Origin: Flaccisagitta enflata
Lineage: Eukaryota
Length of the DNA stretch: 64,000 bases
NCBI GenBank assembly: GCA_965153355.1
Contig: OZ231126.1
Span: 48,050,001-48,114,000, forward strand
Direction of reading: 5' to 3'
Numbering within the stretch: position 1 is the stretch's first letter; the number at the start of each line of letters is the position of its first letter. The notes under the pieces are model-generated. The model did not search any database. It was not told the origin of the DNA and was given only the letters and a program-made list of their open reading frames with translations. Shown here in pieces: positions 1 to 64,000 of the stretch. The position numbers and the translations under genes were made by a program.

Positions 1-668
1 TGAGGAGGCATCTCTTCTCTAAATGTGTTTACAATGATACGAAAGCCAGATCGCAATTCAACAAACAGAAGATGAGCTATTTCGGATTCTGACGTGTCAA
101 CGAAGAGGATTAAGGTTCTTCCAGGTCCGGTTGAGAGAATGTTGTCATCAGCAGAGACAGATCCTAGAACGTCTGCGGCGGAGATAGGTCCACCAGGCCC
201 ACCAGGTCCACCAGGTCCAAAAGGTCCTCCAGAGGCGGAGCCAGCTCCTTTAACGTCAGAGGCGGAGTCGGGTTCTTGAACGTCAGAGGCGAAGCCGTGT
301 CCTTGAACGTCAGAGGCGGAGCCGGAGCCGGAGCCGAAGCTGGAGCTAGAGGCAGAGGCAGAGCCAGAGCCAGAGCCAGAGCCTCTGAAAGAGCCGAAAG
401 CCTCCAAAAGCTTTTGAAAGAGATCTTCGGGTTCAACAGATGGAATCTCATCAGGAATGTCATCTTGTGATTTATTCTCTTCGATGTTTTCTTGTGGTTC
501 TCCACTTTCATCTATATCGTTTTCTCGTGGTTTATCCATATCGATGCCTTCATCAACATCAATTAGAGAGTGTGTCGGACACTCTGAGAAAAGTTTGTTG
601 TAAAAGTTGGACAAAGTTTTTGCAATGTGAAGAATTGGCAACCAAAGAAGGGAAACAATAGTTGCCAT
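1..668 (-). CDS. Accessory protein downstream of protease; acidic, GS/ASDV/GPG-repeat-rich; open at window edge
   Basis: ATG at 668 (MATIVSLLWLPILHIAK...) reads without a stop to position 1 (>=222 aa). It is absent from the ORF track because no stop lies in the window. Confidence 0.6.
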   Translation of the reverse strand, partial: MATIVSLLWLPILHIAKTLSNFYNKLFSECPTHSLIDVDEGIDMDKPRENDIDESGEPQENIEENKSQDDIPDEIPSVEPEDLFQKLLEAFGSFRGSGSGSGSASASSSSFGSGSGSASDVQGHGFASDVQEPDSASDVKGAGSASGGPFGPGGPGGPGGPISAADVLGSVSADDNILSTGPGRTLILFVDTSESEIAHLLFVELRSGFRIIVNTFREEMPP

Positions 669-686
669 AACTCAGATTTCACTACA

Positions 687-1234
687 TTAAGACAGAAACC
701 CAAATTCACATAATTTATAAGCACGGCGAAGGATGTATTTTTCTCGTTCCAATAATTCTTTAAAAGCTGTTTTAATTTAACAAAATGCGGGATGTTGTGT
801 ACTGTAAAAAATCGCAAATTAAAAATAAAAAAATAACCGCAGCCTAAATTTTTTCGAGATTGTGTAACCAGATTAAAATGCGACAATGAAAGATGACGAG
901 TGCTACAAAATGTGTCAATAGTATTTCTTATATCCTTTTTATCTTTATAAACACTTGCTAAACTATCGATAAGTAAACAATGTCTATTTTGGTCCCGTAG
1001 GTCTAAGGCCAGAAGGAGCCAATGACCAGTGGTCTGATAGATTTCCTGTGAATGTGAAGAATTGAGCACTATGGCCATTTTCCTCTTTTTTGAAAAGATA
1101 TTATGTTTTAATGTTAAAAGTTTGTCATAAGGAATGATAAGGGCGCCATTACCAATAAATTTCAACGCTTTAGGAATCTTTTTTAAATATCTGATTAAGT
1201 CTTTGTCCGTGGTTATGAGTTCTTTCGATGACAT
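687..1234 (-). CDS. Adenain-like cysteine (maturation) protease, copy A
   Basis: Start MSSKELIT at 1234. Motifs TGHWLLL, LIDSL and TQSRKNLGCG give the His/Asp/Gln/Cys set; aligns with 42698-43228. Probable frameshift in an A-run near 740 (alternative frame NEKYILRRAYKLCEFGFLS*), so the end is approximate. Confidence 0.8.
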
Positions 1235-1283
1235 TTTGTTACTGTTGTTTGTTGCTGCTGTTACTGTTGTTGTTGCTGTCGTG

Positions 1284-3287
1284 TTATTGGTCGTGCTCAA
1301 AATTTCTAATACACGTGCGATCACTCAGTACACCCATAGACCGAGATTGAAAATAAATAACTATCACGTGAATCACGCTATGAAAAAGAGAAAAAAAAAG
1401 AAATTAACCACAAAAAAAAAAAAAACAAGAAAAAAAAAACTGGTATCCATCGTCAGTGACAGTAGTACCTTGTAGTTGATGTCTTCCAGCGGAGATAGAG
1501 TGAGTAATCATTGGCCGTTGCAATAGGACGGAAAGTGATTCTTCTTTTTTCTGGATTAGCAATAGAGTCCTCGCCCAAAAGATTAAATGGTAGTAGAAAT
1601 CTATGGCTTTCCAGGAATCAAAAGAGAAATCCTTTGATCCTGTGCTACTTGCCAATTTGCCAAAGGTATTGAGGCAATACCAATAGCTAGCTTTCAAAGA
1701 TCTTGAACTCGTAAAATTGTATCCTGTATGAATTTTTTTACAAAAAAAAAAAAAAAAAAGAAATTGGTCCTGTCAGTTGATCGGTTGGTGTTTTTTTTTT
1801 TTTTTTTGGTATTATTGCATTCTGCTTTTTAATCACCCGCTTGTTGTCCGCCAATGGTAGGGATTGGTAAAGACGGAATTCGGCAATCAGCAGCACTGCA
1901 TGTTACATAAGCGTTTTGAATACCACATCTGGTATACTCAAAATAATTTTTTTGATAGTGTCCGCAATGACAGACATTTTCTTGGAATGCACAAATGATA
2001 TAAGAGCATTCCTGACGGCTTGCAATCTGTATGTTTTTCTCTAAGAGACCCTGTTCCACGCTGTATATGTTAAAAAAAATAAAGAAAAAAAAAGAAAAAA
2101 AAATTGAAAAAAAAAGAAAAAAAAAGAAAAGAAAACAAAACAAAAAAAAAAACTACCTAAAGGTTTTGATAAATCTCGATTGAAAGTCCACCTGCAGGAA
2201 TTTTTTTGCCATTCGGCCCTCAATCGCCTAAGTATGAAAAAATTTTTTAAAAATTTTAAAAAGAATTGAGAGATTCTAATTTTTTTTTTCAAATTTCAAG
2301 AAAAATTCAAAATTAAACAAATTACTATTACTATAACATTGATTAGGTTCGGCTTCAATAAAAGAATTTTGGCCAGAATTTTCCCCTCAGTTATCTTAAA
2401 TCTAGCTTTGCAGGTGCTATTGTTTGGAATCACAAAATATTTCTAAGAAAAAAAAAATTTTTTTTTAGTTTTGAGACAAGACAAAAGATTTTCTTTTTTG
2501 AAAAGATAAGTAAAGACTTTTTTTCCGTATAATCTAACCTGAGGAGAGCTCAAGAAGCGGCGTAGAGAAATTGGTAACCCCTGATAAAAAAAATTGTTAA
2601 AAATTTTTTTTTCTATTTCAAAATTCAAAAAATTCAAAAAATATCTCAAATATCTCAAATATTTCAAATATCATTACCGTAGGGATTAAAATTGGAAAGT
2701 ACTTCAAAGGAGTTTCAAGTGAGATTAGATATTCGTTAACTTTTTTATTTAAAATTTTGATCATCCTGCGTCCAGTGGCATTTTTTGCAATAAGTTTATC
2801 TCCTTTTTTCTCTACAGCTTCTGTTACTGATGAGTATGCTCCTTCTATATCATCATCAACCCTTCATAAAAATTTAGCCAAGATTCTTTAATAGGCCTAG
2901 GAATCTCTAACATTTGTTGAATATATCCAACATTGTCACGCTTATGTCATTGAATAATTGTTGGGCGGGAGAGGCAGGTGGGATAACACCATCCTCGATT
3001 GTAAGAGCTTCCTCTCCTGCATCCTTAACTACCATTAAACTAATGTTCAAAAAAAGTTTTTGGGTATTGATAAAAGGCGATTTTTGGAGAATCCCATAAG
3101 TTATTGACTGGCTGTTAACGTCAATTTCATTGGGATCTAGAGTTGAAATACAAGTAAAAGTTCTGTATAAAATCCAATCTTGTAACGCATGGGGTTGATG
3201 TGCTAATGTCTGCGCAACTTCAGGAGATTCAAGGTTTTGAGGTGCTTGAAAATTTACAGTGTCTGAGTGATTGCGTTTATTTTCAAT
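1284..3287 (-). pseudogene. Major capsid protein (double jelly-roll, PY/hexon-like), copy A, multi-exon and disrupted
   Basis: Spliced pieces align with the copy B MCP: FQAPQN, PFINTQKLFL, KESWLNFYEG, LNKKV..ISL..L..FPILIP, FIKTFSVEQGLLE, RIPSLP..IG, KASY, SLYLRWK, ending EHDQ* at 1284. About 6 GT-AG introns, plus frameshifts, a deletion and no clear ATG. Confidence 0.8.
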
Positions 3288-3551
3288 TTACAAAAAGTTG
3301 TCTTTAGTTATTTTATATTTTTTTTTGGAAGGGGGAGGTGGTTTGCTCTTTTTGTTCTCTTGTTTTTTAACGGGCTGTTTTTTAGTCGCTGTTTTTGTTA
3401 TTTTTGCTTGTTTTGGCTTTGGTGATTGTTGTTTGTCAATGTCGCTAGTGGATTGTTGTTGACTGGTCGTGTTTTGTGAATAAGAACTATCTGTGGCAGG
3501 ATCGGATATCATAGCATTTATAAGGTCTACAACATTACTTTGGGCATTCAT
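3288..3551 (-). CDS. Small Lys/Pro-rich basic protein (putative viral core/DNA-binding protein), copy A
   Basis: 87 aa with a basic C-terminal half ending ITKDNFL*. Occupies the same penton-MCP slot as 45587-45883, which ends IDKDSFI*. Confidence 0.6.
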   Translation of the reverse strand: MNAQSNVVDLINAMISDPATDSSYSQNTTSQQQSTSDIDKQQSPKPKQAKITKTATKKQPVKKQENKKSKPPPPSKKKYKITKDNFL

Positions 3552-3637
3552 TCTGTTTGAAATTTTAAAAAGAAAAAAAATTTTAGTTTAAAAAGCATAA
3601 AAATCAAAACAAATATTAACATTATAGTTATCAATAA

Positions 3638-4740
3638 TTAATCATCAAGAATTAATGGCGAAGGTCGGAATGTTAAAGCAACATCGGTTATGGTATTCCG
3701 GCTGAAACTGAAAAAAAAAAAAAAAAAAATTAAAAAAAAAGATTAAAAAAAAACACCAAAAATTTTTTTTAAAAAAAAAAAATAAAAGAAAAAAAAATTT
3801 TTACCCTAAATTAACATTGTTTTCATTTGTTAATCTAATGGAAATCTGGGATAAAATAGTGTGCACTTGACGGATTTTGAAAAATTCACTTTGTGTTTTC
3901 CCATGTGAAGAAATTATATTGGTCCCAATATGTTTTCCAAGTTTGAGTGGTAAGGAAAAAAAAGTGATGTTGTCTGGATCCATAGTGAACAAGTATGTCC
4001 TTTCGTGTTGTCTTTAAAAAGAAATTAAAGAAATAAATATGCAAATTTAAAAAAAAAAATAGATCAATATAGATCAAAAAAAGGTTACCTGCCAGCCTCA
4101 GCTAGAATTGAGCTTCTGACGCAGAGGAGTTGTGGCAAAAATCGAATTGAAGAGAAAGTTTTTTGTTTTTCTGAAGTTATTATGTTTGAGAAGAGTGATG
4201 TAACTTTATCATCAATTAAAGTAATAGGACCCACTTTAATCTTGGTTAATTTCAAGTGGTCGTAGGAATCGGCGGGTAGCGCGCTACCCAACTTGTATGA
4301 AACATACGGTGGGAAAGTTAGTTTTAGACTGGTTTTTTCAACTAAACTTTGTTTGTTGATATGAAATTTGACCTTTAGTTGGCTTCTGTCGAGGCTAAGC
4401 TGTAGAAATTGTCTAGAAAATATGGTGGAATTGGGGCGTTTTAATTTTTCAATTGCATTGTATATGAGCTCCGATAGTTTGCGAGCCATATTCAATAATG
4501 ATATATTGTTGTACAACCACTCCTCAATATATTTCCTATTTTCTGCAGTTAGCTGATTGTTGGATTGCATTTTACCCGTCATTTTCAACCAGGTTGTCAG
4601 TACAGCTTTTATTTTGTCGGATCTGGTTTGTAGTTCAAGTGGCAGTATTACAGGCTTGTTTGCTAGTTGACTTTGTTTTTCTAGTAAAGTTTGTCCAAGC
4701 GAATGTCGCAAAATCTGGTTAAATCAATTAGTTTTAACGA
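3638..4740 (-). pseudogene. Minor capsid protein (penton-like), copy A, 3' half only, two introns
   Basis: LTFPPYVSYKLGS..VGPI..SNIITSEKQKTF..IR matches IIFPPKLSHVLGS..IGPI..TNTITNEGQTTF..VR of 46109-47692. Exons ~4740-4089, 4011-3805 and 3707-3638 splice in frame. The 5' half is replaced by unrelated DNA (~4.75-6.85 kb). Confidence 0.75.
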
Positions 4741-6673
4741 TGGAGCTGACTCCATCAAACTTTCATTGTAATTTTTCCTTTGATCAGGGCTGTTCAAGAC
4801 GCATGACGCGTGCAGCACCCTTTCCTCTTTCAATCTCCCTCCTTTATATCAATAGCTCGTGTTCAGTATGTTTTTGACATTTGTTTTGGGGTGTATGAGC
4901 TCATTGAGATGTTTGGTTAAATCGAATTGCGAAAAATTGAGAATTTGCAATATCGTGAAAGGATGCTTAGATCATGAACTCTTATATTTTGATCGATTGA
5001 TTGGTCGGCAGATAAATCATTAAAAATTGAATCTATAAAGATCGAATCGTCATCTGCGACAACTTCCATATATCTTTTAATGATATAGATATCAGTTGAG
5101 TTGTCCATTAGTGAATTGATGTATTCTAACGCTTTGATTGGTAAATACCCTGTCTTCAGAAGCAACTGCAACCAGCAAAAGATGTATTGTATGAAAACTA
5201 TACACACCACAAATTTCAGATTTCCTCTGTCTGATAGCATATTACTGACGGTTTTTTCATGCAAAATTTCAGCACTCTAGGTCAAATAGTTTAGCTTCTA
5301 CGTTACTTTGAAGCAAATAACCATTTTTTGTTTAATAGTTTTTTTATTTCAGACATTGATGGGGGTCTGTCACTTTAAACCTTTATAACTTCTAAACGCT
5401 TTGAGCTAAAACTCTGGGATTGGTCTCAAATTGAAGATTTTTTGAAGGAGATTATTTGAGGTTCAAGAAAAAAACATTTCAAGCTGCATTTGTAAAGATT
5501 TTTCATGTTTTTTTCCATGATTTTTCTTGTTCAAACAATTTTTCTTGCTGAACATTTTTCTTTGACCAGTTTGAGATCTAATAATTATACACAATAGGAC
5601 AGGGAGAGATTTATTTATGATAAGAACATAAAATGGGATCAACTAAACTACTTCAAATCAATATCTACTCACTTCTGATAGGATTTAAAAGACTGAACTC
5701 GTTTGTGTTTCATAAAAATCGCTATTTTAAGTGTAAATTTTGGTGATTTTCAAAACAATGTAGAACCTAAAGTACTTCACTTGGAGTGCTGAAATTTTGT
5801 ATGAGAAAACCGTCAGTAATATGCTATTAGATAGAGTAAATCCGAAATGTGTGATGAGGATACTTTTCACACAATGCATCTTTTGCTGGTTGCAGTTGCT
5901 TCTGAAGACAGGGTATGTGTGAAAGTCATTCACTGTGATTTGGAGTTGGTCTTCATTTTCATTTTCTAGAACTGAGTCAACTAGTACTAAATTATCGCGG
6001 AAAATGCAGGATCAATGTATAACCGAGTTTTAATTACTTCTTCAGCGCTTTGAAAAAATGTGAGCGGTAGTGACGAGATATGAAGATTTTCAAGTCTCAT
6101 TTCTGCTTCATTCGATTTTAAATATATATCAGATTTCCTAAATCCAAGGGCAGTTCGACTAATGCTTCAAAATTATGGGCTGATGATTGATGGGAATCAT
6201 CCAAATTCTGTTCGGTGACTGAATTATTCAAATGTAATGTAAAACGATCTGATGTTGATGTGTTGAAATTCAACCGGTCCATTGTTGTTTTGTTTTTTTT
6301 TGTTTTTTTGTTTTTTTTTCAAAAAAATATGATAAAACTGAAAGAAAAAAAAAAGAAGAAAAAGGTTTGTAATGTTTTTTGTATGGCTGAGAAAGAAAAT
6401 TATCCACTTCACACATCCCAGTCAGTCAGTTTATGTTTCCCCATCATTTTTTTTTGTGTCAAACAAAGAAACAAAAAGAAACTAAAAGAACAAAAAAAGT
6501 ATCTTGGTCCAGTTTCCCCTCCCTTTCAGCTATACAAAAAATCAGATGGATACATGGTCAATACAAAAAAATAGTCACATTGATCACTGGTCAGACAGTA
6601 GACAGATAAGAAGCAGAATAGTGGAGAGAATCACAAGATGATAGGACAGACAGACAGACAGACAGAAGTTGTG

Positions 6674-6841
<168 letters not shown>

Positions 6842-6900
6842 GGAAACCGCCGATAGGAAAGGAATGAAGTTTCTTCCACAGATGAGAGTAAGAGAAAAAA

Positions 6901-7602
6901 TCAAATGACATATTGTTGAAATTCTTTCAAATCAAATTTGGGCGAATATTGAAGAGTATTATTAGGAAATATTTTTTTATACAACAGTAAATTTTCCTTA
7001 GTTAAATATTCTTTATGATTGTCATGTATAATCTCATACATTACATTGAAAGATCTGTTTTTTCCACTTTGTAGCATTTTTTTTTCCTGAAAAATAACAT
7101 CATTTACCATTATTGTGGAACTGTTATTATTTTTTTGGATTTCTTTTTTTGTTTTTTCCCCTTCTTTGAGTATATTTTCATCGATTTTTTGTAAATTCCA
7201 GGAATACCAGAATTTCCCAGGTATCTCCCGGAGGGAAATTTTTGGGTGGAAGCGAGTTGAATCTACTTGACTGACATGGTAGACCTCTTTTGAAATTAAC
7301 GGATTAAAAAGACTACTTTCCTCTCTTATCAGATTTTTTTGCAATTTCAAACAAACGGCGTCATGAATTTTCAGTTTGCGATCGTCTGTTAAATTTTCAT
7401 AAATGTTTCTAGCTTTTTCTTGCTTTTTTTTATCTATCATTAATCTTTTCTTAAGAATTTTTGAAGCGATGTAGTTATCAAAATGGCAGCGTGAAGCACA
7501 AAATCCGTTTTGAGCAGTTGGTTCGTTGTCTGCAATGACTTTATCATAACGCAAATTGGGATATTTCAAAAGAATTTTGAAAAAAATGTTTTTCAGTTTT
7601 CT

Positions 7603-7633
<31 letters not shown>

Positions 7634-8714
7634 TGCTAGAAAATGCTAAAAAAATTTGAAATGTTAGAAAATGCTAAAGAATGCTAAAAAATGCTAAAAA
7701 ATGCTTAAAAAATGTTAAAAATGTTAAAAAATGTTGAAAATGTCTAAAAGACCTGGTCCAATGCCAATTCTTACCGAATATGACGCTCGACTATGCTTAT
7801 TTTTGGCGTGAAATTCAAATTTAAATTGACGTGGTGTTTCATGTTGACATTCTTAGAAAAATTTGATTTGAATTTGCTTCCTTATACAATGAAAGAGGGG
7901 ATTTGAACATTTTTAGCTATTTTCTGTCTACTTTGAGTGACTTAGAGCAATTTTGAGTTGATATAAGGCATTTTGATTCATTCTGAGTCATTTGACTTGC
8001 ATTCTGAGTCATTCTGAGTCATTCTGTGCCATTCTGTGTCATTCTGTGTCATTCTGTGGTGTTTTGAGTCAAATACCTCGATCTGTTACTAAATATGAGT
8101 AACGATTGTTTTCGCGGGTAACCGGGAAAAAGTGTGGCAGCGCTTGCTTTAGGAATGACGCTTAATTGGCAAAATCGGCTGGAACAGTGGAAACAAAAAG
8201 AGATGAAGAAATGTGAATTGCATGTGTGGATTGTGTAGGGTAGGGACCACATTCGTAGTTATTCATTTACCTAAACAAATCGACCATAACCAAAATGATG
8301 GTGTGTTTGGTTCCAGAGGTGACGGACGTGCGTTTTTGACTAACCAAATTTTTCATGAAAGAAAGATCGATACTTAATTGCATGCCTAAAAAAAAAAAAA
8401 AAAAAAAAAAAATTGACAAATAGAGACAAAGTTCTTTATGATCTGATCTAGAGATTATAATTACCCGGAGAAAAATTTATGTAATTTCAAAACTCTTCTT
8501 TCCCTTTTTTTTTTTGTCGGTAACGTTTAATTCGTGATAATTTGTAAAGAGTATTTTTCAGAATCATAATATCTCGTGTTGTAAGCCCGCTTAGTCTGGA
8601 ATCTTCCCTGATTTGTGAGAGAATATTTTTGGTATTCGGATTTAAAAATAATTGTTCATCTTCATAATATTTTCTTATTAGTCTTTTCACGGGTTCTTGT
8701 ACTTTTTCCATCAT
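6901..8714 (-). pseudogene. Retroviral-type (rve) DDE integrase, copy A, 5 exons
   Basis: Exons 8714-8465, 8385-8271, 8178-8077, 7880-7775 and 7600-6901 give QLSID..VDLFSRF..LVTDRGSKF..KISIVERHIRKLK. There is a premature TGA in exon 1 and a frameshifting deletion in exon 3. The C-terminus matches copy B (TKE.L.LY.KIF..N.L). Confidence 0.85.
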
Positions 8715-8754
8715 TATCTAATTTTGGGGAGGAGAGGAAAAAAAAAAAAAAAAG

Positions 8755-9155
8755 ACTAACACAACTGGTATAGTGTTTTTGGGAATGTGTATTTTCTTTT
8801 TAAAATCTTTTAGAAAGCGTTTTTCTGCTGAAGAAAAAGGCTTTAATTTTTGGTTTCTTGCTTTTAAATATTCAAAAATTTGATTTCAAGATAGAGACAA
8901 AGCAGATAGAATTTTCCTAATATCTGTAAATCCTCCTTGGAAAAAAACAGTATTTTTTTTAATGAAAAAATCCCCATCAGGGCTCATGATTTTGTCTTTT
9001 TTCATTTACCCAAGTGAAAAATAAGAAAATATTCTATAAGCTTGACTTTTAAGATTGTTTACAAACAGAAGATTCAGTTTTGGTCTTATGGCAGATAAAA
9101 TATCTTTCATGGCGTCACTCATGACTTTTTTTAAGAAAACGACATTGTTTTGTTT

Positions 9156-9245
<90 letters not shown>

Positions 9246-9653
9246 CTGTTGTTGCTGTCTTTTGTTCTTTTGTTTCCATTTATCATCCTCTTTGTCATCA
9301 TTGCTATCATTTTCAGTGGTGGTAGCGCTAGCGTCGTCGTTGTTTTCCTCGCTGTTCATTTGTTTTGTTTTTGTTTGGCCACCATTTTGACGTTGCTCAA
9401 AAATGTCAGAGTGACCCCCGCCTTTTGATGAATTTGGATATCTCTTCCTAAATTTTGTCTGAAGTTTTTGTTCCAGTTTCAGATTATTTTCTTTTTGAAA
9501 ACGCAAAAAACAATCCTCAAGTAAGGAAGATTTAACATCTGTACCAAATTTGTTACTGTTCAAAATGTTAAAGATCTCCTTTCTAAGTCTTTTTGTCTCA
9601 TCAAAATGATCGTCAACATAGCCACTTCCTTTTGCGTTGTGTTTTGTACTCAT
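8755..9653 (-). pseudogene. Conserved gene upstream of integrase (PW-like), copy A
   Basis: EIFNILNSNKF and VFFQGGFTDIRKILSALSLS*..EKRFLK..HIPKNTIP align with QILEILRNKNKL and LHFHGRFKDI..KVLASLTLSQ..EKMLIK..NLPKSRIP of 49675-51231. Internal stops and a (CAA)n tract. The PW label is inferred from position and weak motifs. Confidence 0.6.
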
Positions 9654-10122
9654 TTTCTCTTTTTCTTCTTCTTTTTCTATCCCTTTTGTTTCTGTCTCCT
9701 GTACTGTTTCGTGAGATTGTTCTTCAGAGTTTAGTGTTTTCTACCGCTTGTTCATTCGTTTGTGACTTCTCTTCGTTCGTATCCGTATTATTCAATGAAT
9801 GAAGAGCTAACGGTTTTTTTTTTTGTTTTTTGAGAAGTTGGTCATGAAGAGAATTTTCTAGTAAAAGCCATTTGTTTTATGCAATCCCTATCCGTCCATC
9901 TGTCCGTCCGTCCAATTCTCTTATTGCTGATTCGTTCTCAATCACCTAATTGACAAATTGATAGTAGGTCCTTTTCATTCACGAGAAATGAGCGGTGTAC
10001 GTTAATTTGGCCAGATATTAAGTTTTTTGTGATGTTTGCGATTATTTTAGTTAATTTATCTGTGATTTTACTGTGATTTTACTGTGATTTTCGTCATCTT
10101 CTTTCATTGTCACATTATAAAG

Positions 10123-11460
10123 CTAGTTGGTTTGGGTTGAAGAGTCCGATATAACACAATTATTTTCAAATGTATTACAATTTGGCCGCCAAGTGCCATA
10201 TGATAAAAAGATCATTAAATAGTCCAATTCCCGAGTATCTACTTGGACATATCGTACACCGTCATCCGGATGAATTGCATCATCCAGGTTAAGATAGGTT
10301 TCTAATGGTAAACCCTGGGCCAGTTGGGCGAAGATACTTAAATCTAAAGGATGACATCTTATAGGCAATCGTAGGGGTGAAAGCCAGCTGAAACAAGATC
10401 CGTGTGTCAGAGCACTGACCGTGTTTGCTACAGCAGTACTCAACGTGACTTGGGATGTTAATAAATTATTGGATAGAAATGAATAACGAATATGGTTTTC
10501 AGGAATATGAATCCCAAGAGGCGGATTAACATGTTTTACTTTTGTGTGAGAACGCTTTAGGAATGTGTTTTGATCGGTCAATACTTTTTTTGCTTCTTTT
10601 AATTCTTGGTCTGAAAATTCACAAAAAAAAAGTCTAGAATTATGCAGAAGTCTATTTTTAAGCTCTCGTTCTGCGATTCTTGCTTGAGTTCCAAGCTTCC
10701 ATCTCTTAATTATTCCCCCCATTTTATTGCTCATTTCAGGGTAAAAAACATGCTTTAAAAACTGGAATCTGGATTGTTCAAAGAGCGATTTAAACGTGTT
10801 TCTAAGGAAATTGCGATCAAGATGCGTGTGCAAAGCGAGCCTTGCAAGGTTCCGCAACGGAGGAAATGGAGAATCATCCAGAAAATTGACTTAAATTGAC
10901 TTAAAAATGACTTAAAATTACTTGAAAATAAGTCCAGCCGGTCCTCTCACATTGAGATAAAATCGGCTATCGGCTTGTTGAGTTTTGCCCGTGATTGACA
11001 ACTCATGGTTTCGTGAGGTGGGGTGTTCCATATTTTCAAAAATCTTTCTATAATAATTTCTTCTTTCCCGACCGAAGTTGCTCTTCAAGCCTATGTTAGG
11101 ATTGAAGGACAATATGGAAACGGATATGAACAAGTCAAGACAAGATATGGCATGACAAAGACTTTTTTTTTCATTTTTTAATCTAACCTATGTCAATCGA
11201 TTTATGTAACGGATCGTAGCATATAATTTGTGTTTCTAAAATTTGAGGGCCACAACTGGAACTTGAAATATCACTATAAGAAGAGAAAGAGAAAAACATT
11301 GATTGGTTGACTTGACCATTAACGTGTGTTAGACCTTGTTTTTTCATCAACATTCCAGCTGCTCTCATATGGTTCTACTTACCGGAGCATAAACTGAATT
11401 TTTCTGTGATCCGACGAAATTCCATTGCGCTTTAACCATACTGCTTTTTGAGTGGCGTCT
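10123..11460 (-). CDS. Multi-exon unknown element gene, weak homolog of 51493-52900
   Basis: Three ORF pieces (11183-11368, 10918-11133, 10123-10857). Short matches to copy B: IICYDPLHKSIDIG~TLLYDNFHGNLSFG, FYLNVR~FFLAIR, HVFYP~SVFYP, IFLSYGT~RYLAYHT. Syntenic position. Confidence 0.5.
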
Positions 11461-11547
11461 TCTATGGTTTCACTTAGACATTCTTTGGCGAATGAAGTGT
11501 GAGACTGAGCGTTAATGGGATTTGAAACATCGCCGTTGCTGATATAC

Positions 11548-11587
<40 letters not shown>

Positions 11588-11777
11588 ATATGTGTATGAG
11601 TATAGAATGAACGCTGAAGAGATAAGTGGTCTAGTGTCGTGGTACTGTAGATTGTTGCTCGTTATTTGAAAACTCTCTAACACGCGCTGTTGTAGTTGTT
11701 TTAGGAAGGAATACAAAAGTCCACTTGCCAGAGAGAGATCAGGCAAAGCATTATAGGATGTTATGAATGTCCGTGTT

Positions 11778-11816
<39 letters not shown>

Positions 11817-11910
11817 GCTCACTTGAAGCCTTCACACGTAGTAGGTTTGGAGGACCTTGAACAAGGCCTCCATACACAAAATGCACCTATGAGAGGCAGA
11901 TCATGGGAGC

Positions 11911-11962
<52 letters not shown>

Positions 11963-12527
11963 TTTTACAGACGTTGCAGACATCTTCGTTCCTAAATCCA
12001 GAAGTGATGCAATTAAACGGATATCGTTGAAGAGGCACACCCTGGCAAAACTCCTTTCTTGAGACCAACTGCGCGCACTTGGACGGCACAAGTGCAAGCC
12101 CATACGACTGTGCTTGCAGTGGACAAGAGAGCCACGCTGAATCTGACAGGTTAATGGAATGATTGATTGATTGATTGATTGACTGATTGGCGAATAGTGT
12201 AGAAACAAGCCAGTGACAGTAGCAGAGTAGAGCGATTTCATTATGTCCATCGATCTGTCTATATGTCCATTTGTCCGTCTGTCCATCTGTCCATCTGTCC
12301 ATCTCACTCTTAGGATAGAGAGTTGAGGGGACGCATGAATAATCGTCGTAAATGTATGAGATGTTCTTGTCTGGTAGATGGTCAAAGCTGGGTGGGTTTG
12401 TTGGAGTCAAGAGGTCCATATTGACCCTTGACTCTCTAAAACAGAATTTATCGTTATAGTTACTCGACCAAACATGAGACCAGCTTCCATCCCTTTCGTA
12501 TTCCCCTGAAAGGTTTGGAAAGGAAGG

Positions 12528-12591
<64 letters not shown>

Positions 12592-12612
12592 TTTTCCTGA
12601 CTGGCGGAGCAA

Positions 12613-13598
12613 TCAACCAAGTAAAGGTATTTTAGAGGCAATAAGCGTCCTACCCTTGTATGCGGTTGTCCGACGTAAGTCATTCGTACGTCTCCTGTAT
12701 TCTGATAGTGTTGCCGGAGTGGGACGGAGTCCAAACTCGAGTTTGACCAACGAATTGACCTGATCGGACGCTCTGAAGGCTGGTTTTCTTTCAGTGTTCA
12801 ACTGCTTTATTTCTTCATTCCCATGTTCCATCTCCTGAACGCCGAAGTTTCTCTGTTGTTGCAAACTATCTAAGGGAACATGTAAAAGGTTTGCGCATTC
12901 GAATTCTTGTGTTCGATCTTTCCAGCATTAGTTTGTTGAGCTCCCGCAAAAAACTAGGTGGTCCAATTAGATCCCCAATCAGAAATTCATCCGCCTCATA
13001 TGAGTTAAGAGTATGCCAGAGAGGTAGCCTGTCCGTGTCTGCTATGGTTTGGTCTTCTTTTATTTTCCAAACAAAGCGCGCGTCGTATATTTTCAGCTTG
13101 CTGTGGAATGTGCCACTAGTGTCAGGCCAGAGATTCTTTTTCACTGCCGTGAACGCATACCGCGCGATACTTAAACATTGAGAGGGATTGGGTAATGGAT
13201 TTTGAATGTGATGTTCGCATCAAGCAATTTGATCTAGCTCATTTTGGAACCGTTTCAATTCGTGGAGAAATTTGTTGCATGCAAGTTGTGTGGCTTTGCG
13301 TGAGCGGTCTAAGCCAGTTGACATTTGTTCAGCACCGCTTGGATACCAAACTCCGCTTTCAAGTGCTGTAAACCATTGTTGGCTGATGTTGTCTACTGTT
13401 ACGCGGAGCGTCTGTTCTTTACGACTTACGTCTAAAGCGGCTTTATGCAAGAGCTGATTAGATTTCCCAACATAGAATGAAATCATCATTATCCAACGAT
13501 GGTAATACCCAGCAGTGTCCTTTGTTTAAAGATTTTTTCTACTACTAACAAAATAGTTAATGTCTGCATTTTGGGGGCATGATAAAGAATACGACATA
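12613..13598 (-). pseudogene. Decayed ORF of unknown function at the distal end of copy A
   Basis: ORF-track pieces 13526-13711, 13220-13489 and 12866-13144 are in one frame separated by single stops, with complex non-repetitive sequence. Confidence 0.45.
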
Positions 13599-15439
13599 TT
13601 TCCAGCAGCATTTTGTTGTTCTGCTTGATGTTGTTTTTGCAAGCAGCACGAGTTGTTAAATCCTCTTTTAGTCACCTTACTTTTTTTAAAAAAATCCCCC
13701 CCCCCCCACAAGCAAAGTTATGACTTTGTTTCAGCTGATACTCAATCATTCAGCCAAGTCAATCAATCAATCATTCAACCAGCCGGTCATTCAATCAGTC
13801 ATTCAATCATTTGTTCAGTCAGTCATTCAGTCATTCAGCCAAGTCAATCAATCAATCAATCATTCAACCAACCGGTCATTCAGTCACTTGTTCAATCATT
13901 CATTCATTGATTCAATTAAGCAGTCAGTCACCTCGCTGCAACTCGCGTTGCATTGGAAGACTTTAATTCCTGCTGATGTTAATTGTTTAGATTTATCGTT
14001 CATGTCATCTCCGAGCGCTGGACACACTCGTTCCAGTGCCGGAGAAGCGCCGGAATAATTAGATACCGATCTTTTGTACATTCCGTTGGGCGCGATGGGC
14101 GTAAACGCGTACTCAAGAGGAACGCTTTTAATGATATCCTCCGAAATATGGCCTGACTGGCTGTGGTTACTACTTTCATGGTATTGTTGTGAGAGACTCT
14201 CAACAACACCCGTGATACCGCCTGCAATATCGTGCGACAAACACAAACACAAACACACACACACACACACTGGCAGACAGAGCCTCTTACTAAGTCGCGG
14301 GTCCAAGAAAAGACGAAGAGAAATGGATTGACGTGATTGTGGTAAAAAATGTTTTTTTGAAAATCATCCATAACTTTTTTTAGAGGGGCAAATTTGCATA
14401 ATTTTTTTTGCTTAGTTACTCGTTATAACATATATAATGACTAGAAAAAATCAAATTTGAATTCTGAAAATGTTCAATTTTGACCTCTCATGAATGGCAT
14501 ACGTTTCACAAGCTTAGATCATGTCGTAAAACAATATGAGAGTGTGTGTGTGTGTGTGTGTGTATGTGTGTGTGTGTGTGTGTGTGTGTCTCTCTCTCTC
14601 TCTCTCTCACTGCGCACTAAAGGGGGAATTCCTGGTCACTAACTTGCCTCGCGGAAAAATTCCTTGGGATCCTTGAATTCCTTGGGGATCGCAAGGGCAC
14701 CGCGAGGGGACCGCGGCATTGGGCCACTTTGCTGGCTTTTTTCTTTTTGATAAGTCATACATGGGAAGCAATGATTCCGCTGAAGGCTTATTGGGTTGTT
14801 CTGACCTGATTATCAACTATAATCTGCTTTTTGAAAAATTTGGGAGGACCGCAAGGAAGGGGGGGACCGCGAGGAACTCAAGGATTGGTAAGTGAATATG
14901 AGGAATCTGGGTACCATGGATTGGGAGGAAGGGGAATGTGATTGCAAAAAACAATAACAACAATAACAACATCAACAATAAAATAATAATAACAACAGTA
15001 CCCCAATGAAAATAACAACAATAACAACAACAACAACAGCAGCAATAACCCACAGCAACAACAGGAAGCGTGAACAGAGACCGGAACGCAGGGATTATGT
15101 ATAAAGGGGAATCATGATTGCAGATAACAACAACAATAATAACAACAACAACAACAGGCAATATTAACAACGACATCATGATGAATGACAGCAGCCAGAA
15201 TTACACAAATGATGGCCCTTACACTGTGCTTCTGCTCCTCAATCTTTCAGCGTCACTCTCTTCTTTGCTATCAATTCTACATTATGTAGATATTCTGTAG
15301 ATTTTGTCCTTACCGTGAATTTTACACTTAAGCTGAAAGGAAAATGGTATGGTGAGGAAGTAAGTGATGGTTTTAATTGAAAGAAAGAATGTGTCATTTG
15401 TTACCTGCCCAGTGTCATTGAGCATGTGCATGTGTGTGG

Positions 15440-15485
<46 letters not shown>

Positions 15486-16080
15486 TTGGGCGAATGAGAA
15501 TGTTACTTTATATATAAGATTTTCCAGCTTACGTATGAGTATATGACAGCAAATTTTTAGTCCCGTGCACGCGACTCTACACCCCGCTTTGTGCATTGGT
15601 TGGTCGGTCGGTCGGTCGGTCGGTCAGTCACACTGTACGTTTTTTATCAATTTTATTTCTTTAGGTCTTTCGCGACTTATAGGTGTTGGCCTTGTTGAAG
15701 AAAAATTAAGTGTTTCAAAATAGTTTTTGCATCATTATCTGGACAATATTGTTGCTGTAATGCTTTTAATAGACAGATTGTTGCTAAGGATACTTGATGT
15801 ACATACACTTTTATCATGTTCTGACCTCAAAAGTAATGTCAACTATTCAATTCACATGGAAAAAGGCAAGAAAATCAAGGTTTTTAACAAAATCTTTCTT
15901 TCAATTTTTTGTTATTTCCTGCTGTTGAAATTCTAAAACTCTGAAATGCAAAGAAACTTTGTATATTTAAAAAAATAGTTCTCTCCGCAATTGATTTTGG
16001 AAGAGAACTATGTTTTTTGTCCAATCTTAATGCAATGAAATATTGAATATGATTTATTTAAATAATCATTTGGGTATAAT

Positions 16081-16439
16081 TACCGTATTTCCCCTAATCA
16101 GCACCCGGGGCGCTTACAAAATTGAAAAATGACATTGCCTGTTTTACCTCCTAATTAGCGCCTCTGTAGTATGTCAGACAACTGATAAGATACTGAAAAA
16201 TAGAGTAAGAAATTTAGGATAAGAAAAAAAAATAGGGTTAGAAAATAAAAAGAAATAAAAGTGTGGTTTCAACAGGAAATCCACATTTGAGGTTAAAAAG
16301 ATCATAACTACTGTGAAAAACTACATATTCTTATGTGTATCTGTAATTTTTGATGAAATAAAAAGTATAATTAGAATGTTTTTATTTTAAAGGGGGGGCG
16401 CTAATTAGAGGAGGGGCGCTAATTAGAGGAAATATGGTA
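16081..16439. mobile_element. MITE with TACCGTATTT-type TIRs (Tc1/mariner-pogo-like)
   Basis: taccgtatttcccctaat..gcgc at the left and gcgctaattagaggaaatatggta at the right; related element at 25216-25703. Confidence 0.6.
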
Positions 16440-16772
16440 TTCAGCTTCATTCTTTTTGAATTTTCAATTTCAGTCCCTGTTGAAACAAAAAGGCACCCAT
16501 TAGAAGGACGCTGTGTTATTCAAATGCTTGTGAATGAGATGAAGCCGAAAAATGATGCCACCATAATGTATACCTAAGAGAGTCGTCACATGTTATATGT
16601 GTATGCATCCACCCTCCATCATTCTTAGATGCGTCCTCGTTGATCTTGCAGTTGTTGTCCTTGTCATTGTTGCCCTTATTGTCATTGTCCCTAATGTCAT
16701 CGTTGTCGTAATCGTTGTTTTTCATCTTTGTTGTGGTTATTGTAGTTGTTTTCGTTGTTGTTTTTGTTGTAG

Positions 16773-16816
<44 letters not shown>

Positions 16817-17365
16817 GATGTTAGTTGTTGTATGTTGTGTTGTGTTGCTGTTTAACGAGCTTTCCACAGGTTTAGAAGCCAATACAGTTCAAAGAAAGGT
16901 AAGATTCACCATTGTGAATCACCAACAAAATAAAAGTTTTAAATCTGTTAAAATCTTTCGATGTGCGCCAAAGTTTTTCATCTCATCATTCAGAAGATAT
17001 TTATTGTCTTCTTATATTCAAGCAGAAAATGATATGAAGTCAATACTTAGCTGACCAGTGGGCTTGAGAAAACAGCCGGACACACGGCTACCCCAGTCGC
17101 GTGTGCAGAGGGCCATTTGAGGTCACTGATCACTGGGCAGGAGCAGTGAGGCCAAAGAACGCAAACCCCAAAAAGTAAAGTGACGACGGATGGACGACTC
17201 AACGGACCGACAGACTGACGACAGACTGACTGACAAAGCGGGTTGTAGAGTCGCGTAGCACGCGACTAAAAATTGGTCTTTGTGCCTAATGGATAGCTTC
17301 GACTTTTGTTTTGAACCGGCTTTTAGGGATGATTTTTGGGCAGGGGCGAAATGGCCGGATTCTTG

Positions 17366-17408
<43 letters not shown>

Positions 17409-17410
17409 CC

Positions 17411-17474
<64 letters not shown>

Positions 17475-17476
17475 CC

Positions 17477-17521
<45 letters not shown>

Positions 17522-18980
17522 GCAACACCAACAACTACAAAAGAAGCACATCAACCGAGAGGATGTGCAATGTTTAGTCGCGGACACATAACTCTGCTCC
17601 TTGCCGTGTCATTCCATCTGGCAGTTGGTCTGTCCGTCTGGCCATCCATCCATCCGTCCATCTGTCAGTCTTTCCATCCGTCACATTTCTGAATAGCGAA
17701 TGGTTTTTGCTTTAATGCCCCTGCCCAACTGTCTGCGACGCTGGTGCCATGGATCCGGCCTTGTTTTCCACAAAAGAGAGAAAGAAACAAGTGACGCGGG
17801 GTCACAATATCGTTGCGGATGGGTGGGCAGTGGCATTCAACCCCCAGCCTCACCCTAACCACACTCCAACACATTCACACACAAAGAATACCAACTGCAG
17901 CATCCTAATTACACTTTTTCGCGTTTTCAACTTGAGCGTGACAACTTCAGCCTGACGGACCAATGGACAGACAGACGGACGGACCAACAGAAGGACTAAG
18001 CTTCTTATATTGGACTTTGGAGTGGATCCTGTGGCGGGGACTCCGCATCCAAACCCCCCACCGTTAGAGCAAGAGTCTCTGGATCAAGCGGTGGAAGACA
18101 GCATGACCATTTGAACAAGACACTTTGGGACATATCATCCTACTGCCCTCTAACTCAATCATGGCCAATAATAAAGACCATCAAGATTTCAACAGTCCTC
18201 TTGTCTCAGCTTGTCTCCTCAATCTGCTCAACTTAAGCCCTATCATCATATAACCACAATTCTCCACCTGACTCTTTGATAACTACGACATCATCTAACC
18301 ACTATATCATCTTATACTATAGCCCTTGACCTCGCTCAACAACCCATGTGATTGTTCGCACTCGTTTGGACAAATGGCGGATTCCTCTCGACAGTTGCAC
18401 AAATGCATACAAAAGAGTCTCAGGCACATTGTTTGTAGACTGAGAAAAGACCTGTATGTCGAAACAGCCTTCGCGAACGCAGACGCTCAGTGACAGTTGT
18501 ACACTAGTACAAGTACATTCGATCTCCGTGCCTGATAGCGATCACATCTCGAACTTCTCCTGGATTATTTTTCCACCCGATATCTGAAATCTCATTCTAC
18601 ACGTGGAGATTCTTCTCTTGCAATATTTTTACTAAGCCACGGATCCGTGGGGTAAAAATAGGCAGAGACCGCCCTCACAAATACTTTTACAAACTAAAAC
18701 TGAATCTGTATATCATTACTGGAATCACTACTCTCAACTTTTCGCCATTACTTGAATGACTACTCCTCTCTACACTTTGTCATTGCTATTATCGATTTTA
18801 GCAATGAAATTGACTTTCTAATTACTACGTTGAACCTCACGACTGTAAATAACGCCACCTTTGCAGATCTCATTTCCGTGAATTTCGTCGTCGCAAATCT
18901 TGCCATAACAAATCACGCCATTATCGCATCATCTCACATTTCTCACTACTGGAAACTTCTGAATCTATATCTTTGTCATC

Positions 18981-20380
18981 ATGACTTCCAAGGCTCTAAG
19001 TGCGTTTTTGGGCAGGGGAAAAAACAAACGCATCACTGCTCATCAACACGTGTGTTCGGCTCTCGGTCCCGACACAAAGGGAAAAGCCCCAGTTGTCAAA
19101 CAAAGGATCATAACATTCGTCGGGGAAGACAAAGAAAAAGATTCGAAAGTCCGTGACTTGGTCACAAAGTACATTGAAAACGCAGAAAACGACGGCAAAG
19201 ACGGTGAATCAACTTCTCAGTCCCAAGACATGTTTTCTCATGACTCATACCGCACATCCTCCGTTTTGGAATCGATTACAGATTCTGATGATGAAAACGA
19301 ACGTGATGAAAATGAAGAAGACGAAGATGAAGATGATAAGACATCAAAAGAAAAAACATCTACCCCGCTACGACCATCGCGTATCAACCCGTGCCAAACA
19401 CCATCGGCAATATTATCTGCCAAACTTTCGGAAAAAATCCAGTCATGGATTGGAAAGGAAGGAGAGTGTGAAAAGAAGGACGAGCAATCAACGGCAGCAG
19501 ATGACGCAATAAATGACGCCATTGATGTGATCGAAACAAGCTTTGCAGCAATGTGAATGACGTTTTGACAACAGGCCATGATGCAAACCAAATTTCTCCC
19601 ACGGAAGAAACCCCGTCTAACAAAAAACAGCAACTAGAAGAACCTTGCTGCGATCTCGAGTCCTTTCTGATAGAATCTACGGCCTTTCTGATGGAATCTA
19701 GAAAAGTTATTGCATTCAAAGATTCGCAGATTGAAACACTCAAACACTATCTCGATCAAAAGGAAACACAACTGGTCAAATTGGAAGATATGAATCGTAT
19801 CCTGATGAACAAACTCGAATCAGCTTCGTCTTCCTTTGTCACCCAGTCAAATACGCTCCTAACAAAAAGCCAAGAACAACAAGAAAAGCTTATCTCTGAG
19901 ATGAAAGAAACAATATCATCGGAAAAAATCAATCGCCTTTCACAGGCAGTTGAAAAGGCGGAGAGTATAGAAAAAAAGATCGTGGATGATGATACAAAGA
20001 AATGGCAAAAAGATTGCCAATCCATCATTTTGGACATGGCGAAAAGCATTGAGCAAACTGAAAGCAAAGTGAAGAAGATGCAATCACATGGAAACGGCGT
20101 TTACAATAACGCCAACAACCACCGCAGTGATAGACATGACAGCGGCGACCAACAAAATAGCGGTAACCAACAAGGCAGGAATGACCAACGCAGCAGCGAC
20201 CGACGCAGCAGCAACCGACAAAGCGGCAAACGACGCAGCAACAGCAATCTTTGCAGCGTCAGCGACCGACGCAGCAACAGCAATCGTCGCAGTGTCAGCG
20301 ACCGACGCAGCGACAACAATCTACGCAGCGTCAGTGACCGACGCGCCGGCGGCGACCCACATCGCAGCAACAACAACAGC

Positions 20381-20451
<71 letters not shown>

Positions 20452-20900
20452 CGAACACATCATATTAGTCTCTGACGCTAATGCCAAGTACTTGGATTTG
20501 CAGCAGCTCAAGCCAGGCGCCCTCGTCACTAGAGTTTGATGCTACCACGTCTCTGAGGCCATTGGCAAAATTCCCGCGACAAAGAATCCTAAAGATGTCA
20601 CCGATATCGCTTCCCAAGTTGGCCTGAATGACCGACGCAAGGACAATTTTGATTTGAAAAAGCTTAAAAACGGTTACATGGATATGTTATTCGCTTACAA
20701 CACCCATTTCCCAAACGCCAGGCTTCACTTGATTGGCCTACCTCCACTCTCAAAAGACCACATCGAAATCAACGATCTACTTGATACACTACCGACACAA
20801 AAACGTTGCGACAAGATACGATGGACGACGACATCCACTACAACGACTTTGGCGCCAAAATTCTCGCCAAAGAAATCAAAAGGAGCCTGTATTCGAAGAA
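18981..20900 (+). pseudogene. LINE ORF1 with SGNH-esterase-like C-terminal domain, frameshifted
   Basis: Pieces 18981-19556, 19553-20539 and onward. Motifs ILVSDAN, QVGLND and DDIHYNDFGAKILA (at 20821) resemble SGNH blocks I, III and V found in CR1-group ORF1. Confidence 0.65.
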
Positions 20901-21189
20901 AAATCGCGACAGCGTTCAACTCACCAAACTCAACCAAATCTCATCGCGGTACGGCTCAAGAAATGAATAGGATCCGGTCAACTACAGCAATAACAACCAG
21001 AATGTTAACAAAAACAACATCTCATCTCAATTCGAATACTGGCATAAATATTGAAGGCTATGAATTTTTTGGACGAAAACGGGAAGGAAAATTAGGTGGT
21101 GGCAATGCTATTTTTGTACGCAAGGATATTAGGTCGAATGTCACGTCACACATTCCTAAACGCGATATAGAACACCTACAAGACAAGAA

Positions 21190-23068
21190 ATAACTGATAT
21201 TATTCGCAAAAAGAAAAATGGTAAATCCACCCCAGATATCAAAAACAAAATGCTTAAACTTACTGGTGAATCTATGATTGAATTCCTATATCCCTTAGTA
21301 GAAACTATATGGAGAGAAGAAGCGATACCTTCGGTATGGAATAGAGGCGTGATTACCTGTCTTTGACAAGGAAGTCCTGTCCAATCACCGCGGCATTACC
21401 ATATCCTCAGCTATAGGAACTATAATAGAAACTATGATAGATAATCGTATTGAAAATATTGTGAAGCTGACTCCTGCCCAAGGAGGAGGAAAAAAGGGGT
21501 CCTCATGTTATGACCATTTGTTTATCCTTCGAGCCATAATTGATATCAGCTTAAAAGAAAAAAGATTGACCTACACAACTTACTACGATGTCAGCAAAGC
21601 GTACGACAACGTTGACAATTCCGATTTACTTATGACCATGTGGGAAAAAGGTTTACGCGGAAAATGTTGGCGAATCCTCAAGAACCTGAACACTAACCTT
21701 ACCGCGAGTGTTAAAACCCGTTTTGGTCCAACAAGAGAAATTAAAATGGAAATAGGAGGCAAACAGGGTTCGCGCTTAACAGGGAGAATGTTTGCCAAAA
21801 TGATGGATTTGATATCTGAGGAATTGGAGGAGACAGATTTAGGGTTTAAAATCACAGAAGACTTCCTTATGGCCGTACTCCTATGGGTTGATGACTTCAT
21901 TTCCTGCACAGAGGGAAAAATAAATCAGCAACAAATGTTGGACAAACCAAATGATTTTGCCACAAAACACAAGCTCAAATGGGGGCAAGCTAAATGCAAA
22001 ATTATGAAAGTGGGTAAACATGATAAAACTACGGATGAATGGAAATTGGGGGAAATGAAGATTGAAGAAACAGATAAATATAGATATCTAGGTGATGTTA
22101 TTACCCCTGATGGAAAAAATTTTGAGAATATTCAAAGTCGAAAAAACAATGTACAGGCTACCACAGTCAACATCAACACCATTGCTTCCAGCGAAACCCT
22201 GCACAATATTGAAACAATAGTCATCCTTGAACTGCATGAAAAAATTTGCATACCAGGTTTTCTTAACAACTGTGAGTCCTGGAAACTCACTAAGAAAGAA
22301 AAGATGGAACTTGAAAAAATCGAATTACAGGCGATAAAATACTTCTTCAACCTGCCAATACATACACCTTCGGTTGCCATAGTATACACACTTGGTCTTT
22401 TATACACAACACAACGTATTGACCAAATACAATTGTTATACCTACAGAAAATCCTGAAAAGAAACAATATTGATTGGGCAAAATCCACACTAAACACTCT
22501 CAAGGAAAAGAATATTGGGTGGTGTGTGAATATAGTCAACATTCTTCAAAAGTATAGTTTACCCACCGCTGTTGATACTATCGCAAATCTTCCTGTAGCA
22601 AATGGAAAAACACTGTGAAAATGGTAATCGAGGAGATGAATAAAGAAAGGATAAAAAATGACTTACACAAGCATGAAAATGGAACAGATGTCCTAAAGAC
22701 AAAAACTCGATCCATCTTTGACAAAATCACAGACCCTAACTATACACGTAAACCAGTGGATGAGATCCTACGGCTGACAGAAATGAGACCAAGACATTGA
22801 TAATAGCGCGATATGGAATGCTCGAGTGTGGGCAGAATTTCAAGGGCACCGCACGACCGACCTGTACAGTTTGCGATATGACTGATAATGAATATCATCG
22901 TTTGAACGATTGTAAAAAATGGGTGGGCTCTAATTTTTATGGCACTTCTGATTAAAGCTGATTTTGACCTGATTTACAGTTCCGACATTGACACGATTAA
23001 GTCCATACTCCCCAAAATCTGTTTCGTTTGGAATACGAGAAACGCCAATGGCACAATGCAAAAATGAT
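21190..23068 (+). pseudogene. LINE reverse transcriptase (ORF2 remnant)
   Basis: YDVSKAYDNVD, GGKQGS, LWVDD and KYRYLG motifs in 21434-22618. Flanking pieces are frameshifted and a Cys/His tail follows. Confidence 0.9.
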
Positions 23069-24229
23069 TGAGTCTCTGTTCCTTATTCTTAAAGAAAAAA
23101 AAAAAAAGGTTTGAAGCACACGGACTACACATCCTGTTCCCCCCCCCCACTAGAAATCCTTTCACCTATTTATTCGACTTTTACTCAGCTCATCTGTTAA
23201 CATGTCTAGTTTAATTTATTTGGTACATTTGTACTGCTCATTGACAATTTATTGTTAAGTGTGATGAATGCACATTTTGAGCCATTAAATCAATCAATCA
23301 ATCAAGTAAGAAAAGACAATGGCGGGAAATACGGAAGAGGACATTTGTGACATATGATGGACAATCTGAAGACACGACTGATAATCATGGACTAGTCCTG
23401 TTCACCCAAAACAGTCCCGTGATTTTTTTTTTTTTTTGCCCGTTGTCAAAAAAAGAAAAAAAAAGTGATGGAAAAGAAGAAAAACAGAATATAAAAAATA
23501 AAAAGGCAGAAGCGCAAAAAAAGAAAAAAAAACAAACAAAAAAAACGGAAGTATGAAAGGAAAGAGAAGAGAAAATAATGAAAAGAAAGAAAAAACCAGT
23601 CGCCCAAGGGCAATATGTGGTCATCGATACCCGTTGCTCTTCTTCATATGTTGGTGATTGAAGGTGATGGGTAGCAGGGCAGCGGCCTCTCCGCACAGTG
23701 GTCGGCTTAATACATTGTTTCTTAATACATTGTTTCTTAATACATTGTATCTTTCACGACCAAATTAAGGCTGATTAATTAGACCTCAAGCTCATGCCGT
23801 TAATCCCTCTGGCCCGGCCGCATTTAAAAGAGAAATCGGAAAATTCACCAGGACTCAGATGGATGGATGTAAGGTCAATCTCTACCATTGCTGTGTTAGA
23901 ATAGTTTAATTTGAAAAAAAAAAGGAAGGAAAATTTTGCCACAATTCGAATATCAAAAATCCTCCACAAAACCACGATATTGTTTTATTTCCGCTATGCT
24001 TGGAAGTTCAACTAGTGTTTTTTTTACTCATCCTTTTAGTACTCATTCCACTTGCTGTGAAACAAAAGTCACCCAACCTTTTACTCTATCGTTACCAGTA
24101 CCGCTTACCCATACCATCAAAATTTTGATTGATGTGTCGATACAGAAGTTTACATTTGCTGTGTTTTAATACCCAACAAACAAATTTACTCAATTTAACA
24201 ATTACCGTTAATCTCTCTCTAATTTGCCT

Positions 24230-24480
24230 TTTCCATTCAATCTTTATCTCAAACTTGTCCAATCAACGTTACATTTAGTAGTACAAATTGTTTACTGTTT
24301 ATCTACCTCTTTACTTACTTTCAATCTTTAAATCAAACTTGTCCAATCAATGTTACATTAAGTAGTACATATTGTTTACTGTTTATCTACCTCTTTACTT
24401 ACTTTCAGTCTTTATCGCAAACTTATCCAGTCAACGATACATTCATGAGTACAAATTGTTTACTGTTTATCTACCTCTAA
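24230..24480. repeat. Tandem ~80-bp repeat, 3 copies
   Basis: aaacttgtccaatcaacgttacatt..aaattgtttactgtttatctacctct recurs three times. Confidence 0.75.
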
Positions 24481-25215
24481 GCCGATTCTTTGCTCTTCCA
24501 TGGGGATTTATGATCACAGCTGACAGGCACCTCTCAGTTTTTTTTAGGTGCGCATTTATAACCTTGCGGGCAATAAATGACGCTTCGGCGGCGGGGCGCC
24601 CTATGGCGGGCGGTTCCTTTCAGCTGGTAGAGCCCCAGCCCCCTTCAACAGCCCTTACCCTCCTGCCTCGGACCTCACCCCAATCCCCAATCACCCAGAC
24701 CTCCCCATTATCTTCCCCCCAATGCTGCTCCTGATCCTGCAGCGGCCCACAGCCAATAGGGGGCCTCCGGCCCCCGGTAAGAGAGGTGGCGGCGCGGTAA
24801 GAGAAGATGAGGAAGGGGGGAATACTCCATCCCCGTGGAAGAGCGGAAGAGGATCTGGAGGGGGTAAAGATGATGCCTCTGTGGATCGGCAGTTCTTCAT
24901 TACACCTCCTTACTCTGATCTATCTCTGCTTATTTTCTCCCTAAAAGGATGAGGGGCTGTCCCTCTGAGAGGGAGGGACAGAAAGGCTGGAAGGAGACAG
25001 TCAGGCCCTTAGAAAGATAGAAGATAGGCAAGGGAAGGGATCCTGATAGCACGGTAAAGCACAAGACCCAAGGAAATGTATTGTCAGAAGTTTCCGTAGA
25101 GGGGCCTGAGGATCTCTATGATAATTTTAAATGAGTGAGATCATGATGCGTTGGCTGTAAGTGTTGCTTCATTAAGACGCTGCGTCATGCAAATTAGGCT
25201 TTCAAACAAAAAAGT

Positions 25216-25703
25216 TACCGTATTTTTCTAAAAAACGCCCCAGGCACTTTTGAAATTAAAATATAACTTTGATTTTTAACCCTCCAATAAGTGCCCCCTT
25301 TGTATTGTAGATGAACTCTCATTCAGTCTATCTTTTTCATGAAAGGCTACCAAAATGCGAAATTTGACTCAAAATGGAGATATTCATTGCAAATATCTGT
25401 TAGAAAGTCTCTGAAAATGGCTCATTGTGCTGAATTATTTCATCATTTTACTCATTATTTCTGTCCAAATCTCTTCTGAAAAGTGAAACACTAAGAAAAC
25501 AAGGCCGGACCACACGGCAATCCAGTGGCGGACGGTTGGGCAGGAGCAGTAATAAGAAAACCGCTTAGAATTCAAAAATGTGACGGATGGACAGACGGAC
25601 TGACAGACCGACCAACACGGCAAGGTGTAGAGTCGCATTTCCTCGACTAAAATGAGGGGGCACGCTTTTTGGAGGGGGGGCGCTTTTTAGAAAAAATATG
25701 GTA
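25216..25703. mobile_element. MITE (TACCGTA TIR family) with nested DINE/HINE-like repeat
   Basis: taccgtatttttctaaaaaacgccc at the left and gcgctttttagaaaaaatatggta at the right; insert at 25498-25652. Confidence 0.6.
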
Positions 25704-26007
25704 CCAAAGCGAAGGCAACGACATTATTTGATGCAAGTTGGTTCGCCCGAACTAAGAAATGGTGCTACTGTGTTCAGGTGTGATGATCGTCCTCTTTGCT
25801 CCCTCTCACAAACGATTGGCAATGAACGATTGAAAGTGAAAACATACATACAAAAATGAATGCCTGTTCTTTTCTACTCGCTACCTCCGTGTCTCCGTTT
25901 CTCTGTCTCTTTGTCTCCGTCTCCATATGTCAGTCTGCATCTCTGTCGTGTTCCGGTGCCTCCTCTGTCTCCTTGTGTCTCTTGACATCTCTTTTTTCTA
26001 ATTATCC

Positions 26008-26147
<140 letters not shown>

Positions 26148-26411
26148 GACGAGGAAAATAGAATCAATGCAATATGCCTTATTTATGGGATCATCGAAAC
26201 CAATAATTCAACAACCCGATCTTCAATCGATTGACGCCCATATCATGGTCATGTTTTGAAAAAAATGAAATCAGTGATAGTCCTTATGAGAGACGGATTG
26301 CTTAACTTTAATTGAAAGTCACCTAAGGTACGATGGGCGCAATGATTACCTACACTGGAGGATAATTCTTTAGTACTCTAATTTTATTTAAATCATAGAA
26401 AATTTCAGATC

Positions 26412-26810
26412 TAGGCTAATTAAAGGTTGCTCTTTTGAGTGAATGCATTTGCGTCTCATAAACTCCAACTTATAACTTGACCTCATCAAGACTTTATTTT
26501 TCAAGGTTCTAACCTAATTTATGATCGGGTGAAAAATTTTATATGATTTTATTCAAAAACCAGGTTAATTGGACTATTGTTATAAGTTTTACAGCTATGT
26601 TTAATAAACAAAAGTTATGCAAATTAATTTTTTGGCAAAACTTAAAATGGCCATAAAACCTGTAAAAATGAACTGATTAAGCAGATTTTTTTTTGAAACC
26701 ACATAAAGATTTTTCACCTGATCTATCAAGATAGGTTAGAACCTTGAAAAATGAAGTCTTGATGTGGTCAAGTTGCAAGTTGAAGTTTGAGCAACCTTTA
26801 ATTAACCTTG
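26412..26810. mobile_element. MITE with ~100-bp imperfect inverted ends
   Basis: ggctaattaaaggttgctc..acttgacctcatcaagactt..ttcaaggttctaacct is mirrored by aggttagaaccttgaa..aagtcttgatgtggtcaagt..gagcaacctttaattaacc. Confidence 0.6.
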
Positions 26811-27190
26811 ATCTCAAATATTTTATGATAGAAATAAGATTAAGATACCTAAAATCTATCCTCCGGTCTAGGTCGTCATTGCTCCTATCGCACTGTAGTT
26901 ATATAGTGACACCCTCACATAAAATCTAAGGTTCTCTTACGCAATCACAATCTTACTCATATCCCCTACTACACCGAAGCTACTCAAAACAAGGCTGAAT
27001 GCACGGCTACTTGAGTTGTGTGTGGGTGGGCAGGGACAGTGATGATACATGCTAACTCAAGCATTTGGGCCTGAGCAGTAATGCAAAAGACGCCTGAAAA
27101 TGCCAAAATTGCTAAAAGAGCTAATGGCGGCCAACTAACAGAGCAACCGACCAACATAGCGGATTGGTCACGAGCAGACAACTAAAAATT

Positions 27191-29080
27191 TCATTGTTCA
27201 GATCTAAACAAAGATACTACATACAATACAGGGTGTTCAATCTCAAAGTTACAAGAGTGTCTTTTCTTGTAGCCAAATTGTAAGGAATCAGTTGAAAGCA
27301 ATTGTCCAATCTTGGCAAAAATAGCATGTTCAAACAAATTCGAGAAAATAACACCATGAGTCAAACCACAATAATTGTTTGTATCAGTATAGTCACCTTC
27401 CGTATCTTTAATCAAAGGAGTAATCACGCCAATTAAAAATTCACAGGGAACATATGAATGCTGTATCATAGCGTTAAATAACAAATGCAAATGAATTGCT
27501 AGCTTGGGTGAACCTAGCAATATGTGCTCAGCTTTTAAAAAAGTAGCAGTAGCTTTTCCAGTTTTCAGATTCGAGAGAACATTCACCATTTTGTACCACT
27601 TCAAATAATGAGGTAAAAGAGAATCAGTATTATGCGTATCAAAATAGTCAGAATATTTACCATCAAATTCATTTTTTAATTTCCAAGACTGATATTCATC
27701 ATTCGAATCATATATGCTTTCAAACGAGTCTGCAAAACAATTAGCAATACTCTCATTACTACGTAAACCATTGATGTAAACATCACCGCGTTTACTATTG
27801 CTATTGTAATATTTATATGAACGCCAAAATTTATTATTGTCACCATTGGCTAAATCAGTATTCAAGGCATCTACATGATCTTGATTGCGATTTAATTTAC
27901 AGTTACGTAAATACAATTTGTACTTATAATGAGAATTTTTTTTTGCTTCAAATATCGGGCCAGATTTAGGACAACCATAAAGTTTCCAAAAGTCGTGTGA
28001 AACAATAGAATCATTTTTTAGTTCAGATAAAGTTTGATCCCAATAACATTTCCGTACTGTAGGAGTGAAACAAGGTAATTGATGATCTGCAGTTTTGATA
28101 CAATTAATGATTTCATTGTAATATCTTTCAACATCACCAATATGATTTGTATCACTACATAAATGAGAACCGTGAAGTATATCTGGTACAACAACATTTT
28201 TTAAGCATTGTTCCATAGTTTTTACGTAATTTAAACGAATATCTCCTTCTACCTTCTTCCAATCAACAATAGAGGGTAATGGATTAGATGCATACGTGAA
28301 TGATTCAATATCAAATGTAAAGGAAACAGATATGGGCAAGTGGTCAGACAAGTTCAACGAGTGATTCATTATTTCTACATTTTCAATGTATGGAAATAAG
28401 TCACAGCTTACAAAGACATAGTCTAATAAAGAAAAAGATTTTCTTACTAAGTCGCATCGTGAGTAAGCAGAATTACTATCAAAAGAATTATTGAAATCGT
28501 AGGTGCACATCAAATTTTTGTCAGACAAAAAACTATTCAATGCAGTTGAGAAACGGTTGTTACTAAGATATATATTGCAATTCATATCTCCTAGTAGGAT
28601 GATCTTTGAACCAGGATTATCTTGAATAACAGAATCAATAAAACTTAATACGTCAATAAAAGTATCAGTTTGTGAATCAATATTGTTTATATCGTAAAAG
28701 GGCATATAACAGTTAAGAAGCAAGAGTGAACCAATGTTTGAATTAATTTCCAAAACAGTCACGCGATCATGTATATACTCACAATGTGTTTTAATAGAGT
28801 TCGATAGACACTTATTCCATACATATCCAGTCCCGCCAAAAAGACGACCAGTCAATATTTTGCTCTGCATCTTTTTTTTCATTGCACTAGTACCCCAGCC
28901 GTCGAGGTCCTTGTGAAAAGACATCAATCTATTGACACCTGCATGTTGTTTTAGAGGAGGTCGTAGCCAATGTTCCTGTAATCCGTAGATGCAGGGTGAT
29001 GACGATAGACAAAGGTCGCGCACAAAACCTTCATTCCTGTCGAATCCATTGACGTTGTGAGTGACGATCTTTACAGGCAT
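27191..29080 (-). mobile_element. LINE ORF2 with APE endonuclease, 3'-truncated before the RT core
   Basis: 629-aa ORF with THNVNG, GLQEHW, LGDMN, LDYVF and SDHLP motifs; ends shortly after QFGY at the start of RT. Confidence 0.85.
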
Positions 29081-29082
29081 GA

Positions 29083-29724
29083 TTAAACCGCGATGGTTTG
29101 CTCATGCCCCGCAGCTGGTGAACGAGGACGCCAGAAGCAACGATAAAGAACGCCCTCTGGCAGCTTTTCGAAATCTGTCTGCTTGACAACCAGTTTGAAA
29201 GATTTGAAACGCTGATGACGAGTTTCGTTTTCCTCGATGCTGATGACGTCATATCCCTTTGAGGTCAAATCCGATTTGATTGTTTTGGCGTCGACGGAGA
29301 AAGCTACTCGACCTATGTAACTCTCTACCGTGAGATCGGCGCCACTCCACAACATGACGCCGCTGCTTGGTTTTTTCCAGATCACCATGTTTCTGTTTTT
29401 TTGAAAGTTGTTCATGACGCGATTTTCCGCAGATCTGATTGGCTGAAGGTCGCGTGACTTTCCACGTACCACGATGGAATTCGATGGCTGTTCATTCTCC
29501 GTGTTAGACGACGCTGTCGCAGATGCCCAACTTTGATGTGGATGAGATGCTGAGAACAACGCCGTCAACGATGGAGGCGCCGATCCTGGCGCCGGCAGCG
29601 ATGGCGACGGTGGCGGAAATGACGACGCCGAGTCCTCTGCTGAAGACAATGAGCCAGAAGCCGTCGACGACAACGGCGGCGGCGGCGGCGGCAATGAAAT
29701 TCTTACACAAAAAATGTCAACCAT
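29083..29724 (-). CDS. LINE ORF1 C-terminal fragment
   Basis: Abuts ORF2 with a 2-nt gap; YIGRV..FKSFKL..LPEGVLYR motifs resemble ORF1 of CR1/L2-group LINEs. Confidence 0.6.
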   Translation of the reverse strand: MVDIFCVRISLPPPPPPLSSTASGSLSSAEDSASSFPPPSPSLPAPGSAPPSLTALFSASHPHQSWASATASSNTENEQPSNSIVVRGKSRDLQPIRSAENRVMNNFQKNRNMVIWKKPSSGVMLWSGADLTVESYIGRVAFSVDAKTIKSDLTSKGYDVISIEENETRHQRFKSFKLVVKQTDFEKLPEGVLYRCFWRPRSPAAGHEQTIAV

Positions 29725-29805
29725 ATTACTACAAGAGAAAAATGATTTGAAATCACTGACTGGTTGCGTTTAAAAATGAAAGCTTTTTACTTTTCTGACT
29801 TTGAG

Positions 29806-29847
<42 letters not shown>

Positions 29848-30846
29848 CTGTTATTGTTACTGTTATTGTTATTGTATTATTGTGTTATTGTTATTGTATG
29901 CAGTATCTTTGTTTAGATCATTTATGGGTTTCACCTGAATGAAGGGCTCTCTATGAAGCTCAAAATTTGTATTTTCAATTAACACAAATGTGTGTGACTT
30001 CCATGACAAAAGTTCGTTTTTAATAGATTAGCCTATACACTTTGAATCTGAACGTATCAAACACGAAAACCTTATTTATTGGCATTACTGGATGCATTGG
30101 TGTTAATTCATATTTTTGCTCAAGCCAGGACCCAGTATGTTAGTCAGATATTAAGTTGTAAGCAGACAATGAAACTTACCCCCCCCCCATCTTTTTCAGC
30201 TATTCTTGTCCGCTATCTATCTACCGCTATCTATCATTCCGACGCGGACTATAATTCAAGGCGGGTGGGTGTCGTCGTCGTTGTTGTTATTGTTGTTGTC
30301 GTTGTTGTCGTCGTTAGGGATTTTAAAAAATGGATAACTTTTTCAGGCCTGTTTGTTTTTGAGTCCCCCCCCCCCTGGTGGGGGGGGGGAAATCAAAGGG
30401 TCTGGAGATGGGGATGAAAATTAAAGGAGGAAAAAAGGAAAAAAAGGAATTTTGGAGAAAATATAACTTTTTACAGTACCAAATCATAAAACTCAATTAG
30501 TAAGACACAATTTAACACTATTTAAGCCTTAACTACATAGTTATATTGCTATAAGGGGAAGAAACATATGGATATAAAAATGCGACGCGACGTGTCGCGG
30601 GGAAGAAAATCAAACACGCTTTGTAATTAATGGGATCTACATCTAGGAAGAGATCATCGTCCAAATCTTTGTCATTCCAACCCCAAATTGTGTGGTGCAT
30701 GCCGGAAAACCGGCGTAAAAAAAATTCAGCTCTAACTTTTTCGTCAGTTTGCCATTATTGTCACCCGTCTTGATGGTGGCAACTGATAAAAAAGTTAAGA
30801 ATATTTAAAACAGTTTTTGTAAGCAAATCTACACAGAACCCTACAA

Positions 30847-33800
30847 TAGACGTCGGGAAAATATCAGTAAATAGTAAAAACAACTCAACCACCGGCTTAA
30901 ATGATGACCAGATGTGTTGTAATGATATAACAATCATAAAAAGTCCTTAACTTTTAGTATCCTATCAACGGAAAAAATAATGCGTCAAGGACTACAAACC
31001 AGAGCAAATTGATAAACCTTTTTGATAAACTTTTGGACAAATTCTTTTGTAACGCGGCAATATCATTTGTGTCTTTGGCAAAAATCTGAATTCTAAAGGG
31101 AATCTGACATGATTTTCTACGTAGAATCCAAATCCAGTGTTATAAATGAGTTTGACTGAAGCTAGATGGCGGAAATTGACGCCTTTTATCGGCGCGCCAC
31201 TTCCGGTTATGATGAAATTGCTAATTTGGATATGATTCAGACCGAGCGCATGAGAGAAAGTGGTTATCTTAACGATTTCAGGTGGGACAAATCCAAAGTC
31301 ACTCAGTAAGCCAGCATTTTAGTTGCGGACACGCAAATCTATGAGGCTTTGTCCGTCTGTCCGTCGGTCCTTCGGTCTGTTGGTCCATGGTGGTCAAGTT
31401 GGAAAGTGTAAAAACACGCATTTCCACCCCTGCCCACCCGTCCGCAGCTGGTATTGGCCGAGTATCCACCCTTGTTTGGATAAATTCTACCCATGCGACG
31501 CCACTTCTTTTTGAAAAAAAAATTGCCATGAAAATCTACAAAAATGTAAACTGAAAGATATATGGTGCATCAACAGGTTGCGGGGGTCACGATACCGATT
31601 GACCGACAAGGCCTCTCAAAGTCTCGAGAGTATGTACCATAACAAGTAACGCCTCACTTTCAGTTTCCGTTTTAAAGAAAAAAAAAGAAGAAATGAATTG
31701 TCATGTTTTTCTTTTTAAATTTCATCAATGTTTCATCAGTTCTTCAGAATTTCATCAGTATTTCATTATATGTGAATGAATTTAAATTCCAAAATGCATT
31801 TAAATGTTAGCTTAGAATACGAAACATAAAACAATTAAAACAGCGCTCACTCCGTATCTTTTTGACCAACGCATTGATAAGTCCTTTTGGGCAGCGGCCC
31901 CGAAGGCGCTATCACACATATGGGGAATTTTCTCCTTCTTCTTCTTCCCCTTCATCCCTCCCCAACTTGAATCCTAGCCGCAAGGCTTAGATCTCAGCCA
32001 CAAGACTTAAATCTCAGCCTCAAGGCCCAAATCTCACTCTTGAGGCCCAAATCTCAGCCTTGAGGACCAAATCTCAGTCTCAAGGCCCAAATCCTAGCCC
32101 CGAGGCCCAAATTCCAGCCATGAGCTCAAATCCCATCCTCAAGGCCAAAAATTCCAGCCTCGAGGCCCATATTTCAGCCTCGAGGCCCAAATCCCAGCCT
32201 CAAGGCCAAAATCCAGCCTTGAGGCCAAAATCCAGCCTTGAGCCGCAAATCCCGATAGGCAGTAAGAGGAGAAGGAGGAAATTCCCCATATGTGTGGAAG
32301 CATAGGTCATTGACCCCCTTGGGGCCGCTACCCTGCTCCCTCCTTCAACTTTAAGCACAACCTACAGAGGCAGGGCACGAGTAGGACTGACCATCTAATG
32401 CTTATGGGACTATTTGGTCTTGCGTGCATGGGTTGGAACCTTACAATGGCGGCTTCAACAGCAGCGAGTGTTGCTTGAAAGTGGTCTTCGCTTTCCATAG
32501 TTGCGATAGAGAAACTTGCGCCAGATCATATGCTCTGTTGCGACATTGTCTACTGGAAGATGATGGGCAAATTTGTGTAGCTTTTGGTAATCGGGGGTTC
32601 TTTGGCCAGGTTTCAATTAATTTGTCAAGCCAACTGTAGCCGACTGATGAAGGGATTGTTCTCCAATTTGTGATACAAGCGTGGAGTTGGGTTCCAGATT
32701 ATAAACTAGGAACTAGGAATCTGTCTTTGCATCCTTTGCAGTATTTGTGAGTTTGGGATGGACAGAGCCACTTTTTGGGCAGGGGCCCCCAAAGGGCCAA
32801 TGTCCTGTAGAACACAGGGGGGAATTTCTAGACCTCCGTCTTTCTGTCTGTCTGTCCGTCCTTCAACTCACCCCCCCCCGTTGGCTATCAAGGCCTCAAA
32901 TTTGCCCCCCCAGCCCTCTATTTAGCCCTCCAGGCCTCATATCAGCCTGCCAGGCTTCAAATCAGCCCCCCCCCCACCTAAATCTCACCTCCAGACCTCA
33001 AATCTGCCCTCCAGACCTTCAATTAGCCTTCCAAGCATCAAATCAGCCCTCCGTGGCTCAAATTTGCATTTCAAACCTCAAACCTGCTCTCCAACCCTTA
33101 ATTCTGCCCTCCAGCTTTTAAACATCCCTTCAGTGGCCTAAATCAGTCATCTAAGGCCTAAAATATGTCCCCTCAGGACGCCTGGAAATTCCTCCCCGTG
33201 TTCTACAGGACATTGGCCCTGCTCTCCCTCCACTTCTTCACGTGATCACTCCAAGCAGGGCATTGAATTCCGCTGACCATGTGCGAACTTTGGATGACTA
33301 GTTGTTTGAAGCGATGCTGAAAGCAATTTGAGTTGCAACAAACGGAGAAGCGAGATGACTAAAAAAATCATGATTCACAGCATTTGAAGTCAAACCAAAG
33401 GTGGCAAACTGCTCGGGAGCAACCTTAAACCAGTCGCCCATGGGCAATATGTGGTCAGCGATACCCATTGCCCTGCTCTGCTTGATTGTGAATTGCAGTG
33501 AGGGGAAGCAGGGCAGCGGCCCCAAAGGGGTTGAAGTCCTGTAGAACACAGGGGAACTTCTGTTTGTCCTTTAAAAAAAGTTGATGAGATGCTATAGAGG
33601 GCCTTGAAGGCTTATTCAAGGCCTGAGAAAGATAGCTAGGCTGATATGAAGCCTATGCATTGGAGCATTTATTTGATGCCTGAATGGGCTGAATTGAGGT
33701 CTAAGAGGGCTGATGTAAAGCCTGAGAAAGCCAATTGGAGTCTTGAGAGGGCTAATTTGCAGCTTGAGAAAGCTGAATTAGGGCTTTAAGACTGGGCGCC

Positions 33801-35430
33801 GATTTGAGGCTTAGATGGCTGATTTGAGGCCTGAAGGGCCGGATTTAGACCTAAGAGGTTGGATTTGAGGACTGAGAGGCTGGATTTGAGGACTGAGAGA
33901 CTGGATTCGAGGCCTGATGCCAGATTTGAGGTCTGAGAGGCCAGATTTGAGGCCTGAGAGGCCTGATGGAGTGTGGGAGGAACAGACAGTGGACGAACGA
34001 AAGTCCCCCTGTGTTCTACGGGACTTCGTCCCCTTCAGGACCGCTGCCCAAAACTTGAGAACTGCTTAATTCCACAGACCGGATACACGGCTGCCCCAGT
34101 TGCTTAAGAGTGGGCAGGGGCACTGATAGAAAAAATCACAAGGCACAGTGAAGCCAATTTAAGTCAAACCGCGAACGGGGCAGTTGTTGGCAAAATTGTC
34201 TGTTAAATCCACAAATTGCTGTCAGGTGTCTAATATTCTTGTGTAGCAAACCCCAACAAGAGAGCATCTTTGAGCCTCAGAAAAAAATTCCTCTCCAACT
34301 TAGTCTCTCTTCTCCTTTTCCCTCGGATATCATGGGAAGATCCTCCTATCATTGGCCCTGGTTAAGTATCCAATTCAATGGCCTAATTGAGCATCTGTTC
34401 CCATCCTCTCATTGGCTGATTGCAAAAGCTGAATTAGTCATGAATCTTACTCTTTGCTCCCGATTTTTGCCTTGGGTCACCAATGAATAAAAAATTGTCA
34501 TGATGCAATGAGTTTTCCATGTGCATTTTCTCCTGAATTAGCAAAAACTGCATCTTGAAATTGCACATCAAAGTTTGTAATTGCCATACCTATTGGCCGA
34601 TCAAAGTCTTTCCATGGCAAAGGGCGGCAATGAAAATTTTTTTCTCCTCAATTGAAGTCAATGGAAGAATTCAACTTTAAATAACTATAACTTTGATATA
34701 CATTGAAATGATACCACGCAATTTGGTAACAGCATCCCTTTTGACCATGTCTCTGATGGGAACTAAAAAAGTGATAATATTTTTTTTCTCCCTTTTTTTC
34801 GCGGTTTGACTTAGATTGGCTTCACTGTGCAAGGGCATTTTGGCAGAAACAGTGAGCTCAAAAAAGCTCAGAAACGTAGAAAGGGGACCAACTGTTCAAC
34901 CAACCAACCAACCAACCAACGGACAGATGGACAAACTGACAGATGGACAAACTGACAGATGGACAAAATGGCGTGTAGAGATGTGTAGCACGCAACTAAA
35001 AATACCTTCTGAGCTAGGTTGAAGCATGTGCTCCTAAAGAACTAGGCTTAAAAAAATTTTTTTTGCTTACCGGAAGTGACGCGCCACATTTTGATGTTAT
35101 TTTTTGGCCATTTACCGAGGCCAAAAAGTTTTTTTTGCGCAAAATTTGGATTCTACGTTGAATTCTACATCACAAAGGGTTGTTTGCTAAGATTTTCTCG
35201 AAAAGAGAAGAAGCTTATTAATGTATAAAAGAAGATTTTAATAAAAATCTTGAAAACAATTTGGTCAATATTTACTGGTTTGTAGTCCTTGACGCATTAT
35301 TTTTTCCGTTGATAGGATACTAGAAGTTAAGGACTTTTTATGAATGTTATATCATTACAACACATCTGGTCATCATTTAAGCCGGTGCTTGAGGTGTTTT
35401 TACCATTTTCTGATATTTTCCTGACGTCTA
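30847..35430. mobile_element. Non-autonomous hAT-like DNA transposon with long TIRs and 8-bp TSD
   Basis: Ends TAGACGTC and GACGTCTA. More than 160 bp of near-perfect inverted repeat, weaker similarity to ~370 bp. ccctacaa is duplicated at 30839-30846 and 35431-35438. No transposase seen. Confidence 0.85.
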
Positions 35431-35664
35431 CCCTACAACAGAGTAAGCCCCTAGAGGCAAATATGCCAAATCCACCCCTTTTTAGTTGGACTAGCGACTT
35501 TATATAAGAGGCGTTGTCTGTCTCTCTGTGGGTCCATCCATGGGTTAGTCAGTGAGACCCTGATGATCGTGTAAAAAAGTACAGAAATGCACATATCTGC
35601 CACTTCTATATGTGTGGGCATGCGCGCTTGCGTGTGTCTGTGTTTGTTTGTGTGTGTGTGTATA

Positions 35665-35726
<62 letters not shown>

Positions 35727-38074
35727 TTTGTTTGTCTCTGTGTGTGTCAGTGTGTCTCTGTGTGTGTCTGGAGGGGAAGTTTAAGGGGTTGTAAGCCCCT
35801 AACTCTTTGTGAAGGTTTCCTCTAATAAACAAGGCTGGCTACACTTGCGGATGGGCAGGGGCCATGGATGGGATCACTAGAGCATTTGGGCAGGAGCAGT
35901 GAAGAAAACAACCACAAAAGTTTGAAAGAAGAATGTGACGGACCAGCAGTTGAAGAAAGCGAGGTGTAGAGTCGTGTAGAAAACGACTAAAAATTGTCAT
36001 GCTGGTGCAATCTAATTCTATGCACAATGAATGTCGTCAACTTGGAAATATAAGGGAATTCTTATCAGGATTTTAAATGAACCTGAGGGACTGATATTTG
36101 GAATATGAACTAAATGATGCCCATGATGGTTGGTTGCCATGGAAACACATTTTCATGTATTCCCACTAAAATATCGGTATTCAGGAACATTTCTCAAAAT
36201 TGGCACCTTTCCCACAACATGTTCAGTAAGAGCCGTTAAGCATCATATAGTCGTTACTAACTAAAGCAAAAAAAAAAAAAGCATAAAAAAAAATGAGACA
36301 GCTTATTTGGCTGATTTTACCTGAACTGAAGATGTAAACCGTAAAAAATCCATGACCGTTTTAAAGCTCTTTGAAAGATCTTTCTAATGCGACATTGCTG
36401 GTCCTACTAGCTTTATTCGTTTAGGATTGCAATGGTACAAGAATGATTAAAAACATATTCAGGTTTGCAATTCAATTGAATTAAAAGGGTTTTAAAAAGA
36501 AATAGTTCACTTTGACGAGCTCTAACTTTTAAACGGTTTGGGTTACTGCCCTGGGATTGGTCTTGAATAAAAGTAGATTTGAAAACCTTTGAAATGACTT
36601 TTTTTTTCTATGTCTTTCATGAACTAATAAAAAGGTACAGCTTTTGGGCAGCGGCCTCAAAGGGATCGATGACTAATGCTTTCACGCATATTGGGAATAC
36701 TCTCCTTCTCCTCCTTCTCCTTCTCCTCTTTCTCCTTTTTGGGCAACGGCCCTGAAGGGGTTTAAGACCTATGCTTTCACGTATGCAGAAAATTCTCCTC
36801 CTCCTTCTTGAATGTAACCCTCCTCCCACAAGGCCCAAATCCCAGTGGCCAGGCCCAAATCTTAACCTCAAGGCCCAAATCATAGCCATGAGGCCCAAAT
36901 CCCAGTCTTGAGGCCCAAATCCCAACCTTGAGGTCCAAATCCCAGCCTTAAGGCCCCAATCTTTGGCTCAACGCCCAAATCCCAGCCTTGAGGTCCAAAT
37001 CCAAGCATCAAGGCCCAAAATCCTAGCCCAAATCCCAGCCTTGAGGGATTTGGGCCTCAAGGCTAGGATTTGGGTCTTGTGGTTCAGATTTGGGCCTTGT
37101 AAGGGGGGGTGAGGGGTATAAAGGAGAGAGAAGAGAAGGTGGAGAAATTTCTGCATATGTGAAAGCATAGGTCATCAACCCCCGGGGGCCTCTACCCTGC
37201 CCCCTAATTCAAACTTAATCGCAAACTACTCCAGCAGGGCACAGGTACCGCTAACCACCAATTGGTTTTGCGGCTATTTCAACGTGGCTTTTACAGTCTT
37301 GACCATTTACTCTTTATCCTTATTTCATTTTGAGTCGCGCGCCACGCGACTCTACACCCCGCTTCGTCAGTCCATCAGTCTGCCAATCCGTCGATCACAC
37401 TTTACTTTTTGGGCAGCGGCCCCAAAGGAGATGAAGTCCTGTAGAACACAGGGGGACTTTAGTTTGTCCGTCCGTTCGTTTGTTCGTCCCCCCCCATCAG
37501 CCCCCTCAGGCCCCAAATCCAGTCTCTCAGGTCCCAAATCTGGCCTCCCAGGCCTCAAATCCGGCCTTTCAGGCCTGAAATCCGGCCTCTCAGGCCTCAA
37601 ATCTGGCCTGTCAGGTGTCAAATGTGGCCTCTCAGGCCTTCAATCCAGCCTCTCAGGCCTTCAATCCGGCCCCTCTGACCTCAAATCTGGCCCCTCAGGC
37701 CTCAACTCCAGCCCATCAGGCCTCAAATTTTGTCTCTCAGGTCTCAAATCTGTTTTGACAGGTCCCAAATCCGCCCTATAAGGCCTTAAACCTGGCCTCT
37801 CAGGCCTCAAATAAGCCCTCTCAGCTCTCAAATTAGGCCTCACAGGCCTGAAAGTAGCGCTGTCAGGCTTCAAATCAGATCTGATGGCCATCTAAGCCTT
37901 CAGACTCTTAAAGGCCTTCAATCAGTACACTATAGCATCTCATCAATCTTGTCAGGCAGGACAAATGAAAGTCCCCCTGTGTTACAGGACTTCGTTCAGG
38001 GCCTGCCCTACCCCTCCAAATTAGCAATCATGCCTGACCAGCACTGCTATTGCCCTTAGCCCCTGTTTCTGTTT

Positions 38075-38640
38075 TTGAGGAAGCGGCCTGAAGGGGACAA
38101 AGTCCTGTAGAACACTGGGGGACTTTTGTTCGTCATTCCGTCCGTCCGTTTGTCCGTGCGTCCCCCCAGGCCTTCTCAGGCCTGAAATCTGCCCTCTCAG
38201 GCCTGAAGTTTACCCTCTCAGGCCTGAAATCTGCCTTCTTAGGCCTTGAATCTGCCCTCTCAGGCCTGAAATCTGCCCTCTCAGGCCTGAAATTTACCCT
38301 CTCAGGCCTAAAATCTGCCCTCTCAGGCCTTGAATTTGCCCTCTTAGGCCTGAAATCTGCCCTCTCAGGCCTGAAATCTGTCCTCTCAGGTCTGAAATCT
38401 GGCCTCACAGATTCAAGGCCTGAGAGGGCAGATTTCAGGCCTGAGTGGGCAGATTTTGGGCCTGAGAGGGCCTGGGGGGAATGGACGGATGGATGGACGG
38501 AATGACGAACGAAAGTCCCCCTGTGTTCTACAGGACTTCAACCCCTTCGGGGCCGCTGCCCTGCTTTCTCTCACTCCATTACACAATCACGCAAAGCAGG
38601 GCAACGGGTATCGCTGACCACATATTGCCCTTGGGCGACC
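38075..38640 (+). repeat. Foldback repeat family with internal 21-bp minisatellite (representative copy)
   Basis: Ends aagtcctgtagaacac.ggggga and tccccctgtgttctacaggact flank (aggcctgaaatctgccctctc)n arms. Relatives at ~31885, 32773, 33427, 36640, 37407 and 63040. Confidence 0.8.
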
Positions 38641-41600
38641 TGCTGAGGTCTTTGGCCTCGCTCCTACTTGATGCTCCTTCAAGTGACCTAAATTATGGCC
38701 CCTGCCCACCTGCATGTGTCCGGGGTAGCTGTGTATCCGTCCTTGTTAAACGGATCAAGGTATGACAACCAGCATGTTGCCATTTCGAAGATCTTTTGAT
38801 CTTTCATTCCGTTACACTTAACTTTTTTGGCGTTTATGAGGTTTTTGGCCTTACTGCTCCTGCCCAAGTGCTTCACTGACCACAAATGTTGCCATTGTCC
38901 ACCCACACGCGACTGGGGTAGCCATACATCTGGCCTTGTTTATAACACTGCCATTTAACATCAGTTTTTTAGATGCGTCCTCGCATCTCTATAAGAGGGC
39001 CTGTCCGTCCGTCCGTCCGTTGGTCCGTCGGTCCGTCGGTCCGTTACGCCTCTTTAAATATCGCGTTTTTCAGCTGTTTTTGGCCACCGCGAGATTGTAT
39101 ACTGAATTAAACGATCGATACACGTGTTTTGAGAGACTTCTTTGACTCTTATGTCAGATATTCCAGCAGTTAATCTATCTGTTAAGTCTGTTCATCCATC
39201 TGTCTAACACAATCAGCGCGAATTTTGCTCCATGTAAGGACACAGTCAGGACGCATCGTTGCCCGGTCGGGCTTGTTTATTTCAGGCCTGTATATTATTG
39301 AGGTCTAGAGATGGGGAAGGAAATCAAAGAGGGAAAAAAGAGAAAAAAAGGAAATTTGGGGAAAATATAACTTTGGACAGTACTAAATCATGAAATACAA
39401 TTAGTAAAACACAATTCAACACTATTTTAACCTTAACTACATTGTTTTATTGCTATATGGGGAAGAAAATCAGAGATATAAAAACACGACGCGAAGCGTC
39501 GCGGGGAAGAAAATCAAAGGCAGGGAGGGAAAAAAATCAAAAGCGACTCAATAATATACACCCCTGTTTTATTCGCTCTCCGAATATCAAAAGAGATAAT
39601 ATTCATATCATATTTCAATATTCCAATCACTATTAGATTAAATGATGTTATCAAAGTAGCTTGATGGAAATAAGTAGGCAAATAAGACAGCCAAACAAGA
39701 GCAAGCCAACCAGGCCCTGCAGCCTGCAGCCCTGAAGCTGGCAAGAATAGTGGGTTCAACAGCTAATTTGAGGGCCTTAGGCCTGCGGTCCCGCATTAAA
39801 ACAAGTGACGCAAGGCCTCAATGTTATTGCGGACGGGTGGGCAAGGGCATCCAACCCCCATCCACACCAAGTTCTGCACCCTCATACACAAAATGCATCT
39901 TAAACACTCGTTTTTGCACTCTTCGACTAGTGTTCATGGACTGACGGACTGACAGACAAAGCCTCTTATAGAGTTGCGTGTCCGCAACTAAAAAAACCTG
40001 CAAATGCACTTGCAAGTGCCAAAAACTGGATGACATAAACAAGCATATTTTCACATCCATGCAAATGCGGGTGTCTTTGGCCCACATATATACTGATATA
40101 CTGCCCCTGCCCCCCTGAATTACTGCCCCTGCCTTCCCAAAATACTGACCACCTGCAAATGACTACCTATTGTCCGTGTATACAGCCTTGTTTAAATTCA
40201 AACTGAATAAAATCACACAAAAACTAAAATCTGATAAGGTGCCTTCAAGAGCTTGAAAGAAGCAGTTGACGAGCTGTTCCAGCATGCCTTCTGGAAGGCA
40301 CTGTCTCCAGTCTGACCAATGTGTTCAAAAGCCATCTACATCGAAGTTGTTAACGGGTGGTCAAAAAAAAAGTGACTTTTTTATTTTCTCATATTTTTTG
40401 TAAAAAATGTTTAGAGTAAAATTTCTTCTTTTGCCAATAAGATATGGTGCAGGAGAATTTTTTTTTATCATTATGATTTTTAACGTAATTAATTCACCCC
40501 AATATATTTCGAGCATCACGCTCTTTTTCAAGGGCTTCTGTATATTTCAAATTATTCACAATAAACAGATTTTAATTTTGGACCGCCTTGATTTTTGCTA
40601 AGAATTTTCTGTAAAAAAATTTAAATTTTTTTATAGATTCATTATTTATAATTAAGGACAATTCAAAAACTGATAAAAAACCTTGGAAGAATTATAAAAA
40701 TACAAACATATAACAAAACAAAAGATACTTCTAAATAACATTCTTTTCTTTTCTACTCAAATATCTTAAACTAAAGCTTGGAGGCTTACAAATAATTGCA
40801 TTTATTTCAGATGGGACCAGTAGTGGCAGTACATACGCCGGAGGGGGGTTCAGCCTGGGTTCAGCCTGGGTTCAAAATCCAAATCCTAACCATGCACCTC
40901 GGTCTATTCTTCCTTCTCGTTTCATGTCATGATGAATGAAAACCATTTCGTTCGATTTTTATGTTTTACTTTTCACAAATAAATGTAATCGAAACGTTCG
41001 AGTCTTCTAATTTCTCTGAGTTTAAGTTTTCGTATTAGATATTCAGCTCTTCGTTTCAGTCGCAGACACGAAAGCTAACTAAAACAAGTTAGGGTACACG
41101 GCAATCCAGTTGCGGACGTTTGGGCAGGAGCAGTGATGCGAAAACCATTCAGAATTCAAAAATGTGACCGATCGACGGACTGACCAACGGACTGACCTAC
41201 CTACTTACCGACCGACTCTTCTCGACTAATAAAGCATCTTCATAATTAATTGTATCTGATTGTTGGTCGGTCTATTTGTTTGTAATGCTTTAGTTTAGTT
41301 AACTAGATTGATTACGATAGATTGCTAGAACATTTTTATTTGTCATTCTGATATAACGATTATTGTCGAAAGATAATTATTTGCAAGTTTCAATCATTAC
41401 GATGTCAATTGGCTAAGAGGAACGATACGATATCTAATGAATCAGTTTTCTTAAATCATGATTGTTTTTTTAAATAGAATCGATTAAGCTTTCTTCCTTC
41501 TTCGTTTTTTAGTTTTCCTTTTTCTTTTTCTTCCAGTTCCCGATCGTTTTGCAGCCTGATTGAAACAAAAACAAAGCCAGATACAAGATAATGCAGGTGC

Positions 41601-41917
41601 GGATGCGCAACTTTGTATTTAGTTTTGTTGGTCGGTCAGTAGGTTGTTCATTTGGTCGGTCGGTTGGTCTTGTTTTGACTTACTTTTGGTGCGGTTGATT
41701 TGTATGCACGTTTTCTCCGTCTTTTTTTGGTGACGCGGCCAGATTTTGTCCGTCCCATTTCTGTCATCAAAGTTCTTTTGAGAGTTGCCAATTCAAGACT
41801 CTTATTAGGTGAATTGTACATCTAATAACATTGGAGTTTATTTTATGTAATTGACATTGTTTAGAATAATGAAAAGCAAAAGAAAATGTATTGAAAAACA
41901 ATTAAATGAGGAAAATT

Positions 41918-42646
41918 TCAAAATTCAGTATCGTTTTTGTCTTTGGAAAACAGCCATTTGTTGTAGTCTTCGTTGCTCCAGCAAGGTTCACCAAAGCGAT
42001 AGACCTCACCGGGGCGTGTACCCCAATCGAGCGTCGTCTCAGGGGTACGTTCCGTTTTGTTACCAGACTTAAACTCGGTTTTCCATTTCTCAAAGGCCTT
42101 CAATGCCTGGAGTCGGTGCATGGATTCGCTTCTTGTTCCGTTGTCCATGGTTTTTTCAAGTTGGTATTCGGTTTCGTTTTTCACCGGCGTTTCCTTTAAG
42201 AAATGAACAGTTAGTGAGCAAAATAGAATATGTTCTTAATGAGTCAATCTTTATATCCTGATTAAAGGAGTATAATTTTATACCGTTATGTTGTATTTTG
42301 TTTTCGGCGCTCCTTGTGGTGTTCCTTTGTTTTTGTTGTCCGTGCGATTTCTATTTGGGTCAGTCTGTGAACAAAATATAAAATTACAATGAGGTACCGC
42401 GCAAAAGTGAATATCTATTTTGTGTAGGGATATAGAATTAAAATGAAATTCACTGCACAGCGTGGTATATACCTGCATGATTGTGATTTTGTCTTCAACA
42501 TGGGTTTGTCCAATCCAAATGAATAGTCCTAGTAATGGTACTAATAAGAACAGGGCAAGTAGGATTTTTTTAGATCTTGCTTGCAAATTGTCATTTGAAT
42601 TAAACATTGGGCAAGTAATATGAATTCTGAAGCTCAAGGAATTCAT
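41918..42646 (-). CDS. Putative type II membrane glycoprotein, 3 exons, 176 aa
   Basis: Exons 42646-42473, 42364-42284 and 42193-41918 (GT-AG, all phase 0). RSKK precedes the hydrophobic ILLALFLLVPLLGLFIWIG; six N-x-T sequons follow. Confidence 0.6.
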
Positions 42647-42697
42647 GATAAATCCATAGGGTTAGTATTAACACCTGTATGAAAAGAGGTTAACCAT

Positions 42698-43228
42698 TTA
42701 ATTTAATTTAAAATGGTTTTTCATTCCTTTCATCATGTATTGCTCATTTGTTTTATCACCGTTATTCAACATCATTTTGCGAAAGGCAAGAAATTTTTTG
42801 ATATTTAAGGAATGCGCTTTGAAAACCATGAAACATGCTAACTGACCACATTTAAATGAGTTTTTGGATTGAAAGGGAAAGGAAAGATCAATGAGTTGTA
42901 AATTGTTTTTTTTACAAAACAATTTGATATTGTCTTTTATTTTTTTGTCAAAATTGACTGTGCTGAGACCATTTAATAGAAATGCTTGATTGGTTTGTTT
43001 ATTGATAAAAATTAAAAACCAATGACCAATTCCTTCTCCTTGTAATTTGGTGTTTGTAATGATACAGTACTTGTTTTTTCTTTTAAACTGTTTTAAATCT
43101 AGTTTTAGTAGTTTGGAATGAGGCATAATCAACCTTCCATTTAAAGTTATTTTTTGACATTTATTGCAATTTGAAATAATGTTTCGAAGGTCTTTTGTTG
43201 AAGTGACGTCAGAATTAACAATGTTCAT
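42698..43228 (-). CDS. Adenain-like cysteine protease, copy B
   Basis: 176 aa with IITNT, IGHWFLI and FQSKNSFKCGQ; Asn (LLNGL) sits where copy A has Asp. Confidence 0.85.
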   Translation of the reverse strand: MNIVNSDVTSTKDLRNIISNCNKCQKITLNGRLIMPHSKLLKLDLKQFKRKNKYCIITNTKLQGEGIGHWFLIFINKQTNQAFLLNGLSTVNFDKKIKDNIKLFCKKNNLQLIDLSFPFQSKNSFKCGQLACFMVFKAHSLNIKKFLAFRKMMLNNGDKTNEQYMMKGMKNHFKLN

Positions 43229-43275
43229 TGTTATTGCTGATGCTGTTTCTGCTGCTGTTGCTGTTGCTGTTGCTG

Positions 43276-45562
43276 TTACTGGTCGATGTCAAATGATTTC
43301 CACACTTTTCCTTCTCTGTCAATAGCAACTGCTCCAGGTTGACGATACAAAACGGTGACCCTGATAAACAGTAGTTGTTATTTATCGTGCACTAATTTAT
43401 GAATAGGTGTGTGTATTATAAGAATATCATTTTGTCTACTGACCGTTCAATACCTCACTATGTACGTCGTTGTTTTTTTGAAACGAAGGAAAAGAGAAGC
43501 TTTTCCTCTGTTTCCGGTAATTGTTGGCTTGTGCAGGATTTTATCTGCAGCTAATCCAGTAAAATTGGTGGATGAGCTGTTTGCTGACACCCGAAACGGT
43601 AGGAAAAAAAAACTGGACTGCCAAATTTTCAGGGGAAGAGGGCTTCCCTGCTCAGAGAGAAAACCACAGTGCTCCAAAACTTGAAAGTAGCTGGCGCGAG
43701 TGTGTTTATCATCTTCCAATGAATATCCAATACTCTCACCAATGGATCCAACTGGCAAGGAAGGTACCCTTTAAATAGAATATAAAAGGGAAGTTATGTA
43801 AAAGAAATAAAGAAAAAACAATGTTAATGAAATATAATTTTATACATACTTACTTGACATTAAGTCCAGTTGTAAGAAAAGCTTGCTTGAGATCATGTGG
43901 TTCAAGCTTGAGCAAACATTCCGTAAATGAACCAGTGATGTTCAAATTCTTATGAAAAAAAACATAAGCTTCCGTCCAAGGGTCTTTGGTTGAAATGTCC
44001 AAATTGGCCTCCAAATGACCCTATAATGTGGATAATTATATAGGTTTGTTTACTGACTGTAATAAAAAAGCATTACAATACATATGAATCTGTGCACTGA
44101 CTGACCGATTCAACTGAGAAGGTCTTTACGGTCGAACGAAGGAATTGAAATTGTAAAGAACCACTTGAACCGTTCAACTTCTGATGTATTTGGAGGAGAC
44201 ATTGTGGTTCAAGCAAACATGCCAGGATGTGCAAGGTTGCTGATTTCACCACCAATTTTGGTATACAGCCAGCGACTGCTGTGCAAAACAACCTCTCGTC
44301 TTCAATGATTTGTATTTTGATACCAATATCAACGTTGCTGTTACAAATTCAGAGAAAAAAACCCAATTATAATAAGGAACTGTTAAAAATTATTCATGTA
44401 CTATTCTGTTATCTAACTGTAATTTAAAAAAAAGAGAGATACCTGGGAATGAGCGAGGGGAAGGAATTCAAAGCACAATGCAATGAAATGAACTTGTTGT
44501 GAACTTTTTTGGCAAGAAGGGACTGTGCAATCTCCCCTTGGGTGTTGTTTGGTTTCACAGTGCCATCAGTTTTGTAGCATGTAGAAATATCTTTTGACAA
44601 ATCTTGAAAGTCATCCAAATATCCTTCGAACTCACGAAGGAAGCTAAAATGGTTAAATGAATAAAAATGATAAAACAATAAAATGATAAAATGATAAAAT
44701 GAAAAAATGATAAAATGATAGAATGAAGCAAAACAAGACCTTTCTTTGGCTGCTTTTGAGAATTTGAGATAGTTGAGTTTCTGAATGAAAGGATAGTATG
44801 TTTCTGTCCTTTCAACTGATGCTTCTCCAATATTGACACTGCATGAGGAGATCACACTTTGAGCGAGTACGTTGTTAGCTGTAATGAGATAATAATGGAT
44901 AAGTAATGAAATAGAAGAGAAAAGCAGTGTTTCTACTAAAAACTCAAATTTCTAACTACCTGTGACGTAATGGGTTTGTTCAATTGGATTGCCATTCGAT
45001 AGTTGTGCGTAAAACTCCAGTTCTGTGCAAGATCATGAAATATTGTAGGGATTTTATTGTAAGTTGGGAAAAGAACTATTTGATGATAACTAATTATTTA
45101 CGTATTTAACTGTACCTAGGAATATACGACGACAGTCGACAAAAGCATTTTCATCGCGAAAATAGAAAGACATGGTTTTGGTCTCTCTCATGACGTCATC
45201 TCTTTGCAATGGTTTCAAACTAAGATATTTCAGGAGTGTATATAGTTCATAACTTAAGATGTATCTTTTTTTTTAATTTTGATATTTTTTGGTCATGGTT
45301 AACAAAAATGTGTATTATAAGAATATCATTTTGTCTACTGACTGTTTAATACTTTACTATTGTTTGTCAAAGTTCAAATATTGTTCAATTGTGTTTTATT
45401 ATTTGGTATTTATGGGGGTATAGAACTATATACATGCCTGAGATATTTAGAGTATTGTATTCCAGAAGATATGAGTAGCTCATTGTCACTGAGAAGCGAA
45501 GTTACACCAATATCAACGGTGTTTTTTGGGGGGTGAAAGGTGGGTGGGGTTGCGTTGTCCAT
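43276..45562 (-). CDS. Major capsid protein (double jelly-roll), copy B, 9 exons, 476 aa
   Basis: Exons 45562-45438, 45219-45116, 45022-44960, 44878-44740, 44643-44443, 44337-44106, 44020-43854, 43768-43454 and 43360-43276 total 1431 nt, with all phases compatible and no stops. Motifs NNVLAQS..SVNIG..YYPF..AKES, LIPSNVDI and VKTFSV resemble Polinton PY. Confidence 0.85.
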
Positions 45563-45586
45563 TGTTTTTTTTAATTGCTCTGTATT

Positions 45587-45883
45587 TTAAATGAAGCTGT
45601 CTTTGTCAATAGATGGTCGGGTTTTGATAGCTTTTTTTACAATTGCTTTTTTAGTTGCTTTTACTGTCGTTGGTTTTGGTTTTGGTTTTGGTTTTGGTTT
45701 TTGTTTCGATTTTGTTTCTGATGGTTTGTTTTCTATTTTCCTTTTTTTTGTTGTCTGAGTATCTGAAGCTTCTAAACTTCGTTTTCTTTTTCCACTGTTG
45801 TTGTTTTGTTTACTGCTGTCAACTTCGAAGGTGTAATGAATGTCACGTGTATGTGTTGAAAACGTTGGTGTGTACCAAGACAT
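45587..45883 (-). CDS. Small basic protein (putative core protein), copy B
   Basis: 98 aa, K/P-rich, with KRKR and KKRK NLS-like clusters; ends IDKDSFI*. Confidence 0.6.
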   Translation of the reverse strand: MSWYTPTFSTHTRDIHYTFEVDSSKQNNNSGKRKRSLEASDTQTTKKRKIENKPSETKSKQKPKPKPKPKPTTVKATKKAIVKKAIKTRPSIDKDSFI

Positions 45884-46108
45884 CTGCTAAGGCAATAATA
45901 CAAAATAAAAACATCAATAAATGGGTTTAAACAATAGAAAAACATGATTCTATCGGGTGGGAGAACGGCGGAAAAGGGGTAAGGGGGAGGGGTGTGCAGG
46001 GTTTAACAAAAAAAAAGAAATCACAATTTAATAAGGTGGCAGAGGGGGGAGGGGTGAGGGGAAGGGGTCTGTAGGGTTTGGGATTCAAAAATAAGAAAAA
46101 AAAGTTTT

Positions 46109-47692
46109 TTATTGGTTCGTAGAGGTTGGCCTGATATTCAGTCCGATTCTTATGTGACATTTTGGAGCAAACAGGACAGGCTTCATTTCTTCATCAACAA
46201 TGTGAAACTGAATGCGTGTAAGTAATCTGGTATTAAGCCTGTGATAGCAAAGGTTGTCATCTTGCTTGCAAATGAATTGATTACTTATTGATGCGTCATC
46301 AATCGGAGTGGAGTAAATGATGTTACAGGTTTCAAAAGGTGTGTTTTTCAGCCAAAAGTTACAAGTGGGCGAAAGAATGATGTTACTGAGCAAATGAAAC
46401 ATTTTTGGTGATGGACGTACAGGGAAAAATGTAGTTTGTCCTTCATTGGTAATCGTGTTTGTCAGGTTGTTTTGGGGTGATAGTAAGGCTTGGTTACTGT
46501 AAATGGGTCCAATTGTTAATGATGAGTCTGAACCCAAAACATGAGATAGTTTGGGAGGAAAAATGATTTTGATTGAACTTCCGTTATCAATCAGATACAA
46601 CGAAGTTTCAAAGTCAACTTTCAATTTTCCCGTTGTTTCATTGAGTGACATTGTGAGCAGATGGTCGTTGATTGGTGGGTTTCTGTTCCTTTTGTCTATT
46701 TTCTTCGTAAGCAATTGCAGTGTATCATGGAGTTTCATTGCTTGGAAGATAAGGGCTTTGTTTGCTGCAATAAGACCATTCAGAGAATCTATGGTGCCTG
46801 TTGTAAGTGGACTGTTTTGGTTGTTTGGATCACTGTGTTTTATTACATTCAAAAGTGTCAAATAATTCTCATAGTCTGTTTCTATTGCTTGTTTGGGACC
46901 ATCCTGTTGGTTGCTGACTTCGTCCAGGTCTTTACCATAGAAGAGAGCTAAATCAATGACATGGTCGTGTCTTCCTCTAGTTGCTGGACGTTCGTTATGT
47001 GGTCTCAATGCCTTAGATTTTAGTAATAGGCTTTCTTCCTTTCTAAGGGTGTAGTTGTCGCAGTCTTTGCTGTATGTGATGTGATCATCCAATTGATAGC
47101 CTGTCTTCCCTAGTTTTTTGTTCAGGAATTCATACAGGACATTTCTCGTGAAAATGCTGATATTTATGTAGCGGTTAAGAAGTTTGATATCATCTCTTGT
47201 CAAAAAATGGGTGTCTTCTGGAGAAAAGACGTTGTCGTCGAGTACAATCTGCAACATTGATCTTAGTACGAAATGGATGTACGGTATCAATGTTTCACGG
47301 TTCAAGAATGTAAGTAACGTGTCTGACTCCGAGGTTATGAGATCTTTCAAAGGTAAACGATGGAATTGTTTATTCAGCTTGTTTTCAGTGTAGAAGGCTG
47401 AATAGAATCGGTTGCCTCCTGCGAGCGCAGATGGAATGTTGACCTGTACTTTGATTTCTTCATCTTTAGTCACAGTTAACGGTAAGTTGGTTAGTGATAA
47501 GTGTGAGATAGCAATTTCTGCATTTGTTGATTTCATGTAAAGTAAGGGAGACAGATCAATCGTTCTATCAAGTACTAGTTCAAATGAACCGGCTGAGCTG
47601 ATGTTTGGATTTGACAAGTTGTTTTCATTATCAGAGTTAGATAAAAACAGTTGATATGATTCAGTTTCCATTGAAAGATGTGAAAAAGCCAT
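46109..47692 (-). CDS. Minor capsid protein (penton/PX-like), copy B, intronless, 527 aa
   Basis: N-terminal YQLFLSN..FELVLDRTIDL..EIAISHL and C-terminal YHRL..IQFHIVDE..PVLF..IGLNIRP are typical of Polinton single-jelly-roll pentons, with a large central insertion. Starts 8 nt after the integrase stop. Confidence 0.8.
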   Translation of the reverse strand: MAFSHLSMETESYQLFLSNSDNENNLSNPNISSAGSFELVLDRTIDLSPLLYMKSTNAEIAISHLSLTNLPLTVTKDEEIKVQVNIPSALAGGNRFYSAFYTENKLNKQFHRLPLKDLITSESDTLLTFLNRETLIPYIHFVLRSMLQIVLDDNVFSPEDTHFLTRDDIKLLNRYINISIFTRNVLYEFLNKKLGKTGYQLDDHITYSKDCDNYTLRKEESLLLKSKALRPHNERPATRGRHDHVIDLALFYGKDLDEVSNQQDGPKQAIETDYENYLTLLNVIKHSDPNNQNSPLTTGTIDSLNGLIAANKALIFQAMKLHDTLQLLTKKIDKRNRNPPINDHLLTMSLNETTGKLKVDFETSLYLIDNGSSIKIIFPPKLSHVLGSDSSLTIGPIYSNQALLSPQNNLTNTITNEGQTTFFPVRPSPKMFHLLSNIILSPTCNFWLKNTPFETCNIIYSTPIDDASISNQFICKQDDNLCYHRLNTRLLTRIQFHIVDEEMKPVLFAPKCHIRIGLNIRPTSTNQ

Positions 47693-47700
47693 GATAGTCT

Positions 47701-49614
47701 TTAAAACATAAGATGTTTGTTAGCTGGTTCATGAAAGATTTTTGCAAACACGAGGATGTTTTTTCCGAATATTTTTCGATAGAGTTGAAGGGTTTCCTTT
47801 GTTACTTTCTCAATCTGATCCGCTCTTTTGATAGTGTAATAAAGAGTTGATTTATTGGAAAGTTTCTTTCTTGATCTCAAGGATTCTTGGGTGTCGTAAA
47901 CAAAATCTTGAACTATAATTTTGTCACTGGGGTTAATTTCTCTCTCAAACTTCATTCGTTGTAATTGTTTGTGGTAGGGCGTGACACGTTTCAAGTCAGT
48001 GTAATAGTACTTTCTCGATTGGGTGGGGTCAGATGAAATGATGTACGAATATGGTAGCATTGTCTTGTCGACCTTGACAATTGTGGCGACATCTTGATGA
48101 AACTGTGGATCAAATGAAGAAGCTGCTTTCTGAAATGTCGTTTTTCGTTTTCTCAGCAAAACTTTTTCTCCTTCATGAAAAATGAGTTTAGGACGTATCG
48201 AAAATATGTTGCGGAGTTGTCTTTGTTTGTTTTCATGTTGACTTAGTTGATCTCTAGCTACTTTTGCACTAGCTTCTGAGTCAAAATGTGTTTGGAAAGG
48301 GGTGAATTTTGTTTGTTTTCCCAAAGAGGAGTGTTTTCGATTATTGAAGATTGAAGCAACCAGATGCAACAAGCTTGAATGTCGCAAATGCAAAAAATGG
48401 TGTGCGAGTTTAAAGAAAATGACCTTTAAACTCCTGATTGTTCTCTCGATTACTAGTGATGCAGTCAGTGTACAAAACAGTGTTTGTTACTAATGAATTA
48501 TTACAAATATTTTGATCAGTTGTAAAAAAAAAATAGCGGGCTGAAGATTCTTAATTGTCAAGTTAAAAAATTTGATACTCATTAAATATGTTACCACTGT
48601 TTTGTCTACTGACTTGACACTTTTGGGAAGAGTCCAGTTTTGACAAACCAAAATTTAATTCCAAGATCTTCAGAGAGATGTTTTTTGAACGATTTCTTGA
48701 ATTCAGAGCTGAAAATATAAAAAAATATAATAAATGGTTAGTTTATATTTTGAACTATTTTGTTTACAGACTGTTTGGTTTTGCTTAATTCTATTTGTTG
48801 GAGGGTTGGTCGGTATGTTATTCGGTACGTCTGTACGTCAGTAATTAGTTGATTGACGATCATGTTGCAGAATATTGGTTCATTTGGTCTTGTTCTCCTT
48901 ACCCTCTATCGCTCAAGAATTTAAGGTAACGATCTTGTCCTGTCGCTCCAAAAAATGGCATAGCATCTTTGAATGCTTTGAGACATTCAGCTGAACTTGG
49001 GCGTGACAAGGGAGTGAGGTGCACTAAACGAGAGAACAAATCTTGAAAGACTACGATGGAGATTTTTTCACCGCTTAAACGTTGCAATGATCGTGGAAGA
49101 AATAAAATATCGGCTAAGAGAATATTTTTAGGTGCGTAACATTTGAATGAACGTTGCTGAATAGTCCTCGCTCTATTATAAAACAGGGGTGTATATAATT
49201 GACTGTTTTTTGGTTATATTTTTTTACTTGTTTGGTATTATCAAATATGCTGAATGATAAAAAAATTTTTTGTTCTTCTCATAAATTTTTTTTATATCTG
49301 AACTTTTTTATTCGTCTTTTCTACTTTTTACTGGGGGGGGGAGATACTGGAGGGGGGGGGAGTCAATTTTATACATCCCTGTTTCGAAGCGTTCTTTGAT
49401 GAAATGATCTAGAAATTTCTTCAATTGAGTTTTTATAGTTCAATATCTCAGCTTTAGAGACCGCGTACAGTTCTGAGTCTTTTTTTGCTTTCTCATAGAT
49501 GTTATTTACATTGTCCTCAAGGAACAGGGGGTTGTTGATTGATTTATATTTCCTGTACAGATCTTCAATGACGTGGTTCCTGTTGTCGTCACCTTCAAAA
49601 ACGATCCGATTCAT
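47701..49614 (-). CDS. Retroviral-type (rve) DDE integrase, copy B, 4 exons, ~446 aa
   Basis: Exons 49614-49375, 49156-48903, 48708-48614 and 48452-47701 give LLAD..QDLFSR..LSDRGSEF..KVSIIERTIRSLK..FNNRKHSSLG..TP. Intron 1 boundaries are ambiguous. Confidence 0.9.
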
Positions 49615-49674
49615 TCTTAGGAAAAGAGAAACAGTGAAAATATGGAATTAAGGCATAATTCTGCCTACATACGA

Positions 49675-51231
<1,557 letters not shown>

Positions 51232-51492
51232 AGTAACTGTTTAAAAGATAACGAAAAGTGTAAGCAAGCTGAATACTCATGTCTTATTTGTTTTGTTGAC
51301 GTGATTGACTGGTTCCATGATTTTCAATATTATAGATATTAAACGACACTTTTTTATATGAGTTTTGATAATGAGAAGACATTGATTTTTTAATGAAAGG
51401 AACAACATTTGCAATCAAACACATGAAAACACATGAAACACATCAAATACATGAAAATGGGAAAAAAACATGGTTTCGGTAAAATAGTTACG

Positions 51493-52900
<1,408 letters not shown>

Positions 52901-53559
52901 CAAATCCTGGGTATTACGATAATAAGTTAATACAGGATGTACAAGGCCGGATACACGGTTATCTCAGTTGCATTAAGGTTATAAAGGTTGTGACATTTTG
53001 GTAGGAGCAATAGAAACAAGGCCGGATACACGGCAGGACAGTCGTGGACGGTTGGGCAAGAGTAGTAATGCAAAAACCGTTCGCAGAAATGTGACGGACG
53101 GACCGACGGACCGACCGACACGGCAAGGTGTAGAATCGCGTGTCCGCGACTAAAAACAGTGCTTTGTCTCAACTATTCACTTTGTCATTTTGTCGGAATT
53201 GGTTTTTATCATTGCAATGCTTACCAACACAGTTGTGCTGAAAGTTCTTTGAGATGAAAATCGGCGGTTTTGAAGAGGACTCGCGCACAACAGCAGAGCC
53301 TCTTTGGTGCTTCTTGATTATTCGACTCGGCACACGATCGAGATCAGGGGTCTGCATGGTTTAAATAAAAATTTCAAAATAAGGTTGTGACTAAAAAATT
53401 ATGAATAGACATAATGAATGAACATATGAATAAAACAAATGAATGAATGAATGAATGAATGAATGAATGAATGAATGAATGAATGAATGAATGAACGATT
53501 GAGTGATTGAGTGAATGAATGAGTTTATGTATGTCGAGCAAATTGAGTATACGTGATAT

Positions 53560-54767
53560 CATACCGGATGATCGTATTTGTTGATTGTCAAAGCTGCTTG
53601 GTTGTAACCGTCGGACTTGTGACGATTCCACGTTGTGGGCCACATGTTTGTAGCGTGGGCTGGCAAACCGGCAATGTCTTTCCTGTTGGAGGTAAGTGGA
53701 GTAAGATTAAACTTTACCTAGTTCTAATTTGGTGTGGAAGTATTACACCTTAAAAAATAGAAAGTATTGATTGCAATTGTATAAATACTGTCAATCAATC
53801 ATGTCAACATAACAAACTGATATAATTGAGATTTGTAGAATAGATAGCAGGCTTAGAATAAAGAGTATTTAGTGAAAAAAATTTAGATATAATAATAAGA
53901 TGAGAGTAAAAGATAAGGGATGTAACAAGTTCAAAAATGAACATTGTATTAATCAGACTATGGTTTTTCTATATGGAATGAATCTAATTACTAAAAAACG
54001 GAATAAAGTGGTTTTGAGAAGAATCAAGACAAGGTTCGACAATATGCAAATTAGTTGGTAAGACAGATAATATAGATAAGCTTACTTACGTGTTATCCAT
54101 CTTGTCCGTGTACGGATGGAGCTTTGGAGAACCTTCGTCTTCTTCCTCATCTGTTGCGATCGATGATAAATTACTGATGAATTTTTGGTTTTTTACTTTG
54201 TAAATATCCTTCATGGACCGTCTCAATCTTGATTCTCTTTCTGTCATCGCACCTGATGGTATATTATAGATGACAGATGGACCTGGCTTCGGCTTCTTCA
54301 TTGACTCATCGGGATGTTTCAAGCCGCGTTTTAGTCTTATTTCCCTCTTGGACTTCTTTGACATGACGAGAGACAATTCATGAGTGGTTAACGAATTCGG
54401 TGTCTTGTGGGCACGATCGGTAGGATGATATCTTTCACCAGTGTCGTCATTAAAGGCGGTTCCGCGATTCCATAGAAGTTCACGCAAGTCCTTGGGTTGT
54501 GGACCTGGCATCTCGGCATGGATTTCTTCCTGAATCCTGTTGAAAAATAGAGATGTTGAAAAAAAAAATGAAATACAGTAGTGCTGATAACAACAAATAA
54601 GGTCAAATAGGTCAATAAGGTGCGACGTGTGGATCGTCAAAAGAATGCGTAACCAACCGACCAACGGACACAGCCAGTTATGAGGTGCTTTGACGCACCT
54701 AAAAAAAACAACAACAGCAACAACAAAAGACAACAATAACAACAATAACAATAACAACAGTAACAAT

Positions 54768-54859
<92 letters not shown>

Positions 54860-55513
54860 CCTTTCCATGTCGATTCCGAGGCGTATTTGATCTGGTGGAT
54901 CCCAATCGTTGTAGGGTTTCGCTTCATCTTCGTCGAATACTGCGCTGTTGTTGAGAATTGTCGAGGTGGGACAAGAGACCTCATGCAAGAGTCGGAATGG
55001 AATCAGGTGTAACCCACGTTCCGGGCGCTCCTCCAGGCGTGATTTAAGAAGGTCTTCATACCGGGGGTCCGACCACCATCTATAACCTGAGTGTAATGCC
55101 GGGTTATAATACGATTGATTATTTCATAGCAAGAAATATTTAGGGTTGGTTTAGGCGATAAAATACATATAGAACAAGTACATTTGAATTGTTTGTTTGC
55201 ATCTTAATCAAACTACACTATATAGCTATGTTTTGTCCTTACGTCTATCAAAAAATTTGAATCCTCGAACAGTCCTTTTGGTCTTCACTCGTCTCAATGG
55301 ATCGTCCGCGTCACGTTCAAACGTCTTTGTTCGAATTTGACGTCTTTTCCACTTTGCAAACTGGAACAGCTGGTCGGGATTTGCGAGAGGGGGACCTTTC
55401 GGGCGCTTCTCATGTTCATTCAGCTGCCGTTGGAATTCTTCGCTGTGATGTAAGAAAGGATGATGGTGGCTCACAGCGTCCTCATAGGCTGCTTTAGCCG
55501 TTGACATTTCCAA
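53560..55513 (-). CDS. Multi-exon unknown gene at the distal end of copy B
   Basis: Complex coding-like blocks at ~55513-55226, ~55085-54860, ~54536-54089 and ~53684-53560 are separated by microsatellite or repeat-filled GT-AG introns. Membership of the element is uncertain. Confidence 0.45.
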
Positions 55514-55529
55514 AGCAGCGTCTTCCTGT

Positions 55530-55740
<211 letters not shown>

Positions 55741-55957
55741 ATGTTTAACAGTGCTACAAAAAAAAAGGCAGGATGAAGGAGGGAAGGGGGGGGGGGGTAG
55801 GAGGGCACAACTTTATAAGNNNNNNNNNNGGCAAATTGGTTTTCGGCTATCGAAACCTTCCGCATTGATGGAATTATTTTCAATCGCGCGCAAAGACGTC
55901 AACAGAAAAGTCGGCAAAATTACGAAGGATGGAAAAAGAAGAACTGATTTAAGTGGA

Positions 55958-56238
<281 letters not shown>

Positions 56239-57469
56239 TATCGCTAAAACGGGTGAGTAGTAGACGGCGTAGTGTTTGCGTCCATGCCATTTATCTGTCT
56301 GTCTGTCTGTCTGTCTGTCTGTAGACAAATTGTTGGTCTAAAGGATGAAAGGTAATTTTAAACAGTTTCAAGGGATGTGCATGAAATAGGACTTTTTGAC
56401 ATTTTTTGAGGGGAGAGGCGATTAGTTAATGTCAAAGCTTTAGATTCTGCAATTCTGGGCTCTAATTCGGAGGGAGCCTTTCCTAAAATCTGTTTATAAT
56501 CTATAATTTGTCTTATTTATTTGTTTATACTCTAATGATATTTCTTGTAAATCCTACCGCTTTCTCCGATATTGGAACACGCACCGTTTCCTTTTGATCT
56601 GACAACCTTGTCTTTTTTTTCATAACAGGAGGGAGAGGGGTTTTCCTTTGAGAAAGAAAAGTATTTAAACTTCCTTTGCGATGTATTGATTACTCACTTT
56701 TTCTCACTTGTTGGTCGTTGCCAAGCAATATTTCTAAGGGCGACAGCCTTCCGAGGAAAAAAAATCGCACGTAGAAAGGAAATCAATCGACCTACTTTAA
56801 CACACTTACCTCGCTCCCCCGCCCCCCCCCCCCACTTAAAACAATTTTCCCTCGGTTCTGACGGCTATCCAAATCTTCCCCTTAGTTTTTCGATTATAAC
56901 ACGCCCACTTTCTTACGCAAATCTATTTTTTAAAGCGTGCACGCTTCACGGTTTGTCCGTCCGTCCGTCTGCAATCTTATGGTATCAGGGACATTAACAA
57001 AGGATGGGAAAGCGGCCAGTTTTCATAACAACTGCTTCGCTGCCATCCTATGTAAGTTGAAACAACATCGCCCTTACAAAAGGAGGCCAGAATTCTCCAA
57101 TTTACAAAGGATGAAAGCCTTGCAAGCTTTCAACGGTGTTTACTCCGGATTGCTCACAACCATCCTTTATTAAAGACAAAAAAAAAAACTTACCTGAGAA
57201 AACTATGACCTTGACTGCATACCTCATTAGCATAGGGTCGGACAGTCCTATACCAAAAAGTATACACAAAATATCTAACAAAAGTAGTAATAAAAAATAT
57301 GCTGGTGGAAGTACTGACACTAGCAATATTGATTAGAAAACCATACCCTTATAGGCTTAATCATCTAAAAATGTGATTACCAGTGTCAATTGTGCACAGT
57401 CCAGCTCTTTCTTCATGTCTAACCCGCCCCCCCCCGTAAGCATAGAATACGTGACCAGGAGCTAGATGC

Positions 57470-57840
57470 GGACCACCCTAAACACCCCTGCCAGCCATTC
57501 CGACCACCCTTTACTCTTCTGCCAGCCTAAACACCACTGCCAACCACACCGACCACCCTGAATACCACTGCCAGCCACTCTGACCACCCTGAATACCACT
57601 GCCAGCCACTCTAACCACGCTTAACACCCCCGCCAACAACTACGCCCACCCTAAACACCCCTTCCAGCCACCTCGACCACCCTTAACACCCCTACCAACC
57701 TTTGCGACCACTGCCAGCCACTTTGACCACCCTAAACACCCCTGCCAGTCACTCTAACCACTCTTAACACCCCTGCCAACAAGCCTACGACCACCCTTAA
57801 CACGCTTGCCATCCTACACTGTCGCCACGCCTAACTCCCG
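57470..57840. repeat. Degenerate ~30-bp C-rich minisatellite
   Basis: The unit gaccaccctgaataccactgccagccactct repeats about 11-12 times. Confidence 0.8.
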
Positions 57841-58141
57841 CCTCATCTCTCCAATGTGTCCATGATCGTTGTTAATACCGTCATAAGCCACGTTGACGCC
57901 CAGCGCGTATGCCCATGGCATTTCCATTTAGAGTTGAGATTGGCATATAAGGATATTGACACACTCGAATGGCTGCTAAAAGATTTTGAAAGGATTCCTT
58001 CTCCATTTTCCCAGTACATCCCCGATTTATCCCCAATATATTTCACATTACATCTTTTGGGGGCTTGGTAGGCTGCTGTTTCTATTGTTACGTCTTTTCT
58101 TCCCTCATTTCTCCCAGTCTGCCCAGTTGCGTCTACCACTC

Positions 58142-58657
58142 TACTATCTAGGCGGAAAAAATCTTTCGGTACGTTTACATGCATATCTCAGGTTAAAATC
58201 AACCAATTATCAAAAAATTGGTGACAAAAATAAAGCCCTTCAAGTTTTTTAGAGATTGACGCAAACCGCATCCTTCTAGCTCTATGCATTCAAAAGCTAT
58301 TCAACTTTGATTGAAATACTTCAGTTTCACTTATGCCATTGCGTCACCTGCTTGAAAATTTGAAGGGCTTTATTTAAGTCACTGATTTTTCTATGATTTG
58401 ATGATTCTTTTGAATGCTGTGAGTCCAAATGTAACAAAAGAATAGACAAAAAAATTCCTGAGAAAGATCTGGAAAGCCTTCACTCCTGAGTATCTCGAAC
58501 AGCTCTAAATATCGCTTCCGAATTAAATGGCTGCTCTGATTCAGTCAAAGTGAGCTCACACTAATTATTGATGGATTTGTAATTGATTTGTATTCATTTT
58601 TACGCCAATAACTATGTTTTTGTTACGAGACGAAAGATTTTTTCCGCCTAGATAGTA
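58142..58657. mobile_element. TA-flanked MITE (Tc1/mariner-like)
   Basis: ta-ctatctaggcggaaaaaatctttcg and cgaaagattttttccgcctagatag-ta form a perfect 27-bp inverted match. Confidence 0.8.
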
Positions 58658-59973
58658 TTTGTCTATTTGACCTCAAAGCGCGTTTAGGATACTATATGTG
58701 TGTGTGTGGGAGTAAGGGGGCGTTTTTCACGCCCCTGCCCACCCGTCCGCAACGATATTATGACCCCGCGTCACTTGTTTCACACTTGTTTCAATCTTTT
58801 TCCTTTAATCACCTCGATTCTTTCTGTTCATGTTGTTATCGCCTCTTTTCGCTCGCCCTCGTTTTAATCTTATATCTATCTACTATGAAGTTCAGCTTTC
58901 CTACTGAATTCCCTTTTTGTGTCTCAGCTCGATGTATTCACAACCCATTTAATTTATCTCTTTTCTTTCTTTCCCCTATTCTGCCCCCACACTTTTCATT
59001 GCTGTTGGCCTTCCTTGAGGCCCCATTTCATATACCTCCCCTCCCCAACTTCCCTCTTTATCGGCCATCACACCTCTTGTTCTTAGCCTCATTTCAATCC
59101 CATTTCCCCAGCATTATAAATCCTGTTGAACACCGCTCTAATAGGCCCGCCACGAACGGATAATGTTAATTAGTTTCATGAAATTCCTTAGGGCGGGATT
59201 TGACTGTACCTCCCCTTTCTGACTCTCCTCTTTTGCGGCCTTCACACCTCTTGTTCTTAGCCTAATTTCAATCCCCCTCCCCCATCATTACATANNNNNN
59301 NNNNGGCGTCTGCTCGGCTGCAGAGTGGAGGAAATCGAGGAAGAAGGAGAGAGATCTTCGATCGACGGAGGAAGGGGAGGAACGCGCGAGCGCACCGGAA
59401 GCGCTGACTTCCGGTTGAGGATTGATGGACTATATCTCCTCCACCGCTTAGAGGAGAAAAGACTTCGACCCCTCTATCGAATTCCCACGACGTGACGAGT
59501 CTATTTATCATTGTTTCATCGCTGCCAAATAATTTCAAATCTCGTGATGCTTTGATTCACTTTTTGTTATTTCCAGGTTAAGTAAAAGTAGCTTCCCTGA
59601 CTTTCTTACTGACATTCGATTTCACGATCTCAGTTAAAGACTCGATTTTGATGCTTTTCCCCGACTTCCCTGGCCTGCGCCTAGATTGGAAACCGTTCGA
59701 CAACATCTATTGTAAGTCCTTGACCTTTTATCATTTTGGCGCCATATAGAAGTATCCTTCATTGATGTACAGAGCTTGTCCTAACCTTTTTCCTTTTTCT
59801 CTGTCCGTCAGGATTCCACGAATAGACTGATTTCGCGGACAACTTGACCGCTCATCTCAACAATTCGTTCTAAGCGGGTGTGCGTTCCAAATCTTTAGCG
59901 CAGCTACGCAGTGGAGTCAGTTCTCGCGATTACGCATCAGGAGCTTGCTAAGAAACTAGACGCTAAACGCTCT

Positions 59974-60144
<171 letters not shown>

Positions 60145-60148
60145 TTAC

Positions 60149-62087
<1,939 letters not shown>

Positions 62088-62737
62088 CTGCATGAGATAC
62101 AGATATGCAGATGCCAGGCCGCTCAACTCTAATATTAGCCTCCACCCATGCAGGTTGTAACACCCATTTGCCAGTTGAAAAAGCATCAATGGTGTCTTGA
62201 CTGACTGTTCATTGCAAAAAAAGTGCATATTTGTCTCATACCAGGGTGCTCAAACACAATTTGTGTCAGGGGTGTAACCCAAATTTTCAGCCTCGATTCA
62301 ATGATGGCAATTTTGGCCTTTTTTGGGTAAAAAAGCCACATAGTGAAGCAGATAAGGCAAGTCAATGATCATTTTTACTAATTTTGGGGTGAGGAATCCG
62401 AATCTGTCGTGAAAAATCAACTAAGATCATTAGTTTGTTCAAAATAATCATTTTTGGGGCCCCGATCGAGCATTTTTTGCCCTTTTTCGGTAAAAAAAAC
62501 ACTTAGCGAAGCAAAAGTGGCAAGTGAATGAACATTTTTACTAATTTGGGGGTGAGGAATCCAAATTTGTCGTGAAAAATTGACTAAGATCATTACTTTG
62601 TTCACAATTGTTATTTTGGGAGCCCCGATCGAGCATTTTTTGCCTTTTTACGGTAAAAAAAACACTTAATGAGATAGCAATTGCGGTTCCATATTCTATC
62701 TTCGTAATTTGACGGCTGGGGAATCAATTATGAAGTA

Positions 62738-62953
62738 AACAAGGCCGGATACATGGCTACCCCAGTCGCGTGCAGGTGGGCAGAGGCTGTATTGGAGGTC
62801 ACTTGATCATTTGGGCAGGAGCAGTGAGGCCATAGACCGCAAAAACCCCAAAAAAGTAAAGTGTGACGGACCGACGAGAGGATAAATGGATGGACGGAAC
62901 GACGGACGAACCAGCAAGACAGGGTGTAGAGTCGCGTAGCACGTGACTAAAAA
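62738..62953 (-). repeat. DINE-1/Helentron-associated (HINE)-like interspersed repeat (representative of >15 copies)
   Basis: aacaaggccggatac..ggtgggcag..(GACG/GACC)n..gtagagtcgcgtagcacgtgactaaaaa, with a terminal palindrome next to a T-run. Copies at ~15566, 17072, 17575, 25498, 26985, 31318, 35828, 38965, 39800, 41087, 53015 and 63877. Confidence 0.75.
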
Positions 62954-64000
62954 TGGTCTAAGATGAATATCTTGATCATTCACTACCTCGTTCATTGCCC
63001 CGATTGAGCATTTTTGACTTTAGTTTGGTAAAAAACAGGTTGCCCAAGGGCGATATGTGATCAGCGATACCCGTTTCCCTGCTTTGCATGATTGTCAAAT
63101 GTGAATAGGAGTGAGGGGAAGCAGGGCAGCAGACAAGTCCATCCGTCTGAGACTGTCCTGAGACGGCTCATTTGAAGCCTGTGAGGGTAGATTGGTAGCC
63201 TGAAATGGCTGGTTTCAGGCCTGGGATAGCAGATTCATTGCCTGAGGGCTGAATTGATGTCTGAGAAACCAGAGAGGGCTGATTTCAGTTCTGAAAGGGT
63301 AGCTGGCAGACTTAGGAAGGAAAATTTCAGGCTTGAGAGGGTAGATTTCAGGCCTGAGTAGGCTGATTTCAGGCCCGCAAGGGAGGGGGCCTGAGAGGAC
63401 AGAGTTTAGGTCTGAAAGGGGGACAAACGAACAAACAGACGGAATGATAGTAAAAGTCTCCCTGTGTTCTACAGGATTTTGTCCCTTTCGGGAACTCTGC
63501 TGAAACAGTTATTTATTGATGCAATTGTCGCATTCTATGGGCAATTTCATCAAGTTTGGGCAGGAAATCCCTATCATCAGTCAAAAAAGGCTCAAGATCA
63601 ATATCTCGATTGAAACGATGACGAGTGGAAGCATTTACTATATAGATATAAGTAACTTTAGAATGTTTTGTTTTTTTCTAAGTTGATTATGAAAAAAAAT
63701 CATTTTTTTTTTCAAGTCTTTTGTAAGATACATTTGGTTTCACATACACCAGTCACAATCTTAACCGGTAACCACTTATCAATCCACCCACACACCATCA
63801 TTTCCTGTGCAGGCGACACAAAAATGACCTAGATGTAATTGCAATGAAAGACTTGAAATACAATTATCTTATGAACAAGGCCATACCGTGACACAAGTCG
63901 CGTGCAGGTGGGCAGGGGCAGTGAAAAAATAGACCAACTGAGCTGTTAGGCAGGAGCAGTAACTCCAAAACCGCTCGAAGGCGCCAAAAAAGCAAAGTGT

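Follow-up and report, generated by a model that had tools for sequence, protein, structure and literature searches.

Why two introns of one gene should carry a stretch of almost the same sequence is the question raised by a virus-like element, here called copy B, in the 64,000 nt of DNA analysed (the window). The gene, a putative capsid-like gene that the preliminary description named MCP, is encoded on the minus strand, and the sequence in question lies at the 5′ end of its intron 8 and again in the interior of its intron 1. The pair had been put forward as a possible signature of intron transposition or of introners, with introns that were either seeded or homogenised from a common mobile sequence or equipped with a shared splicing or regulatory motif. 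The gene model and the two copies of the repeat are the following.

43276 to 45562, minus strand: putative capsid-like gene, 9 exons and 8 introns, open frame of about 470 codons
45562-45438, 45219 or 45201-45116, and 45022-44960, minus strand: exons 1 to 3 of the gene model
44878-44740, 44643-44443 and 44337-44106, minus strand: exons 4 to 6 of the gene model
44020-43854, 43768-43454 and 43360-43276, minus strand: exons 7 to 9 of the gene model
43410 to 43461, minus strand: 52-nt repeat, presumed source copy, formed by the 3′-terminal 8 nt of exon 8 (43454-43461) and the 5′-terminal 44 nt of intron 8 (43410-43453)
45309 to 45360, minus strand: 52-nt repeat, second copy, inside the transposon E2, with four G-to-A changes relative to the presumed source

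In a repeat search of the window, 43410-43461 and 45309-45360 agree on the gene-sense strand at 48 of 52 nt (92%). Self-BLAST with the low-complexity filter on returns the same pair with an E-value of 1.1e-13, and among the 175 self-BLAST pairs listed it is the only one with both members in 42-50 kb. The match of 41/43 nt first noticed between the two introns is real and forms the inner part of this longer pair, which extends 8 nt further into exon 8, with 6 of these 8 nt identical. At all four differences, the exon 8/intron 8 copy has G and the intron 1 copy has A. When the 11 introns of the capsid-like and integrase genes were aligned with each other (110 oriented comparisons), the combination of introns 1 and 8 alone scored far above shuffled sequences, with 78 against a null maximum of 31.

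The repeat is not a product of assembly, since the copies differ at four sites and each is reached by independent contigs of two DNA runs that both contain the locus, one from the source organism (X1) and one from a marine metagenome (X2). Record 25 of X2 stops inside the intron 1 copy, and record 2 of X1 and record 22 of X2 start inside the intron 8 copy; among the contigs listed for the two runs, none spans either copy entirely. Nor is a generic high-copy repeat indicated: in X1, the two bins with the copies have a summed contig depth, a rough guide, of 1062 and 1374, as against about 940-1800 per bin elsewhere and 15,604 at a simple repeat. The core of the 52-mer has no exact-pattern match in viral_contigs or in metagenome_contigs.

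The second copy is embedded in E2, a MITE of 210 bp that makes up the whole of intron 1. Its inverted ends, CAGGCATGTATATAGTT and CAGGAGTGTATATAGTT, agree at 15/17 nt, and it is flanked by a perfect target duplication of 8/8 bp, AGATATTT on the plus strand, at 45223-45230 and 45441-45448. The end motif of its family, F1, reads CAGGNNTGTATAWAWTT and occurs six times in the window compared with 0.03 expected (0 of 100 shuffles reach six), and the six sites form three inward-facing pairs, which correspond to E1, E2 and E3. The F1 copies in the window are given below.

45231 to 45440, minus strand: E2, F1 MITE, 210 bp, the whole of intron 1; inverted ends at 45231-45247 and 45424-45440
49184 to 49381, minus strand: E3, F1 MITE, 198 bp, inside intron 1 of the integrase gene (49157-49374); inverted ends at 49184-49200 and 49365-49381
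39283 to 39566, plus strand: E1, F1 MITE, 284 bp, intergenic, with the same inverted ends
30399 to 30614, plus strand: truncated F1 copy whose identity with E1 is 86% across 218 nt, with neither inverted ends nor the 52-mer

A 49-nt core is common to E1 and E2 (78%) and is also found in the truncated copy at 30.4 kb; E1, too, does not contain the 52-mer. The ends of E3 agree at 21/23 nt, no symmetric extension of them that was sought proved convincing, and the flanking 8-mers match at only 4/8 positions in E3 and at 6/8 in E1. Four X2 contigs diverge past the F1 end at 49220. With an 8-bp duplication, ends that start with CAG, small size and no coding capacity, F1 can be described as a hAT-like MITE family, ends beginning with CAG and an 8-bp duplication being what is here taken to be the hAT consensus.

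The insertion of E2 can be followed in paralogs of the gene. Three near-identical paralogous proteins of 85 aa (P0016-18; 86% over the aligned part), which in effect represent one lineage, read QYSKYLSLKPLQRDD uninterrupted across the E2 site; they continue into intron 2 and therefore derive from genomic DNA without E2. Because these proteins cross the site uninterrupted, E2 is a recent insertion into a former single exon. A closer paralog, P0015 (98% identical), has the insertion; it covers the 3′ part of E2 and is encoded by separately assembled public contigs. No empty-site allele was seen in the contigs of X1 and X2, which drop rare variants.

Intron 8 has a different history. Introns 2-8 of the gene are GT-AG introns of 81-105 nt, intron 8 measuring 93 nt, and a search for inverted ends in them found none at the intron ends and one weak internal pair of 11 nt in intron 2; for intron 8, neither inverted ends nor a target duplication were found. 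The two paralog ORFs found with exon 8, P0013 (93%) and P0014 (87%), read through an intron at the intron 8 site. Copy A, which is divergent (27-30% protein identity) and does not have introns 6 and 7 of copy B, has an intron of the same phase at most three codons away, copy B exon 8 reaching three codons past it. Its occurrence in both paralog ORFs, together with the nearby intron of copy A, makes intron 8 older than E2. The repeat is therefore neither a transposed intron nor an introner unit, the possibilities first raised for it: less than half of intron 8 (44 of its 93 nt) is included, together with 8 nt from a conserved coding exon, and intron 8 itself shows neither inverted ends nor a duplication and exists in two paralogs as well. 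The introner-like signature at this locus belongs to E2, E3 and E4, and not to the 52-mer.

The direction in which the tract travelled is suggested by its coding potential. Translated in the same register, the E2 tract reads IVKY*TVSRQNDILIIH and the resident exon 8/intron 8 junction IVRY*TVSRQNDILIIH, one residue apart, and the paralogs P0013 and P0014 read IVRLDTVSEKNDVFKIH and IIRYITVSKQNSKGRQK, respectively. The E2 tract thus groups with intron 8 of this very copy and postdates the divergence of the paralogs, a grouping which, like the direction of copying, is based on translated paralog read-throughs and not on paralog DNA. An Arg codon that both paralogs keep is a derived AAG in the E2 tract. 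E1 and the 30.4-kb fragment, the two further F1 copies in the window that contain the core, have unrelated sequence of about the same length where E2 has the tract; elsewhere in the genome, more E2-like copies that carry the tract may exist. Transfer from the gene into E2 is favoured over the reverse because the tract includes coding nucleotides and because the derived AAG is in E2.

The best reading of these data is that a short tract was copied recently from the exon 8/intron 8 junction into E2. E2, a hAT-like MITE, inserted into an exon of the capsid-like gene and so gave rise to what is annotated as intron 1. Afterwards, the 52-nt tract of exon 8 and intron 8, located 1.9 kb downstream in the same gene, would have been copied into E2 by short-tract ectopic conversion or by templated break repair, thereby replacing the positionally equivalent stretch of the MITE, and the E2 copy would subsequently have gained its four G-to-A changes. 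In E2, the tract most likely has no function. The 52-nt identity is in this sense best explained by homogenisation, as proposed earlier, in the form of a recent copying event across a distance of 1.9 kb. The repeat itself is a minor by-product, useful as a marker of the timing and direction of sequence exchange between intron and transposon.

The 14-nt core GTCAGTAGACAAAA within the repeat leads to a second transposon family, F2. As reported at first, this core also begins intron 3 of the integrase gene (48600-48613), and a variant of it lies in intron 6 of the capsid-like gene. The features concerned are the following.

47701 to 49614, minus strand: integrase gene, 4 exons, 446 codons, introns at 49374-49157, 48902-48709 and 48613-48453
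48463 to 48614, minus strand: E4, MITE-like element of F2, 152 bp, filling integrase intron 3 (48453-48613); inverted ends at 48595-48614 and 48463-48482
44045 to 44057, minus strand: F2-end-like motif GTCAGTAAACAAA, inside intron 6 of the capsid-like gene, which itself starts with GTCAGTCAGTG
48759 to 48771, minus strand: F2-end-like motif GTCTGTAAACAAA, inside integrase intron 2

The ends of E4, AGTCAGTAGACAAAACAGTG and AGTCAGTGTACAAAACAGTG, agree at 18/20 nt, a score that none of 300 shuffles reach. Its left end, one arm of the terminal inverted repeat, is the 14-nt core and supplies the donor GTCAGT; the right end, inverted, contains ACTGAC a few bases before the acceptor. An F2 end may therefore be donor-like in one orientation (GTCAGT) and branch-point-like in the other (ACTGAC). 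A target duplication of E4 matches at 4/6 positions at best, and a search for a common duplication gave none that was convincing. The motif GTCAGTARACAAA occurs six times in the window with at most one mismatch, compared with 0.34 expected (0 of 100 shuffles reach six), and five of the six matches are in copy B introns on the sense strand. The intron 8 read-throughs of both P0013 and P0014 contain TVS..N.., which corresponds to a GTCAGT-type motif. Beyond the 14-mer, E4 and intron 8 are no longer similar, and the F2 end has no exact match in viral_contigs. The window contains a single F2 copy beside three full F1 copies, two of the latter in genes.

In the integrase gene, all nine relatives that cover the E4 site (from 10 read in a representative search) are uninterrupted there, as is P0069, the one relative that covers the E3 site. 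An end of E3 supplies the splice site GTATAA. E3 and E4 look older than E2. Taken together, E2, E3 and E4 make at least three of the 11 introns transposon insertions of two families, so that the part of the preliminary description which held that mobile elements had built some of the introns stands, the 14-nt core being the inverted repeat of E4. The account as a whole, in which intron 1 was built by a MITE, a tract was later copied from the gene into E2 and the core is an F2 end, is considered moderately probable.

Close to the first interpretation is the idea that an F1/F2-type transposon long ago seeded the 5′ portion of intron 8, possibly with the final codons of exon 8, that E2 carries the segment natively, and that the 92% identity reflects homology-driven homogenisation. 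An independent metagenome contig (L001), which provides the one exact match to the F1 end in metagenome_contigs (viral_contigs has none), bears on this: just past the F1 core AAACACAAT it has AAAATTATATTCTTATAAT, which agrees at 18/19 nt with the tract's right half and stands in the same order as in E2, an agreement reached by 0 of 400 and 1 of 300 shuffles. Beyond the translated MITE end, no homology to the genes of the element was found in this contig. Because the match stands beside an F1 core, the MITE may have possessed part of the tract natively, and the copy may have been directed by similarity that was already there. A common origin would also agree with the 8-mer TACATAGT, which the 30.4-kb F1 fragment has at the equivalent of the left end of the tract and which spans that same end in exon 8, with the F2 end motif in intron 8 of both paralogs, and with the three codons by which exon 8 of copy B exceeds the intron site of copy A. 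However, the exon 8/intron 8 region shows no significant similarity to E1, the 30.4-kb fragment or E3 (89, 192 and 160 of 300 shuffles, respectively, are as good), intron 8 has neither inverted ends nor a target duplication, and the tract in E2 resembles the resident intron 8 more closely than that of the paralogs. A recent copy is needed anyway, and the idea is judged unlikely. A selected intronic signal, such as a GTCAGT decoy that binds U1, a splicing enhancer or an intron-hosted small RNA, would account for the enrichment of the 13-nt motif on the sense strand of copy B introns, its retention in intron 8 of two paralogs and its position 10 nt past a weak donor, GTATTG. Selection on a motif, though, does not yield 48/52 identity that includes exon bases; no Rfam match was found, either in the window at gathering scores or in 43200-45600 at E up to 1, the 61-nt stretches around the two copies show no folding beyond that of shuffles (z 0.32 and -0.86), and the motif is accounted for as a MITE end. 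Such a signal is thus very improbable for the repeat, and the shared-motif proposal, which cannot explain 52 nt at 92%, is possible for the 14-nt core. That the sequence common to two introns of one gene begins exactly at a donor GT recalls intron transposition by reverse splicing. No copy of a whole intron with exact boundaries was found, however, less than half of intron 8 is repeated, the repeat takes in exon bases, and its second occurrence lies in the interior of a different element. Considered jointly with an assembly artefact, against which the four differences, the contigs of both DNA runs and the public contigs that encode P0015 all count, this mechanism has next to no probability.

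A separate possibility leaves the copying of the tract into E2 unaffected and touches only the status of the MITEs as introns. E2, and perhaps E3 and E4, could be disruptive insertions in a decaying endogenous copy, the introns being annotation artefacts. The RNA contigs of two metatranscriptomes have no splice joint at any of the 11 introns, with a partial cover limited to 42906-43386, 45735-45892, 47209-47476, 47581-48524 and 49432-49672; exons 1-8 of the capsid-like gene and exons 2-3 of the integrase gene have no RNA contig cover, which does not equate to absence. Where they do reach introns, RNA contigs follow the DNA without a break, 26 nt deep in the case of intron 8 and up to 71 nt in that of integrase intron 3. 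For E2, the only splice pair that gives the reading of the relatives is GC-AG (45437-45220, 218 nt), so a frame-restoring GT donor is missing and the GT-AG alternatives would delete or replace residues. In addition, E2 is recent and absent from paralogs, so that nothing follows from the rest of the gene having an intact frame, and intact vertebrate Mavericks are described as intronless, with insertions that were mistaken for introns (PMC8097293). On the other hand, the four large genes of copy B are all open once the 11 intervening segments are removed, paralog DNA contigs keep the exons and vary in the introns at the same sites, and E3 and E4, despite their apparently greater age, leave an integrase frame of 446 codons without a stop; the GT-AG model of integrase intron 3 that removes E4 reproduces the K-x4-ER spacing of 9/9 relatives. 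Disruptive insertion is a serious possibility, though less likely than not. Removal of E3 and E4 by splicing appears somewhat more likely than not, being weakly argued for by the intact integrase frame and the family-typical spacing, and removal of E2 by splicing is somewhat doubtful. As RNA, E2 with its flanks would fold into a long stem that pairs both ends (z -3.9).

Bursts of intron gain are at present explained chiefly by introns born from transposons. Such introns have been documented mostly in protists and fungi, and it has been proposed that viral elements transport them. Introners, spliceosomal introns that arise from DNA transposons with terminal inverted repeats, are well documented (Gozashti et al. 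2025, PMC12130899; review PMC11282704). Like these, E2-E4 are short, non-autonomous elements with terminal inverted repeats that are situated in coding exons at sites which relatives have empty; they show target duplications (8/8 in E2, weak in E3 and E4), and an element end gives one splice site (GTCAGT in E4, GTATAA in E3). They differ from introners in that their splicing is putative, that the three genic copies all lie in one stretch of 6 kb, and that E2 needs a GC donor. Introners have also been described inside Maverick/Polinton-like proviruses of dinoflagellates, where most insertions are thought to postdate integration (Gozashti and Corbett-Detig 2025, PMC12166617). The present locus resembles them in having intron-type transposons in the genes of an integrated virus-like element, with E2 arriving after integration. 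In contrast to the dinoflagellate proviruses, the host is probably an animal, as the astacin exons and LINE ORFs that the window also contains suggest, and copy B is a candidate Maverick-like element, in whose scanned ORFs no pPolB was found. In Fritillaria borealis, as a review relates it, removal by the spliceosome makes MITE-derived, non-canonical introns tolerated, and pairing of the inverted ends brings together the intron ends, which are usually AG-AC or AG-AT and rarely GT-AG (Henriet et al. 2019); here, unlike there, GT-AG fits 10 of the 11 introns.

For the copied tract, a parallel is offered by abortive gap repair, or filler DNA, known in hAT elements such as Ac/Ds. E2 is similar in that a short copy of neighbouring DNA seems to have taken the place of one of its internal stretches, with a few common bases at the joints; unlike in Ac/Ds, no transposase, excision footprint or second example was seen here, and the mechanism is read from the end product. 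A more far-reaching version of the copying event, which is quite unlikely, is that the MITE captured a working exon-intron junction (the donor and the motif behind it) from its host gene and that E2-type copies bearing this cassette then spread. It would provide a direct route by which an ordinary MITE gains splice signals and becomes an intron-generating element, an event that would have been caught in progress inside a virus-like element of an animal that could carry the MITE between genomes. The F2 end, readable as the donor GTCAGT from one side and as the branch point ACTGAC from the other, would then amount to another introner in finished form.

The locus belongs to a known class, that of transposon-derived introns and introners in Maverick-like elements, here in a probable animal and with presumed splicing. 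A non-exhaustive literature search found no paper that describes introns built by MITEs within animal Maverick-like elements; the host or the family may already be among those listed in the introner studies. Within 6 kb of a probable animal genome, three intervening sequences that transposons of two families built at different times are found together with empty sites in paralogs, which makes the locus a compact natural test of whether fresh MITE insertions get spliced.

Copy B itself appears to be a virus-like, multi-copy element with a putative rve-type integrase, a putative Ulp1-like protease and capsid-like genes, interrupted by introns that are presumably spliceosomal. The integrase relative P0069 scores 29.5 bits on Pfam rve (curated cut-off 32.6) and matches the transposase family phrog_157 with an E-value of 2.7e-12, and the protease of copy A, a weak label, scores 19.5 bits on Peptidase_C48 (cut-off 20.7); the ORFs of copy B have no Pfam match of their own. 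Pfam scans of eight copy B translations, four copy A ORFs and five ORFs at 51.5-62.2 kb gave no pPolB, packaging ATPase or double jelly-roll capsid, and sequence searches of Pfam, PHROGs and PDB with the capsid-like genes returned nothing usable. A neighbouring ORF of 536 aa, which has no relatives in viral_contigs in the search for related loci, has 12 relatives elsewhere, all of them unnamed and from metagenome assemblies.

In the metagenome contig found through the end of F1, one of the two MITE families, the sequence flanking the element (L001, 680-724) shows, for about 25 nt past this end, a resemblance to the corresponding flank of E3 (window 49157-49183; TAATAG..C.AG.ACTATT), the F1 copy lying in integrase intron 1. 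The E3 flank reaches as far as the acceptor of this intron, and the resemblance may mean that the element end lies further out on that side. E2, the F1 copy that constitutes intron 1 of the capsid-like gene, also occurs as a population allele (window 45248-45300), seen as the protein P0015; in the DNA run X2, this allele lacks one nucleotide at 45266 and another at 45285, and an ORF begins within E2 and continues in frame into exon 2. The features surrounding these insertions are as follows.

Features of the window around the two virus-like elements, copy A and copy B
About 560-10900, minus strand: copy A, the second element, with the same gene order as copy B
21353-22618, plus strand: LINE-type ORF with an RVT_1 match (57 bits)
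27191-29101, minus strand: LINE-type ORF with weak endonuclease-family matches, below the cut-offs
36281-36595 and 60624-60918: two inverted repeats, each some 300 nt long and 81-84% identical to the other, 24 kb apart and bracketing copy B
38965-39020 and 39940-39995: inverted repeat pair of 56 nt, 80% identical, with (GTCC)n-like subterminal repeats
49675-51240, minus strand: ORF of 521 codons upstream of the integrase gene
59973-61235, minus strand: two exon-like ORFs with Pfam Astacin matches

The 56-nt inverted repeats enclose about 1 kb with E1, another F1 copy, inside, and 38965-39995 is probably a larger transposon within which E1 is nested. The pair of about 300 nt could represent the ends of copy B or two copies of an unrelated repeat. 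The 521-codon ORF contains long poly-Asn and poly-Glu runs and has no family match. The two Astacin-matching ORFs, which score 24.1 and 29.5 bits (Pfam cut-off 22.5) and one of which contains the HEIGH motif, look like a host metalloprotease gene and point to an animal as the host.

Copy A and copy B are very divergent, with a protein identity of 27-30%. In the capsid-like gene of copy A, introns lie at, or close to, the positions of copy B introns 5 and 8, whereas none are present at the sites of copy B introns 6 and 7, and neither F1 nor F2 ends occur in copy A.

Intron 4 of the capsid-like gene (44644-44739) is a run of the 8-nt unit ATCATTTT; in each of the four runs, contig depth here stands at 10-15 times the level of the adjoining sequence, and it is therefore a common simple repeat. 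Among the RNA contigs, those covering 47581-48524 in the two metatranscriptome runs break off within integrase intron 3, close to a homopolymer located around 48523; a further metatranscriptome contig (42906-43386) enters the 93-nt intron 8 of the capsid-like gene by 26 nt. This could be due to RNA that was not spliced, to transcripts starting internally or to carry-over of DNA.
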